DNA from: a virus
Lineage: Duplodnaviria; Caudoviricetes
DNA: 53,958 bases
Virus record (IMG/VR): IMGVR_UViG_3300037313_000066
Span: 1-53,958 of that record
Strand: one strand, 5' to 3'
A model generated the notes under the pieces. That model saw only the letters and a program-made list of their open reading frames with translations. It made no database searches and was not told the DNA's origin. This document shows positions 1 to 53,958 of the stretch, piece after piece (position 1 is the stretch's first letter; each line of letters starts with the position of its first letter). A program made the translations under genes and the position numbers.

Positions 1-494
1 GTGCCGCGCCCGCCGGCGCTGGGTCATACCCCACCCGGTCACTCGACTTACTTGACTGGGCCGCATGACCATGCGAGCTAACGCATGACGATGCATCGAA
101 TGCGTGTTCGATCTGCCAGCGCTCCAGGTCACGAGCTGAATGGCAAACATGAGGAGAGCCTCACGTTACACGTCTGGCCGGCACCGAGCCGATCGGCAGA
201 CATGAGGTCAGCCTCATGTGTCACGCTCACCTGGAGAATGTGACGCGGCTCACACCTCTATAGGCTTGTGCACTGTAGACCCGACGTGCAATGATTCTCA
301 TGTCAGGCCGAAGGGGAACCGGAAGCCAGACACCGAACCGAATCGCTCACGGTCTACAGTTGACATCAGGCCGAAGGTGTGCAAGGATCGGGGTACCGAA
401 TCAACAGCACGTGCAAGCATCCGCCTAAGCGGCTCTGCCCGAGACATGCGAGATTCACAGTGTGACCCGAGCCGAATACGCCGAAAGTCTACAG

Positions 495-523
495 TTGACA
501 AACAGGCCGAAAGGCGATAGGCT
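495..523 (+). promoter_or_regulatory. Sigma70/SigA-type early promoter
   Basis: TTGACA (495-500), 17-nt spacer, TAGGCT (518-523). The -35 lies inside an operator copy (487-500). A weaker twin TTGACA is at 360-365. Confidence 0.75.
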
Positions 524-529
524 CGGAGA

Positions 530-1030
530 GCAGAACAACTGAATAGCAGCACGGGGCTAGCCCGTGCGACACGAACCCACTGTCCGTGATTGGCGCGCAA
601 GCGTAGGGCAACTGGGGGAGGCGTGAGGTAGCACAATCACCGCGCCTGAAGGTGTCCTGAATAGAGCAGTCTCTCCCTATGCGTGGGGCTGGTCGAAAGG
701 GGTAGCGCTGGAGGGACCGGGGCTCCCGTCGATAACCGGCCACCTTGACTAGGGACGTGTGCGTACCCATGCCGATCATCTGCATTGATCGGACGGGCAA
801 GCGAGCATAGGACGTGAGTGCGTGTCCTGAGGTTTCGGGCTCTTGAGTTTCTCAAGAGTTCGGAGTTAACGGAAAGTTGCTAGTCAGGGTGGATGGTTGA
901 GCCGGATGTCTTTCGACACGGGAGGACTTCACCAACGAAGTTGGGCAGGATCTCAGGGACTGCCGTGTCGGACACGAGAGGCGAGGGATGAGTCCTGATC
1001 CCGCTTGTAACCAGTGTCCAGTTGTTTGAG
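530..1030 (+). ncRNA. Candidate large structured non-coding RNA (~500 nt)
   Basis: No credible ORF. Ends pair (AACAACTG 534-541 with CAGTTGTT 1019-1026; GACAC 568-572 with GTGTC 1014-1018). 13-bp long-range stem 740-752/880-892 and many hairpins with G-U pairs. Starts just after the promoter. Confidence 0.6.
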
Positions 1031-1115
1031 TCCGTAGGACTTGCCTTGCTCCTCTCCGGTGTGAATCGGAGAGGGGTTCGGTTGGTGCATCGGACACCGA
1101 TCCAGGAGGAGAGTC

Positions 1116-1280
1116 ATGGCTAAGGTCTATCGCGAGAGCGACAAGCCGAAGATGGTCACGAGCGACCGCGTAGCGGCCGGCTGGAAGTCGCACAGGTGGG
1201 CTACGTCGGGTGAGGTTCACCCTGTCCAGGTCCGCACGATGTCGAAGAACGCACGTCGCAAGATGGTGCGTTATGCCTGA
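1116..1280 (+). CDS. Small basic hypothetical protein (54 aa, MAKVYRESDKPK...)
   Basis: Strong RBS AGGAGGAG, ATG 1116, TGA 1278-1280; below the ORF-track cutoff. Confidence 0.65.
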   Translation: MAKVYRESDKPKMVTSDRVAAGWKSHRWATSGEVHPVQVRTMSKNARRKMVRYA

Positions 1281-1362
1281 GCTCACTGGTCCGTACTCGG
1301 GTCGATTCCTGAGTTTGGACAACTGCCCGCTATGGCGGCAGGACTACGACGACGAGCCGGCC

Positions 1363-1599
1363 ATGCCGGACTACTACGGCCAGACCCGTGCACTCGCTGA
1401 GGACTTGGGCGGCACGCTGATCGACCTCGCCGGGGGGTGCGTGGGTGTGGTCCAGGAGCTTGGTGACGGACGCATCAAGGTGACCGCCCTGTCTCCTGAC
1501 GACGGTTGCGAGACCATCGCGACGTGGACCGAGGGTCCTGACGGCGAGCAGGAGAGTGAGCCGATCGTTTCGGAGTTCACCCCGTACGGATCGAAGTAG
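1363..1599 (+). CDS. Hypothetical acidic protein
   Basis: ORF 1210..1599; coding-like codon usage from ATG 1363. Confidence 0.6.
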   Translation: MPDYYGQTRALAEDLGGTLIDLAGGCVGVVQELGDGRIKVTALSPDDGCETIATWTEGPDGEQESEPIVSEFTPYGSK

Positions 1600-1603
1600 G
1601 GGG

Positions 1604-1632
1604 TTGCGTTATCGGTCTAGGGTGTGTACTGT
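1604..1632 (+). promoter_or_regulatory. Putative promoter overlapped by an operator
   Basis: TTGCGT-N17-TACTGT; the -10 lies within motif copy 1623-1636. Confidence 0.55.
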
Positions 1633-1667
1633 AGACCTCGTAAGGACGGGACGCCTAGGAGGGCGAG

Positions 1668-1862
1668 ATGGACCTGATTGGCAAGCGAGTCGAGATCCCG
1701 GCTCACACGGATTATTGGATGATGGGCGATCGCTTCGGTGAGATCACCAAGGTCGTCGAGAACAGTGCCGGCGTTTACATTGCAACTGTAGACATGGACC
1801 GGAGTGGCAAGCGTCGTCGGTTCCGTGCCGACGCCCTGACTTTCATCGAGACGGGAGTCTGA
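1668..1862 (+). CDS. Small SH3-like phage protein (DxWMxGDRxG type)
   Basis: RBS AGGAG; motif TDYWMMGDRFGEI recalled from early genes of actinophages. Confidence 0.75.
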   Translation: MDLIGKRVEIPAHTDYWMMGDRFGEITKVVENSAGVYIATVDMDRSGKRRRFRADALTFIETGV

Positions 1863-1864
1863 CC

Positions 1865-2263
1865 ATGACGAACGAGGATCTGAAGCGACAGGTCGAGCAC
1901 ATCGCCAACGAGCTGAGTGGGGGAGTCGACGGGTCGGAGTGGGCCTATGAGTGGCACGAGTCCAACTGCCGGCTCTACGACGCGGACGGCGAGGAGACGC
2001 TGAGCGAGCACCTGGAGTGGTGCGACGAGCGTCCCAGCGTGGCTGACTGGATGGAGGACGTGCTCGACATCGAGTACATCGTCAACTCCCGACGCGAGTA
2101 CATCGGGGCGCGGGTGCTCGTCGGGTTCGGCGGTCCGAACCTGTGGATCAACACGCGGACCAGCACCGTGGAGGGCTACTGGTGGGGCGCGTACGAGGAG
2201 CAGCGCTACACCGACAACCTCGGCCTGGACGACTGGCTTGAGGAGTATTGGGACCTCGGCTGA
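1865..2263 (+). CDS. Acidic hypothetical phage protein (GGPN motif)
   Basis: RBS GGGAG; D/E- and W-rich; GFGGPNLWI motif. Confidence 0.8.
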   Translation: MTNEDLKRQVEHIANELSGGVDGSEWAYEWHESNCRLYDADGEETLSEHLEWCDERPSVADWMEDVLDIEYIVNSRREYIGARVLVGFGGPNLWINTRTSTVEGYWWGAYEEQRYTDNLGLDDWLEEYWDLG

Positions 2264-2350
2264 GCTCTTGCGTGAGGGCTACGTGTGAAGCGTAGACCTC
2301 GCGCTGGATAGCAGCCTGCTACCACCACCACTGACCTAGGAGGGTCTGTC

Positions 2351-2443
2351 ATGGCGAAGTACGTCACCCACAAGCGTTCCAACGAGGGCAAGCGCGAGAC
2401 GCTGCGTCGTCGCGAGATCCGCCGCGTGAAGTACGGGAAGTGA
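2351..2443 (+). CDS. 30-aa basic peptide MAKYVTHKRSNEGKRETLRRREIRRVKYGK
   Basis: RBS AGGAGG 6 nt upstream; stop overlaps the next start. Confidence 0.65.
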   Translation: MAKYVTHKRSNEGKRETLRRREIRRVKYGK

Positions 2444-3237
2444 CTGACATGAGCGTGAGCCTGAAGAAGGACAACCTTTGCGAGCACGGTCGACTGATCG
2501 ACAACGACGGCACCGTGTCCTGCATGGACTGCGACTGGTGCACCACCTGCGAGCAGGTGACCTCGTGGGAATCCGAGCGTTGCAGCGGGTGCGACCGAGC
2601 GTGGGGCGATCCCGACCTCGTGACCGTCAACCTGGACGACCCGTGGGCCTTCATCACGGGACGTGTGTACGCCTACCAGGGCTGGAGTGCCGAGCAGGTC
2701 GAGGCCGGCGACACTTTGCGGGGGATCGACCTTCAGGCAATGAGCAACGCCGAGCACGTCACCCGGTACAACGACGAGTACCCGATCTTCGTCGAGATCC
2801 CCGGTGCGTACATCGACGGCATCCACGACGACCTCATGGGCCGCTCGAACTTCGAGCGACTGGAGGAGGATTACGGCGACTACCTCTACCGGGCATCGTG
2901 GACGTACTCCGACCACCTGCTCGTCCGCGTCGGGGAGCGGATTCCCGAGACGCTGATGAACGCGATCCTCGGCTTCAACGACTACCCGCTCTACGACGAG
3001 GAGGACTACTCCCGACGTGAGTGGGAGGCGTACGAGTCCTGCCTCGACGAGGCGATCGACCACGCTCGGCGGGTCTATGAGATGGACAACGACGAGCTCA
3101 CCGAGGACCAGTTCGAGGCCGCTCGGGTGTCTGTCCAGGAGCACGTCTCCAACGCCGGCCAGTGGTGCCGTGACGAGGATGTCGACTGGGACGAGGTGGC
3201 CGGCCTGTTCCGTGACGCGATCGGCGTCGACGAGTGA
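2440..3237 (+). CDS. Highly acidic hypothetical protein with N-terminal Cys-rich Zn ribbon
   Basis: CxxC pairs; YPLYDEEDYS motif; very D/E rich. Confidence 0.8.
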   Translation: MTDMSVSLKKDNLCEHGRLIDNDGTVSCMDCDWCTTCEQVTSWESERCSGCDRAWGDPDLVTVNLDDPWAFITGRVYAYQGWSAEQVEAGDTLRGIDLQAMSNAEHVTRYNDEYPIFVEIPGAYIDGIHDDLMGRSNFERLEEDYGDYLYRASWTYSDHLLVRVGERIPETLMNAILGFNDYPLYDEEDYSRREWEAYESCLDEAIDHARRVYEMDNDELTEDQFEAARVSVQEHVSNAGQWCRDEDVDWDEVAGLFRDAIGVDE

Positions 3238-3338
3238 ACGCCGATCACATCGTCGCGCTGAGCGGCATCACCATCATTCTTGCCCTTGCCGTCCGGCACG
3301 GGTTCAAGCAACACACAACTGAATACGAAGGAGAGTGA
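3234..3338 (+). CDS. 34-aa hydrophobic peptide
   Basis: GTGA overlap with upstream stop; VNADHIVALSGITIILALAVRHGF...; fills the gap exactly. Confidence 0.45.
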   Translation: MNADHIVALSGITIILALAVRHGFKQHTTEYEGE

Positions 3339-3341
3339 CTG

Positions 3342-3800
3342 ATGAACACACGCAAGTTCGCGACCATCGCCCTCGGCATCGTGATGATGCTGGGCATCAC
3401 CCTCGGGACGACCGGCACCGCTCAGGCGGGGGAGTGGCACCACCACCCGGTCAACTACGCGGGGAGCATCCACCATCGAGGCTTCCCTCCCTGCCTGGAG
3501 GAGGACGGCTCGACCCAGTGGTCCTGCGTCTGGAACGGCCACGCGGCCGGCAACGGCATCGGACGATCCTTCATCGTCACCCACAACCGGATGGGTCACC
3601 ACGCCCGGTACCACTACATCCGGTCCCACAGAGCAGCTCACCTGATCCGTGTGTGGATGCACCATCACTGTGAGCGCGCCCAGCGAAAGGTCTACCTCTG
3701 CGAGGGGTGGCGCGTGATGCACCACCACAAGCGGATGGTGGGACCGTTCCCGGCACACACGCCGATCTCGGATCACACGTACCCGCCGATGATCCGCTGA
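3342..3800 (+). CDS. Secreted His-rich protein
   Basis: Signal peptide ending AQA; 20 His; PPCxxEDGS...CxW...GNGxGxSF motif. Confidence 0.75.
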   Translation: MNTRKFATIALGIVMMLGITLGTTGTAQAGEWHHHPVNYAGSIHHRGFPPCLEEDGSTQWSCVWNGHAAGNGIGRSFIVTHNRMGHHARYHYIRSHRAAHLIRVWMHHHCERAQRKVYLCEGWRVMHHHKRMVGPFPAHTPISDHTYPPMIR

Positions 3801-3808
3801 CTTCAGCA

Positions 3809-3864
3809 GCCTAGGAGCAAGGTGCGAGGGGTTCGCCCCTGCGGTTCGAGTCCGCACCTAGGCA
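3809..3864 (+). ncRNA. tRNA-like mini element (acceptor stem plus T-arm mimic)
   Basis: GCCTAGG/CCTAGGC 7-bp stem stacked on TGCGG-TTCGAGT-CCGCA; a GGGG-TTCG-CCCC hairpin replaces the anticodon arm. Confidence 0.5.
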
Positions 3865-3909
3865 CTGGCACCCGAGCTTGGGGAAGATCGGGTGCCGCTA
3901 ACTCTACAG

Positions 3910-3939
3910 TTGACATATGGTGTGAACTGGAGATACCGT
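3910..3939 (+). promoter_or_regulatory. Promoter covered by an inverted operator pair
   Basis: TTGACA-N18-TACCGT; motif copies at 3902-3915 (-) and 3921-3934 (+). Confidence 0.65.
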
Positions 3940-3973
3940 TACGGCAACGCAACGCCGACGAAGGGAGTTCGGA

Positions 3974-4870
3974 ATGACCGTCAAGACTCGCAGCATCACC
4001 ACCACCGCCCACTACATCGAGGTGGACGGGATCGGCTACCCGACGACGTTCGAGGCCGCTGAGTACATCGACGCTCGTGTGGACATGGAGGGCCGGCACA
4101 ACGCCGAGGGAACCCTGGTCACGATCGTCTACGCGGCCCGCGACGAGTGCTCCGACAACCCCCGCGACCACTTCGACCCCTGCGGCACGATGGTCCGCGT
4201 CCGTGACGGCTACAACGGCATCGACATCGACGTGCCGGACTCCGACATCGCCGCCGCGCTCGAAGTCGCCCAGGATCTGATCGACTACTTCAAGCGTGCC
4301 GAAACCGAGATCTTCTACGTCGTGAAGTGCGGATGCGCCTGGAGCGGCCATGCCCTTGACGAGGTCGAGACCGGCGAGTGCGCCTACCCGTATGAGGCCC
4401 TGATCGTCGGAGGCGAGGACTCCACATTCCCGGACGGCTCAACCCTTGGGAAGGAGTTCGGCGCTGGCGGGGACCACGACCTTGACCTCGAAGGCGTCGC
4501 CGCCATGTTCATGAAGTGGAAGCGGGATCACTGGTCGGATGCCTACGACCTGACGCGGGCCTACGTCGGCGAGACTCGTCCGGACATCACCGGCTTCATG
4601 CGGTGGGACATCAGCGGCTACTCCCAGAGCGACTGGGCCGAGGGCTATATCTACACGACTCGTGACGACCTCGGTGACCCGATCGCCGCGCTCAAGGCCG
4701 AGGTGCGCGAGTACGACGCATGGGCCAAGGGCGACGTGTACGTGATCGCCAAGGAGACCTACCGGCTCCTGCCGGACGGCGAGGTCGAGCACATCGACTA
4801 CGAGTGCGTGGGTGGCTACTACGGAGACGACGAGACGGCTCGTCTGATCCAGACGGGAGACGTGTTCTGA
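3974..4870 (+). CDS. Acidic hypothetical phage protein
   Basis: 298 aa; GYSQSDW, YDAWAKGDVY and CxGGYYG motifs; RBS GGGAG. Confidence 0.8.
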   Translation: MTVKTRSITTTAHYIEVDGIGYPTTFEAAEYIDARVDMEGRHNAEGTLVTIVYAARDECSDNPRDHFDPCGTMVRVRDGYNGIDIDVPDSDIAAALEVAQDLIDYFKRAETEIFYVVKCGCAWSGHALDEVETGECAYPYEALIVGGEDSTFPDGSTLGKEFGAGGDHDLDLEGVAAMFMKWKRDHWSDAYDLTRAYVGETRPDITGFMRWDISGYSQSDWAEGYIYTTRDDLGDPIAALKAEVREYDAWAKGDVYVIAKETYRLLPDGEVEHIDYECVGGYYGDDETARLIQTGDVF

Positions 4871-5235
4871 TGAACCGCCCGACCCTGACCGAGATCTTCC
4901 GGCTCCAGAACCCCTTCAGTGCCGCAGAGCTCTCCGACGAGGAGATCCTGGAGTACGTCGAGCACCACTCCGGTGGCCTGATCGTGCTCGGTGCTCCGAG
5001 TGAGCGCGGCTACGCCAAGATGCACGACTCGTGGGGTCCTGGTGCCCCTGACGAGCCGGGGAACATCGTGGTCCACGACTACGACCCTGACCGCGTGTAC
5101 GACGGTCCCGAGGGCTCGATCTCCTTTACCGAGGACGGCATCCCCGGCGAGATCTGGCCGGACGGCACGGTCTGGTACTTCGGCTCCGGTCGGGATGCCT
5201 ACCAGCACTTCCTCAAGACGATCGGAGACGACTGA
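4870..5235 (+). CDS. Hypothetical protein
   Basis: TGATG coupling with upstream gene. Confidence 0.75.
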   Translation: MNRPTLTEIFRLQNPFSAAELSDEEILEYVEHHSGGLIVLGAPSERGYAKMHDSWGPGAPDEPGNIVVHDYDPDRVYDGPEGSISFTEDGIPGEIWPDGTVWYFGSGRDAYQHFLKTIGDD

Positions 5236-5432
5236 TGGGGCTCAAGACGGGCCGGATCTACAAGGTCATCGACCTTTCGGAGACGACCGGCAATCGGACG
5301 GCCTACGCGGTGTCTCCCGACACCGAGGGTGCGTACTGGTACGACTCGCTCGCGATCGCCAAGGACGAGCACGGCGATCTCCCCGTGGTCGAGGTCGACC
5401 GGGACTACTTCGACGCACTCAGGGAGGACTGA
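5235..5432 (+). CDS. Hypothetical protein
   Basis: TGATG coupling; RBS GGAG. Confidence 0.7.
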   Translation: MGLKTGRIYKVIDLSETTGNRTAYAVSPDTEGAYWYDSLAIAKDEHGDLPVVEVDRDYFDALRED

Positions 5433-5433
5433 C

Positions 5434-5673
5434 ATGGCCCGCATGACCTACCTGTTCCAGCCGACGCTCTACGTCTTCCAGGGCGACGACGGCGAGTGGG
5501 TGGCTCAGTTCGAGTGGGGCGACTCGTACACCGAGGCGTACCACGACGAGGACGTGAACAAGCAGCCCGAGGCCGGCGAGGTGGAGCAGGTGTGCGCCAT
5601 GGTCGACGACTGGATCGCCTACGAGAGCCTCAAGAACCCCTTCCGCATCCCAACCCGACCCGAGGAGCACTGA
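5434..5673 (+). CDS. Hypothetical acidic protein (MARMTY...)
   Basis: RBS GGAGG; TGACATG junction. Confidence 0.7.
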   Translation: MARMTYLFQPTLYVFQGDDGEWVAQFEWGDSYTEAYHDEDVNKQPEAGEVEQVCAMVDDWIAYESLKNPFRIPTRPEEH

Positions 5674-5674
5674 C

Positions 5675-5827
5675 ATGGCACGCAAGGTCATCATCACCCT
5701 GCCCGACGACGAGTACATCGAGGCCGACTCGCGCTACGTCCGCAACGTCGCCACACAGATCGGACTCGGCTTCCTGTCGGGCCACCTAGATGCCGAGCAC
5801 CACTGGACGATCGAGAAGGGAGTCTGA
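5675..5827 (+). CDS. Hypothetical 50-aa protein (MARKVIITL...)
   Basis: RBS GAGGAG; TGACATG junctions on both sides. Confidence 0.65.
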   Translation: MARKVIITLPDDEYIEADSRYVRNVATQIGLGFLSGHLDAEHHWTIEKGV

Positions 5828-5828
5828 C

Positions 5829-6056
5829 ATGGCCCGTCAGACCATCGAGGCCGAGCAGGCTCAGGAGGGGGACTCGATCCCCGGCCTGGACAACGCCTAC
5901 GTCATCGACGTGGAGACCACCGAGCTACGGGCATTCAGTGGCACGTACAACGTGTCGCTCGGCGTGATGACTGCCATCACCTTCAACGACCGCTACGGCA
6001 ACGAGGGCTACCTCCTTGTCGAGCCCGACCACCCGCTCGTCGTTGAGCGTGTGTGA
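5829..6056 (+). CDS. Hypothetical protein (MARQTIEA...)
   Basis: RBS GGGAG; TGACATG junction. Confidence 0.7.
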   Translation: MARQTIEAEQAQEGDSIPGLDNAYVIDVETTELRAFSGTYNVSLGVMTAITFNDRYGNEGYLLVEPDHPLVVERV

Positions 6057-6079
6057 ACCGTAGATCACGAGAGGACTAC

Positions 6080-7525
6080 ATGAGCAACACGAAAGCGATC
6101 GTCCTGTTCTCGGGGCCGGGAGGCACCACGCAGGGCATCAAGGATGCTGGCATCGAGGAGGTCGTCGGCATCGAGTTCGAGGAGACCGCCGTCGAGACGG
6201 CGCGAGCGGCAGGGCATTACGTCGTCCATGCGGACGTGCGAGAGCTCGACCCCCGCACGGTCTACGACGAGCTCCTGAACTGCAACGACGACGAGTTCTT
6301 CCGTCTCCTGGCCCAGATGTCGCCGCCCTGTCAGGGGCTGAGCATGGCTGGGAAGGGGAAGGGTCGCGACGACCTGGAGTTCCTGCTGAACGCCGTGCAG
6401 GCGCTCTCGCACACCGCCGGCCTCGCTGAGACGTTCGGTCAGGCTCGGGAGATGATCCCGATGCTGATGGAGACGCTCGTGGCCGACTGCTCGGACGAGC
6501 GCTCGCCGCTCACGTTCGAGGTCATGCGCTGGATCTTCGACCTGTCGCCCGACTACATCATGCTGGAGCAGGTGCCTGCCGCTCTCCCGATCTGGGAGGC
6601 GATCGCTGAGGTGCTGGAGTCGTGGGGCTACGCGGTGTGGACAGGGAACGTGCAGGCCGAGCAGTACGGCGTGCCGCAGACCCGCAAGCGCGCCATCCTC
6701 ATGGCGACCCTCCACCGCACCGAGCTGGCCGGCCCAGTGCCGACGCACTCGAAGTACCACAACCGCACGCCCGACCGCCTGGACGAGGGTGTCCAGAAGT
6801 GGGTCAGCATGGCCGAGGCACTGGACTGGGGGATGACCCACCGCCCGTACCCGACCATCGCACCCGGCACTGGCGTCGGTGGTCCCGACTCGCTGGCCGT
6901 GGGCGGCTCCGGTGCTCGCAAGACGATCTACGCCGAGCACGCCGAGGGTCGCTGGGTCGAGCATCCCGACTACGTGGAGACCGGCCAGCAGTGGTACGAC
7001 ATCGGGGGAGTGCTCATCAAGCAGACCCGCTCGATCGAGGACCCCGCTCCGACCGTCACCGGCAACACGAAGGCGTGGAAGGTCCATACCCACATGGGTG
7101 ACGTGGCCCAGTCGAACGGCACCGTGCGCCCCGTGGACGCTCCCGCTCCGACGCTCACCGCGTCGATGGACAACGGCAACTTCCGCTGGGTCGACCGTGA
7201 GGCTCTGGTCAAGGAGGTCGAGCCTCGCGTCAACAACCAGTCGGGCACCGAGTTCGACCTGACGTGGCCTGCCGATCGCCCCGCCCCTGTCATCGCAGGG
7301 CGCGATCTGGTCACCATGCCGGGTGCGAACGCCAACCGCTTCAACGGCTCGACCAAGAGCCGCAACGACGGCATCCGCGTGACCGTCGAGGAGGCAGGCG
7401 TCCTCCAGTCGTTCCCCGCCACCTACCCGTGGAAAGGCACGAAGACGAAGAAGTTCCAGCAGGTCGGCAACGCCGTACCGCCCCTGCTTCAGTGCAAGTT
7501 GACCCAGCACCTTCTCGGTGTGTGA
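6080..7525 (+). CDS. DNA (cytosine-5)-methyltransferase
   Basis: Motif I LFSGPGG, IV SPPCQ, VI EQV, VIII QTRKR, X QVGNAVPP. Confidence 0.93.
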   Translation: MSNTKAIVLFSGPGGTTQGIKDAGIEEVVGIEFEETAVETARAAGHYVVHADVRELDPRTVYDELLNCNDDEFFRLLAQMSPPCQGLSMAGKGKGRDDLEFLLNAVQALSHTAGLAETFGQAREMIPMLMETLVADCSDERSPLTFEVMRWIFDLSPDYIMLEQVPAALPIWEAIAEVLESWGYAVWTGNVQAEQYGVPQTRKRAILMATLHRTELAGPVPTHSKYHNRTPDRLDEGVQKWVSMAEALDWGMTHRPYPTIAPGTGVGGPDSLAVGGSGARKTIYAEHAEGRWVEHPDYVETGQQWYDIGGVLIKQTRSIEDPAPTVTGNTKAWKVHTHMGDVAQSNGTVRPVDAPAPTLTASMDNGNFRWVDREALVKEVEPRVNNQSGTEFDLTWPADRPAPVIAGRDLVTMPGANANRFNGSTKSRNDGIRVTVEEAGVLQSFPATYPWKGTKTKKFQQVGNAVPPLLQCKLTQHLLGV

Positions 7526-7551
7526 ACAGTAGAGCGAGGTAGTCACACAGA

Positions 7552-8007
7552 ATGACCATTGAGTCCAACCACCTGCGACTGGTCGGAGCGATCGCTCGGC
7601 CACTCTCGGAAGAAGCAGACCTCGACTTCGAGGAGACGGACGGGACCGAGGAGATCATCGACTGGGACGAGCTGGAGTATCTGCTCGACACCGGAGAGAT
7701 CGCCACCCAGGTCGACCTGTTCGTGTGGATCAAGGCGGCGTACGGCGCGGTCGACATGCGCCCCCATGCGTACCTGCGTCAGCGGGTGCTCGACGGCCTG
7801 TTCCCCGAGTACCGGGAGATGTGCGCCAACCTGCCCGAGGGTGAGAGCAACCGGCGCTACGGCCTGTTCACCAGCGATCAGGTGATCGAGATGCGTGCTC
7901 GGTACGAGGCCGGCGAGACGGTCACCGAGCTCGCCAGGGTCTTCGGTGTCAGCCGTGGCCCGATGCGCAAGATCCTCAACTACGAGACCTACAAGGAGGT
8001 CGCGTGA
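7552..8007 (+). CDS. Protein with C-terminal HTH DNA-binding domain
   Basis: GETVTELARVFGVSRGPMRKIL. Confidence 0.75.
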   Translation: MTIESNHLRLVGAIARPLSEEADLDFEETDGTEEIIDWDELEYLLDTGEIATQVDLFVWIKAAYGAVDMRPHAYLRQRVLDGLFPEYREMCANLPEGESNRRYGLFTSDQVIEMRARYEAGETVTELARVFGVSRGPMRKILNYETYKEVA

Positions 8008-8492
8008 GCACCCTGATCGACACCGAGTACGAGTTCGGGGACCGCCTCGTGATCTGCGGTGACCTCGCCACCGAGGACTACGCCGGCCATCATGGCTTCG
8101 CTCTCGGCACCGAGGTCACCGTCGTCGACACGTTCCTGGACGAGGGCTACAACGTGGAGGACTCCCTCGGGAACCGATGGATCGTCCACTCGGACGACCT
8201 GATGCCCCTCGCGGAATATCAGGCCGAGGAGGCTCTCTCCCGCCTCCGAGCGATGCTCACCGAGTCCGCGCCTGCCACGCAGCAGGCCGAGGCCGACATG
8301 GTGAACCACCCGCCGCACTACAACGACCACCCCAGCGGGGTCGAGTGCATCCAGATCACCGAGCACATGAACTTCTGCCTCGGCAACGCAGTGAAGTACA
8401 TCTGGCGGGCCGACCTGAAGCACGACGCGATCGAGGACCTAGAGAAGGCCGTCTGGTACGTCCAGCGCGAGATCGCACGCCGTAAGGGCTGA
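8004..8492 (+). CDS. DUF3310 / T7 gp1.7-like protein with N-terminal SH3-like domain
   Basis: VNHPPHYN...ECI...FCLGNAVKYIWRA...EDLEKAVWY. Confidence 0.85.
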   Translation: MSTLIDTEYEFGDRLVICGDLATEDYAGHHGFALGTEVTVVDTFLDEGYNVEDSLGNRWIVHSDDLMPLAEYQAEEALSRLRAMLTESAPATQQAEADMVNHPPHYNDHPSGVECIQITEHMNFCLGNAVKYIWRADLKHDAIEDLEKAVWYVQREIARRKG

Positions 8493-8562
8493 GCCCTTGC
8501 ACCTACAGTGCACACGATGGTGTACTGTAGACATCGCCACCACAACAGACAGGAGCAACGCC

Positions 8563-9507
8563 ATGACCCAGACCGCTACCGAGACCATCACCCAGATCGA
8601 CACCGAGAACGTCATCACCGTCGAGGACGCCGAGGGTGCCAACGCCCTGCCGGCCGGCACCGTCCTGATCGAGTCGGACGGCGCTCCGGTCACGGTCCTC
8701 GCCAACGGCTCCTTCACGGGCCTCTCGGCTGACCTGATCGACGAGAGCTACGAGGGCTTCACCGCCGAGGAGATCTTCTACCCGGCCACCGTGCAGAACC
8801 CCGAGGTCCTCGGTGAGTTCGTCGACGCCGAGGTGCGCCATCCGCTGATCGGCCAGACCGTGAAGATGCTCGCGCCGATCGGCTGCTTCAAGGAGGGTGA
8901 CCTCGTGCAGGTCGTCGAGCATCACGACGACAAGGAGTACCCCTTCCTCGTGACCACCGACAGCATCGAGCACTGGCGGGTGCCGGTGCGCGAGAGCGAG
9001 TTCGCCCCGCTGGTCGAGGAGACCCCCGAGGAGGAGCCGCTGGCCGAGTGGGAGAAGGAGCTGCTCGGCCTCACGACGACCGAGACCTTCGACTTCACCT
9101 TCGAGCAGGCCGAGGGCTTCGAGGAGTTCTACAAGCTCATGTTCGGCGACGCCGACCCGACCACGGACACCCTCTTCCAGGTCGGGGACGAGGTGCGGAT
9201 CGCCCCGAACGCCTGTGCCCGCGACGAGGACGGCCAGATGGTTCTCGTCAACGAGGCCGTCCGCGACAAGACGGGTGTCGTCCAGGAGGTCCGCGTGTGG
9301 CCCGGTGTCAGTGGCCTGCACTACCTCGTCGGGCAGGTCGACGACGCCCCCGAGTGGCTCAGCCAGTGGATCGTCGAGGAGCACCTCGCCGTGAGCTACG
9401 CCGAGGGCGACCGGGTGCCGTACGACGAGTCGTTCACCGTCCCGAAGGGCTCGATCCTGCTCTTCGACGGCAAGCTGGAGGGCTTCAAGCTCATCCACCG
9501 CGCCTGA
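8563..9507 (+). CDS. Acidic multi-domain hypothetical protein
   Basis: RBS AGGAG; SH3-like segments; LAEWEKELL motif. Confidence 0.8.
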   Translation: MTQTATETITQIDTENVITVEDAEGANALPAGTVLIESDGAPVTVLANGSFTGLSADLIDESYEGFTAEEIFYPATVQNPEVLGEFVDAEVRHPLIGQTVKMLAPIGCFKEGDLVQVVEHHDDKEYPFLVTTDSIEHWRVPVRESEFAPLVEETPEEEPLAEWEKELLGLTTTETFDFTFEQAEGFEEFYKLMFGDADPTTDTLFQVGDEVRIAPNACARDEDGQMVLVNEAVRDKTGVVQEVRVWPGVSGLHYLVGQVDDAPEWLSQWIVEEHLAVSYAEGDRVPYDESFTVPKGSILLFDGKLEGFKLIHRA

Positions 9508-9525
9508 CGTGTGAACCGTAGAGCC

Positions 9526-9563
9526 GACCGGGGCAGGAGACTGTGGGGGCTTCTGCCCCGGTC
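9526..9563 (+). terminator. Stem-loop (terminator or processing site)
   Basis: GACCGGGGCAGGAG / CTTCTGCCCCGGTC; no U tail. Confidence 0.45.
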
Positions 9564-9585
9564 CTAAGCAGGGGAAGGAGGAGGT

Positions 9586-10071
9586 GTGGCACTCAAGTTC
9601 ACCGCCTCGCACCGCAAGCGCATCGCAGCGGTGCTGGAAGGCGACCACGAGAGCCTGGACGATGCCGTGGACGCGGTGATGGCTCTCATGGGAGACCTGA
9701 TCGAAGATCGAGCGTCCTTCGTGGTGGTGGGTCAGCTCTACGCGACCAGGGGCCGGCTTGACGTGCCCCCCTCCGACCCCGAAGCCGTCAAGGTGTGCCT
9801 CGGTCTCTACAGCACCGAGGGTGACGCCAGATCCGCCGCCGAGAGTCTCTGGACCTCCACCGCCAGCGGCGACTGCTTCAGGACGTGGTGGCTGCCCATC
9901 GAGCACGCCAGCCCTGCCGAGTGGCACAAGGGCCGCAAGGAGCACTACGCGGCTCTGGAGAAGAAGCGCGACGACGCCAACGCAGAGCGCATCAAGAAGT
10001 CGATCGAGAAGAGACAGGCCGAGGCGCAAGCCCGAGCCGACGCCCTGCGAGAGGAGCAGAACGCAGCATGA
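9586..10071 (+). CDS. Hypothetical protein with C-terminal coiled coil
   Basis: Strong RBS AAGGAGGAGG; GTG start. Confidence 0.8.
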   Translation: MALKFTASHRKRIAAVLEGDHESLDDAVDAVMALMGDLIEDRASFVVVGQLYATRGRLDVPPSDPEAVKVCLGLYSTEGDARSAAESLWTSTASGDCFRTWWLPIEHASPAEWHKGRKEHYAALEKKRDDANAERIKKSIEKRQAEAQARADALREEQNAA

Positions 10072-10232
10072 GTAGTTGGACCAAGACCCTGCACATCCAG
10101 GTCGAGAACTATGCCGTAGGGATCCGCCTGAGCGACCTCCGCAGGATCGTCGAGGAGACCAAGGGCTGGCCTGACGACCTCCAGGTCATGGAGGGCCGAC
10201 GCGAGATCAACGAGCTGGCGGTAGGGGAGTGA
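10068..10232 (+). CDS. Hypothetical protein (54 aa)
   Basis: ATGA overlap with upstream gene. Confidence 0.6.
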   Translation: MSSWTKTLHIQVENYAVGIRLSDLRRIVEETKGWPDDLQVMEGRREINELAVGE

Positions 10233-10435
10233 AGCGCCTCTGCATGTGCATCGTCATCGGCTCGATCCTCTGGGGATCGCTCATGGCACTGGAGGGGTGC
10301 GCCCCGGAGAGGCCGTGCGACCACGGCCACTACGACACGTACCTACAGCCGATCTTCAACGGCAAGACCACCACCTTCGTACCGATGCAGCAGTTCGTCT
10401 GCGATCAGTACGTCGACCAGAAGGGAGAGCAGTGA
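10229..10435 (+). CDS. Small membrane protein or lipoprotein
   Basis: Hydrophobic N-terminus with lipobox-like LEGC. Confidence 0.65.
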   Translation: MKRLCMCIVIGSILWGSLMALEGCAPERPCDHGHYDTYLQPIFNGKTTTFVPMQQFVCDQYVDQKGEQ

Positions 10436-11664
10436 CCGCCAAGGACCTGGCTCATCAGAGCCGATCCATCGCTCGCAAGGCCATCAAGGGCTACGCGACG
10501 TACGAGACCACCCGGCAGTCGGTGAACACGTTCCTCGACAAGAAGTGCCACACCTACAGGATCGACCAGGACTACGGCTACGACCTGTTCGAGGCGGCGA
10601 AGGATGTTGTCGAGGAGTATCGGGTCAACACGCCTCTCAGTCCTCGAAGCGACGACAACCACGTCAACAGCGCCTACCCGAACTTCGGCACCGGCTGGCT
10701 TCCGCTGACGATCCCCGGCGTCGCCCGCCTCGCCCAGGTGCGCCAGCCGCAGTACGACAGCCTGGAGTTCCGCACGCTGCTCAAGCGCGACATGTCGGCC
10801 CTGAAGGCGTACCTCAAGCTCCGCGAGCAGGAGTACGCCACCGACGAGCCCGAGCTCGACTTCTTCGACGTGCCCTCCAAGACGCAGATCATCGCGTGGG
10901 ACGCCAAGAACGGATGCTGGGACAGCCGGAAGAACCGCAACTCCCGCACCTTCAAGAGCGTCTTCCTGCCGAGCGGCATCCAGTCCGAGATCGAGGCCGA
11001 CCTCAAGGCGTTCACCGAGAGCCGTGAGCGGCTCACCCGGCTGGAGATGCCGTGGCGACGTGGCTACCTGCTCGAAGGCCCTCCCGGCACCGGCAAGACG
11101 AGCCTCTCGCTCACGATCGCCGGCTCGCTGGGCTTCCGCCTCGCGACCCTGAGCCTCACCGAGATCAAGGGTGACGCCGAGCTTCGTCAGGCGATCAACG
11201 CCCTCGGTGGTCGCTCGGTGCTCGTGATCGAGGACATCGACGCCTACTCGGTGAGCCACGACCGCGACCACAACAACGCGAAGGACGGTGCCCTCAGCCT
11301 GTCCGGCCTGCTCAACGCGCTAGACGGCTTCGAGACGCCAGACGGTCTGGTCACCATCGCGACCACGAACCACCTGGAGAAGCTCGACCCCGCGCTCGTC
11401 CGCTCGGGCCGGTTCGACCGGACCTTCACCCTCGACTACATAGAGGCTCCCGAGCTGGAGCGCCTGTTCCAGTGGTTCTACGAGAAGCCTGCCCCGTCGC
11501 CAGCCCCGATCGAGGTGCACGACGCCAAGATGGCTCCTGCCGAGGTGGCTGAGATCTTCAAGCAGCACCTGGACGACCCGCTGGCCGGCTGGAACGCCGT
11601 GCTGGAGGTCGTCGGTGTCGAGCCGGTCTCGCTTCCGAACTACCACTTCCCGATCGCCGCATGA
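10432..11664 (+). CDS. AAA+ ATPase (BCS1-like)
   Basis: WRRGYLLEGPPGTGKTS, VLVIEDID, LSGLLNALDG, LDPALVRSGRFD. Confidence 0.92.
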   Translation: MTAKDLAHQSRSIARKAIKGYATYETTRQSVNTFLDKKCHTYRIDQDYGYDLFEAAKDVVEEYRVNTPLSPRSDDNHVNSAYPNFGTGWLPLTIPGVARLAQVRQPQYDSLEFRTLLKRDMSALKAYLKLREQEYATDEPELDFFDVPSKTQIIAWDAKNGCWDSRKNRNSRTFKSVFLPSGIQSEIEADLKAFTESRERLTRLEMPWRRGYLLEGPPGTGKTSLSLTIAGSLGFRLATLSLTEIKGDAELRQAINALGGRSVLVIEDIDAYSVSHDRDHNNAKDGALSLSGLLNALDGFETPDGLVTIATTNHLEKLDPALVRSGRFDRTFTLDYIEAPELERLFQWFYEKPAPSPAPIEVHDAKMAPAEVAEIFKQHLDDPLAGWNAVLEVVGVEPVSLPNYHFPIAA

Positions 11665-11828
11665 GGATCGAGGAGAAGACCTACACGCTGGCCGAGGCGA
11701 GGGTCGAACTCAAGCGGCGGGAGTGTGTTGCCCACGGCCACGCCTGGGACATCATCAGCAGCGCTGCTGGCCCATTCCGGGCGATCTGCGGATGTGGGGC
11801 CGCTTACAGGATGGAGAGGATCACATGA
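11661..11828 (+). CDS. Hypothetical 55-aa protein (C-x3-GH...CxC)
   Basis: ATGA overlaps at both ends. Confidence 0.55.
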   Translation: MRIEEKTYTLAEARVELKRRECVAHGHAWDIISSAAGPFRAICGCGAAYRMERIT

Positions 11829-11968
11829 AGATCACCAGCAGCCTCAACGAGATCGAGGTCGACCTGAGGGCGATCGAGCGCGAGCTCATCACCCTGAACC
11901 GCACCCTCGCCCGCCTCGTCGCCGTGGCCGAGCTGCTCACGGCACCCATCAAGTTCATCGTTCGCTAA
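11825..11968 (+). CDS. Hypothetical 47-aa coiled-coil peptide
   Basis: RBS GGAGAGG; 3' part of ORF 11615..11968. Confidence 0.55.
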   Translation: MKITSSLNEIEVDLRAIERELITLNRTLARLVAVAELLTAPIKFIVR

Positions 11969-12002
11969 GTGTGAACCGTAGACCAAGGAGATCAATCACC
12001 AC

Positions 12003-12947
12003 ATGCTGTTCCTGACCATCGTCCTCGCGCTCATCGCGCTCATCGGCCTCGCCATCCTCATCGGCGGGCCGAAGGTCACCGTCGACAAGGGGCGCTCCTA
12101 TGAGCGCACCATCAGCGTCCGCATCTTCGGCACGATCCCGCTGGGCCTCGCGGTCCTGATCCTGCTCGGCATGTCCTTCACCCAGGTCCACGCCAAGGAG
12201 ATTGGTGTCGTCACCTCGGGTGGCAAGCCGGTCAACGAGCTCGGCGCTGGCATCCACCTGAAGGCCCCGTGGCAGCACGTCACCAAGATCAACGAGACGA
12301 TCTTCACCGACACCTACGCCAACGACCAGCAGATCCCGGTGCGCCTCGGTGACGGCAACACCGCGCAGGTCTCGGCCACGATCCGCTGGCACGTCGACCC
12401 GGCTGCTGCGCAGTACATCTTCAGCAACTACCGCTCGAACGACCCGGCTGAGTCCCTGCGTGACTCCGTGGTCGACACCCAGTTCAAGGCTGCCGTCAAC
12501 GACGTGCTCGCCCACTTCAACCCGACCTCGCTGATCCAGAGCGCCGGCTCCCAGAAGTCGACCGTCAACTTCACCCCCGACTACGACGCGCTCGGCAAGA
12601 GCATCACCGAGTCGATGAAGGGCCGCGTGATCGACGCCGAGGGCGTGCCGATGGTCGTCATGGACGGCATCACCGTCTCGGGCATCCAGTACAGCGCCGA
12701 CACCGAGGGCCGCATCAACGCCCTGATGGCTCAGGTCGCGAAGACCCAGCAGGCGATCCAGTCCGAGACCACGGCCAAGGCGCAGGCGCAGGCCAACCGC
12801 ATCCTGAGTTCGTCGCTGTCGCACGACCCGTACGTCCTGGTCTCCAAGTGCCTCGACGACCTCGCGGACGGCAAGTTCTCGGCCCCGGCTGGCTTCTCCT
12901 GCTGGCCCGGTGGCAACGGCTCCGTCGTGATCCCGAGCGGGCGCTGA
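12003..12947 (+). CDS. SPFH/Band-7 membrane protein
   Basis: Two N-terminal TM helices; EIGVVTSGGK...AGIHLKAPW; A/Q coiled coil; C-terminal CWPG. Confidence 0.88.
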   Translation: MLFLTIVLALIALIGLAILIGGPKVTVDKGRSYERTISVRIFGTIPLGLAVLILLGMSFTQVHAKEIGVVTSGGKPVNELGAGIHLKAPWQHVTKINETIFTDTYANDQQIPVRLGDGNTAQVSATIRWHVDPAAAQYIFSNYRSNDPAESLRDSVVDTQFKAAVNDVLAHFNPTSLIQSAGSQKSTVNFTPDYDALGKSITESMKGRVIDAEGVPMVVMDGITVSGIQYSADTEGRINALMAQVAKTQQAIQSETTAKAQAQANRILSSSLSHDPYVLVSKCLDDLADGKFSAPAGFSCWPGGNGSVVIPSGR

Positions 12948-13174
12948 TGGCCGAGTACAACCTCACGTTCCTCCAGACGGCATCGACGTACGTGACCGTC
13001 GAGGCCGATGACCTGGATGAGGCTCTCGACCTCGCCTACGAGCAGCTTCCTGGCGGCGTCTGTGCTCAGTGCTCTGGCTGGGGTCAGTCGCACTCGGGCA
13101 TCGACCTCGACGGCGACTGGGAGTTCGACGAGTCCTACTACACCGTCGACGGAGAGGAGATCCGAGGTGAGTGA
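12947..13174 (+). CDS. Small acidic CxxC protein
   Basis: TGATG coupling; GGVCAQCSGW. Confidence 0.7.
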   Translation: MAEYNLTFLQTASTYVTVEADDLDEALDLAYEQLPGGVCAQCSGWGQSHSGIDLDGDWEFDESYYTVDGEEIRGE

Positions 13175-13388
13175 AGCACTGCTCAAGGAGCTCGTCGCGG
13201 CCTTCAAGGAGGGCTGGGGCACGGCCAACTGGCTCGGCCTCGACGGCTCCCGCACCCTCATCGGCCTCGGTGAGGCCCTGCCCGTCGCGCTGCTCGCCTA
13301 CACCGAGTGGCTCGCCACCCTCGGTCTGCTCAACGACCGGATCTTCGACTGGGACGCGCTCGTCCTCGACTTCCTGAAGGAGGGCTAG
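13167..13388 (+). CDS. Hypothetical protein
   Basis: GTG start with RBS GAGGAG. Confidence 0.6.
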   Translation: MSEALLKELVAAFKEGWGTANWLGLDGSRTLIGLGEALPVALLAYTEWLATLGLLNDRIFDWDALVLDFLKEG

Positions 13389-13585
13389 TGACCCTCGAAG
13401 CCGCCCTGCTGCACGAGGTCTCCGTGATCCAGCGGGACAAGACGCTGCTGCTCGTGCGGGATGCCATCGACAGCATCCCGGTCGACATGGAGGACCGCCA
13501 GCGCTCGTGGGGGCGCGTTGACCGGAAAGCCGTCGACTTCAAGCGCGATCTGCTCCACCGACTCGAAACCCTGAAGGAGGGCTGA
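13388..13585 (+). CDS. Hypothetical protein
   Basis: TAGTG coupling; RBS AAGGAGG. Confidence 0.65.
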   Translation: MTLEAALLHEVSVIQRDKTLLLVRDAIDSIPVDMEDRQRSWGRVDRKAVDFKRDLLHRLETLKEG

Positions 13586-14874
13586 TGAAGTTCGACGCCA
13601 TCAAGAACCCCAACTACGTCGCGACCGTCGTACGCATCGAGGCGGACAGCCTCTACTCGGTGCCCGGTCTCGACAACCTGCTCGGCTACAGCAAGTTCGG
13701 GATGCAGGCCCTCGTGTCGAAGGACACCGCGCCGGGTCTCTACATCCTGTTCTCCACCGAGGTCCAGCTCAGTGAGGACTTCGCTCGGGCGAACAACCTC
13801 CACCGTGAGGCCACGCTGAACGCCGACCAGAACGTCACCGGCTACCTGGAGCAGAACCGCCGCGTGAAGGCGATCAAGCTGAAGGGCAACCGCTCGGACT
13901 CCCTGCTCATGCCGCTGGACAGCCTGAGCTATCTGGGGCCGAAGGGGATCTTCAACGAGGGCGACGTGTTCGACTCGATCGACGGCCAGGAGATCTGCCG
14001 GAAGTACCTCGCCAAGGAGCCCAAGGAGAACAACGGCAACCAGCCGAAGGCGCGGGTGCGTCGGGTCGACGAGAAGGTCTTCCCGCAGCACATCGACAGC
14101 GAGAACTACTGGCGGAACGAGCACAAGATCCCGCTCGACGCTCACCTGATCGTCACTCAGAAGCTCCACGGCACCTCGGTTCGGTACGGCCACGTGCCGG
14201 CCCTGATCGACGAGTCCGAGCAGAAGTGGTGGGAGAAGCTCCTGCGTCGTCCGCTGCGCAGCGAGTACCGCTTCATCGTCGGCAGCCGCCGCACGGTCAA
14301 GTCGCTCGACCTCAAGCCCGAGGACGGCAAGAACAACTACTACGCCGATGGTGACCTCTGGACCCGCTACGCCGACGAGAACCGTCTCGCGGACCGCATC
14401 CCGAAGGACCACATCGTCTACGGCGAGCTCGTGGGCTTCACGAGCAAGGGCTCCCCGATCCAGAAGAACTACACCTACGACCTGCCGGACGGCGAGGCGG
14501 CTCTGTTCGTCTACCGGGTGGCCGTGGTCACCGCCGAGGGTCACGTCGTCGACTACTCGCACGACCAGATGGTGCAGTTCTGCCACGAGCGCGGCCTCGC
14601 AACAGTGCCCGAGCTCTGGCGGGGGCTCGCGGCGGACTTCAACGCGGACAGCTTCATCGAGCGCCGGTACTACGACGAGTGGAAGAACGTCTTCGACTAC
14701 TTCCCCGAGTGCCCGGTCCCGCTGTCGCACCCCAAGCTCGTCGACGAGGGCGTCTGCGTGCGCCTCGACGGCCAGCACGGCGTCTATGTCCTGAAGGCCA
14801 AGAGCCCGTCGTTCCTGGAGCACGAGACCAAGATGCTCGACACCGGGGCTGAGGACCTGGAGGCGGCAGCGTGA
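13585..14874 (+). CDS. ATP-dependent RNA ligase (Rnl2/DRB0094-like)
   Basis: Motif I QKLHGTS, III YGELVG, IIIa LFVYRV, IV DEGVCVR, V LKAKS; extra N-terminal domain. Confidence 0.88.
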   Translation: MKFDAIKNPNYVATVVRIEADSLYSVPGLDNLLGYSKFGMQALVSKDTAPGLYILFSTEVQLSEDFARANNLHREATLNADQNVTGYLEQNRRVKAIKLKGNRSDSLLMPLDSLSYLGPKGIFNEGDVFDSIDGQEICRKYLAKEPKENNGNQPKARVRRVDEKVFPQHIDSENYWRNEHKIPLDAHLIVTQKLHGTSVRYGHVPALIDESEQKWWEKLLRRPLRSEYRFIVGSRRTVKSLDLKPEDGKNNYYADGDLWTRYADENRLADRIPKDHIVYGELVGFTSKGSPIQKNYTYDLPDGEAALFVYRVAVVTAEGHVVDYSHDQMVQFCHERGLATVPELWRGLAADFNADSFIERRYYDEWKNVFDYFPECPVPLSHPKLVDEGVCVRLDGQHGVYVLKAKSPSFLEHETKMLDTGAEDLEAAA

Positions 14875-15290
14875 ACCTCGCAACCCTGCTGGGCAAGCTC
14901 AAGCTCTACAAGGTCACCAACTGGGACGAGGCATACGTCGATCTCGACTACTCGGAGGAGACCCGCGTTGAGGCCGAGCTCGACGCGGCCAACGTCGCGT
15001 CGTCCGAGATCGAAGGCCCGTTCATCCTGACTGATCTGTTCAGTCCGAAGCCGAAGGGGCCGTACCACGCGCTCCTGCTGGACCTGGACGTACCGGCCTT
15101 CCTCGTGCCGTCGAGCACTGAGGGGCACAGCCACCTGTACGTCGATGTCCAGATCCCCGAAGACGACTACTTCCACCTGCTCGACCAGCTCGCGAAGTGC
15201 GGCGTGATCCAGAAGGGCTACGCCGAGATGAGCAAGAGAAAGGGAGGCACCGCCCTGCGGTTGCCGTGGATCAAGAAGGAGGCAGCATGA
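14871..15290 (+). CDS. Hypothetical protein with DxD and SSTxGHxHLY motifs (AEP/HUH-like?)
   Basis: LLLDLD...PSSTEGHSHLYVD. Confidence 0.75.
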   Translation: MNLATLLGKLKLYKVTNWDEAYVDLDYSEETRVEAELDAANVASSEIEGPFILTDLFSPKPKGPYHALLLDLDVPAFLVPSSTEGHSHLYVDVQIPEDDYFHLLDQLAKCGVIQKGYAEMSKRKGGTALRLPWIKKEAA

Positions 15291-15625
15291 GCGAGCTCAC
15301 CATCACCCCGCAGATCATCAACGACATGGCTGACCACATCGAGAGGGTCGGACTCAACAAGGGCTCGTACTTCAAGGACGTGCCCATCCGAAACGTTTGG
15401 TACGACACCTCCGTCGCGGCAAACGTTCCCTGCTGCACCCTCGGCGCGCTGCACTACGTCGTCGCAAGTGACTCAGCGAAGGTGGCTTACAGCATGGAGG
15501 ACGAACTGGCCCAGTTGCTCGACGTCGACTTCATCCCGACCTGGAACGACAAGCCGAGCCAGCGCAAGTCTCGTGTCGTCGCCCGTCTTCGCAAGGCTGC
15601 TGCCGCCCTGGAGGCCGCAGCGTGA
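15287..15625 (+). CDS. Hypothetical actinophage protein (CxxGA...WND)
   Basis: RBS AAGGAGG; ATGA overlap. Confidence 0.75.
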   Translation: MSELTITPQIINDMADHIERVGLNKGSYFKDVPIRNVWYDTSVAANVPCCTLGALHYVVASDSAKVAYSMEDELAQLLDVDFIPTWNDKPSQRKSRVVARLRKAAAALEAAA

Positions 15626-16533
15626 GCACCCTAGTCATCACCCGTGGCCTGCCCGGTGCAGGTAAGACCACCTTCGCCAAGCAGTGGGTCACCGAGGAGC
15701 CCAAGCGTGCTCGGGTCAACCGGGACGACCTGCGGCGGATGTTGTTCGTCAACCCGAACTACGGCGAGGAGCAGGAGAAGCTCGTCACCACGTTCCAGCG
15801 GGACACGATCAAGCACCTGCTCAAGGCGGGCTACGACGTGATCGCGGACGACACCAACTTGCCAGCGAAGCGCTGCCGGGAGTGGTTCCGGTTCGCTGCC
15901 GCGCATCGTGCGGTGTTCGGGGTCAAGGACTTCGAGATCTCCGTCGAGGAGAGCATCGCCCGACAGGCCAATCGGCCCGAGCAGGAGCAGGTCGCCCCGC
16001 ACGTGATCTACGGCATGGCTCGCTTCCTGCGGGACGGCAAGCTCCAGCAGCCCGACTACTCGATCGACGCCGGCAGGACGTTCCGCGTGGAGCCGTACGA
16101 GCCGGACATCTCGAAGCCTGCGGCGATCATCGTCGACATCGATGGGACGCTCGCGTTGCACGACCGCCGCAGCCCGTACGACCTGTCGCTCGTCCACACG
16201 GACAAGCCGAACCCTCCGGTCGTCGAGGCCGTGGTCGACGCCTTCTGCCAGGGCAAGCAGATCATCTTCCTGTCGGGTCGAGAGGACAGCTCTCGCAAGG
16301 AGACCGAGGAGTGGCTGCACGAGCACGTCCTCGATCGCCGGTACCACGCCGGCCTGCACATGCGAGCGACTGGCGATGGTCGGAAGGACTCGATCGTCAA
16401 GCAGGAGCTCTTCGACAAGCACGTCCGCTACGACTACAACGTGGTCTACGTGCTCGACGATCGCCAGCAGGTCGTGGACATGTGGCGGGAGATCGGCCTG
16501 ACGTGTCTCCAGGTAGCACCGGGGGAGTTCTGA
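15622..16533 (+). CDS. Polynucleotide 5'-kinase/3'-phosphatase (T4 PseT-like)
   Basis: P-loop GLPGAGKTT, RVNRDDLR; HAD motifs DIDGT, LSGR, LDDR. Confidence 0.93.
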   Translation: MSTLVITRGLPGAGKTTFAKQWVTEEPKRARVNRDDLRRMLFVNPNYGEEQEKLVTTFQRDTIKHLLKAGYDVIADDTNLPAKRCREWFRFAAAHRAVFGVKDFEISVEESIARQANRPEQEQVAPHVIYGMARFLRDGKLQQPDYSIDAGRTFRVEPYEPDISKPAAIIVDIDGTLALHDRRSPYDLSLVHTDKPNPPVVEAVVDAFCQGKQIIFLSGREDSSRKETEEWLHEHVLDRRYHAGLHMRATGDGRKDSIVKQELFDKHVRYDYNVVYVLDDRQQVVDMWREIGLTCLQVAPGEF

Positions 16534-16634
16534 TGGAGGAGGAGTACGAGGACCCATGCCCCTGCTGGTGCGACATGTGCGGATGTCACGGCTACTGCGA
16601 GGAAGACCTGGACGAAGAGGTGGAGGACGAGTGA
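16533..16634 (+). CDS. 33-aa acidic Cys-rich peptide
   Basis: TGATG coupling; MEEEYEDPCPCWCDMCGCHGYCEEDLDEEVEDE. Confidence 0.55.
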   Translation: MEEEYEDPCPCWCDMCGCHGYCEEDLDEEVEDE

Positions 16635-16792
16635 CCGACAAGCTGTTCAACGCCATCGCCATCGCGATCGCCGCACTGGTGGTCATCGCGATCATCGGCG
16701 GTTCGATCTGGTTCCGCGCATCAGTGCCGTGCAAGTACGTCGACTGGATGCCGGCGAAGGAGGTTCCGACACGTTGCCTCATTCAGCGATGA
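16631..16792 (+). CDS. Single-TM protein with C-x14-C tail
   Basis: GTGA overlap; TM helix; CKYVDWMPAKEVPTRC. Confidence 0.7.
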   Translation: MTDKLFNAIAIAIAALVVIAIIGGSIWFRASVPCKYVDWMPAKEVPTRCLIQR

Positions 16793-16881
16793 AGCCCAAC
16801 ATCATCAGCGAGATCATCGTCTTCGACGAGGACGGAAACGAATGGCCGTACGAGCCTGAGCTGCTCGACATGGCTGCATAG
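16789..16881 (+). CDS. 30-aa acidic peptide
   Basis: ATGA overlap; ends at the terminator. Confidence 0.45.
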   Translation: MKPNIISEIIVFDEDGNEWPYEPELLDMAA

Positions 16882-16915
16882 CAAAGGCCCCTACCGAACT
16901 GGTAGGGGCCTTGCT
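16880..16915. terminator. Bidirectional terminator between the convergent arms
   Basis: AAGGCCCCTACC-GAACT-GGTAGGGGCCTT 12-bp stem. Confidence 0.85.
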
Positions 16916-16921
16916 GTGTTT

Positions 16922-18529
16922 CTAGACCGGATTCTCGAAGTCGTCCTGCCGCTGCACCAGCCGCGCTCGAACGTCCTTGGGAATGCGCAGGCTCATGCGG
17001 ACCTCGGGGGAGCGCTGGCGAGGGATCTTCGTGCGAGTGATGATGCAGGTGATCCCAGCCTTCCTCAGGTCGTCGGCCATCTGATCCATACCGCCCTCCT
17101 CCCAGTGCTCACGGAACGTCCTGCCCGACTCCACATACACCCACCGATCCTCAGTGGTCTCAGGGTCGATCGCTTCGAGTTCCGCGATAGCCGCGTCGAG
17201 CGCAGCCTCGGCCTGCTGCTCCGAGAACTTCGTCTTCGTGAGCCGGCCACCCGGCTCCAGCCCGGTCATGTAGTAGTTGATCCGGTCCTGGAGCTCCTTC
17301 ACCTTCTGGCGCATCTCCTCGCCACGGGCGTACTCCCTCGACTCCACGGGCATGTCGCCCACGACCCTCAGCACGTCCTCCACGAGCCGCTCGTAGATCT
17401 GTCCAGGGTTCGGTGCACCTAGACCCCCTGAGGGGCACGTCTGGCAGCGCAGGTGCTCGTAGACGAGCGTCTCCTTATTGCCGCGCTTCTCGTTGGGCGG
17501 ATACGTCGTCCGCTTCACGGTCATGTTCGAGCCGCACTCCGAGCACTTCAGCACTCCGAGGAACTTGGTCGCCTTCTGGTTGACCGGCCTACCGGGCTGT
17601 TTCTTCTCCCTCTTCTTTAGCTCGGCCTGAATCTCGTCGAACTCGGCCTGACTGAAGATCTCTGGCCCAACCCTGATCGGCTCCAGCGAGTCGTTCAGCA
17701 CGAGCACCGAGCGTCGGAAGTCATTCACCCCATCGCCCTTATTCTCCTCGGTCCGATAACCGAGCAGGCCGGGATTCGAGAGCCGCCGCTTCAGGGTTGC
17801 CACCGTCAGGCCCTTCGACATCAACTCACCCTCCTTCAACTGCTTCGCAATAGAGGTGAGCGAGTCGCCATCCTTTAGCCGATCGCGTGCGAACTTCAGC
17901 GCCTCGACCTCAGGCTCGTTGTGGACCAGGGTCTTCTTGCCCTCTTCAGTCCGGTGCACCTTGTAGCCATAGGGCGGCTTGCCGACAATCCACTCCTCTT
18001 GCCCCTTGGCGTAGGACCAGAGCGAGAGCACACGGGTCTTCGTGTTGGCCGACTCGATCTCAGCCACACCACCGATGAAGGTGACCATGATCTTGCCCAT
18101 CGTGGTCGTCAGGTCGATGGGGTCGTTCTTGGCGATGAGGTTCTTCGAGTAGGTCTCGCACCACCGGATCATCACGGCGAGGTCGGTGATGTTGCGGATG
18201 AAGCGGTCGAGCTTCCAGAAGAAGAGGGCATCGAACTCGGGCGCTCGGTTGTTCAGCCAGTGGCCGAGGCTCTTGCGCTTCCAGGGCGGGACCTTGGTGG
18301 CCGACACGTTCAGGTCGCTCGCCACCCCGACGACACGATGCCCCTTGTCGAGCGCGAGCTGGCGAAGGTCGAGCTCCTGCCGCACGGGCGAAGTAGTGTC
18401 GTCGTTGAAGACAGACAGCCTGACCGACAGCAGCGCACGCGGTGCATCGGCAGGCAGAAGGTCGTTGGCCTCTTCGAGGCGCTTTAGGTAGGCGAGGTCG
18501 ATCTCGCTCCACTCCAGCGTGGTGTCCAT
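16922..18529 (-). CDS. int: Large serine integrase
   Basis: Catalytic domain VRLS...SPVRQ, DLNVSA, KLDRFIR; recombinase domain (GKPPYGY); Zn ribbon CSECG...CQTC; coiled coil. Confidence 0.95.
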   Translation of the reverse strand: MDTTLEWSEIDLAYLKRLEEANDLLPADAPRALLSVRLSVFNDDTTSPVRQELDLRQLALDKGHRVVGVASDLNVSATKVPPWKRKSLGHWLNNRAPEFDALFFWKLDRFIRNITDLAVMIRWCETYSKNLIAKNDPIDLTTTMGKIMVTFIGGVAEIESANTKTRVLSLWSYAKGQEEWIVGKPPYGYKVHRTEEGKKTLVHNEPEVEALKFARDRLKDGDSLTSIAKQLKEGELMSKGLTVATLKRRLSNPGLLGYRTEENKGDGVNDFRRSVLVLNDSLEPIRVGPEIFSQAEFDEIQAELKKREKKQPGRPVNQKATKFLGVLKCSECGSNMTVKRTTYPPNEKRGNKETLVYEHLRCQTCPSGGLGAPNPGQIYERLVEDVLRVVGDMPVESREYARGEEMRQKVKELQDRINYYMTGLEPGGRLTKTKFSEQQAEAALDAAIAELEAIDPETTEDRWVYVESGRTFREHWEEGGMDQMADDLRKAGITCIITRTKIPRQRSPEVRMSLRIPKDVRARLVQRQDDFENPV

Positions 18530-18541
18530 ACGAGAGAGTGT

Positions 18542-18587
18542 ATCTGCATAATGTCCCATCTGCCCCGAGATGGGAAGTTTCACAGAT
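18542..18587. other. Putative attP
   Basis: 20-bp imperfect inverted arms (15/20; TCCCATCT/AGATGGGA core) around GCCCCG, immediately upstream of int. Confidence 0.7.
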
Positions 18588-18655
18588 CTAGCAGTTGACC
18601 GCCGCACGCTCCCGATCTCCCCGATCAACGTCATGTACGCACCGGGGGAGGAGCC

Positions 18656-18856
18656 GTGAGCAGCGGCTGGGAGTACGAGCGTCTGCTCAGAGAGCTCTCC
18701 CGCTACAGCGAGGAGGATCTGCTCCGACTGCTGGAGTTGATCGCCACTCCACGGTGCACCCCCACGCCCCCACAGCAGCGCAGGAGTGCACCCAGGAAGC
18801 CCGCGCCTGCTCGTAGGCAGGCTGTCATCACGTCCGAGGTTCAGTGGATCGCTTAG
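18656..18856 (+). CDS. Small protein divergent from int
   Basis: Strong RBS GGAGGAG before GTG; helical N-terminus, basic tail. Confidence 0.5.
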   Translation: MSSGWEYERLLRELSRYSEEDLLRLLELIATPRCTPTPPQQRRSAPRKPAPARRQAVITSEVQWIA

Positions 18857-19050
18857 GTCACCTTGCGAGGCTTGGCACTAGGACGCCGGCCTACTTCGAG
18901 GAACAGGTCGACAGCCTTCGTGACCTTCTCCCAGCACTTCTCGCAAGCCTCCACGAGGACGGCCTTGCGGTCGATGGTGAGAGCGTGAGTCTCGGCCTCC
19001 TCAGAGCCGCACTTATCGCAAACCAGGGTGATCTCAGTCCGAGTTGCCAT
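18853..19050 (-). CDS. Lsr2 N-terminal (dimerisation)-like protein with Cys ligands
   Basis: MATRTEITLVCDKC...IDRKAVLVEACEKC...GRR; similar to 31948..32193. Confidence 0.65.
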   Translation of the reverse strand: MATRTEITLVCDKCGSEEAETHALTIDRKAVLVEACEKCWEKVTKAVDLFLEVGRRPSAKPRKVT

Positions 19051-19069
19051 AACCAGACCATAACGAAAG

Positions 19070-19105
19070 AAAGCCCCCCACCCACGAATGGGTGAGGGGC
19101 TCTTT
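19070..19105. terminator. Intrinsic terminator
   Basis: AGCCCC-C-CACCCA CGAA TGGGTG-A-GGGGCT with A/T-rich flanks. Confidence 0.75.
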
Positions 19106-19190
19106 GTGTTTCAGGGCTTGTTCTTGCGCTCGACGCAGGCTCCGATGATTACGGAGCCGAGGATGACGCATCCGAAGATTCCGCAGAGGA

Positions 19191-19454
19191 TCATCGCTTC
19201 GCCTCCCGGAATCGACCATGGGGTCCGAAGCCGGTGATGAGAACGCTGTGGCTATAGGTGCTCCAGATCTCTGAGGCTTTCGGATTCCGCATCCATCCCT
19301 CAATGAAGAGGACGTTCATATGCTCGGGCCTCAGGCCCTCCAGCTCGCGACTGCTGGTCACGAATCGGTAGTTGTAGATCTCGTGGTCGTGCGCGTACTG
19401 CTGGGCTTCGTTCTGCGTGGCCGCAACGATCCGAGTGGGAACCGGGAGGCTCAC
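19191..19454 (-). CDS. Hypothetical protein
   Basis: GTG start overlapping upstream stop. Confidence 0.65.
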   Translation of the reverse strand: MSLPVPTRIVAATQNEAQQYAHDHEIYNYRFVTSSRELEGLRPEHMNVLFIEGWMRNPKASEIWSTYSHSVLITGFGPHGRFREAKR

Positions 19455-19639
19455 TTCTGGCCTCCCTCGAAGTACGAGATGCATCGGGCGGGAACGCTGC
19501 GCATCGACCAGTCGGCGTAATACGAGCACGACCGCTCGCTTCGGTGGCCGGACATTCCGATCGCTGCGATCAGGAAGATGAACAGGACCAGTCCGAGAAT
19601 CGCCGCAAGGAACTGCACGAACACGCTGAAGGTCCTCAT
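19451..19639 (-). CDS. Single-TM protein with C-x14-C tail
   Basis: RBS GAGGAGG; CSYYADWSMRSVPARC. Confidence 0.7.
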   Translation of the reverse strand: MRTFSVFVQFLAAILGLVLFIFLIAAIGMSGHRSERSCSYYADWSMRSVPARCISYFEGGQK

Positions 19640-20379
19640 GCTGCCTCCTCGATCGGAATGTCCTGCACGCTGTTCGGGCAGATCACCGACAGGTGGTCGA
19701 GCACGATCTTGGCGAACTCCTGGATCTCGCGATCGGCAGCCGGGTCGTTCCGCTTCTCGATGACCTCTCGCCATCCACGGATGTCGGCGGTGGTCACGAA
19801 GTCGACCGGAGTGCTGTTCGGCAAGAATGCGCGAGCGGCTTCTCGGGCCTGCTTCACCGGGTAGCCGAGGTTGCGGGCCTGTGCGTAGGCGTAGTCGTAG
19901 TTCTCCAGCGCCACCTTGTAGAATTCCCAGAGACGCCGCTCCAGCTCGTCGCCCATGAGGCCGGCCTTCGCGTCCCTGAACAGTGCAGGGGTCACGGGAT
20001 AGGGGTGATGCTGGCTCGTGCTGACGTAGCGCTGGCTCTCTACCGAGAACGACAGGTGCGAGTTGCGACCATGGCGCTCCAGCTCCAGCAGCAGCGAGCG
20101 GCTCACGTCCTCGACGTAGAACGAGACCTGACCGTGCTCAAGGATCGAGAAGTGCTTCACGTCCTCGATGTGCTCCAGGTATCCCTGGTTGGTGGCCGTA
20201 GCCGGGTTCGGCTTGTCCCAGCTCTTGTAGCAGGCCCTGCCGGCGAACTCGTGCAGCGCGTCGATCTCGCTCACCGCACCGCCGTACATGGCGTCGTTCA
20301 TGTCAGCGCCGGTCTCGGTGTCGATCAGGCTGAATGGGACCGCGTGAATCACGGTCGAAGCGATTGGGGTGACCCTCAT
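19636..20379 (-). CDS. thyX: Flavin-dependent thymidylate synthase
   Basis: EFAGRACYKS, HFSILEH, RH...SFSVESQRY, REAARAFLPN, ADREIQ. Confidence 0.93.
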   Translation of the reverse strand: MRVTPIASTVIHAVPFSLIDTETGADMNDAMYGGAVSEIDALHEFAGRACYKSWDKPNPATATNQGYLEHIEDVKHFSILEHGQVSFYVEDVSRSLLLELERHGRNSHLSFSVESQRYVSTSQHHPYPVTPALFRDAKAGLMGDELERRLWEFYKVALENYDYAYAQARNLGYPVKQAREAARAFLPNSTPVDFVTTADIRGWREVIEKRNDPAADREIQEFAKIVLDHLSVICPNSVQDIPIEEAA

Positions 20380-20470
20380 TGAATCTCCTCTCCTAAGGGG
20401 TGGCAGGGGTGAACCGGAGTAGTTGTCCACCCCTGCCGTGAAAGGCCGCGTATGGCCCGTTCTGCGCGGC

Positions 20471-22141
20471 TCAGATGCCGCAGACGCCGTTCACACAGCT
20501 CTGATCGAGCCCGATCTCCTCGAACTCCAGACCCTCGAACTCGGCAGCCTCGGCGTAGTCGACGACGTTGAGCGGCTGACCGCCTCGTGCGCCATCGGGA
20601 TAGGCCGTGATGCCTCGGATGGACGGCAGGTAGTCGTAGAGCACCTTGCCGAACTCCTCAGCCGTGAACGGCTGCTCCTCGAATCGGGGCAGGTTGATCG
20701 TCGAGCTGATCGCGTGGTCGGTGTACTGCTGGACGAACGCCTGCATCGCCAGCCGTCGAGCCGGGTCGAAGGCGAGGTCGTACGCCGTCTCCAGTTCATC
20801 CGGCTCCAGGTCGTGCTTCTCGATCAACCGCTGCGCGGTTGCGTCGATCACGTACTGGTACTTCCAGACCGACTCGTCGATGTAGCGGCGCTTGAAGGCC
20901 ACGGCGAACAGGGGCTCGATGCCAGTGGTCGTCTCCGCGATGATCCCGATGGTTCCGGTCGGGGCTACCGCCCGCTTCTTCACCGGGATGGTGATGTTGA
21001 GCAGCATCGCGTAGTAGAAGGCAGCGTCGTCGCTCTCCTTCTCCCAGATCTCCAGCCACTCACCGAGCTCGTTGTTCGGCTCGTATCTGTAGCCACGGGC
21101 CACGAGCCACTCGTAGACGCCCATCACCCCGAGGCCGAGGCGACGGTTGACCATGCGGGTCTTCAGCACCTCCTTGTGAGGTACCTCGGAGACCAGCGTC
21201 GAGCAGAGCAGGAACAGGGTTCCCAGCTCGGTCACCTCACGCATCCGAGCAGGGGTCTCGATCCGAGCGAGGTTGATCGAGCCGAGGCAGCACACGTCGC
21301 TGTCGTCCTCGGACGTGATCTCGCAGCAGGGGTTACGCAGGTTCTCGTACTTGTTCTCACCGAGGTCGACGGAGAACCCCGGCTCGCCGGTCTGGAGCAT
21401 CTTCTGGACGGCGATGTCGTAGACCTTCTTGGCCCATGCGTGCGTCACCTCGTGAGCAGCGACGACCTCAGCCTTCTCGTTGACCCACTTGTAGATCTTG
21501 TGGAACTTCGGGTCCTCCATGGCCTCGAAGAACTCGTCGTCGAGGATCACGCTGATGTTCGTCATGTCCATCGGAGCGAACGCCGAGAAGTTCTCGTTCT
21601 TCGCCTCGACCGTGCGCTCGTCCCAGTCCTTCAGCTCCATGAACTCCAGCACGTCGGGGTGGTACCAGTGCAGGCCGGCCCAGATCGCCATGCGACGACC
21701 ACCGCCGTTGACGACCGCACGCCCCACCTCGTTGAAGCCCTGCATGAACGCACACGGCCCGGTGCTCTTGCCGTTGTTCTTCACCGAGGCACCTCGCGGT
21801 CGCAGGTCGGTCCACACCGCACCCACGCCACCGCCAGTCATCCCGGTGACCATGCCCTTGCGGAAGAAGTCCGCGATGCCTTCCTTGCTGTCCTCCACCC
21901 GGTAGAGGAAGCAGTTGTTCAGGAAGTTCGAGTGCCCAGCGTTGGCGAGCTGTCGACCACCAGGGAGGAACTCCCGGTTCGAGATCGCAGCAGCGATGGC
22001 CGCAACCTTGTCGGGGAAGTACGGGCCGACCACGGCCTCGGCAACGCGCTGCGCCACGTCGTCCCACGTCTTCTCGTCGCCACGCAGGTACTTGTTTCCG
22101 AGCACCGTCTTGGCGAACGTGCTCATCTCACTGTCAGTCAT
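20471..22141 (-). CDS. nrdJ: Class II (B12-dependent) ribonucleotide reductase
   Basis: FLPGGR, NNCF, NPCCE, RRLGLG, APTGT, C-terminal CVNGVC; no small-subunit gene. Confidence 0.9.
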   Translation of the reverse strand: MTDSEMSTFAKTVLGNKYLRGDEKTWDDVAQRVAEAVVGPYFPDKVAAIAAAISNREFLPGGRQLANAGHSNFLNNCFLYRVEDSKEGIADFFRKGMVTGMTGGGVGAVWTDLRPRGASVKNNGKSTGPCAFMQGFNEVGRAVVNGGGRRMAIWAGLHWYHPDVLEFMELKDWDERTVEAKNENFSAFAPMDMTNISVILDDEFFEAMEDPKFHKIYKWVNEKAEVVAAHEVTHAWAKKVYDIAVQKMLQTGEPGFSVDLGENKYENLRNPCCEITSEDDSDVCCLGSINLARIETPARMREVTELGTLFLLCSTLVSEVPHKEVLKTRMVNRRLGLGVMGVYEWLVARGYRYEPNNELGEWLEIWEKESDDAAFYYAMLLNITIPVKKRAVAPTGTIGIIAETTTGIEPLFAVAFKRRYIDESVWKYQYVIDATAQRLIEKHDLEPDELETAYDLAFDPARRLAMQAFVQQYTDHAISSTINLPRFEEQPFTAEEFGKVLYDYLPSIRGITAYPDGARGGQPLNVVDYAEAAEFEGLEFEEIGLDQSCVNGVCGI

Positions 22142-22388
22142 TCGTTCCTTCCAGGAGGTCGAGCAGCGTGAGCTCGTACTCCCCTCCGTGCTTGTCGACG
22201 ACCACTCGCTTGGGCGCGTCGGGGTGGATGAGGTGGTCCAGCAGGTCGTTGATCTGGCGGTGGGCCTTGTCCCAGGGGGACTCCCACTTCTCGGTGCCGA
22301 TGACCTGATGGCACTTCTTGGCGTTGTCGTTCAGATGGCCGATGGCCTCTTCGATCTCGCAGCGCGTGGTCTTCGCGGTGACCTTCAC
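22134..22388 (-). CDS. Hypothetical protein
   Basis: Coupled GTG start. Confidence 0.6.
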   Translation of the reverse strand: MKVTAKTTRCEIEEAIGHLNDNAKKCHQVIGTEKWESPWDKAHRQINDLLDHLIHPDAPKRVVVDKHGGEYELTLLDLLEGTND

Positions 22389-22621
22389 GAGGCACGCTCC
22401 GCAATCAGCGCGGCGAGGAAGTCCTCGAAGGTCGCTGGGACCGAGCCACGCTTGCCCCAGCCGCGCTCGTCCCACATCGCCTGGTCTTCGCCGGCTCGAT
22501 ATCCCGCCTCATATGCCTCGCGAAGGAGGCCGACGAAGTGCGCGTCGATAGCGGCACGGATCTCGGTGACAGCCCGGTAGGTGAGCGTCTCGTGGTCGAA
22601 CTCCAGCGTCGTGCCGTTCAC
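22385..22621 (-). CDS. Hypothetical protein
   Basis: Coupled GTG start; AYEAGY motif. Confidence 0.6.
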   Translation of the reverse strand: MNGTTLEFDHETLTYRAVTEIRAAIDAHFVGLLREAYEAGYRAGEDQAMWDERGWGKRGSVPATFEDFLAALIAERAS

Positions 22622-23334
22622 GCGAGCCGCTCCTCGCCGTACCAGTAGCCCCCGTTCAGGCGGGCGACGATCTTGCCGATGGCCGTCTCGATCCGCTGGG
22701 TGATCGCTTGGCGGCTGCACTCCTGGTTGAAGGCGATGTCCTTGTGCGTCCAACCGAGGCCGTACGCGAGGATCAGAGCTCGGCGCTCCTTGATCGTGAG
22801 CGGCGTCTTCTCCCAGCCCGTCTTGATGTCCGCGATGTACGCCGACAGGCTGTTGCCACGAGCCTTGTTCGTGCTGCCCTTCGGCATGTCGGGGTCGGGA
22901 GCGTCGTCACGCTGGGGGAGTCCGTAGACGTAGGACTCGTCCCACACAGCCGGAAGCAGCGTCTCGACGCTCTCGCGGCTGTAGTCGTTGCTCGCCGTCT
23001 CGATCACGACGTAGGGCGAGATGAACCCGCTCTCGTCGGCGTTGTCCACCAGCTCGTCGTACGAGACCGTCTGCCGCGCCTGCTTCGCCCGAGGCAGAAG
23101 CCAGTCGCCAAGGTCCCGCTCCAGACGGTGCTGGAGCAGACCCGGCTCGCCCATACGGGCGGCTTCCTGGAGGTCAGCCTTGGTGGCAACCATGATGGTC
23201 GCCTCCTGGATCAGATCCTCCAGGTCGATCACGTTCTCGTACTGCTTGTGGGCACGCTTGGCTGCCTGTCGGATGACCGACTGCACCTTGGGGAGATCGA
23301 GGACCGCCCAGTCTACAGTGCACACGTCAGACAA
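22618..23334 (-). CDS. Sigma-factor-like HTH DNA-binding protein
   Basis: Region 2-like EDLIQEA; region 4-like ERRALILAYGLGWTHKDIA...SRQAI. Confidence 0.82.
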   Translation of the reverse strand: MSDVCTVDWAVLDLPKVQSVIRQAAKRAHKQYENVIDLEDLIQEATIMVATKADLQEAARMGEPGLLQHRLERDLGDWLLPRAKQARQTVSYDELVDNADESGFISPYVVIETASNDYSRESVETLLPAVWDESYVYGLPQRDDAPDPDMPKGSTNKARGNSLSAYIADIKTGWEKTPLTIKERRALILAYGLGWTHKDIAFNQECSRQAITQRIETAIGKIVARLNGGYWYGEERLA

Positions 23335-24082
23335 CGGTCACCTCCGCAGCGCTGATCGAGGTGTTGCCCCGGAACCACGAGCGGCAGCCGTTGCAGAAGA
23401 AGCGGCGGTAGGCCCGCGTCTTGTTCCGCTGGATGCCACGGCTCTGGAAGTCAGTGCCGCCGCAGTTCGGGCACACGCGCTCGTCGGTGTCCATGTAGAG
23501 CGACGCGCTCGGCAGGTTCTTCACCTTGTGGCGCAGCAGGGGGAAGGCGTCCTTGAGGAGCTTCACGTCCTGCTTGTTGTAGCGCTCCATGTGGCGCTGA
23601 GCCTTGGGCTCGCCGGCCATCACATCGAGCCAGAGCTGGAAGCCGTCGTGCGGGAGCTTGCCCGAGAGTTCGAGCTGCTCCGCGAGGTAGCCCAGCTTCA
23701 TGCTCGGCCACACGCCCCGCTGCTCCCGCTTCATCACGGCGAACAGGTCGACCGAGACGAACGGCGAGGGGGAGGGAAGGCCCATCAGGGTGAACGCACG
23801 CTGGAGGTGGGGCTCATCGAACTTACGTCCGTTGTACGTGACCAGCACGTCGGCCTCGTTGAGCAGACTCCATGCGGCCTCGACCATCCCGGTGAAGCCG
23901 TTCTCCCACTCGGAGAAGAACTGGATCTTCTTCTCGCTGTCCCACGACGCTGCGAAGCACAGCAGGCCACCGGGCTCGACGACCTGGATGGGAGAGATGT
24001 TCTCCTGCCAGAACCGCCAGTGGTAGCTCAGCGAGGGGCGGGTCTCGATGTCGAGGTAGAGGATCTTGCGCGGGTCGCTCAT
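23327..24082 (-). CDS. DEDDy/RNase H-like 3'-5' exonuclease with C-terminal Zn ribbon
   Basis: LDIET, TYNGRKFD, YNKQD; CPNC...CNGC. Confidence 0.85.
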   Translation of the reverse strand: MSDPRKILYLDIETRPSLSYHWRFWQENISPIQVVEPGGLLCFAASWDSEKKIQFFSEWENGFTGMVEAAWSLLNEADVLVTYNGRKFDEPHLQRAFTLMGLPSPSPFVSVDLFAVMKREQRGVWPSMKLGYLAEQLELSGKLPHDGFQLWLDVMAGEPKAQRHMERYNKQDVKLLKDAFPLLRHKVKNLPSASLYMDTDERVCPNCGGTDFQSRGIQRNKTRAYRRFFCNGCRSWFRGNTSISAAEVTVV

Positions 24083-24513
24083 GCAGCCTCGATCTCTTCG
24101 TCGTACGCCTGCGGCGGCTCGATCACGTCGATGTTCAGGCCGAAGGAGTAGTACGGGTAGTTGCCCTCGCTCCACGCGACATCGAGGCTGAGCACCTGAT
24201 GCATGTCGGCCAGGACGTACCACGTCGAGCAGTCGTCATTGGCGGTGACCGAGGTGATGATGTGGTCGATGTTGGAAGGGTCGAGCAGGAAGGCAGCGAC
24301 CTCGCCGTACGCACAGCAGTCACTGGTGTCGTTGAGGTGAACCTGCTTGCCGCTGTCCAGGGTGATGACGAGGGTCTCGTACGTGCCACCCCACCAGCTC
24401 TTGACCTGAGTGCGCTCGGCACTCACGATCTTGTGGCCGACGACGGCATCCGCCAGCTCCGCGACCTGACCGCGAACCTCCTCGGTCGCAGCGTCTTCGC
24501 TGTACTCACTCAC
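24079..24513 (-). CDS. Hypothetical protein (DCCA motif)
   Basis: ORF with coupled start and stop. Confidence 0.75.
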   Translation of the reverse strand: MSEYSEDAATEEVRGQVAELADAVVGHKIVSAERTQVKSWWGGTYETLVITLDSGKQVHLNDTSDCCAYGEVAAFLLDPSNIDHIITSVTANDDCSTWYVLADMHQVLSLDVAWSEGNYPYYSFGLNIDVIEPPQAYDEEIEAA

Positions 24514-24926
24514 TCGCTCACCGCCACGAGGTCGCCCTCACCGTCGTCGCCGTCGATCTCGACGGGACCGTCAGGGTTCTCGGGCGTGAGCTGACCGCCG
24601 CGAAGGTCGATGGACTCAGCCTCAGCCAGCGCCACCGCAGCGACCTGGACGAGCTCGTACTGGCGCTTGGCCGGGTCGATCTCGGAGAGGGCCTCGTAGA
24701 CCTCCTCCAGCAGGACCGTGGCCCAGGTGATGGAGTCGGTCGACTTCTGCGCGTCCCAGATCTCCTTGTAGAGGTTGGCACGTCGCTCGTAGGAGCGGCG
24801 CTCGCTCTCACCGAAGTACGACGGGTGCGTCTGCACGCCCCAGTTCTTCAGGTGAGACTCGCGCTCGTCACGCACTCGCGCCAGCAGCGCGTCGACAGCG
24901 CTCAGGTCGGTCTTCTTCTCAGGCAT
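24510..24926 (-). CDS. MazG-like NTP pyrophosphohydrolase
   Basis: LLEEVYEAL...ELVQVAAVA. Confidence 0.78.
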   Translation of the reverse strand: MPEKKTDLSAVDALLARVRDERESHLKNWGVQTHPSYFGESERRSYERRANLYKEIWDAQKSTDSITWATVLLEEVYEALSEIDPAKRQYELVQVAAVALAEAESIDLRGGQLTPENPDGPVEIDGDDGEGDLVAVSE

Positions 24927-25173
24927 TGCTCTCCTTGTTCATGTTCTTGTTCCGGTGAATCACCGAGAAGCTCTCGAAGTCGGTCACTGTGAGCTGGTAC
25001 TTCATGGGCCTCGGGAGGAAGCGGTCCGCGTGGTAGTACGGATAGATCTCGTACTCGTCGGCCTCGGCGTCGATGACGGCGAACTGCGCATTGGGGATGA
25101 CGAGCTTGGTGCTCGAACCATCCGCGTTGTGCGTCTTGATCTCGACGCTCACGTTGCTCATTCCGTACTTCAC
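24919..25173 (-). CDS. Hypothetical protein
   Basis: ORF overlapping neighbours. Confidence 0.65.
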   Translation of the reverse strand: MKYGMSNVSVEIKTHNADGSSTKLVIPNAQFAVIDAEADEYEIYPYYHADRFLPRPMKYQLTVTDFESFSVIHRNKNMNKESNA

Positions 25174-25814
25174 GACGCGGCCTCCCAGAGCTCGTGGATG
25201 GCAGCCTCGCCACCGTCCAGGTAGGTGTCCGTCACGTCGCCGTGTCTAAGGTTCACACTGCGACCGGACCGAGGGAGCCGGTTCAGGATCTTGGTCGTGA
25301 ACTCCGCGCCCGCTGCGTCGGGATCTCCCCAGACGAACACCTTGTTGAAGCCGGCCAGCATCCGACCGTGGTGACCACGGAAGGTGTTGGCACCAGGGAA
25401 GGCGATCGCAGGAAGCCCGCACTGGTTGAGGATCATGGCGTCGAACTCGCCCTCGGCCACGTGGATCTCGTCGTGGGCATCGTGGATCGCATCCACGTTG
25501 AAGACCCGCAGCGCCTCTCCTGACGGCTGCATGTACTTCGGCCCGTGGCCCGAGATGTTCCTCGATCGCACCGTGAGCGGCTTGCCTCGGAGCAGGTACG
25601 GGATGGCGATGCCACCTCGCATCGGCTCGTGTGCCGGGATCGGATCAGCTACGACGCCAACGCGGAACGTACGGGCGGTTTCCGGTCGGATTCCCCGACC
25701 CTCGATGTACGCCGCCGCCTCGGGAGTAACGGCCCATTGGTAGCTCGTCACCGCCTCCTCCAGCGTCTGCATCTGCAAGTCCGTTAGAGGCTGCAAAGGT
25801 GCGTGCTCCGTCAA
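25170..25814 (-). CDS. DNA primase, catalytic TOPRIM subunit
   Basis: VAEGEFDA, GDPDAAG, DVTD; RBS AAGGAGG before TTG. Confidence 0.9.
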   Translation of the reverse strand: MTEHAPLQPLTDLQMQTLEEAVTSYQWAVTPEAAAYIEGRGIRPETARTFRVGVVADPIPAHEPMRGGIAIPYLLRGKPLTVRSRNISGHGPKYMQPSGEALRVFNVDAIHDAHDEIHVAEGEFDAMILNQCGLPAIAFPGANTFRGHHGRMLAGFNKVFVWGDPDAAGAEFTTKILNRLPRSGRSVNLRHGDVTDTYLDGGEAAIHELWEAAS

Positions 25815-26067
25815 AGTCCACCCCCTCCTTCTGCATGATGAGCGACCAAGCGTCACCGCCTGAGCCGCATGAGTGACAGTTCCAAACCTGCTTGTCGAGG
25901 TTCACCGAGCAGGACGGTGTTGAGATGTCGCCATGGATGGGGCAGCGGACCATCTGAGAGGTTCGCGGCTTGTAGTCCACGGCGTAGTGGTCGAGCAGGG
26001 ATTCGAGGCTGGGCTTGCTCTTGTCGCGCTCGAAGTCGCTCGGCGCTGCGAAGGAACGTCTAGCCAA
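25645..26067 (-). CDS. DNA primase, zinc-binding (CHC2) subunit
   Basis: CPIHGD...PSCSVN...WNCHSCGSGGD. Confidence 0.88.
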   Translation of the reverse strand: MARRSFAAPSDFERDKSKPSLESLLDHYAVDYKPRTSQMVRCPIHGDISTPSCSVNLDKQVWNCHSCGSGGDAWSLIMQKEGVDFDGARTFAASNGLADADAGGGGDELPMGRYSRGGGVHRGSGNPTGNRPYVPRWRRS

Positions 26068-26551
26068 GGGCGATCTGCTCCTGCCCCCACATCGCCATGC
26101 CCACGGCATCGGCCACATCGTGGTTCTCGATGTCCTCGCCCCACTTGGCCCTGGCCGTAGCGAGCACCTCGTCCTTGCCGGCCTTGCCGCTGCCGGTGAT
26201 GAACTTCGCTCGGCTGGCGGGGGCGATCGTCTCGATCGGAACCTCGCCGGTCCACAGGTACTCGTAGACCTTCCACCACAGGCCAGCCCGCTCGTGCGGG
26301 TTGCCGAAGCGGCTGTTGAACGAGGGAGCCTCGATCGCTGCGAGGTCGATGCCCCCGAGCTGTGCGTACGCATCTGCCAGCCAGTCGTTGATCTGCTCGG
26401 CCATGGAGATGATGCGCGGCATGTAGTCGCCGTGCTTGTCGCCCCTCTTGCCGCTCGACTTGATGTTGCCCATGAGCGCCACCTCGCCGTCGACCGCCAC
26501 CGCGAGACCAGTGCTCGCGAGTGACAGGTCGAGGCCGGCGGTGACGATCAC
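26060..26551 (-). CDS. RuvC-like Holliday junction resolvase
   Basis: GLDLSLASTG, IEAP, GKAGK, HDVADA. Confidence 0.9.
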   Translation of the reverse strand: MIVTAGLDLSLASTGLAVAVDGEVALMGNIKSSGKRGDKHGDYMPRIISMAEQINDWLADAYAQLGGIDLAAIEAPSFNSRFGNPHERAGLWWKVYEYLWTGEVPIETIAPASRAKFITGSGKAGKDEVLATARAKWGEDIENHDVADAVGMAMWGQEQIALG

Positions 26552-26695
26552 GAGTCCAGCGCCCGGTCGAGGAGCAGGACCACGAACTCCATGGCCTGCT
26601 CGTCGGTGAAGCCCGCCTCAGTGAAGGCGTTGTAGATCCGTCGAAGGCCGATGGCCTGCTGGCGGTTCTGAGGAGACGGCTCGTAGTACCACGTC
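26548..26695 (-). CDS. Small hypothetical protein (AGFTxEQA)
   Basis: 3' part of ORF 26548..26769. Confidence 0.55.
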
Positions 26696-26800
26696 ACTCG
26701 ATCACCTCGCCCGTGGTCGTGCACTGGCCGAGGCAGTGACCGCACTGGGTCTCCAGCAGGTCTGACCACCAGCAGCGGATGCCCGCCTGGAGCCAGCCCA

Positions 26801-27016
26801 TCAGAGCCTCGGCTTCGGAACGCTGACCGGCTTCGCAGCCTGCTTCAGCATCTTGGCGATCTTGCGGGCCTGCTTCGGCTTGAGGACGACGAAGGCGTGA
26901 GCCTCCTCGCTGCCGAGGTGGAGGTCCAGGTAGATGTTCTTGCTGTCACTGAGGTACCGAATAACCTCGACCTGATCTCCGAACTGAACCTCGATCTTGC
27001 CTTGCATCTTGCTCAT
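26801..27016 (-). CDS. Hypothetical protein
   Basis: RBS GGGAG; operator copy between RBS and ATG. Confidence 0.7.
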   Translation of the reverse strand: MSKMQGKIEVQFGDQVEVIRYLSDSKNIYLDLHLGSEEAHAFVVLKPKQARKIAKMLKQAAKPVSVPKPRL

Positions 27017-27035
27017 ATCTACAGTACACTCTCCC

Positions 27036-27854
27036 TTAGTTGACGATGACGTTCCCGACCCGGTGGAACCGCGTCAGAGACGGCTCGCATCGCAGGGTGG
27101 TCCACCGCTTGGCGGTGGGGTCCTGCGGCCCCATGCGCTGCTTGATGACAGCGACGTTGAAGTTGAGGCTGTTCGGGTCGAGAGCGACAGAGATGGACAG
27201 CTCAGGCTTCTCGGATAGACCACCCTTGACCTGATCGCGAGAAGGAGGTGACCAAGGATCAGTCCTCGCATCCCACGACTTGTCGCTGGCGTGGTGCATC
27301 ACGATCACCGTTGCGCCGGTATCTCTGGCGAGCTCGGTCACCGACTGCATGACACCCATCTGGGCGGTGTAGTCGGCTTCTGCTCCCTCGAAGTCCATGA
27401 GGTTGTCGAAGACGATCACCTCAGGGAACTTGTTCCTGAGCTCCACGTAGGCGTCCAGCTCCTCATCGACCTGTCTCCAGGTGATGGGGGAGCCGAACGA
27501 GAACGTGATCTTGCTGTCGGCCAGGGCGTCCAGAACCTCATCACGGTCCTCACCGCCATGGGCTACCGCCGCCTCGATCTCCTCCGTCGTGTAGCCCGTC
27601 CTCTTGGAGGCGAGCCGGGAGGAGGCCGTGAAGGCGCTCATGTCGGCGCTGAAGTACAGGGTGTCGAGATTCATCTCGTCCACCCAGAACAGGGCGAAGC
27701 CACTCTTCTGGCTGCCGCTTCGCCCAGCGACCATGATGACCTGACCGTGCCTCGGGTCGAAGCCCTTCGCGTAGAGGTGCTCGAAGGCGTCTACGCGAGG
27801 GAGCTTCCGACCGGAGTCAGCGTTGAGGGAGAGTGCGCGTGCGGGGTTCAGCAT
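27036..27854 (-). CDS. DnaB/RecA-like replicative helicase (ATPase domain only)
   Basis: Walker A variant GRSGSQKS, YFSAD, IVFDNL, KQRMG. Confidence 0.88.
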   Translation of the reverse strand: MLNPARALSLNADSGRKLPRVDAFEHLYAKGFDPRHGQVIMVAGRSGSQKSGFALFWVDEMNLDTLYFSADMSAFTASSRLASKRTGYTTEEIEAAVAHGGEDRDEVLDALADSKITFSFGSPITWRQVDEELDAYVELRNKFPEVIVFDNLMDFEGAEADYTAQMGVMQSVTELARDTGATVIVMHHASDKSWDARTDPWSPPSRDQVKGGLSEKPELSISVALDPNSLNFNVAVIKQRMGPQDPTAKRWTTLRCEPSLTRFHRVGNVIVN

Positions 27855-27872
27855 GGCCCCTCCTCTCGCTCG

Positions 27873-28121
27873 TTACTTGAAGACGAGTCGACCCTCGAAG
27901 TCGAGGTCGCTCATGTCGGTGCGGGTGGTAACGCCCGTGTCGGAAAGGGCGTAGAAGAGGTCGTCCAGAAGGCGCGACCGAGCACCCGTGCCGACGATGC
28001 CGTATCCGAGGATGTCCCTCAGGGCCTGCGCCTCCTCGATCGAGAGCTCCAGCGCGACGACCTCCTGCTCCTCAGTGATGACCTTCTCGACCGTGACGGT
28101 CTTGGCCTCAGCGCTCGCCAT
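27873..28121 (-). CDS. Hypothetical protein
   Basis: TGATG coupling. Confidence 0.65.
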   Translation of the reverse strand: MASAEAKTVTVEKVITEEQEVVALELSIEEAQALRDILGYGIVGTGARSRLLDDLFYALSDTGVTTRTDMSDLDFEGRLVFK

Positions 28122-28552
28122 CAGCCGAAGCTCGGGGCAGCAGCAGCGGCCTCGGACCGCTTGGTGAAGTACGCGGCGACCTTCTCGGTCGTGGCGTCGT
28201 CCACGTCGGTGAGCACCCACGCGGTGTTGCCCGCCTTGGTGGTCTCCTTCGTGAGCCGGCCGACCATGGCCTGACCGACCACGCGCTCCAGCCGGTTGAC
28301 GACGCCCACCTTGTCGATGCGAACGCCCTTCATCACGGTCGGAGCAGCCGAGCCGTCGAGGTGCGCCTGGTTCTCGAACACGGTGATGTCCGCGATGACA
28401 TCGGTGCCGGTGCCGGTCTGCACGTTGTTGTACGTGCGGGGCTGGTTGTGCTGCACATCCTTCGGCTCGAAGAGGATGGCGGGAGCGACGGCGAGCTCCT
28501 TCGGCTTGAAGAAGTTGCCGCCACCGGAGTAGTCAGAGGGCTTAGCGAACAA
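28121..28552 (-). CDS. Probable ssDNA-binding protein
   Basis: OB-like beta-rich sequence; position upstream of helicase; aromatic C-terminus. Confidence 0.6.
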   Translation of the reverse strand: MFAKPSDYSGGGNFFKPKELAVAPAILFEPKDVQHNQPRTYNNVQTGTGTDVIADITVFENQAHLDGSAAPTVMKGVRIDKVGVVNRLERVVGQAMVGRLTKETTKAGNTAWVLTDVDDATTEKVAAYFTKRSEAAAAAPSFG

Positions 28553-28566
28553 GTTGGTTTCTCCTG

Positions 28567-28842
28567 TCAGTTGGCGATGAGGGCGCGGATGTTCTGCGCC
28601 TTGGTGAGGTGGTCGGCAGCGGCGTCGTGCGCCTCGTCCGAGAGCTGCTCGTAGAACTCGATGGTTCGACGGAGCCGGTCGATCTCGTTGCCGAGATCCG
28701 TGGCGATCGAGTGCTTGGTCTGCGCTGCCTGCTCCAGGTCAGCGATGACCGACTCGAACACCGAGGTCGCAGCAGCAGCCGCCGCGTGCGCCTCGTTCAG
28801 CCGGTCCTCAAAGGTGACCGGGGCCTTGGTCTTGCGGGCCAT
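28567..28842 (-). CDS. Coiled-coil hypothetical protein
   Basis: RBS GAGAGG. Confidence 0.75.
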   Translation of the reverse strand: MARKTKAPVTFEDRLNEAHAAAAAATSVFESVIADLEQAAQTKHSIATDLGNEIDRLRRTIEFYEQLSDEAHDAAADHLTKAQNIRALIAN

Positions 28843-28876
28843 GTTGTTCCTCTCCTATCTACTGTTCACACGAGGG

Positions 28877-29371
28877 TCAGCCGCCGAGCGACAGGCCCTT
28901 CGCCTTCCACGGGTCCATGTACTTGGCGTCAGCGAACGCCGCCTGGTTCTCGGCCCAGAGCTGCTTCAGCTCGTCGGTCGAGGTGGCGTTCTCGATGGCC
29001 TGGAGGATCGGGTCCACCGCCGGCGTCTGGGGAGCAGTGCCACCCGTGGGCCAGGGCGGGGTCTCTGCGCCCGCCTGAGCGCCGTTCGCGGCCTCGCCGG
29101 AAGGCTGGGGCAGCAGCGTGCCGCCAAGCTTCTGGCCGACGTTTCCGGCAGCCTTGAAGAGCGCCGTGGCCTCCAGCACCAGCTCGAAGAGCGGGCGATC
29201 GTTGGCCGTTCCGTCGAGCTGGAACACGTCGATGATCTGCTCGCGGACCTTCGCCGGCGTGCCGTGGAAGACGATCCAGGTACTCGGGGACTTGGCGTCG
29301 TTGTACTTGCCACCCGGCTCGTCGCCCTTGATGGTGACCGAGATGTCACCCGACTCGTAAGGGTTGCTCAC
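28877..29371 (-). CDS. Conserved actinophage replication-region protein
   Basis: SVTIKG...WIVFHG...LKQLWAENQAAF. Confidence 0.75.
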   Translation of the reverse strand: MSNPYESGDISVTIKGDEPGGKYNDAKSPSTWIVFHGTPAKVREQIIDVFQLDGTANDRPLFELVLEATALFKAAGNVGQKLGGTLLPQPSGEAANGAQAGAETPPWPTGGTAPQTPAVDPILQAIENATSTDELKQLWAENQAAFADAKYMDPWKAKGLSLGG

Positions 29372-29712
29372 GCGGGGACCGCCTCGGGGACGAAGTTGAC
29401 CACCGTGTAGAGGTCCTGCGTGAAGTAGGTGTCGGCCCACACGCGCTGGTTCTTCACGTCCAGGTAGTCGAAGCTGCCCAGTCCGTTGTCCTTGAGCAGC
29501 AGGAAGACGTAGCCGTTGCTGTCCTTCAGCACGTCACCCACCTTGAGCGGCGGGGCGATCTTCGTGATCTCCACGTCCGCGTCGATGTCGGCGGGGTAGA
29601 AGGCGAAGGTCAGGCCACCCTTCTCCACGAAGACCTCGTTGTCAGGGTCGATCGACTCGACCAGGCCCTCGAAGGTGACACGTACCTTGTCACCAACCTT
29701 GTAGTCAGTCAC
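29368..29712 (-). CDS. Hypothetical protein with SH3-like repeats
   Basis: KVGDKVRV and KVGDVL. Confidence 0.72.
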   Translation of the reverse strand: MTDYKVGDKVRVTFEGLVESIDPDNEVFVEKGGLTFAFYPADIDADVEITKIAPPLKVGDVLKDSNGYVFLLLKDNGLGSFDYLDVKNQRVWADTYFTQDLYTVVNFVPEAVPA

Positions 29713-29764
29713 TCATTCTCCTCTCCATCAGGGGTTACCCCCTGTGTTCTGTGTCTACAGTACA

Positions 29765-30814
29765 CTATGCGACCTTAATCAGCGCGCAGGAGCCACCCTT
29801 GTTGCGAAGCTCTCGGACCTGTGCGGCAACCTCGATCGCACGCCACCCGAGCCGAAGGTCAGCCCAGTAGAGCGTGCACTCGCCCATGCCAGCGGGCGCG
29901 TTCATAATCAGCCCCCACGACTGGTTGATGTTGCCGAGCGGAGTGCGCTCACCAGTGGAGGGGTCGTACAGCTTCGACCGCGAGTACAGCGAGAGCTGCA
30001 TCGCCATCTTCAGGGCTCCGTACTCGACGGTTCCCGTCTTGAGGTCGGTAATCAGGAGCTCGCCGGGACCGAACTTGTAGCCGTCAGGAGCGATCAGGGG
30101 GTTCGCCCCGTGCCACTCGCTCACGCGGTCAGGCGTGCCAGCCACCTGGAGGTCGTCGTGCACCACGAGCTTCTCCATGTGGACGATCTTCAGACCGGCA
30201 GTGGCCCGCTTGTAGGCGTCCATGTCGATCACGTCACCGAAGTCGATGCCCTTCGGCAGTTCGATGCCCTGGTCGACGAGCTCGCTCAGCCCGTGCAGCG
30301 CCGTGCCCTTGTCGGCCTTGTCCTCAGCGCCGGCCTTGAGTTTGGCGATCTTGGCCTTGCGGTTGAGAGCGTCCTTCGGCTCCTTCACCGCAGCCTTGGC
30401 TTCCGCTACCTCCTCAGCGGAGGCGTCCTTCGGAAGCATCTTCAGCCGCTTCTCTGCGAGCAACTGGCTCTCGTAGAGAGCGCCGACCTCTTCGAGGAGC
30501 GAGGGTTCACGGTCGATCCCGATGAGGACCATCCGCTCGCCCCACGTCATCAGGTTCGACTTGTCGTCGAGCACGTCGATGTAGGTCGTAGTGCGGGTGT
30601 AGGAGCGAGTCAGTTCTCCCGCACCCTTGCACTTCGGGCACTGAATGGGCTTGCCGGTCTTCGGGCTGGGGATCTTGCCGGGGATCTCGGTGCACTCAAT
30701 GCACCGCATCCTGATCCTCGGTCGACCCAGCTTGTCGCGTGGCACCTCGTTGTCGCCGCCAGCCTCGCGGACGGGTGCCTGCACATCAGATGGCTTGGTC
30801 AGTAGTACCGTCAA
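29765..30814 (-). CDS. PD-(D/E)xK (RecB/Cas4-like) exonuclease with Zn-finger insert
   Basis: GTALH, GTPDR, DLKTG, QLSLY; CIEC...CPKC. Confidence 0.88.
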   Translation of the reverse strand: MTVLLTKPSDVQAPVREAGGDNEVPRDKLGRPRIRMRCIECTEIPGKIPSPKTGKPIQCPKCKGAGELTRSYTRTTTYIDVLDDKSNLMTWGERMVLIGIDREPSLLEEVGALYESQLLAEKRLKMLPKDASAEEVAEAKAAVKEPKDALNRKAKIAKLKAGAEDKADKGTALHGLSELVDQGIELPKGIDFGDVIDMDAYKRATAGLKIVHMEKLVVHDDLQVAGTPDRVSEWHGANPLIAPDGYKFGPGELLITDLKTGTVEYGALKMAMQLSLYSRSKLYDPSTGERTPLGNINQSWGLIMNAPAGMGECTLYWADLRLGWRAIEVAAQVRELRNKGGSCALIKVA

Positions 30815-31101
30815 GCGGCCTCCTCGAACACTGGGATCAGATGGTGACGCACTCGACCGTCCTCGAACTCCTCAGCGGGGAACTCCCAGTCGGGAATCCG
30901 CTCCCAGCCGTATCCGTTCGCGAGCTTCTCCATCGAGACCAGGACGCTCATGCTGAATCCCGGCTCAGTGGTCAGGTGACCTTCTTCCTCATCTGCATTG
31001 AGGTAGAGAGTCACGCCGGCCAACTGGTGGTAGATCGCGAGCCTCTCGGGCTCGAACGGGTCTGTCTGCATCAGGTCCGTCGAGTTGAGAGTGATGGACA
31101 T
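30811..31101 (-). CDS. Hypothetical acidic protein
   Basis: RBS GGAGG. Confidence 0.7.
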   Translation of the reverse strand: MSITLNSTDLMQTDPFEPERLAIYHQLAGVTLYLNADEEEGHLTTEPGFSMSVLVSMEKLANGYGWERIPDWEFPAEEFEDGRVRHHLIPVFEEAA

Positions 31102-31177
31102 GGCGTGGGGCCTCCAGTCGGTCGCGGTCGGTAAGTGCACTGTAGACATTACCAGAGAGTTTGGTTCAGAACGACGA

Positions 31178-31210
31178 GGGGCCAGACCCGTCTGCATCGG
31201 GTCTGGCCCC
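31178..31210 (-). terminator. Stem-loop downstream of the repressor gene
   Basis: GGGGCCAGACCCG / CGGGTCTGGCCCC perfect 13-bp stem. Confidence 0.7.
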
Positions 31211-31328
31211 AGCTCTTGGAGGGAACATTAAAGGAGTGTGAAGGTCTGAATAACCAAAGTTAGCCCTACTGGCCGGTAATGAGCCGATCGGGAGGTAACA
31301 CTGGTCCGTCAGGACTAGGTGTCAATGA

Positions 31329-31787
31329 CTACTCTTCATCACCCTTCTTGCGCCCAGTCGGTCGATCGGGCACTCGAACGAGGTCGGTGTCGATCCCCTC
31401 ACGCGCCGGGACGTAGAACCAACCCTGCTCGGTGTCGGGGTCGTAGTGCACGACCAGCCCGTCCCGCTTGAGGTTCGCGATCCAGGTGTCCACCTTGTGG
31501 GTGTCCTTCTCCGACAGGGCGAAGCCAGCTCGACGGCGGGCCTCCTTGCGGAGCATCAGGATCTGGTACTTGTAGTTGTGCTCGATCTTCACGTTCCATG
31601 GGATGAGGTTGTTGTCCCACGCCACGCGGCGATCGAGACCCTTCCGCTTGCGGAACATGCTCCACATAGAGACCGAGGTCTCCACGTTGTACTTGGTCCG
31701 GTAGAACTCGATCATCTGGGGGTAGGTCGTTCCTGCCTCCAGCATCTTGATCGCTTCCTGCTCGTTGACGATCTTCGGCGCGGGCAT
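31329..31787 (-). CDS. Immunity repressor (L5 gp71/R4-like)
   Basis: N-terminal HTH-like region; IPWNV, LRKEARR, VVHYDPDTEQGWFYVPAREGIDTDLVR typical of this repressor family. Confidence 0.85.
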   Translation of the reverse strand: MPAPKIVNEQEAIKMLEAGTTYPQMIEFYRTKYNVETSVSMWSMFRKRKGLDRRVAWDNNLIPWNVKIEHNYKYQILMLRKEARRRAGFALSEKDTHKVDTWIANLKRDGLVVHYDPDTEQGWFYVPAREGIDTDLVRVPDRPTGRKKGDEE

Positions 31788-31947
31788 CTCTCCTCCTTCC
31801 GTTCCATTGAACGTGCAAGTGTGATCTTCCGAGTGTGTAATGATGACACATGTGAACTGGAGTTGCAATATCCTGGACGTTAAAGAATCCCCAGGATATG
31901 TTCAGCCTCCCCCATGATTCACGGTCCCTAGGAGAATGGAGTTGGCG

Positions 31948-32193
31948 ATGGCAAAGATGACGGTTCTGGTGTGCGACAAGTGCGGCAAGCAGGACGGCGT
32001 GTCGACCTACGAGATCAAGCATGACGGTGGTAGCGCGAAGGTTGATCTCTGCAAGGAAGATGCAGCGCCGCTGGCCGAACTGCTGAAGGCAGGAACGCCC
32101 ACGCCTCGGCGCGGTCGACCGAAGGGCAGCACTGCTGCTCGTGCTCCTCGCGGCACCTCGATGGCTGAGATCGACAAGCTGAAGAAGAAGTAG
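31948..32193 (+). CDS. Lsr2-like DNA-bridging protein with AT-hook
   Basis: MAKMTVLVCD...DGGSAKVDLC...L; PRRGRPKG. Confidence 0.78.
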   Translation: MAKMTVLVCDKCGKQDGVSTYEIKHDGGSAKVDLCKEDAAPLAELLKAGTPTPRRGRPKGSTAARAPRGTSMAEIDKLKKK

Positions 32194-32201
32194 CCCAGAA
32201 C

Positions 32202-32243
32202 GACGAAAGAGGCCCCCCGGCATAGAGCCAGGGGGCCTTCGTC
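32202..32243. terminator. Bidirectional terminator between the lsr2-like gene and the holin
   Basis: GGCCCCC-CGGC...GCCA-GGGGGCC with GACGAA/TTCGTC extension. Confidence 0.75.
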
Positions 32244-32252
32244 ATTGGTGGA

Positions 32253-32435
32253 TCAGACGCGGTTCTTCGACGGTACGACCGCAGTCAGGCCAGTGCCCGA
32301 CAGGAATGCGCCAGCGATCGCCAGCCACTCCGATGCAGTCACGCCGTTGTCGACGAGCGGCGATGCCACGAGGATCGCGGCAGCAATGCCACCAGCGACC
32401 AGCTTCACGCCGTGCTTGATGTCTTCCTTGTTCAT
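32253..32435 (-). CDS. Holin
   Basis: 60 aa; two TM segments; follows endolysin. Confidence 0.75.
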   Translation of the reverse strand: MNKEDIKHGVKLVAGGIAAAILVASPLVDNGVTASEWLAIAGAFLSGTGLTAVVPSKNRV

Positions 32436-32442
32436 GGTTACC

Positions 32443-33159
32443 TCACTTCTGGGGGAGAGAGTCGACGAGCTTGCGCAGCTCGCCAGCGATGTTGTGGACC
32501 TGCTTCCGGCTAGCCATCGCCTTGTCGAGCTCAGCGATGCCCTTGAGCAGTTCGGGCCGCGCCTTCTCGACAGCGGTCCGACCGGCCTTGACCGGAGGCT
32601 TGGCCGGGGGAGCGGGAGTGGTCGGGGTCTTGGCCGGCGGGGGTACCTGCTTGACCACGAACTTCGGGTCTGCGCTCTTCACGATCAGGCCATCGGGGTA
32701 GCCGTAGCCCTGCACGTGCGGGTCGCGCCGCTCGCGCTTCTTCAGGTACACACCGTCACCCTCGGCAGAGCCGTCCGTGTTGGTGTTGCCCTCGATCGTG
32801 TAGATGTAGGTCGCGTCGAAGTCGTAGACGATGCCCGTGTGGTACATGTCGCCGTTCGTGCCGAGGAACACCTGAGCCGGCACAGCCGGATACTCGCTCC
32901 ACTGCTTGGCGTTCTTGAACCAACGCGCACCGACATCGGTGCTGGCAGTGCGGGGGTACTTGTCCTTCACCCCAGCCTGCTCGGCAACCCAGGAGACGAA
33001 CACCGCGCACCAGGGCTGGCCCTGGTCGCTGACCCACTTGAGGTCAGGCATCGCCTCGGCGTACTTCTCCTTGTTGTTCCAGTGGCCGTTGCTTCGGCCC
33101 TCGTGGTAACCAACCTGCGACTTCGCGATGTTGACTACCTTGTCTGCAAGCGTGCTCAC
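32443..33159 (-). CDS. Endolysin, CHAP domain
   Basis: PWCAVFVSW, HTGIV, TIEGNT; P/T/K linker and helical tail. Confidence 0.92.
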   Translation of the reverse strand: MSTLADKVVNIAKSQVGYHEGRSNGHWNNKEKYAEAMPDLKWVSDQGQPWCAVFVSWVAEQAGVKDKYPRTASTDVGARWFKNAKQWSEYPAVPAQVFLGTNGDMYHTGIVYDFDATYIYTIEGNTNTDGSAEGDGVYLKKRERRDPHVQGYGYPDGLIVKSADPKFVVKQVPPPAKTPTTPAPPAKPPVKAGRTAVEKARPELLKGIAELDKAMASRKQVHNIAGELRKLVDSLPQK

Positions 33160-33479
33160 AGCTTCACCTTTCGTATGGCGTGGAGCTCTTCACGCACGGC
33201 ATCGAGGGCGGTCTGGAGGGCGTCGATCTTTGCCTCCAGCGCCTCGATCTTGGCGTCTCGTTGGCGGACCAGCGCTTCAGCGCGATTGGCCCGAGCCGTC
33301 TCGGCAACGAGGGTCTGGGAGAGGGTCTGCACCGCGATCTCCGCGCCTTCGACAATCAGGTTGTCGACCTCAGCGGGGATCTTCTTGCGAGTGGCCCAGC
33401 CCGAGATGAGGTGACCGACGAGGCCACCTCCACCCGTACCGAGAGCGGCAGTAGCAATCAGTTCTGCCGTGTCATTCAC
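33156..33479 (-). CDS. Membrane-anchored coiled-coil protein (lysis cassette)
   Basis: N-terminal hydrophobic Gly-rich segment, then coiled coil. Confidence 0.72.
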   Translation of the reverse strand: MNDTAELIATAALGTGGGGLVGHLISGWATRKKIPAEVDNLIVEGAEIAVQTLSQTLVAETARANRAEALVRQRDAKIEALEAKIDALQTALDAVREELHAIRKVKL

Positions 33480-33489
33480 GTGGGGAGTC

Positions 33490-34284
33490 CTAGGTCTTGA
33501 TGATGTAGTTGAGGCCGACGAACGCGGGCAGGTGCGGTGTGCCCGAACCAGTGCTCGCCGTCGAGCCAGTGAGAGTGTGGGTGTGCGCCCCGTCGTTGGA
33601 CACAGGGCCTCGCGCCGCCGTGTCCGTGGTGGACACGCTTCGGGCGATGTTGATGCTCGATGCACCCGTGCCTGAGCCGAGGTTGAGCGCGTGGTCGTGG
33701 CTGCCAGCCGAGGACGTGGCGAGCGTTCCGACGCCGTGGGTGTGGGCCGGGAGCTCGGCGGTGAGGATCTTGTAGTTACCGCCGCGCTGGCCGAGCGTGA
33801 TCGAAGTGCCAGCGTCACCGCCAGCATCGGTGCCGACACCGAGCGGGGAGCGCACCCGTAGGTCGGGAAGGTTGAACGTGGTGCTGTTGTCGCCCACGCC
33901 ATAGGTCGTACCGATCACCGCGAACAGCGCTGCGTACGTCGTACGACTCACCGCAGAGCCGTCGCAGATCAGGTAGTTGGCCGGGGCTGTAGCGCCCGCA
34001 AACGTCATCACAGCGCCAGTGGGAACCAGCGAGGTACTGACCGAGGTGTCGACGGTCTGCCCGCCAGAGCGGCCCTTCACGACCAGTCGCCGGCCAGTGA
34101 CCTGCACCCACACCCGGTCGTTCACCGCAAGGTTGCGGACCAGGGTGTCGGGCGTGATCGCCAGGGCGGCAGTCTCGCCGTCGAGCTTCACTCGCAGGGG
34201 GCTGGCCTGAGTGACCGTGCCCCACGTGTACCAGTCGTTCTTCGGCTCAGGAGCTGTCGGGATCAGGAGGTCGAGATTCTGCAA
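33490..34284 (-). CDS. Tail fibre protein with tail-collar domain
   Basis: PTGAVMTFAG...CDGSAVSRTTYAALFAVIG...FNLPDLR; HxH repeats; LNYIIK. Confidence 0.9.
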   Translation of the reverse strand: MQNLDLLIPTAPEPKNDWYTWGTVTQASPLRVKLDGETAALAITPDTLVRNLAVNDRVWVQVTGRRLVVKGRSGGQTVDTSVSTSLVPTGAVMTFAGATAPANYLICDGSAVSRTTYAALFAVIGTTYGVGDNSTTFNLPDLRVRSPLGVGTDAGGDAGTSITLGQRGGNYKILTAELPAHTHGVGTLATSSAGSHDHALNLGSGTGASSINIARSVSTTDTAARGPVSNDGAHTHTLTGSTASTGSGTPHLPAFVGLNYIIKT

Positions 34285-34295
34285 GGGGTTACCTC

Positions 34296-35417
34296 CTAGA
34301 GGCTCACCACCTCCACCAGCGTCGTGCTGGCGAGGGCGGATGGGTCGAAGTCGATGGACGTGCTCGCGACGCTGAAGTGGCCGTCGATGCCAGCGCCCTG
34401 GCGGCGGAAGCGCACAACGTCGTCGAGGAAGAGACCGGGCACCGAGCCGTGCTGGATCGGGATGGTCATGGAGGGAGTGGCCTTCGAGAGGGCCGTGGTC
34501 GCGTAGGCGTTGATCGCGTCCTGGAGCGTTCCGGTCGTCACCGAGATCTCCACGCTCTGCTCCACCTGCGTCACCCAGCGGCCACGGTTGGCGTAGGAGA
34601 ACGGCGAAGCAGGGTTGGTGTTCGTGGCAATGCCGATCACCCCAGGGGTGGACGCACTGCCCGAGGCGATGGCGACGTACTTGTTCGGCACCGAGTAGAT
34701 GTCGTCCTCGATCGAGTGCGAGGGCAGGTAGATCGAGTCGTCGTCGTCGAGGAACTCGTAGACCACGGGACGGGTGCTGGGAGCGCGGTAGGGCTCCACG
34801 CGGAACTGGCCCTGGAGGTCAGCCCACAGCGGGTAGCAGCCAGCCGCGCTGAGCATGTCGTTGGCGATCTGGAGCTTGCTCGTGCCGGCCTGCCACACCA
34901 TGTCCGCAGACACCGTGAGGCTCGATGCCGTGACAGCACCGGGAGCCTCGCCCGTCGTGGCGATCAGGGTCGTGATCGCGGTGACGAGGTTGGTGCCAGC
35001 GGCGACCGTGTAGGTCGCATCGACCGCATCCTGATCGAGGATGCTCACGCGGTCGAGCAGGTCGACAGCGAAGGTGCCACCGCCCGAGTCCCACTGCCCG
35101 GTAGGGGCAGCAGGCAGGAACACGCCACAGGGCTGCTCAGGCAGGCTCTCGTCGACGATCAGGACCGGCTTGACCCGAACCCCCGACCAGTTGATGTTCG
35201 TCTGTCCAGAGACCGTGATCTGGCCCGCTCCGCGCACGTTCGCGTCGGAGGTCCAGCTCACCGAGCCGCCCTGCACTCCGTCGAGCACGCCGATCTTCTT
35301 CCCGGTCTTGTCGAGCAGGTCGAAGCGGTAGGACGACTGGCGGTTCCCGGTAAGGGCAGAACCCCCGCCGAGGCGGGGGCTCGTGGTCGTGCCGTCAGGG
35401 ATGACTACCTTTGCCAT
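34296..35417 (-). CDS. Minor tail / baseplate hub protein
   Basis: Position in tail operon; beta-rich. Confidence 0.78.
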   Translation of the reverse strand: MAKVVIPDGTTTSPRLGGGSALTGNRQSSYRFDLLDKTGKKIGVLDGVQGGSVSWTSDANVRGAGQITVSGQTNINWSGVRVKPVLIVDESLPEQPCGVFLPAAPTGQWDSGGGTFAVDLLDRVSILDQDAVDATYTVAAGTNLVTAITTLIATTGEAPGAVTASSLTVSADMVWQAGTSKLQIANDMLSAAGCYPLWADLQGQFRVEPYRAPSTRPVVYEFLDDDDSIYLPSHSIEDDIYSVPNKYVAIASGSASTPGVIGIATNTNPASPFSYANRGRWVTQVEQSVEISVTTGTLQDAINAYATTALSKATPSMTIPIQHGSVPGLFLDDVVRFRRQGAGIDGHFSVASTSIDFDPSALASTTLVEVVSL

Positions 35418-37870
35418 CAGTAATCAACCTCCGTGATCGTGAACGAGATGGAGTAGAGGCCGAGGGTGTTGAAGTCGATGCTCAGGTCTTCGATCGAGCC
35501 GTAGATCCGGTCACCCAGCGGGCTCCGCAGGAGCAGCACGTCGCAGTTGGCGACCATGGCCTCCCACTCGTCCGGCGAGCTCGACTCGTCATCGAGCAGC
35601 CCCGAGATCGACAGGGTTCGAGTGGTCGTCGCACCCGCGTACCCCACGGGCCGCTTGCGGCCAGCGAAGTTGTAGTAGGTGCGGTCACGGCTCGATGCAC
35701 GCGAGATAGTGATGTTGCCGACCATCCGGCACACCGTCGAGAACTGGTCGTCGCCAGAGACGTACATCCAGTCAGACTCGAAGCCGTTGGGTGCCAGCGC
35801 AGTAGAGGTCACCGTCGAGGGGATGGCCGAGTACGTGATCGTTCGGTACTCGCCGTCCTGCGCGATCGGTGCCGTGGTGTCCACCAGCGTGGCGTCGGGC
35901 GACACGTTCTGGGCGATGGTCTCCCACGGCCCGAACTCACCCGTCGCTCGATCGAGGACATGGCGCTGGATGTCCACCCGAGTCGCCGTCACCGTCTGCC
36001 CAGCGACAGGAGCCGTGGGCGTCAGGGTGATGAGGTTGACCCCGGTGTCCGGTACGTAGTCCACAGACATCGTGGGCGCAGCCGGTGGCGTGAAGTGGCA
36101 CGTGAGGTTGCGGATCACCCAGTCGGAGAACAGGCCGTCGCCGTCCTGCACTCGCATCTTGAGCTGGTAGCTCGCGCTGTCTGCGATCGGCGTGCTGAAG
36201 GTCATCTGCGTGGCGTTGTTCGCCGCGCTCTGCGTCTCCAGCAGGTTGCCGCTGCCGTCGTACAGGAAGGTCTCCCAGTACGCCTGAGCGGTGTTCTCCG
36301 CATCGCTGTACGTCCACTGGACCACCAGTGCCGAGGTCGTCAGCGTGGTCCCGCTCGGGGAGGTCAGAGTGACGATCGGCGTGGCCGAGGTTCCGAAGGA
36401 CGCACTGGCCGACCACGCACCCGCAGTGGCGTTCACGCCGTAGGTGCGAACCTGCCACGCGACGGTCGAGCCGTTGGTGACGGTGTTCGCCGGCATGGTC
36501 CACGAGGAGACCGCGCTGGTGACCTTCGCAGGCTGCGTCCAGGTCGATCCGCCGTTGGTGCTGTAGCGGATGTCGAACGCGGTCTGGTCGGCCTTGTCGG
36601 TGCCAGGGGAGTGCACCCAGGTGAGCGTCTGCGCCCGAGCCGCATCGAGCTTCGTGCCCGAGGGCGCGAGGTTGGTCGGTGCGTTCGGGGGAGTGCTCGC
36701 CTGAGCGGCAGGGGCGTCGACCCAGTTGGACTGCGAGGTGTAGCCCGTCGTCGAGACCGTGCGCACGCCAAACTGGTAGGTCGACGTGGCCGTGACGCCC
36801 GTGAGCGTGTAGGACGAGGTGCCACCCGCGACACTGATCGTGTCGGTCTGGAGCACGCCGTCCTTGAAGTACCGGACGTTCGAGGTGTACTTGCCGGTGG
36901 AGAACGGGGCGTTCGTCTGCCACGTGAACTGAAGACCGCCACTGACGGCCTTCATCACCACGTTGCTGGGATCGGCAGGCTTCGTCTGGTACTCAGCGAA
37001 CTCCGCGTACGCGCCCGTGCCCGCGTCGTTGACCGCTGCGATCCGCCACTTGTAGTACGTGTTGGTCGTCGTGGTCGTGTCGGTGAACGAGGTCGTCGTG
37101 CCCGACAGCGTGGCGATGGTTGCCCACGTGCCACCCTCAGGGCTGAGCCGCTGAAGGTTGAGGCTGCTGTACGGCTTCGACGGCGATGACGGGTTGTTCG
37201 TCCAAGCCAGCGTGAACGACGTGTCGCTGTTGCGAGTGGTCGTCAGCCCGGTCGGAGCGTCGGGGATCGCCAGCACCGTGAGGGTGCTCGACGTGGCATA
37301 GCCCGAGTACAGGGTGGCCCCGACAGTGGACTGGTTGCGCACCCGGTAGGCGTACGTCGAACCGGGCGTGAGCCCGCTCTTGGTCCACGACGCGGAGCCC
37401 GACGCGGAGACGCTTGCGACCTGAGTCCAAGCGCCTCCGTTCACCTGCTCCTCGACGAGCCCCGAGAACACGTACCCGTTGAGGTTGGTCGCCCCGGTGT
37501 TCCACGACAGCGTTACCGACGTGGGCGTAGTGAGGGTGGCGACCAGCGTGTTCGGGGAGGTCGGCGTCGTCTGCACGTACCCCGAGTAGGTCGAACCGCT
37601 GTAGATGTTCTGCGTGCCGTTGTAGTAGTAGCGCCGGATCTGGTAGCGGTACCGGGTGTTCGCAGCGCACGCGGTGTCGACCCACGACGTGGTGGTCGCA
37701 CCAACGCCGGCCGACGACCAGGAGGACCACGCATTGGAGGTGTTGCTCCAGCGCGAGTGCTCCTGGTCCGTAACCGTCTGACTCGGGTTCGTCCACGTGA
37801 CCGTGATCTGCGTGTCGCTGTTGCGAGTCGCCGTCACACTGTCGGGCGGATAGATGATGAGAGCCGTCAT
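35417..37870 (-). CDS. Minor tail protein with fibronectin type III repeats
   Basis: Repeated P..PT.L..T......TL.W and YRYQIR/YAYRVR units; T/S-rich; follows tape measure. Confidence 0.85.
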   Translation of the reverse strand: MTALIIYPPDSVTATRNSDTQITVTWTNPSQTVTDQEHSRWSNTSNAWSSWSSAGVGATTTSWVDTACAANTRYRYQIRRYYYNGTQNIYSGSTYSGYVQTTPTSPNTLVATLTTPTSVTLSWNTGATNLNGYVFSGLVEEQVNGGAWTQVASVSASGSASWTKSGLTPGSTYAYRVRNQSTVGATLYSGYATSSTLTVLAIPDAPTGLTTTRNSDTSFTLAWTNNPSSPSKPYSSLNLQRLSPEGGTWATIATLSGTTTSFTDTTTTTNTYYKWRIAAVNDAGTGAYAEFAEYQTKPADPSNVVMKAVSGGLQFTWQTNAPFSTGKYTSNVRYFKDGVLQTDTISVAGGTSSYTLTGVTATSTYQFGVRTVSTTGYTSQSNWVDAPAAQASTPPNAPTNLAPSGTKLDAARAQTLTWVHSPGTDKADQTAFDIRYSTNGGSTWTQPAKVTSAVSSWTMPANTVTNGSTVAWQVRTYGVNATAGAWSASASFGTSATPIVTLTSPSGTTLTTSALVVQWTYSDAENTAQAYWETFLYDGSGNLLETQSAANNATQMTFSTPIADSASYQLKMRVQDGDGLFSDWVIRNLTCHFTPPAAPTMSVDYVPDTGVNLITLTPTAPVAGQTVTATRVDIQRHVLDRATGEFGPWETIAQNVSPDATLVDTTAPIAQDGEYRTITYSAIPSTVTSTALAPNGFESDWMYVSGDDQFSTVCRMVGNITISRASSRDRTYYNFAGRKRPVGYAGATTTRTLSISGLLDDESSSPDEWEAMVANCDVLLLRSPLGDRIYGSIEDLSIDFNTLGLYSISFTITEVDY

Positions 37871-40800
37871 GGACGCTTCACCCCCTGTCGTGCCTTGGTC
37901 TTGAGGAGAGCGAAGAAGTCGTCGAGCGTCTTCAGCTTCTCCAGGTCGTCGAGCGAGAGCTCGATGGTCAGGTTCTCGATGTGCGTGCCTCCATCTGCAC
38001 TACTGTTCACACCGCCATCGCTGATCGAGCGGGAGGCGCGAGAGAGGTTGATCTGGCCGGCCACCTGAGGCGGCTCCACGTCGACCGACTTGATGCCGAG
38101 GGCCATGCCCTCCGACACATGAGCGCCGATCTTCTTGAAGACTCGCGACGGGGAGTGGATGCCGAGCTGCGTCTTGATGGTCTTCACCATCGAGTTGGCG
38201 AGCTTGGTCATCTCGGCCTCGATGTCCTTGCGCTTGTCGCGCAGGCCCTTCAGGAGACCATCAGCAATGTGCATCCCGTTCGTGATGAACAGGTCCTGCA
38301 CGGTGTTACCGGCCTGGTTGGCGTACTGCTCCAGCGTGGCCTGCTGCTGGTTGAGCGCCTTGACCCCATCCTTGCCAGCGTTCGCGATGGCCTGAGCCAC
38401 GCCGAGCGCAGCATCGGGACCAGCGTTCACAAGCTGGGCGAGGGTGGTGTTGTTCAGCCCCTCCTTCTTCAGCAGAGCGAGAGCCGCTGCAAACGCCTTC
38501 GCCTTAGCGATGGCATCCGCGAGGTTCTGCGTGATCGCCTGGAAGGTCGGCACCTGACCGTCTGCGAGCCCGAGCTGGGTGGGGTCACCGAGCGCGGAGA
38601 TCGAGTCAACGAGGGTCGCCTTGAGCTGAGCAGCCTGATCGAAGATCGACTTGATCGTGCCCTTGATCTTCCCGACGATGCTGCTCCACTGACCGTAGAG
38701 CTTGTTCATCTCCTTCTGCTCAGGCGCGAGCGCCTTCAGCAGTGAGGCCCGCTTCTTCTTGACAGCGGCGATCTGGGTCTTCGACATGCCCTTGGTGACG
38801 TTCGGCAGGAGCGAGGTCAGGGTGTTGACCCGCTTCTGGAACTCAGGACCCTCAGCGCCCGAGAGGCCCTTGAGGAGCATCTTCACGAGCGAGCGTGCCG
38901 TGGCGAGCAGATCCTTGCGGTGCTTGCCCAGACCGATGACGAGGCCCTGGCCCATGTAGTCACCGATCGCCATGGTCTCCCGCGAGGGGGAGTGGATCTT
39001 GGCAGCACGGCGCATGGACGCGATGGCGTTACGGACGATGGCCGCAGCCGTCGCACTCAGGCTTCCGTCACCCGAGCGGAGACCGCCCTGGAGACCAGCG
39101 ATGATGAAGTTGGCGATGCCCTTGGCGTCACCCTTGGCGGGTGCCTGCTGGCCCGTCAGCTTCTTGGAGATGCCCTGCGTGAACTGCTTCAGGTCGGGCT
39201 TCATGTTCTGGAGCGGCAGGCCCATCGCGTTGGCGAGATCCTGCGCCGAGACCTTGGCCTTCGGCTTGGCCCCAGAGACGCCCTTGGTGACAGCAGCCTG
39301 GAAGCCCTTGAGGTTCGGCTTCGCCTTGCTCACCCCGTTGAGGGAGGCAATGAGCGAGTCGACCTGAGCCTTCGTCGGCTTCCACCCCGACGCTCGGATG
39401 AGCGCGGTGAGCTTCCGCTTGTCGATGATCCCGTACTGCTGAGCGACCTGACGGACGCCCTTCATCGTCGGGACGACGCCCTGAATGTTGATCGCCGTGG
39501 CGACCTTGCGCGGGAAGTGCTTGTACAGCGAAGAGAGGTCCTGCGTGACCGTAGCGGCCTGTCGCGTCTTGTTCGCCGCAGCCTGCGTGCGCAGGGAGAT
39601 GTCACCGAGCGCATCCGCGTACTGGTGGAACTGCGTCGTCGGGTCGACCCCGACAAGGCCCTCCTTGCCAGCCAGCGCCTGCATGATCGCCTGAGTCGCC
39701 TGCTTGTTGCCGGTGACCGCCATCGAGATCTCGCGATCCGTGACGCCGATCGAGCGCAGGTGCTTGTAGAGATCCTTGTACTGGTCCGAGAAGATTCCCA
39801 GCGCCTTGACGCGAGTGTCAGCCGTGCTGGCACCCGTCATCTGGTCGAGCGTGCTCTGGAGATCCTTGAGGCTGTTGCGGTACAGACCCATCGCGGTCGC
39901 GGCCTTCTTCGCCGCATCGGCTGCGTCTCGCGTCAGCTTGCCGAAGGTCCCGTCAGGGTCGACGTGCAGCAGGTGAGACCAGCCAGCCTGGAGGTCCTTG
40001 AATGAGGCGGCGAGGCCGGCGGTGAAGCCGATAGCCGCACCGATCGGGCCAGCGCGGAGACCCAGGAGGGCACCGCCGACAGACTTCTCCAGCGCCGTGC
40101 CAAAGCCCTTCGCGCTGGAACTGCCACGCGAGAAGCCATCGGCCAGGAGGAGGAGACCGCCCGCACCAGCGAGGCTGCCCATCATGCTCTTGAGGCCACT
40201 CATCTTGGTGGCGGCAGCGGTGTTGACCGCAGCGTTCTCGCCAGCCGCGACGGTGTTCGCCTCAAGGGCGACCGTGCTGGTGGTGACCGCTCGGCTGAAC
40301 AGGCCGTAGCCAGGGATCAGTCGAAGCAGGGAGCGCCCGATCGAGACCAGCGAGCCAGCCGCGAGGGCGGTGTTGATCTTGTTCCAGAGGACCAGTGCCG
40401 CGACGATCTCGAAGAGCTGGCTGGGGAGCAGGTTGAGCACCTTGACCAGACCGTCGAGGACCGTCAGGACCAGCGTCATCAGGGGCGTGAGCGCCTTGAT
40501 CTTCGCTGCGAAGACGGTGCCGAATAGCTTGGCGAGGTCACCGACGACGGTGAACAGCTCACCCATCTTGGAGGCCAGATCGCCCATCACGGGGCGCAGG
40601 GAGTCGAGGCCCTTGGCTACGCCGTCGACCAGATTGAACATGCCGTTCTGGACCGCAGGGTTGCCGAGGTAGTCGAACAGCGAGCCGAAGAGCGTGCCGA
40701 TGGCGTCACCCAGTCGGGGGAGCAGCCGAAGGAGGTTCTGGCTCATCGCGCTCATGTAGCGCGAGAAGGCCGGACCCGAGCGTTCAGCGATCCGGCTCAT

Positions 40801-42144
40801 CATGGTGTGAGCGGCAGCGAAGACAGCCGTGAGGCGCTTCTGGATCGCATCGCTGTTGACCCACTTCGCTACACGACCGAGGCCGTTCGCGAGGTTGTCC
40901 AGAGCGTTGCCAGCGGTCGCGTTGTCAGCAGCCTTGGCGAAGCCGTAGAAGATCTTGCCGACATTCGCGAGGACTCGACCCAGGGCCTGGAGCCGTTCGA
41001 CCGCCGTGGCGATCCACTTGTCGAGCTTGCCCGTGTTCTGGGCGTTGGTCATGAAGGCGGCGAACCTGTCGGCCACCTTGCCGGCCCAGTTGGCGAGGGC
41101 GGGGAGCTGTCGGGTGCCGAGCGTTCCGAAGATCTTCACGAGACGTGCGATCGCGTCGGTGTGCTTGGCGAAGTTGCGGATCGAGACGTTGAGCGCCTCG
41201 AACATGACGGTCAGTGCGTGACCGCCGAGCTCCCGCTTGAGGGACTTGGAGAGGTTGCCGAAGAAGACAGCCAGGGCACGAGAGGTTCCGAGGAGACCGT
41301 CCTGGATCTGCGGGAAGACCGTGCGGATCAGGTCGCCCATCGGGGCACGAGCCTTGGACCAGAACTGCTTGGACATCATGTTCTGGAGGGCCTGCCACGC
41401 CGAGCCAGCCTTGGTCTTCCGACCGAGGCCAACGGCGAAGCTAGAGAACTCCTTGTTGAAGTCCTTGAAGACCGCCGTGGTAGCGATCAGACCGACACCG
41501 ATGCCGCCGAAGATTCCCGGCAGGGCGAGTGCCCCCGGCCCGATCTGTGCCAGTGCTCGCGACAGGCTGAAGATGTCTCCAGCAGCGGAGATCGCTGCAC
41601 CAGCGAGACCGCCGATGGCAAGCGTCATGCTGCCGATCAGCGGGACCTTCTTGTCGATGTTCGACAGGAAGTCCTTGAACTCGCTGAACATGCCCTGGCC
41701 GAGCCGGAATCCGGTCAGCCGCTTGAGCGCCTCGAAGGCGTTGTCCTTGACCTTCGCCTCGAACACGATCGTCCGATGGCGAGCCTCCAGCTCTGCGAGC
41801 TTGGCCTCCAGTGCGCCCTTGTCCAGGTCGAGGTTGATCGTCTCGCTGTTGAGCGTTTCGAGCTCGGCGCGAATCTTGGCGATGCCAGCCTCAAGGCTCT
41901 TCTGGTTGTCTAGATTCACCTTGATCGAGAGCTCGCCAACCTCCTTCTCTGCCTTCTCGGCAGCGGCCTTCAGATCCTCAGCGAGCTTCTGGTCGAGCTG
42001 TGCCCGGACCTTCAGCGGCTTCTTGTCGAGGTCGGCCTGCACCTTGTCGACTGCGGCCTTGACCTTGGCCTTGAGCTCGCTGGCGAACTTGGTGGTGTCC
42101 GGTCGGACCTGGATCTTGACGGAAGCAGTGATGTTGTCTGCCAC
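37867..42144 (-). CDS. Tape measure protein
   Basis: 1425 aa; Ala/Gly helical; two IHSPSR motifs. Confidence 0.95.
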   Translation of the reverse strand: MADNITASVKIQVRPDTTKFASELKAKVKAAVDKVQADLDKKPLKVRAQLDQKLAEDLKAAAEKAEKEVGELSIKVNLDNQKSLEAGIAKIRAELETLNSETINLDLDKGALEAKLAELEARHRTIVFEAKVKDNAFEALKRLTGFRLGQGMFSEFKDFLSNIDKKVPLIGSMTLAIGGLAGAAISAAGDIFSLSRALAQIGPGALALPGIFGGIGVGLIATTAVFKDFNKEFSSFAVGLGRKTKAGSAWQALQNMMSKQFWSKARAPMGDLIRTVFPQIQDGLLGTSRALAVFFGNLSKSLKRELGGHALTVMFEALNVSIRNFAKHTDAIARLVKIFGTLGTRQLPALANWAGKVADRFAAFMTNAQNTGKLDKWIATAVERLQALGRVLANVGKIFYGFAKAADNATAGNALDNLANGLGRVAKWVNSDAIQKRLTAVFAAAHTMMSRIAERSGPAFSRYMSAMSQNLLRLLPRLGDAIGTLFGSLFDYLGNPAVQNGMFNLVDGVAKGLDSLRPVMGDLASKMGELFTVVGDLAKLFGTVFAAKIKALTPLMTLVLTVLDGLVKVLNLLPSQLFEIVAALVLWNKINTALAAGSLVSIGRSLLRLIPGYGLFSRAVTTSTVALEANTVAAGENAAVNTAAATKMSGLKSMMGSLAGAGGLLLLADGFSRGSSSAKGFGTALEKSVGGALLGLRAGPIGAAIGFTAGLAASFKDLQAGWSHLLHVDPDGTFGKLTRDAADAAKKAATAMGLYRNSLKDLQSTLDQMTGASTADTRVKALGIFSDQYKDLYKHLRSIGVTDREISMAVTGNKQATQAIMQALAGKEGLVGVDPTTQFHQYADALGDISLRTQAAANKTRQAATVTQDLSSLYKHFPRKVATAINIQGVVPTMKGVRQVAQQYGIIDKRKLTALIRASGWKPTKAQVDSLIASLNGVSKAKPNLKGFQAAVTKGVSGAKPKAKVSAQDLANAMGLPLQNMKPDLKQFTQGISKKLTGQQAPAKGDAKGIANFIIAGLQGGLRSGDGSLSATAAAIVRNAIASMRRAAKIHSPSRETMAIGDYMGQGLVIGLGKHRKDLLATARSLVKMLLKGLSGAEGPEFQKRVNTLTSLLPNVTKGMSKTQIAAVKKKRASLLKALAPEQKEMNKLYGQWSSIVGKIKGTIKSIFDQAAQLKATLVDSISALGDPTQLGLADGQVPTFQAITQNLADAIAKAKAFAAALALLKKEGLNNTTLAQLVNAGPDAALGVAQAIANAGKDGVKALNQQQATLEQYANQAGNTVQDLFITNGMHIADGLLKGLRDKRKDIEAEMTKLANSMVKTIKTQLGIHSPSRVFKKIGAHVSEGMALGIKSVDVEPPQVAGQINLSRASRSISDGGVNSSADGGTHIENLTIELSLDDLEKLKTLDDFFALLKTKARQGVKRP

Positions 42145-42181
42145 GTTTCACCTCCTTAGGTAGTTGCGATGGATGGGTTCG

Positions 42182-42885
42182 TTACTTGCTTGCGGTGAGC
42201 TGCTTGTAGAGCTCTGCGACCGTGGTGGCCCTCTTGGGCTCTTCCTGCTGGGACTTGGGTCGCGGGTACTCGGGGATGTCGGGGGGCTTCTTGGCCCACC
42301 GCCCAGCAGCCCTCGTGTTGAGGGACATCGCGTCGTAGAGGTCAGCCGCCATCACGCGGTCCTGGCCCCATCCGAAGAACTCCCTGCCGCCCAACGCGAG
42401 AGCGGCGGTGAGTGAGGTATCGGGCAGCCTCTGGATGAGCGAAAGCACAAAGAGAGGGGCTGGACCTCGACCTTGAATCACGTCTACTAGATCAACGTCG
42501 TAGTAGAACTTCAGGTCGGGGTACAGCCCCTCTCCGTACTCGTCTATCAGCTCTCCGAGGCCGAGGCTTCCCCCGCCTGCGTGCCCTCCATGTAGTCAGT
42601 GAAGATCTCCATGAGGACGCCGAGGTCGTCACCGATCGCCTCGATCAGCTCCTCGACCAGCGCGGTCTCCGAGGCGCTCCGAAGCGCGTCCTGAAGCACG
42701 ACGACCTGATCCTCGGTGTCGCTCTCCAGACGCTTGGCGATGTCGCTCAGCGCGTCGCGCTTGGCCTTCGGCAGGCGCAGCGGGTTCAGCAGCTTGACGG
42801 TCTTGCCCTCTCCGAACTCGATGTCGGTGCTGCCGTACTTCGCGTCGGCGGCGGCGCGGATGTTGTCGAGAGAGAAAGTAGCCAT
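42182..42885 (-). CDS. Tail assembly chaperone, -1 frameshift (G-T) form
   Basis: Slippery GGGGGAA at 42568-42574; the -1 frame is open into ORF 42182..42481. Confidence 0.85.
42547..42885 (-). CDS. Tail assembly chaperone (short form)
   Basis: SLDNIRAAADAKYG...LLNPLRL; between major tail and tape measure. Confidence 0.9.
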   Translation of the reverse strand: MATFSLDNIRAAADAKYGSTDIEFGEGKTVKLLNPLRLPKAKRDALSDIAKRLESDTEDQVVVLQDALRSASETALVEELIEAIGDDLGVLMEIFTDYMEGTQAGEASASES

Positions 42886-43009
42886 GTTTGCGGACTCCTT
42901 AAGTCGAAGTGGTCGCGGACTCGAACGGGGTGAAACCCCCTCCCCCTGGAGTCCGCAAAGAACAGGGGGAGGGGTTGCTTGGCGAACCGCTATCTACGGT
43001 TCACACGGA

Positions 43010-43573
43010 TCACGGCGTAACGTCACCGATCGGGGTGATCGAGTACGTCCAGGTGTTGGTGCCGGACGCAAGCGGCTTGACCGCGAGGGGCAGGCTCGCC
43101 AGCGACTCGGTGTCACCGATGGACAGGTCGTCGGCCCGGAAGATCTCGGCCTTCGGCGCGTAGATGGCGAACTCGTTGTCGCCGTCGATGAACACCGCGA
43201 GGAACGAGCAGACGGTCGGGGTCGGGTTCGCGGGAACCTGGACCTCGCCGGCCGAACCGATGGTCGCGTTCGAGCCGTAGTACAGCTTGAGACCGTCCGT
43301 GTCGAACTGCTGGAGCGACAGGTTGAAGGTCTCGGTCCGAGCAGCGTGCGTGGTCCGCAGCGCCTTGTTCTGGAGCGTGCCGATGGTCGTGGCGTCGCCA
43401 CCGTCCGAGGACACGGAGAACACGTCGGACAGGCTCGTGTGGCCCATCTGGACCCAGTTCACACCCGGTGCCGTCAGGTCAGCCGGGAGCGCCTCAGGCG
43501 TGGTCGCGTTGTACGTCGCGGTGTAGAACTTGCCGGTACCGACGACGAGAGTTGCGTTGTCGTTGAGCGTCAA
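43010..43573 (-). CDS. Major tail protein
   Basis: LNDNATLV...GHTS...LQQFD...YYG, L5-like. Confidence 0.9.
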   Translation of the reverse strand: MTLNDNATLVVGTGKFYTATYNATTPEALPADLTAPGVNWVQMGHTSLSDVFSVSSDGGDATTIGTLQNKALRTTHAARTETFNLSLQQFDTDGLKLYYGSNATIGSAGEVQVPANPTPTVCSFLAVFIDGDNEFAIYAPKAEIFRADDLSIGDTESLASLPLAVKPLASGTNTWTYSITPIGDVTP

Positions 43574-43598
43574 CTCTGATTCCTTTCAGGATTAGGAA

Positions 43599-44084
43599 TC
43601 AGGAAGCGAAGGGCTTCTGCGCTGGCTTCCTGATGATTACGTGGTATTCCGCCTCCCAGCGAATGACGTTCGTCGGGAGATCTGCGTACTGGACGGGACC
43701 AGTCGAGGTGTTCCAGTCAGGAACGCGGCGTGGTCGACTCACCAGTTCACAGTCGGTGATGTAGCCACGGTGGGGGATGACGACGTTCTTCGAGTCCCGC
43801 AGCACAACCCGAACCGCTTCGGATAGGTTGGCCGCGTCCTCATCGGCGTTCAGGCCCTCGGAGAACGTGGAGATCACGAGGTGTGCAGCGTCGAGGAATC
43901 GCTCGTCGCCAGCCCACGTGCCCCACGATCCGTTGGACCGCACGAGCACGAGGGGGAAGGTCTGGTCGTCGTTCACCTTGGTCTGCACCGCGACCCCGCC
44001 AAGCTTGTCGGGGATCAGTGCGAGGATCAGGTCTTCGACCGGGCTCATCTCTACGAGACTGAGCACTGCGTCAGGCAGGGTCAC
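43599..44084 (-). CDS. Tail terminator
   Basis: Synteny; GPVQYADLP motif. Confidence 0.8.
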   Translation of the reverse strand: MTLPDAVLSLVEMSPVEDLILALIPDKLGGVAVQTKVNDDQTFPLVLVRSNGSWGTWAGDERFLDAAHLVISTFSEGLNADEDAANLSEAVRVVLRDSKNVVIPHRGYITDCELVSRPRRVPDWNTSTGPVQYADLPTNVIRWEAEYHVIIRKPAQKPFAS

Positions 44085-44428
44085 TTGATACCCCGCATTC
44101 GCTTGGGGAGCTTGGCAGCACCGATCAGTGCGCCGGTCTCTTGCTCGATCCGTTCAGCGGCGTTGTCGCCACGGGGGTCGTGGTCGACCAGAACCACGAA
44201 GGCGTCGATGTCGCCCTTGTGGTACTCGATCTGAGAGGCTCCGGTGTCGCGGTGCTCACCGAGCTTCGCCTTGGCCCTGGCCTCGATCGCTCGTCCGAGC
44301 TGCTCGACCTTGGCCTGTGTCTTGGCCGCGTTCGCGACCTCCCACTCGACGTAGCCCTTGGTGTACTGCCCCTTGAACCTGGAGTTCATCGGGGAGCGCT
44401 TCATCTTCCACTCGAAGTTGTCTCCCAT
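44081..44428 (-). CDS. Neck / tail completion protein
   Basis: Synteny; HRDTG...GDID. Confidence 0.7.
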   Translation of the reverse strand: MGDNFEWKMKRSPMNSRFKGQYTKGYVEWEVANAAKTQAKVEQLGRAIEARAKAKLGEHRDTGASQIEYHKGDIDAFVVLVDHDPRGDNAAERIEQETGALIGAAKLPKRMRGIK

Positions 44429-44766
44429 CAGGGCCTCTCTCTCAGGTCGATCGACCAGTGCCGCGTGTGTCGCGAGCCGTGGTGATACGACGGGGGAGTG
44501 ACGACATCCCAGGTGGAGCCGAGCGCTTCGACGTACGACCACAGGTCGACGTTCGGAAGGTCGTGCTTGACGATGATCTTCACGACGTTGATCTCGACCT
44601 GACCGATCACCTCGGCTCGTGCACTCCGCTGGGGAATCCACGCAGCCACGGTCTCGATCGGGTTGTCGAGGTCGGGCATCTTCGTCTTGTTGCCACGGTT
44701 GTCCGTGAGCTCGACGGTCGGGAAGATCTTGATGGGGATGCCGTGCCTACGCTGAACAGAGGCCAT
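44428..44766 (-). CDS. Head-to-tail stopper
   Basis: DNRGN...QRSARAEV...WDVVTPP...HWS. Confidence 0.8.
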   Translation of the reverse strand: MASVQRRHGIPIKIFPTVELTDNRGNKTKMPDLDNPIETVAAWIPQRSARAEVIGQVEINVVKIIVKHDLPNVDLWSYVEALGSTWDVVTPPSYHHGSRHTRHWSIDLRERP

Positions 44767-45314
44767 CAGCCACCTCGGTCCATGTTGATGAACGGGTCGC
44801 TCTGGTAGAGGTAGTTGAGGTAGTCCTCCGCGAAGAACGGGTCGTTCTCGGCGTACATCGGGAAGTCCTTGACCACCGAGGAGTAGTGAGTCCCGTCGAC
44901 CGGGATGTAATACTCGCGGCAGCGTGGACGGGGGCGAGTGCCCCAAGCGCTGACCTGCGCCGAGCCGAACGACTTCGTGCTACGGCCAGACACTCGGAGG
45001 AGCATCTGCTGCTCCTTGAGCGTGAACTGGGCGGTGCCAGCCTCTTCGCCTCGGTCAGCCCACATCAGCGTTTCGTCGCCAGCGCGGGACTGGGTGTAGC
45101 CGTCAGGGTTCCGCATGTAGCGAGCGGCTGCTCGCAGGATGAGGCTCTTGACCTGTCGGGGAGCAGTGGTGCTGTCCCACGTGTCTGATCCGTAGTAACG
45201 AGCGTCGTCGCTCAGGTCGTCGAGTGCGCCCTGAGCCACGCCCTGCTCACCAGAGTCCAGCGTCCAGTCGAGGCGAGCCTGAAGCTCAGCGACTGTTGCA
45301 ATGGTGTCAACCAT
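44766..45314 (-). CDS. Head-to-tail adaptor
   Basis: ATVAEL...RYMRNPDGYTQSRAGDE. Confidence 0.82.
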   Translation of the reverse strand: MVDTIATVAELQARLDWTLDSGEQGVAQGALDDLSDDARYYGSDTWDSTTAPRQVKSLILRAAARYMRNPDGYTQSRAGDETLMWADRGEEAGTAQFTLKEQQMLLRVSGRSTKSFGSAQVSAWGTRPRPRCREYYIPVDGTHYSSVVKDFPMYAENDPFFAEDYLNYLYQSDPFINMDRGG

Positions 45315-45380
45315 CGCGTCTCCTCTCTGGGGAAGAGGAGGACCGCCCCGAGAGACGGCCCTCCTCAGTTGTCATCGGGA

Positions 45381-46481
45381 TCAGTCGTCGACGACGGTGC
45401 CGGTGGCGGTGCCGGCGAGGTGCTTACCGGGAGCGGTGACAGCCGGAACGACCGAACCGAGGTCCGAGCCAGAAGCCGGGTAGGTCGACGCGCCGTCGAG
45501 CTGGAGCTTGATGCCACGCACGAAGTGGTCGTTCGTGGTCAGAACCTCGATCTTGTTGGCCGAGTTGTAGCCGACCAGGAGGTCCTTCACGTGGGTGTAG
45601 CCGTAGTAGGTGTTCACCAGCGAGCGGTCCGTGGTGTAGCGCAGGTCGTAGTCGGTCATCCAGCGCATGGACACGCCGTCGAGGCTGGAGGTCGCGGCCT
45701 GCTTGATGGAGGCCGGCGCAGCCGGGGCGGCGTTCAGGAACACGAAGCCGTTGCCCGCGAAGGCGTAGGCGGCGTCGGGGTCGATGGTCTGGTCGACGAC
45801 GAAGGTGAAGCCGAACTTCCGACCGAGGGACGCCTCCTGGAGGGCGCTCTCCGCGATCGCGTCACCGACGTTGGCGGCGTTGATGAGCTTCTCGTCGTCG
45901 AGCAGCACGGCCTCGAAGTTCGAGCCCACGACCATGTAGCGGTCGCCAGCCGGAACGTTGAGGGCGTTCAGCACACGCCGAGCCTCGATCAGCGCGCCGC
46001 GAAGGTTCGCAGCCGCGTCACCGATGACGACCTCATACGGAGCCGCCTCCAGCGCGTCGATCGCGCCACGGTTCAGACCACGGGCCAGAGCCTGCGCCTG
46101 CGGGGTGATGATGTCGGCCCAGCGCTGGAGGTCCATCTCAGCCTGCTCGTCAGTGAGGGCGACAGCCGAGTAGGCGTTGCCACCGAACGAGACCGGGATC
46201 TTGCGCTCGTTGTAAACATCGAACTCGATGGCCTGACGGACGCCAGGGGTCGAGGAGTTCGCGCTACCCGAGCGCCACTCGTACTCGCGGTAGGGCAGAA
46301 CCCCGCCGACCTTGACGGAGATGGTGTCGTTCTCGGAACCTCGGAAGTTGTCGATGCCCTCCTTCTGGAACAGACGGGGGACGATGAGCTCCTGCTCAAG
46401 CAGGCCGATGCCGGTGTCGACGATCTTCTGCGGCTTGACGACGCCGATCTCAGCGCCGACGTTGCCAGGGTTGGTAGCCAT
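45381..46481 (-). CDS. Major capsid protein
   Basis: 366 aa downstream of scaffold; P22-coat-like features. Confidence 0.9.
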   Translation of the reverse strand: MATNPGNVGAEIGVVKPQKIVDTGIGLLEQELIVPRLFQKEGIDNFRGSENDTISVKVGGVLPYREYEWRSGSANSSTPGVRQAIEFDVYNERKIPVSFGGNAYSAVALTDEQAEMDLQRWADIITPQAQALARGLNRGAIDALEAAPYEVVIGDAAANLRGALIEARRVLNALNVPAGDRYMVVGSNFEAVLLDDEKLINAANVGDAIAESALQEASLGRKFGFTFVVDQTIDPDAAYAFAGNGFVFLNAAPAAPASIKQAATSSLDGVSMRWMTDYDLRYTTDRSLVNTYYGYTHVKDLLVGYNSANKIEVLTTNDHFVRGIKLQLDGASTYPASGSDLGSVVPAVTAPGKHLAGTATGTVVDD

Positions 46482-46499
46482 GTAAGGGCTTCTCCTTAG

Positions 46500-46528
46500 A
46501 AATGAAGAAAGGCCCCCGAAGGGGCCTT
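46500..46528 (-). terminator. Terminator-like hairpin between scaffold and capsid genes
   Basis: AAGGCCCC-TTCG-GGGGCCTT then TCTTCATTT on - strand. Confidence 0.7.
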
Positions 46529-46551
46529 ACGTGTCGTGTGTGGGGGTTGGA

Positions 46552-47136
46552 TCAGCGGCGCTTTGAACCGCGTCCGTACTTCCGTGCCAGCTCGCGGGGG
46601 TCGCTGTCTGCGTCCTCATCGCGAACGCGGGGAGTGAGCCCACCTTCGAGGTGCTCGGGCTCGGCCTCCTCCGCAAAGTCGGAAGCGAGCTCCTTGGCGT
46701 CAGCCTCGATCTCCTCGCGGGTGGAACCCTGGAGACGCTTGGCGAGCTTCGCCGGGAGCTTGTACTTGAGGGCGATGTTCTCGATCAGAAGCTCGTGCTG
46801 GACCTTGGCCTTCTCGGCGTCCTCAGCCTCTCGCTGGGCCTGGAACTCAGCCAGCAGCGTGTCGACCTCTTCGAGGGTCTTGACGTTCTTCAGCTTCTCC
46901 TCGGCCTCCCGCAGCTTCGTGCGGTAGTTCGCGGCCTCGCTGTTCGCCTTGGTCAGCTTCTCGCGTGCCCAGTCGGGCAGCTCGTCGCCAGCCTCGTTCT
47001 CCTCGGACTCGTTGCCCTCGGTGTTCTCCTCGCCCTCGGCGGGGTCGGTGTTGGCCGGCTTCTGCTCGGTCTCAGCGTTGGTGGTCTCCTCGGCGTTCTC
47101 AGCCGGGGTGGACTCGTTGGTGTTCTGATCGGTCAC
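46552..47136 (-). CDS. Scaffolding protein
   Basis: Acidic N-terminus; EAANYR; LQGSTREEIEADAK; GGLTP. Confidence 0.88.
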   Translation of the reverse strand: MTDQNTNESTPAENAEETTNAETEQKPANTDPAEGEENTEGNESEENEAGDELPDWAREKLTKANSEAANYRTKLREAEEKLKNVKTLEEVDTLLAEFQAQREAEDAEKAKVQHELLIENIALKYKLPAKLAKRLQGSTREEIEADAKELASDFAEEAEPEHLEGGLTPRVRDEDADSDPRELARKYGRGSKRR

Positions 47137-47161
47137 TTGATCTCCTGGATCGGTTGCGCCA

Positions 47162-48238
47162 TTACGCCGCTGCCACCTGGGTCTTCTGCGACTTGGCTTG
47201 TCTGAAGTGACGCCTCCAAACCTTGAGGGCGTCCTTGCCGCCGAGGCCCTTGGTCACTTGGGGCCACAGCGCCGCGTACTCGCGGTTGAGTGCGAACTGC
47301 GCACTCTTGAGCTGCGCGGTGCTAAAGATCGGGATGCAGTAGCACTGGCAGTTGTCGTGGTAGAGGTCGAGGTCGCCAAAGGTGACGATGGAGCCATCGC
47401 TCTGTTCACCTGAGCCCTGGTTGCTCTTGTAGAGCGCCTTGCCATGGGGCGTCGGCACGAAGCCTCGTGAGATCAACATGGCGCACCAACCGCAGGGAGT
47501 GCCGGTCTTCGATGCGCGTACGAAGCCCAGAATCCCGCCGTCCGAGGACCCAACAGCGAAGAGGGGGCCTCTAGCCCCATTCATCGACTGGCGGGCCGCA
47601 GAAGCGGCTTGGCGGTTACCGGCCTCCGAGTGAGCCTGTGCCCTGTCCTTGTCGGACTGGTCGACAGAATCGGCCGGCTTGAGGTCGTTGATCTTCTTGT
47701 CGAGGTTGTAGGGGCCGAGGGTGTGGAGGCTCGCCTGGAGCTCCGTCTCTGCATCGGCCTCGATCTGATCCAGCTGGTCCTGAAGACCGGGGATCTCTTC
47801 GACAGGGATAGGCACCTTCGCCCAGTCAGGAACCTCGTGGTCGACCTTGACGGGTGCGACCGGCGTGGTGTCTGGCTGACCGGCGCTAAGGCTGGCCTCG
47901 AACTCCCGCTTCAGTTCAGGAAGCGAGATGAAGGGCGGGTTCTGCTGTCCCGGTAGACCGATGGTCTTCCCGGTGGCGAGAGCCCGCTGGTAGCGGTAGT
48001 AGGCGAGCGCGAGATCGCGGGCTCGGAGCCTGCGGTGCATCACGTACGCCACGGCAGCGGCCAGCCACTTCGCAGTGGCTTGGCTGCTGGCATTGTTAGG
48101 GAGGGGAGGAACGTCTGACCACAGCGAGAGGGTCTCTCTGACCGTCTGCGCTCCGATGGCGACGAGAGCCGCCTGATAGAGCGAGTCAGCGCGCTCCATC
48201 TCCGCGAGTTGTTCGGGATTCGGAGTCGTCTCGGCCAT
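47162..48238 (-). CDS. Capsid maturation protease / MuF-like minor head protein
   Basis: PCGWCAMLISRG...YHDNCQC. Confidence 0.8.
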   Translation of the reverse strand: MAETTPNPEQLAEMERADSLYQAALVAIGAQTVRETLSLWSDVPPLPNNASSQATAKWLAAAVAYVMHRRLRARDLALAYYRYQRALATGKTIGLPGQQNPPFISLPELKREFEASLSAGQPDTTPVAPVKVDHEVPDWAKVPIPVEEIPGLQDQLDQIEADAETELQASLHTLGPYNLDKKINDLKPADSVDQSDKDRAQAHSEAGNRQAASAARQSMNGARGPLFAVGSSDGGILGFVRASKTGTPCGWCAMLISRGFVPTPHGKALYKSNQGSGEQSDGSIVTFGDLDLYHDNCQCYCIPIFSTAQLKSAQFALNREYAALWPQVTKGLGGKDALKVWRRHFRQAKSQKTQVAAA

Positions 48239-48241
48239 GGG

Positions 48242-49705
48242 TTACCCCAGCTTCGGGTCGAGGTTGCCGATCGTGCGCGTGCTCGTCGCGGCAGCACCAG
48301 GAGCCGAGGCTCGGTGAAGCGCGTCGACCATCTGGCCGTCGAGGTTGTCCTCGTCCCGCAGCTCGTTCCAGTAGTCGATCTCGTTCTGAGTGACATCGGG
48401 AACGCGAGACCACAGACCACGCTTGGGGATCTGGAGGGACTCGGACAGCTTGCCGAGGGCGTCAGCCGACTGAGCGAGCGAGCGCTGCTCCATGTCGCGC
48501 CAGAGGACCTCGCCGGACTCGTCGGAGTACACCGACTCGTCGCCAGCAAGAGCGCCGGCCAGCCGGAAGACTCGCTCCCAGCTCTCACCGAAGGACTTGC
48601 GGAAGGACTCGACCATGCGGCTCAGCGAGGTCTCCGCAGCCTGGAGGGCTTCAGCAGAGAGGTTCGCGATCTGGCCGAGGAGGTGGTGCGGGGGAACCTG
48701 CGCGATGGCAGAGAGGTGCTTGACGCTCATCTCGATCGAGGAGATGAACCCGTCGAGTGGGGTCTCGTCGAGCGAGCCGAACTTCACGTTGTCGTCCTCA
48801 GCGAAGAGGAACCGGCGAGCGTTGTGGTCGATGTTGACGGGCCGCTCGATCATGCCCTCGACAGCGCCGGGGGTGCCCTGCGGAACGGGGTTGCCGTCCA
48901 GGTCGACCCAGCCCGGTACGAGCTCCATCGGGGGAGCCATGCCGGTGACCCAGCGGACCTTGAACGAGCCGTAGGTCTGGGCGACCAGCAGGTCGAAGAC
49001 CGTCTGGTTGATCCGGTTCTGGATCGGGATGAGCGGCTCGATCACACCGAGCGTGCGACCCTCAAGGTCGACCTGCGCTGCGAACCGGGTGACAGGGCAC
49101 TCGGGAGCGCCGTGGCTCTTCTGGTTGAGCACCTGGATCTTCTGATCCTTGAGCATCCCCTCGAAGGTGATCTGGTACTCGCGCTTGCCGTCCCAGACGC
49201 GGGCCTTGCCCTTCGTCTTGCCGCTCGGCATGGACAGGATGTGCAGCGCGGCGTAGGGGTCGTAGTCGTTGGCCGCGTCCTCGTACAGCGCAGCCGTGCG
49301 AAGCGGGGAGAGACCCTTGGTGCGGATCTTCCCGCTCTTCAGCTTCTCGGTCAGCGTGAACGAGTGGCCGTAGGCGAGAGCGCCACGGTGGACGGCCTGC
49401 TGTCGGGCGTCGAGGCGGCTCTCCTGCCAGTGCTCCCACTCGGGGGACTTGGCCGCGTCAGCAGCGGTGGAGCGACTGGGGCGGAACGAGTCGACGTACA
49501 GGGCCTGCGCCGGCGTACCGACGAGCAGGGGCATCCAGTTCGAGATCGCCCGCGTTGCCAGCAGGCGGTACTCGCCGTCAGCGTTCTGGGGCATGTACGG
49601 GTCGTCGTGCCTACCGTGCAGGTAGTCGTCGATTCGGATGAGCCGCTCGTGGTCGTTGTTGATGATGGCGAGCATCTCGGCGGCAAGTGTCACGATGGAA
49701 GGCAT
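48242..49705 (-). CDS. Portal protein
   Basis: NWMPLLV; QVPPHHLLG...NLSAEAL; synteny. Confidence 0.93.
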   Translation of the reverse strand: MPSIVTLAAEMLAIINNDHERLIRIDDYLHGRHDDPYMPQNADGEYRLLATRAISNWMPLLVGTPAQALYVDSFRPSRSTAADAAKSPEWEHWQESRLDARQQAVHRGALAYGHSFTLTEKLKSGKIRTKGLSPLRTAALYEDAANDYDPYAALHILSMPSGKTKGKARVWDGKREYQITFEGMLKDQKIQVLNQKSHGAPECPVTRFAAQVDLEGRTLGVIEPLIPIQNRINQTVFDLLVAQTYGSFKVRWVTGMAPPMELVPGWVDLDGNPVPQGTPGAVEGMIERPVNIDHNARRFLFAEDDNVKFGSLDETPLDGFISSIEMSVKHLSAIAQVPPHHLLGQIANLSAEALQAAETSLSRMVESFRKSFGESWERVFRLAGALAGDESVYSDESGEVLWRDMEQRSLAQSADALGKLSESLQIPKRGLWSRVPDVTQNEIDYWNELRDEDNLDGQMVDALHRASAPGAAATSTRTIGNLDPKLG

Positions 49706-49720
49706 CTACAGTGCACACTC

Positions 49721-51436
49721 CTACAGGAAGTAACCACGACCAGTGCGCTTCTTCTCGGGCTTAGCCGAGGTGCGCAGATCGTGTAGGGCTTCATGGGCGA
49801 GCATCAGAGCCGCGTAGGCGTCCACCTTGCGGGGAGACTCTCGGCTCTCCTTGCCGAAACTGATGCCGTAGTTGTTGACGCGCCGCCGTGCGTTGAGCAC
49901 GTGGCGTCGAAGGTCTGCATCTCCGTCGTGCCGGATCATGCCGTCGAAGACGGCCTGCATCAGACGCTCGTGAGCTCGGGTGACGCGCTGGTCGGAGGAC
50001 CGCATGTCCCACGCGATCGCGTGCTGGCCGGATGCCTTGACCGTGAGGGTCTCGCGGTAGGTCGCAGCCCAGTTGTCGATGTAGGACTCCCAGAGCGCCA
50101 CGTCGGCATAGAAGCCCTTGACCTTGTACTGGCGGAAGGCGTCGTGCACCGCAGAGTCGACGATCTCTGTGTTGACCTGCCACTTCGGAGCGTCCTGGCC
50201 GGTGGGCCAGTTGTCCGGCTTCTCCTCGATCATCAGCAGGAACGCGCACATGTCGCGCACCCGCAGGGCCACGAGGGCTGTGGCGTCGTCGGTCCGACCA
50301 CCATCGAAGCCGAGCACGATCTCGTCACCCGGCATCAGCATGGCGTCCACGTCTTCGAGGGGGAGCCAGTGCTCGGGGCCGTAGATCGCGTCCTCTTCAG
50401 CGACGATCTGGTTGAGGTACATCCGGCGAGAGCGAGACGCAGCGATCTGGGTGTTGAGGACCGAGAGGATGATGTCCTCGATGTCCAGCCAGACGGCATC
50501 GCCACGGATCTTCGGGAGCACGATCCGTAGGGCGTCGGGGGTCAGCGGCGTGAGCGGGTGGGCCTCGATGCTGTCGTAGAGCATCTTGATGTCGAGGGCG
50601 CGTCCATCCTGAACCTTCTGCCAGGACTCGCGCATTCGCTCCGCAACGCTGTCCTCGCCAGGGAGGTAGGCGTTGGTGATCGCGAGGTAGCGCGACTTCA
50701 TCTTGGTCGCGTTACCGTCGATGGTCTCGGCCATCTTGTGGCCGTCGTTGCCAAGGACCCAGTGGTGGGTCTCGTTCAGCAGCGTGAAGGTGGTCCGCTT
50801 ACCCTCGATCGCTCGGTACGAGCTGGTGACCGCCTGGAGGCGCTTCTTGCCACCATCGGCGCGGATCAGCTCAGCACCCGGCTTGATGCCGAAGTTGGCG
50901 ATCATCGCGTCCGACATGAGGATCGGGAACATCGACATGGTGTTCGTGGTCTGCTCTTGCGAGACAGCCGTGATCTGAACCCATGCCTGCGGGTGGGCCT
51001 CGCCCTTGGGCTGCCGGCTGTGGCCGGAAGGCGCACCTTCGAGGGTCTGGTACTCCATGCCGTACGGGGTCATCTTCGGGCGGCTGGGGCCGACGAACTC
51101 GACGAGCGAGATCACGGCGAGGAGCGGGTCCTTACCCCAGCCCTTCATCCGTTGGAGGACTCCAGTGCGGTAGACGAAGCGACCGTTCTCGTCGAGGGCG
51201 TACCACCAGAGCACGAAGCGGAGCTGCTCGGGCGTGAAGCGCCAGGGCTTCCCGTCCATGCCGTTCATCCACTTCGAGCACCACACGGCGATCTCCCAGC
51301 CGAGCGTGCGCTCGGGGAGGTGCCACTTGCCGAACTCGTTCTTCTGCCACGTGGGGCCGAGGAAGATGTGCTCCAGGGCCTCGATCTCCTCGATCGTGAG
51401 GCCCTTGGGCTTGACGTACGCAGTAATGGCAGCCAC
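49721..51436 (-). CDS. Terminase large subunit
   Basis: QRMKGWGKDP, LNETHHW, GFDGGRTDD, KVDAYAA. Confidence 0.95.
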   Translation of the reverse strand: MAAITAYVKPKGLTIEEIEALEHIFLGPTWQKNEFGKWHLPERTLGWEIAVWCSKWMNGMDGKPWRFTPEQLRFVLWWYALDENGRFVYRTGVLQRMKGWGKDPLLAVISLVEFVGPSRPKMTPYGMEYQTLEGAPSGHSRQPKGEAHPQAWVQITAVSQEQTTNTMSMFPILMSDAMIANFGIKPGAELIRADGGKKRLQAVTSSYRAIEGKRTTFTLLNETHHWVLGNDGHKMAETIDGNATKMKSRYLAITNAYLPGEDSVAERMRESWQKVQDGRALDIKMLYDSIEAHPLTPLTPDALRIVLPKIRGDAVWLDIEDIILSVLNTQIAASRSRRMYLNQIVAEEDAIYGPEHWLPLEDVDAMLMPGDEIVLGFDGGRTDDATALVALRVRDMCAFLLMIEEKPDNWPTGQDAPKWQVNTEIVDSAVHDAFRQYKVKGFYADVALWESYIDNWAATYRETLTVKASGQHAIAWDMRSSDQRVTRAHERLMQAVFDGMIRHDGDADLRRHVLNARRRVNNYGISFGKESRESPRKVDAYAALMLAHEALHDLRTSAKPEKKRTGRGYFL

Positions 51437-51450
51437 CTCCTTGGTGACCG

Positions 51451-51924
51451 TCAGGCGTCGTCCTCGATGCCGAGAGCGTCGGAGTAGTCAGCGAGGACGA
51501 GCACTGCTGCGTCTTCATCGCTGGTGTCGGGTGCGGTGAGCTCGATGCGAGCACGGCGACGATCGCCCTCGGTCACGAGAAGGCGCTCCATCGCGGAGTA
51601 GATGGTCTGGAGCATCTGCCCAGACCGCTTGCCGTAGTTGATCTCCCCGGTCTCGGGGTCGACCTTGTACGGCTCCTTGTAGCGGGTGAGGTCTTCCATC
51701 AGGGAGTAGGCGAAGGCCCAGTCGCTCTGCTGGTAGAAGTCGGCTTGACCCGAGGCCATCAGCCCTTCCCACAGCATGTGGGCGATGGGGTGCCAGTCGG
51801 GGTCGGCCTCGGGGATCGTTACGTCGCGGAGCTCGCCGCGAGTGATCTCGGGTCGGTCGCTGCCCTTGCGCTCGCGGGGGCGAGCGAGGTCCTCAGACCT
51901 GTTCGGAACAGGGCCTCTAGCCAT
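51451..51924 (-). CDS. Terminase small subunit
   Basis: GPVPNRS...WHPIA...SDWA...LLVTEGDRRR, L5-like. Confidence 0.82.
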   Translation of the reverse strand: MARGPVPNRSEDLARPRERKGSDRPEITRGELRDVTIPEADPDWHPIAHMLWEGLMASGQADFYQQSDWAFAYSLMEDLTRYKEPYKVDPETGEINYGKRSGQMLQTIYSAMERLLVTEGDRRRARIELTAPDTSDEDAAVLVLADYSDALGIEDDA

Positions 51925-52597
51925 GCTTGCCTCCGGGTCGAATCGGAACGCTCACGGCGTCGTGGTCGGCGTTCTGCGGGTGTGGCGTGGGGTTCCCATG
52001 TCCGGCGTTCTGGCTGACCCCGACGTAGAGGAGGCCGCGAGAGCTGATGCGGTACAGACCGGGCCATGTGGTGAGGCCGGGGTGGTTGATGTCGCCCACC
52101 ATGACCACGAGGTCGCAGCGGCTCGACAGGTACGCGATGCGGTCCTGGATCTTCCGGTAGTGCTGTCGCCAGCGGCGGCGGATGAGCCACGCGACGGGAC
52201 GCTGGGCACCTCGGGGCCTCCAGCCACCGGGGTGCATATGCACGGCGATCACTCCGACCCTGAGACCGTCGTTCCGCAGGAGGATGGTCCAGGTGGTGTG
52301 GCGGTCAGGAGCGATGCGGCGGATGCCCTTGGCCCCGAACTCGACCCCACCGGAGACGCGCACGAAGTCGTCGGTCCACACGATCGGACAGTCGGATGCG
52401 GCGAGGCCGGCGCGGTTCTTGCCGAAGACCTCGCGGGCGATCTGCTTGATCGGCTCGTGACTGACTTCCGTGAAGCCTGCGATGCCAGACTCGCCCATAA
52501 GCTCCTTGATCTGCGTGGCATCCTCCTGGAACTTGTCCTCGGAGATCTGCGGGCGCGACATCGAGGGCGCGGCGACAAGGGTGAAGGCGTTGGTCAT
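51917..52597 (-). CDS. Endonuclease/exonuclease/phosphatase (EEP, DNase I-like) family protein
   Basis: GFTEV, IAVHM, VMVGDIN, ADHDAV; RBS AAGGAAG. Confidence 0.78.
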   Translation of the reverse strand: MTNAFTLVAAPSMSRPQISEDKFQEDATQIKELMGESGIAGFTEVSHEPIKQIAREVFGKNRAGLAASDCPIVWTDDFVRVSGGVEFGAKGIRRIAPDRHTTWTILLRNDGLRVGVIAVHMHPGGWRPRGAQRPVAWLIRRRWRQHYRKIQDRIAYLSSRCDLVVMVGDINHPGLTTWPGLYRISSRGLLYVGVSQNAGHGNPTPHPQNADHDAVSVPIRPGGKHG

Positions 52598-52621
52598 CAG
52601 GACTTCCTTTCAGAAACGACA

Positions 52622-52829
52622 AAGAAGCCCCGAGGAGCACCAGCGGGGAGAGGGGTCACTGTGCTCGACTCGGGGCAATGGGGGAGTTATCGGGTAGCGC
52701 GATATCTCAACCCCTGGCATAAACCCGAGACACGAGGAAACGGGTGGGTAAGACAAACACCGCCAGTTCCTGAGAACGGCGGTGAACTAGAAAGCTGGTC
52801 AGGGCTACCCACGAATATGGACCCCGACC
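52622..52829 (-). ncRNA. Structured RNA / leader downstream of tRNA-Asn (pseudoknot plus hairpins)
   Basis: Two stacked 8-bp pseudoknot stems with G-U pairs valid only on the - strand; terminal hairpin with U-rich tail. Confidence 0.5.
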
Positions 52830-52832
52830 GCG

Positions 52833-52905
52833 CTCCTGCGGGAGGACTCGAACCTCCGACAAAGGGATTAACAATCCCCTGCTCTACCGACTGAGCTACG
52901 CAGGA
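52833..52905 (-). tRNA. tRNA-Asn (GTT), CCA not encoded
   Basis: TCCTGCG acceptor, GCTC-AGTCGGTA-GAGC D arm, GGGGA-TTGTTAA-TCCCT anticodon arm, GGAGG-TTCGAGT-CCTCC T arm, G discriminator. Confidence 0.95.
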
Positions 52906-52909
52906 ATGG

Positions 52910-53224
52910 CTAGTGGATTAGGCCGGGGTGGTCCTCGACCCGCACGAACTTCTTGGCCGCTGCCTTCTTCTTCGCCCACACGGCGGTGCCGCCCTCGCCA
53001 GCGCTCTTGCGAGCGTGGTGCATGGGGCAGAGAGCCTGGAGGTTCTCCAGCCGGTGGTCGTCGCCTGCAACCTTGTGGTCGCAGTCGGTAGCGGTGTCCA
53101 AGCAGAGCGACCCATCAGGGAGTCGCCACTGGCACTGGTACCTGTCCCGCTTCATCACCTTCCGGCGACGTACGGGCCAATCGTCGGGGAGGCGATCTCG
53201 TCTGGTTGAGTTGGCCCACGACAC
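52910..53224 (-). CDS. HNH endonuclease (packaging-associated)
   Basis: RDRYQCQ...C...DCDH...NLQALCPMHHARKS. Confidence 0.9.
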   Translation of the reverse strand: MSWANSTRRDRLPDDWPVRRRKVMKRDRYQCQWRLPDGSLCLDTATDCDHKVAGDDHRLENLQALCPMHHARKSAGEGGTAVWAKKKAAAKKFVRVEDHPGLIH

Positions 53225-53277
53225 GGATGGACACCTCCCCGAACTGTGTGATCCCCGAGACATGCGAAGATGACCCC

Positions 53278-53433
53278 ATGACTCTCGGTCTCTTCATGTT
53301 CCTGGCCGGCGACATTGCGCTCATCGCGATCTCCTGGCGGATGCGTACCCTCGTACAGGAGGCGAAGGTCCAGACCGAAGTCTTGGGCCTCATCGCGGAG
53401 CAGCTCGGCGTTCAGGCGTCTCAGGACGTTTAG
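53278..53433 (+). CDS. Possible small membrane protein
   Basis: MTLGLFMFLAGDIALIAISW TM segment; weak RBS. Confidence 0.4.
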   Translation: MTLGLFMFLAGDIALIAISWRMRTLVQEAKVQTEVLGLIAEQLGVQASQDV

Positions 53434-53958
53434 GCCCCCGACCACGTATCGGGTCGCTGACGCGACCCTGCGGGACGCCTACGGCGACCCATGGACCCAG
53501 GGGCAAGCTCTCTAACGGCCTTAGGTCTAAGACCTAAGGTCTAAGGCTGAAGGTTCTAGTTCTTATCTCTTGTTCTTCCCCAAGAAGATCTCAGTCGCTA
53601 ACGCTCCTTCGATCTTCTCTCCCCTTCACTGTTAGATCCTTACATCTATACAGTCGGTCGGAGAGGGCTGTTTGGCAACATCGCCTTTGAAACTTTCTTC
53701 AGAAACTTTCCAGCGGAGGAGAAGGTGCAGGTCAGAGGGGATGACCGCCAGTTCGAGAGGGGCGCTCCGCGCCCCGATCGAGGCGGTGCATCCGACCTGA
53801 GGGCTCGTGTAGGCCGATCAGCGGAGCGTGTAGCGGGACAGGCTTCGCACGCCCCGTGCACCGCCTGCTGGGGGCCAGGAACCCCCGAATCACGCTGTGT
53901 AGAGGGCTGCCACGAGCGATTAGAACGACTTGGAAACCGTGGCAGAATCTTTGCTGCT

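Follow-up and report, generated by a model that had tools for sequence, protein, structure and literature searches.

A candidate structured leader RNA between the early promoter and the first gene of an R4-like actinophage from soil

Introduction

The closest described counterpart of the RNA considered here is made by mycobacteriophages of cluster A. According to Dedrick et al. 2017 (PMC5712189), phages L5, D29, and StarStuff produce an extremely abundant and stable non-coding RNA of ~500 nt from Pleft, encoded between this promoter and gene 89. About 90% of the Pleft transcripts stop short of gene 89, and processing of the RNA gives rise to species of 100-400 nt (PMC5712189). The region is described there as toxic when cloned, deletion of one part of it (called the left part and the promoter-distal part) failed, and the authors consider RNAs of the Pleft type to be common among phages of such an architecture. 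A 2025 preprint (bioRxiv 10.1101/2025.11.21.689395) agrees on the Pleft RNA, and both sources present it as the most abundant phage transcript, toxic and partly essential, with a function that is still unexplained. Equally long, structured, and non-homologous leaders in R4-type phages and in a soil phage would turn this cluster-specific oddity into a general architectural feature.

GOLLD and ROOL are phage-borne, multi-junction RNAs of several hundred nucleotides and unknown function, and both families are defined by their wide conservation. Cis-acting antitermination leaders are exemplified by the nut/BoxA sites of phage lambda, the put sites of HK022 (about 70 nt), and BoxA of rrn leaders.

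The DNA analysed here (the window) is 53,958 bases long and corresponds to an entire IMG/VR virus record with a completeness rating of 100%. A sequence-only reading had proposed that positions 530-1030 specify an ornate non-coding RNA of ~500 nt and of an undescribed kind. The latter part of this proposal has to be withdrawn because cluster A mycobacteriophages make an abundant non-coding RNA of ~500 nt from the equivalent promoter, Pleft (PMC5712189). The kind is known from mycobacteriophages, though unexplained, and the window provides a non-homologous example in a different lineage.

Genome setting

A large terminase is encoded at 49721-51436 (minus strand); its identity to the enzymes of Streptomyces phage R4 and related phages amounts to 68-69%. 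Structural and replication genes are located on the minus strand together with genes for a large serine integrase (16922-18634) and for a homologue of immunity repressors. A rightward, early-type gene block of 16.5 kb extends from base 1 and includes genes for a methyltransferase, an RNA ligase, and a polynucleotide kinase as well as many small ORFs. Base 1 is the physical genome end (cos end); the end sequence GGTCATACCCCAC is common to the window and its relative G001, and a looser likeness consists in CCCCACC, which is found at the ends of both R4 and Lika. The window contains, in reverse orientation, an R4-like temperate actinophage in its entirety, so that the element sits at the phage's right end. 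The phage is known from soil metagenomes only.

Promoter, operator and repressor

The promoter region and the predicted regulator comprise the following features:

487-523, plus strand: early promoter, consisting of GTCTACAGTTGACA at 487-500 (operator overlapping the -35 region), TTGACA at 495-500, a 17-nt spacer, and the -10 sequence TAGGCT at 518-523
352-388, plus strand: promoter-like copy further upstream, with operator and -35 region GTCTACAGTTGACA at 352-365, a CAGGCCGAAGG box, and the weak -10-like sequence AAGGAT at 383-388
272-280, plus strand: operator-like 9-mer ACTGTAGAC, inverted relative to both promoter copies
31329-31868, minus strand: immunity-repressor homologue (phrog_3929, E 1.3e-52)

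The promoter TTGACA-N17-TAGGCT lies directly 5' of the stretch in question and, as had been proposed, is presumably of the repressor-controlled type, its -35 region overlapping a repeated operator-like motif. We infer a transcription start near 530. Use of the upstream copy could shift the start to a position near 395, which would make the RNA longer by 135 nt. Neither a promoter nor a terminator was predicted here by a scan for E. coli-type consensus sequences; the promoter escaped because TAGGCT agrees with TATAAT at only three of six positions. Promoters of the form TTGnnn-N17-TAGAGT are present at the same place in R4 and L5. Three tandem promoter-like units with CAGGCCGAAGG can be discerned (296-330, 352-388, and 487-523), of which the latter two are fused to the operator.

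Two copies of GTCTACAGTTGACA exist, starting at 352 and 487 (repeat families D3 and D6). The 9-mer ACTGTAGAC occurs in nine exact copies in the genome as compared with 0.24 +/- 0.45 expected, a number that none of 100 shuffles reached. Two of the copies are fused to TTGACA, and most are located at or near gene boundaries as read from the ORF list. The extended consensus is GTGYACTGTAGAC, and the operator measures 13 bp. Cluster A phages likewise possess an asymmetric 13-bp repressor site that is repeated throughout the genome, and the operator array of the window resembles their operator/stoperator system as described in PMC5712189 and PMC9262239.

The product of 31329-31868 shares 45-54% identity with proteins annotated as immunity or transcriptional repressors (25 listed of 172 matching Streptomyces phage records) and is presumed to bind the operator motif. 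Given that the phage encodes both this homologue and a serine integrase, the earlier suggestion that the promoter is silenced in lysogeny is a reasonable one. Moreover, an R4-like temperate phage with a repressor homologue and a repeated operator makes the element the positional counterpart of the Pleft RNA.

Coding potential

Between the promoter and the first early gene lies the following arrangement:

530-1115, plus strand: structured leader or candidate non-coding RNA; ORF-free, with fold z-scores of -4.98 and -4.70 and low ensemble diversity
1106-1112 and 1116-1280, plus strand: ribosome-binding site GGAGGAG and first early ORF (54 aa; GC3 0.78)

The gap from the genome end to the first gene thus measured in the window is 1115 nt. 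ORFs on the plus strand within 530-1115 do not exceed 33 aa, and the GC content stays below 0.70 at every codon position in all 150-nt windows of 526-1050, as compared with a GC3 of 0.69-0.91 in eight reference genes. The absence of a credible ORF, noted previously for this stretch, is borne out by these values.

Secondary structure

The minimum-energy fold is composed of these parts:

533-540/1020-1027, plus strand: long-range closing helix that encloses the body and persists when the 3' flank is added
549-567, plus strand: 5' hairpin of 7 bp with the loop GCUAG, part of 545-610 (z -0.20)
593-604, plus strand: GCAA-capped hairpin that follows the 5' hairpin
734-898, plus strand: core domain with a four-way junction, 165 nt and 62 pairs (z -6.43)
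1048-1060/1065-1077, plus strand: 3' hairpin of 13 bp (three G-U) with a GUGA loop; outer pairs 1030-1034/1091-1095, followed by UCGGUUGGUG

Folding of 530-1030 yielded -223.5 kcal/mol on the plus strand. In the comparison with dinucleotide shuffles, a check that the sequence-only reading had called for, this corresponds to a z-score of -4.98 with none of 100 shuffles being as good. After GC regression the candidate ranks third among 214 windows of the genome, and 12 sense-strand control windows of 501 nt from the same genome ranged from z +2.04 to -3.04, with two of them at about -3. The ensemble diversity is 50.9, as opposed to 120.7 +/- 27.5 in 40 shuffles (none as low) and 99.9-182.7 in six coding windows.

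The excess of structure is local and resides mainly in the core (734-898) and in the 3' hairpin (1048-1077). Taken alone, 730-900 (171 nt) folds with -80.2 kcal/mol, which none of 200 shuffles matched, and 1028-1100 with -40.7 kcal/mol (z -5.59), its fold accounting for 62% of the ensemble. The segments 545-610 and 900-1030 (z -0.04) are by themselves no better than shuffles, and the flanks joined after removal of the core score z -2.56. Of the ornate RNA of ~500 nt originally envisaged, the core stands, to which the 3' hairpin is to be added; the remainder is locally at the level of shuffles, and the description of the whole as ornate is therefore overstated.

This restriction of the significance to one domain and one hairpin, together with the two control windows near -3, is what would be expected if the stretch were a functionless spacer, a remnant of mosaic recombination or gene decay, which is transcribed by virtue of its position and whose fold excess is fortuitous or due to selfish inverted repeats. 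We regard this explanation as quite unlikely since the z-scores of the entire stretch and of the core exceed that of every control, the ensemble is far better defined than those of shuffles or coding windows, and no residual codon periodicity is left, as would be expected of a recent pseudogene. It is also at odds with two other phage lineages keeping a long non-coding RNA at exactly this position.

The core is closed by a helix composed of 734-738/894-898, 740-752/880-892, and 754-756/876-878, and it encloses hairpins at 772-792, 809-828, and 833-865. Six of the seven stems listed in the sequence-only reading proved to be complementary as given, namely 534-541/1019-1026 (8 bp, perfect), 549-567 (7 bp), 568-572/1014-1018 (5 bp), 740-752/880-892 (13 bp, one G-U), 834-864 (14 bp, three G-U), and 601-608/675-682 (8 bp, one G-U), while the seventh, 914-922/963-971, requires a shift by one base (913-921/963-971). 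The closing stem, hairpin 549-567, and the 13-bp stem all recur in the minimum-energy fold, as does the long hairpin, which extends there to 15 bp (833-847/851-865). The other three are replaced by a local hairpin at 570-588 and by the pairings 606-610/1015-1019, 692-700/909-917, and 666-674/955-963. The GCAA loop is found at 597-600 of this fold, whereas the second candidate loop, GAAA at 694-697, is located within a helix.

Strand specificity

On the minus strand, the z-score drops to -2.87 for 530-1030 and to -3.39 for the core. G-U pairs make up 27 of the 180 pairs in the fold of 530-1030, with one to four of them in each long stem. As they correspond to A-C mismatches on the other strand, they argue for an RNA rather than a DNA structure, and the earlier remark that the G-U pairs work on the plus strand agrees with both sets of values.

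Copies of the motif G(T/A)GTCCTGA start at 652, 822, and 990. They read GTGTCCTGA at 652-660 and 822-830 and GAGTCCTGA at 990-998, with spacings of 170 and 168 nt. An internal tandem module suggested by this spacing of GTGTCCTGA was rejected because the alignment shows no module. Another sequence, CTGAATAG, is present at 539 and 657 in the leader. The cos-proximal end (1-290), which is located 5' of the promoters, is rich in hairpins, too, e.g. CATGAGGTCAGCCTCATG at 201-218. In windows of 170 nt on the plus strand, this untranscribed region has z-scores of about -2.6 to -3.0, so that part of the structure excess is a general trait of this genome end. The hairpins of 1-290 are possibly packaging or protein-binding sites.

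The hairpins in the adjoining 1-290 region, the distance of less than 1.1 kb from the cos end, the score of the core on the minus strand, and the three spaced motif copies would suit an element acting at the level of DNA, be it a replication origin, an accessory packaging site, or an array of protein-binding sites, whose inverted repeats function in double-stranded or extruded DNA. Such an element appears most improbable to us because more than two dozen of the pairs, being G-U, are mismatches in DNA and on the other strand, because the two strands differ markedly in their scores, and because the stretch is located downstream and not upstream of the promoter.

The 3' end of the leader

The 3' hairpin 1048-1077 is a candidate attenuator or 3'-end former. 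A terminator scan found no site of a canonical intrinsic terminator at this hairpin, whose tail UCGGUUGGUG contains four U in 10 positions; it remained uncalled because a U run is missing. The ribosome site GGAGGAG of the first gene follows the hairpin at a distance of 29 nt and shares part of its sequence with a small hairpin at 1101-1110.

These elements next to the ribosome site, together with a 5' end sequestered in the closing helix, would fit a purely cis-acting 5' untranslated leader that protects the mRNA from 5'-end-dependent decay, tunes read-through or translation, or modifies RNA polymerase, with no discrete or trans-acting RNA being formed. Cis signals are indeed known in early leaders of this phage group, as illustrated by phage Lika, whose leader shares an exact 16-mer with an element ~245 nt upstream of 16S rRNA in a genome of host type (see below). 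We nevertheless judge a function restricted to cis to be unlikely. With ~500 nt the leader is far longer than known stabilisers and antitermination sites need to be, it lacks an rrn-leader-like motif, and its counterpart in L5 accumulates as discrete species according to PMC5712189.

Comparison with the Pleft RNA

The window element and the Pleft RNA of cluster A phages occupy the same site, i.e. the interval between an operator-overlapped early promoter near the genome end (487-523 in the window) and the first early gene (ORF starting at 1116). Both are ~500 nt in size, and like the window leader with its short plus-strand ORFs, the Pleft RNA contains no ORF above ~30 codons. The L5 RNA folds with a z-score of -3.66; it thus beats shuffles as the window RNA does with -4.98, and it ends just before the first gene, as the window RNA would. 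At the sequence level there is no similarity (best blastn matches of 9-17 nt, E >=1). The two also differ in that copies of the stoperator and the promoter are found inside the L5 RNA, whereas the repeated copies of the window are located 5' of the RNA. Expression, stability, processing, toxicity, and essentiality have been established for the mycobacteriophage RNA alone.

In L5 (L287:834-929, minus strand; 51133-51228 of the record), the 3' end of the Pleft RNA overlaps a match to the tRNA-Sec model (22.1 bits, E 0.23; gathering threshold 47). The element has an acceptor-like stem and a T-arm with GGGUUCGAUUCCC, ARAGORN made no call on it, and instead of terminating transcription it might serve as a processing signal. 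In contrast to this weak tRNA-like match in L5, no tRNA-like 3' end was seen in the window leader.

Searches for relatives and known families

The element 530-1115 is an orphan sequence judged by the searches made, and it belongs to no RNA family among those searched. Two spurious matches of less than 32 nt at E 7 were all that blastn obtained from 50,697 phage records, with 1-1400 (E 1e-5) and with 530-1115 (E 10) as queries. Sensitive blastn and nhmmer searches of 77 IMG/VR loci that were fetched via ORF 1865-2263 gave a single match of 15 nt (E 0.98), and in 80 terminase-related IMG/VR loci (blastn, nhmmer) the only matches were made by the 14-mer used to fetch other loci. No match to 530-1115 was obtained in 42 prophage loci from GTDB genomes (blastn, nhmmer). 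The two ORFs adjoining the RNA have none and one (40% identity) IMG/VR relatives, respectively, and ORF 2440-3237 has none.

Pattern scans of IMG/VR found the 14-mer operator at chance level only and neither the operator-plus-promoter nor the hairpin-plus-junction pattern. A metagenome scan with the junction 18-mer gave 15 matches, none of which fits the core model (best E 0.27), and a single-sequence covariance model of the core (R1) detected nothing below E 0.5 in 134 loci of relatives (~1.75 Mb). Among 401 genomes sampled from the phylum, BLAST with the leader as query produced five short matches (22-48 nt); three of them, involving the same part of the query, did not extend on alignment and belong to no Rfam family. 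The same search against five prophage-bearing genomes gave no match.

In the closest complete relative, G001 (terminase 88% identical), the first gene follows the genome end after 442 nt, the operator is a different one (GTGTTTCAACCTGAAACAC), and no match to the window leader is present. Both this absence from the closest relative and the orphan character of the sequence would also suit the spacer explanation discussed above. Contigs from four other soil or rhizosphere DNA runs are identical to the window; they offer no variants and thus no information. There is no RNA run among the sequencing runs listed for the window DNA.

Rfam 15, whose families cover GOLLD, ROOL, group I/II introns, RNase P, riboswitches, self-cleaving ribozymes, and tRNA-like elements, detected in the whole window only a tRNA at 52833-52905. 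With E values up to 10, three matches in 1-1400 (E 2.9-6, 13-16 bits) were returned, none of them near its gathering threshold, and no match was found in 1-17000 with E values up to 1. The Rfam comparison that had been recommended along with the initial proposal has thereby been carried out, and it yielded no match to GOLLD, ROOL, group I/II introns, RNase P, or self-cleaving ribozymes.

Leaders of R4 and its relatives

A conserved leader of ~480-540 nt is located between tandem promoters and the first solid gene of R4 and its relatives. By blastn it was found in 34 records with 71-100% identity, mostly unannotated by the depositors, and further copies occur in IMG/VR contigs and Streptomyces prophages. 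Conservation extends to at least 15 phages and prophages. The family includes the R4 locus L195:3095-3660 (minus strand), along with L280-L286, L225, L231, L314, L299, L295, L304, and L300. RNAalifold applied to eight phages predicted 137 pairs in 24 helices, with 92.3% of the cells able to pair as compared with 86.9% in shuffles. Changes on both sides were present in 36 of the 137 pairs versus 14.0 +/- 2.6 in shuffles (0 of 500 as many) and 3-16 in slid controls, numbers that are somewhat inflated because the structure was derived from the same alignment. No match to Rfam was found, and the R4-type leader is a candidate for a new family of large structured RNAs in cultured phages.

The R4-type leader has the same genome position and orientation as the window element and occurs in the same phage lineage, as judged by the terminase. 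Tandem promoters upstream and a long-range helix closing the ends are further common traits. It differs by being conserved and showing covariation, and its domain layout is unlike that of the window element. An unfiltered nhmmer search with the R4-type profile (alignment A1) gave no match in 530-1115 and only two elsewhere in the window (E 4.6 and 8.1). With R4-type covariance models run unfiltered on 1-2500, the best values at 530-1115 were E 0.64 and 1 for the 5' domain (R2) and 0.57-0.88 for the central domain (R3). The window element is therefore to be placed outside the L5-type RNA, the R4-type family, and the Rfam families, and shares with the first two its position, size, lack of ORFs, and strong folding.

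Five matches to the type II hammerhead ribozyme (39-54 bits; gathering threshold 37) are present in the last 4 kb of the R4 early arm:

L195:97-161, 982-1058, 1217-1277, 1900-1960, and 2400-2462, minus strand: hammerheads that seem to separate small early genes or to lie at their ends

They indicate that ribozymes are in use within this phage group. Within the limited coverage of our search, nothing relevant on Streptomyces phage leaders and hammerheads was found in the literature. The presence of these ribozymes, together with the size and multi-junction fold of the window RNA, raises the question of whether the latter could be a novel catalytic RNA, self-cleaving or otherwise, or belong to an ornate class like GOLLD and ROOL. 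To us this is highly unlikely: Rfam contains no family that matches 1-1400 or 1-17000, hammerheads in the early arm (1-17000) included, and a conserved core is not definable without homologues. Size, a multi-junction fold, and residence in a phage are traits that the window RNA has in common with GOLLD and ROOL; it differs from them by the lack of a covariance-model match and of wide conservation.

The leader of phage Lika represents yet another type. It is shorter and contains a 16-mer, CTTGAGAACTCAACAG (L196:3345-3360, minus strand), that is found without mismatch in three actinobacterial genomes (three, three, and one copies). The two Kribbella loci examined carry it on the strand of the 16S rRNA, ~230-245 nt upstream of the latter, in a region which we take to be the antitermination (BoxA-type) leader of the rrn operon. 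This suggests that Lika borrows host rrn antitermination. Lika-type leaders and the antitermination leaders of the nut/BoxA, put, and rrn BoxA types resemble the window leader in being located directly 3' of an early promoter, with an RNA that acts before the first gene. They are much shorter, however, and the exact 16-mer of the Lika leader is missing from the window leader: the rrn-leader element was not found in 530-1115 with up to two mismatches, nor was there a blastn match with E up to 1 to six rrn-leader loci, the reference being three actinobacterial genomes.

Proposed function

Taken together, the findings make it probable that 530-1115 specifies a genuine structured RNA, be it an early leader or a non-coding RNA. 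By analogy to L5, we propose a discrete early leader or non-coding RNA that is produced from the derepressed promoter and whose 3' hairpin ends or attenuates most of the transcripts, a proposal to which we give about even chances.

In this model, transcription of the early lytic operon would begin with 530-1115 as its non-coding leader. During lysogeny, the repressor encoded at 31329-31868 would occupy the 13-bp operator over the -35 region and keep the promoter shut, and upon infection or induction the leader would be the first RNA made. The RNA would close on itself via 533-540/1020-1027 around the four-way-junction core. Most transcripts may stop or be cut at the GUGA-capped hairpin 1048-1077, as is the case before gene 89 for the Pleft RNA of L5, D29, and StarStuff. 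The product would be a discrete, nuclease-resistant non-coding RNA of ~0.5 kb which accumulates early and acts on the host, and a minority of transcripts reading through would provide for expression of the early genes.

It is tempting to speculate, even if the idea is much more likely to be wrong than right, that the leader locus of L5/R4-like temperate actinophages is a hot spot for unrelated large structured RNAs, including the L5, R4, rrn-mimicking Lika, and orphan types, each being the first product for takeover of the host. The junction RNA 734-898 would then be the founding member of a new takeover class. For finding the role of such RNAs, the R4-type family in cultured phages provides comparative material; the window alone is of limited value until a relative or an RNA read turns up.

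Other features of the genome

The early arm and the adjoining minus-strand region contain three additional genes related to RNA metabolism or transcription:

13585-14874, plus strand: RNA ligase (phrog_968, E 1.9e-88)
15622-16533, plus strand: polynucleotide kinase (phrog_505, E 6.4e-96)
22618-23334, minus strand: ORF with a match to a phage sigma-factor family (phrog_3512, E 9.3e-28)

RNA ligase and polynucleotide kinase of the early arm form an RNA-repair pair; pairs of this kind are a phage weapon against anticodon nucleases. The sigma-factor-like protein might drive later transcription. Finally, the intergenic region 2258-2316 (plus strand) after ORF 1865-2263, in which a variant operator (GTGAAGCGTAGACC) is located, gives a partial match to the model of the R4 5' domain (15.4 bits, E 0.0028 for 2.5 kb). 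The match probably reflects a resemblance at the level of a hairpin.
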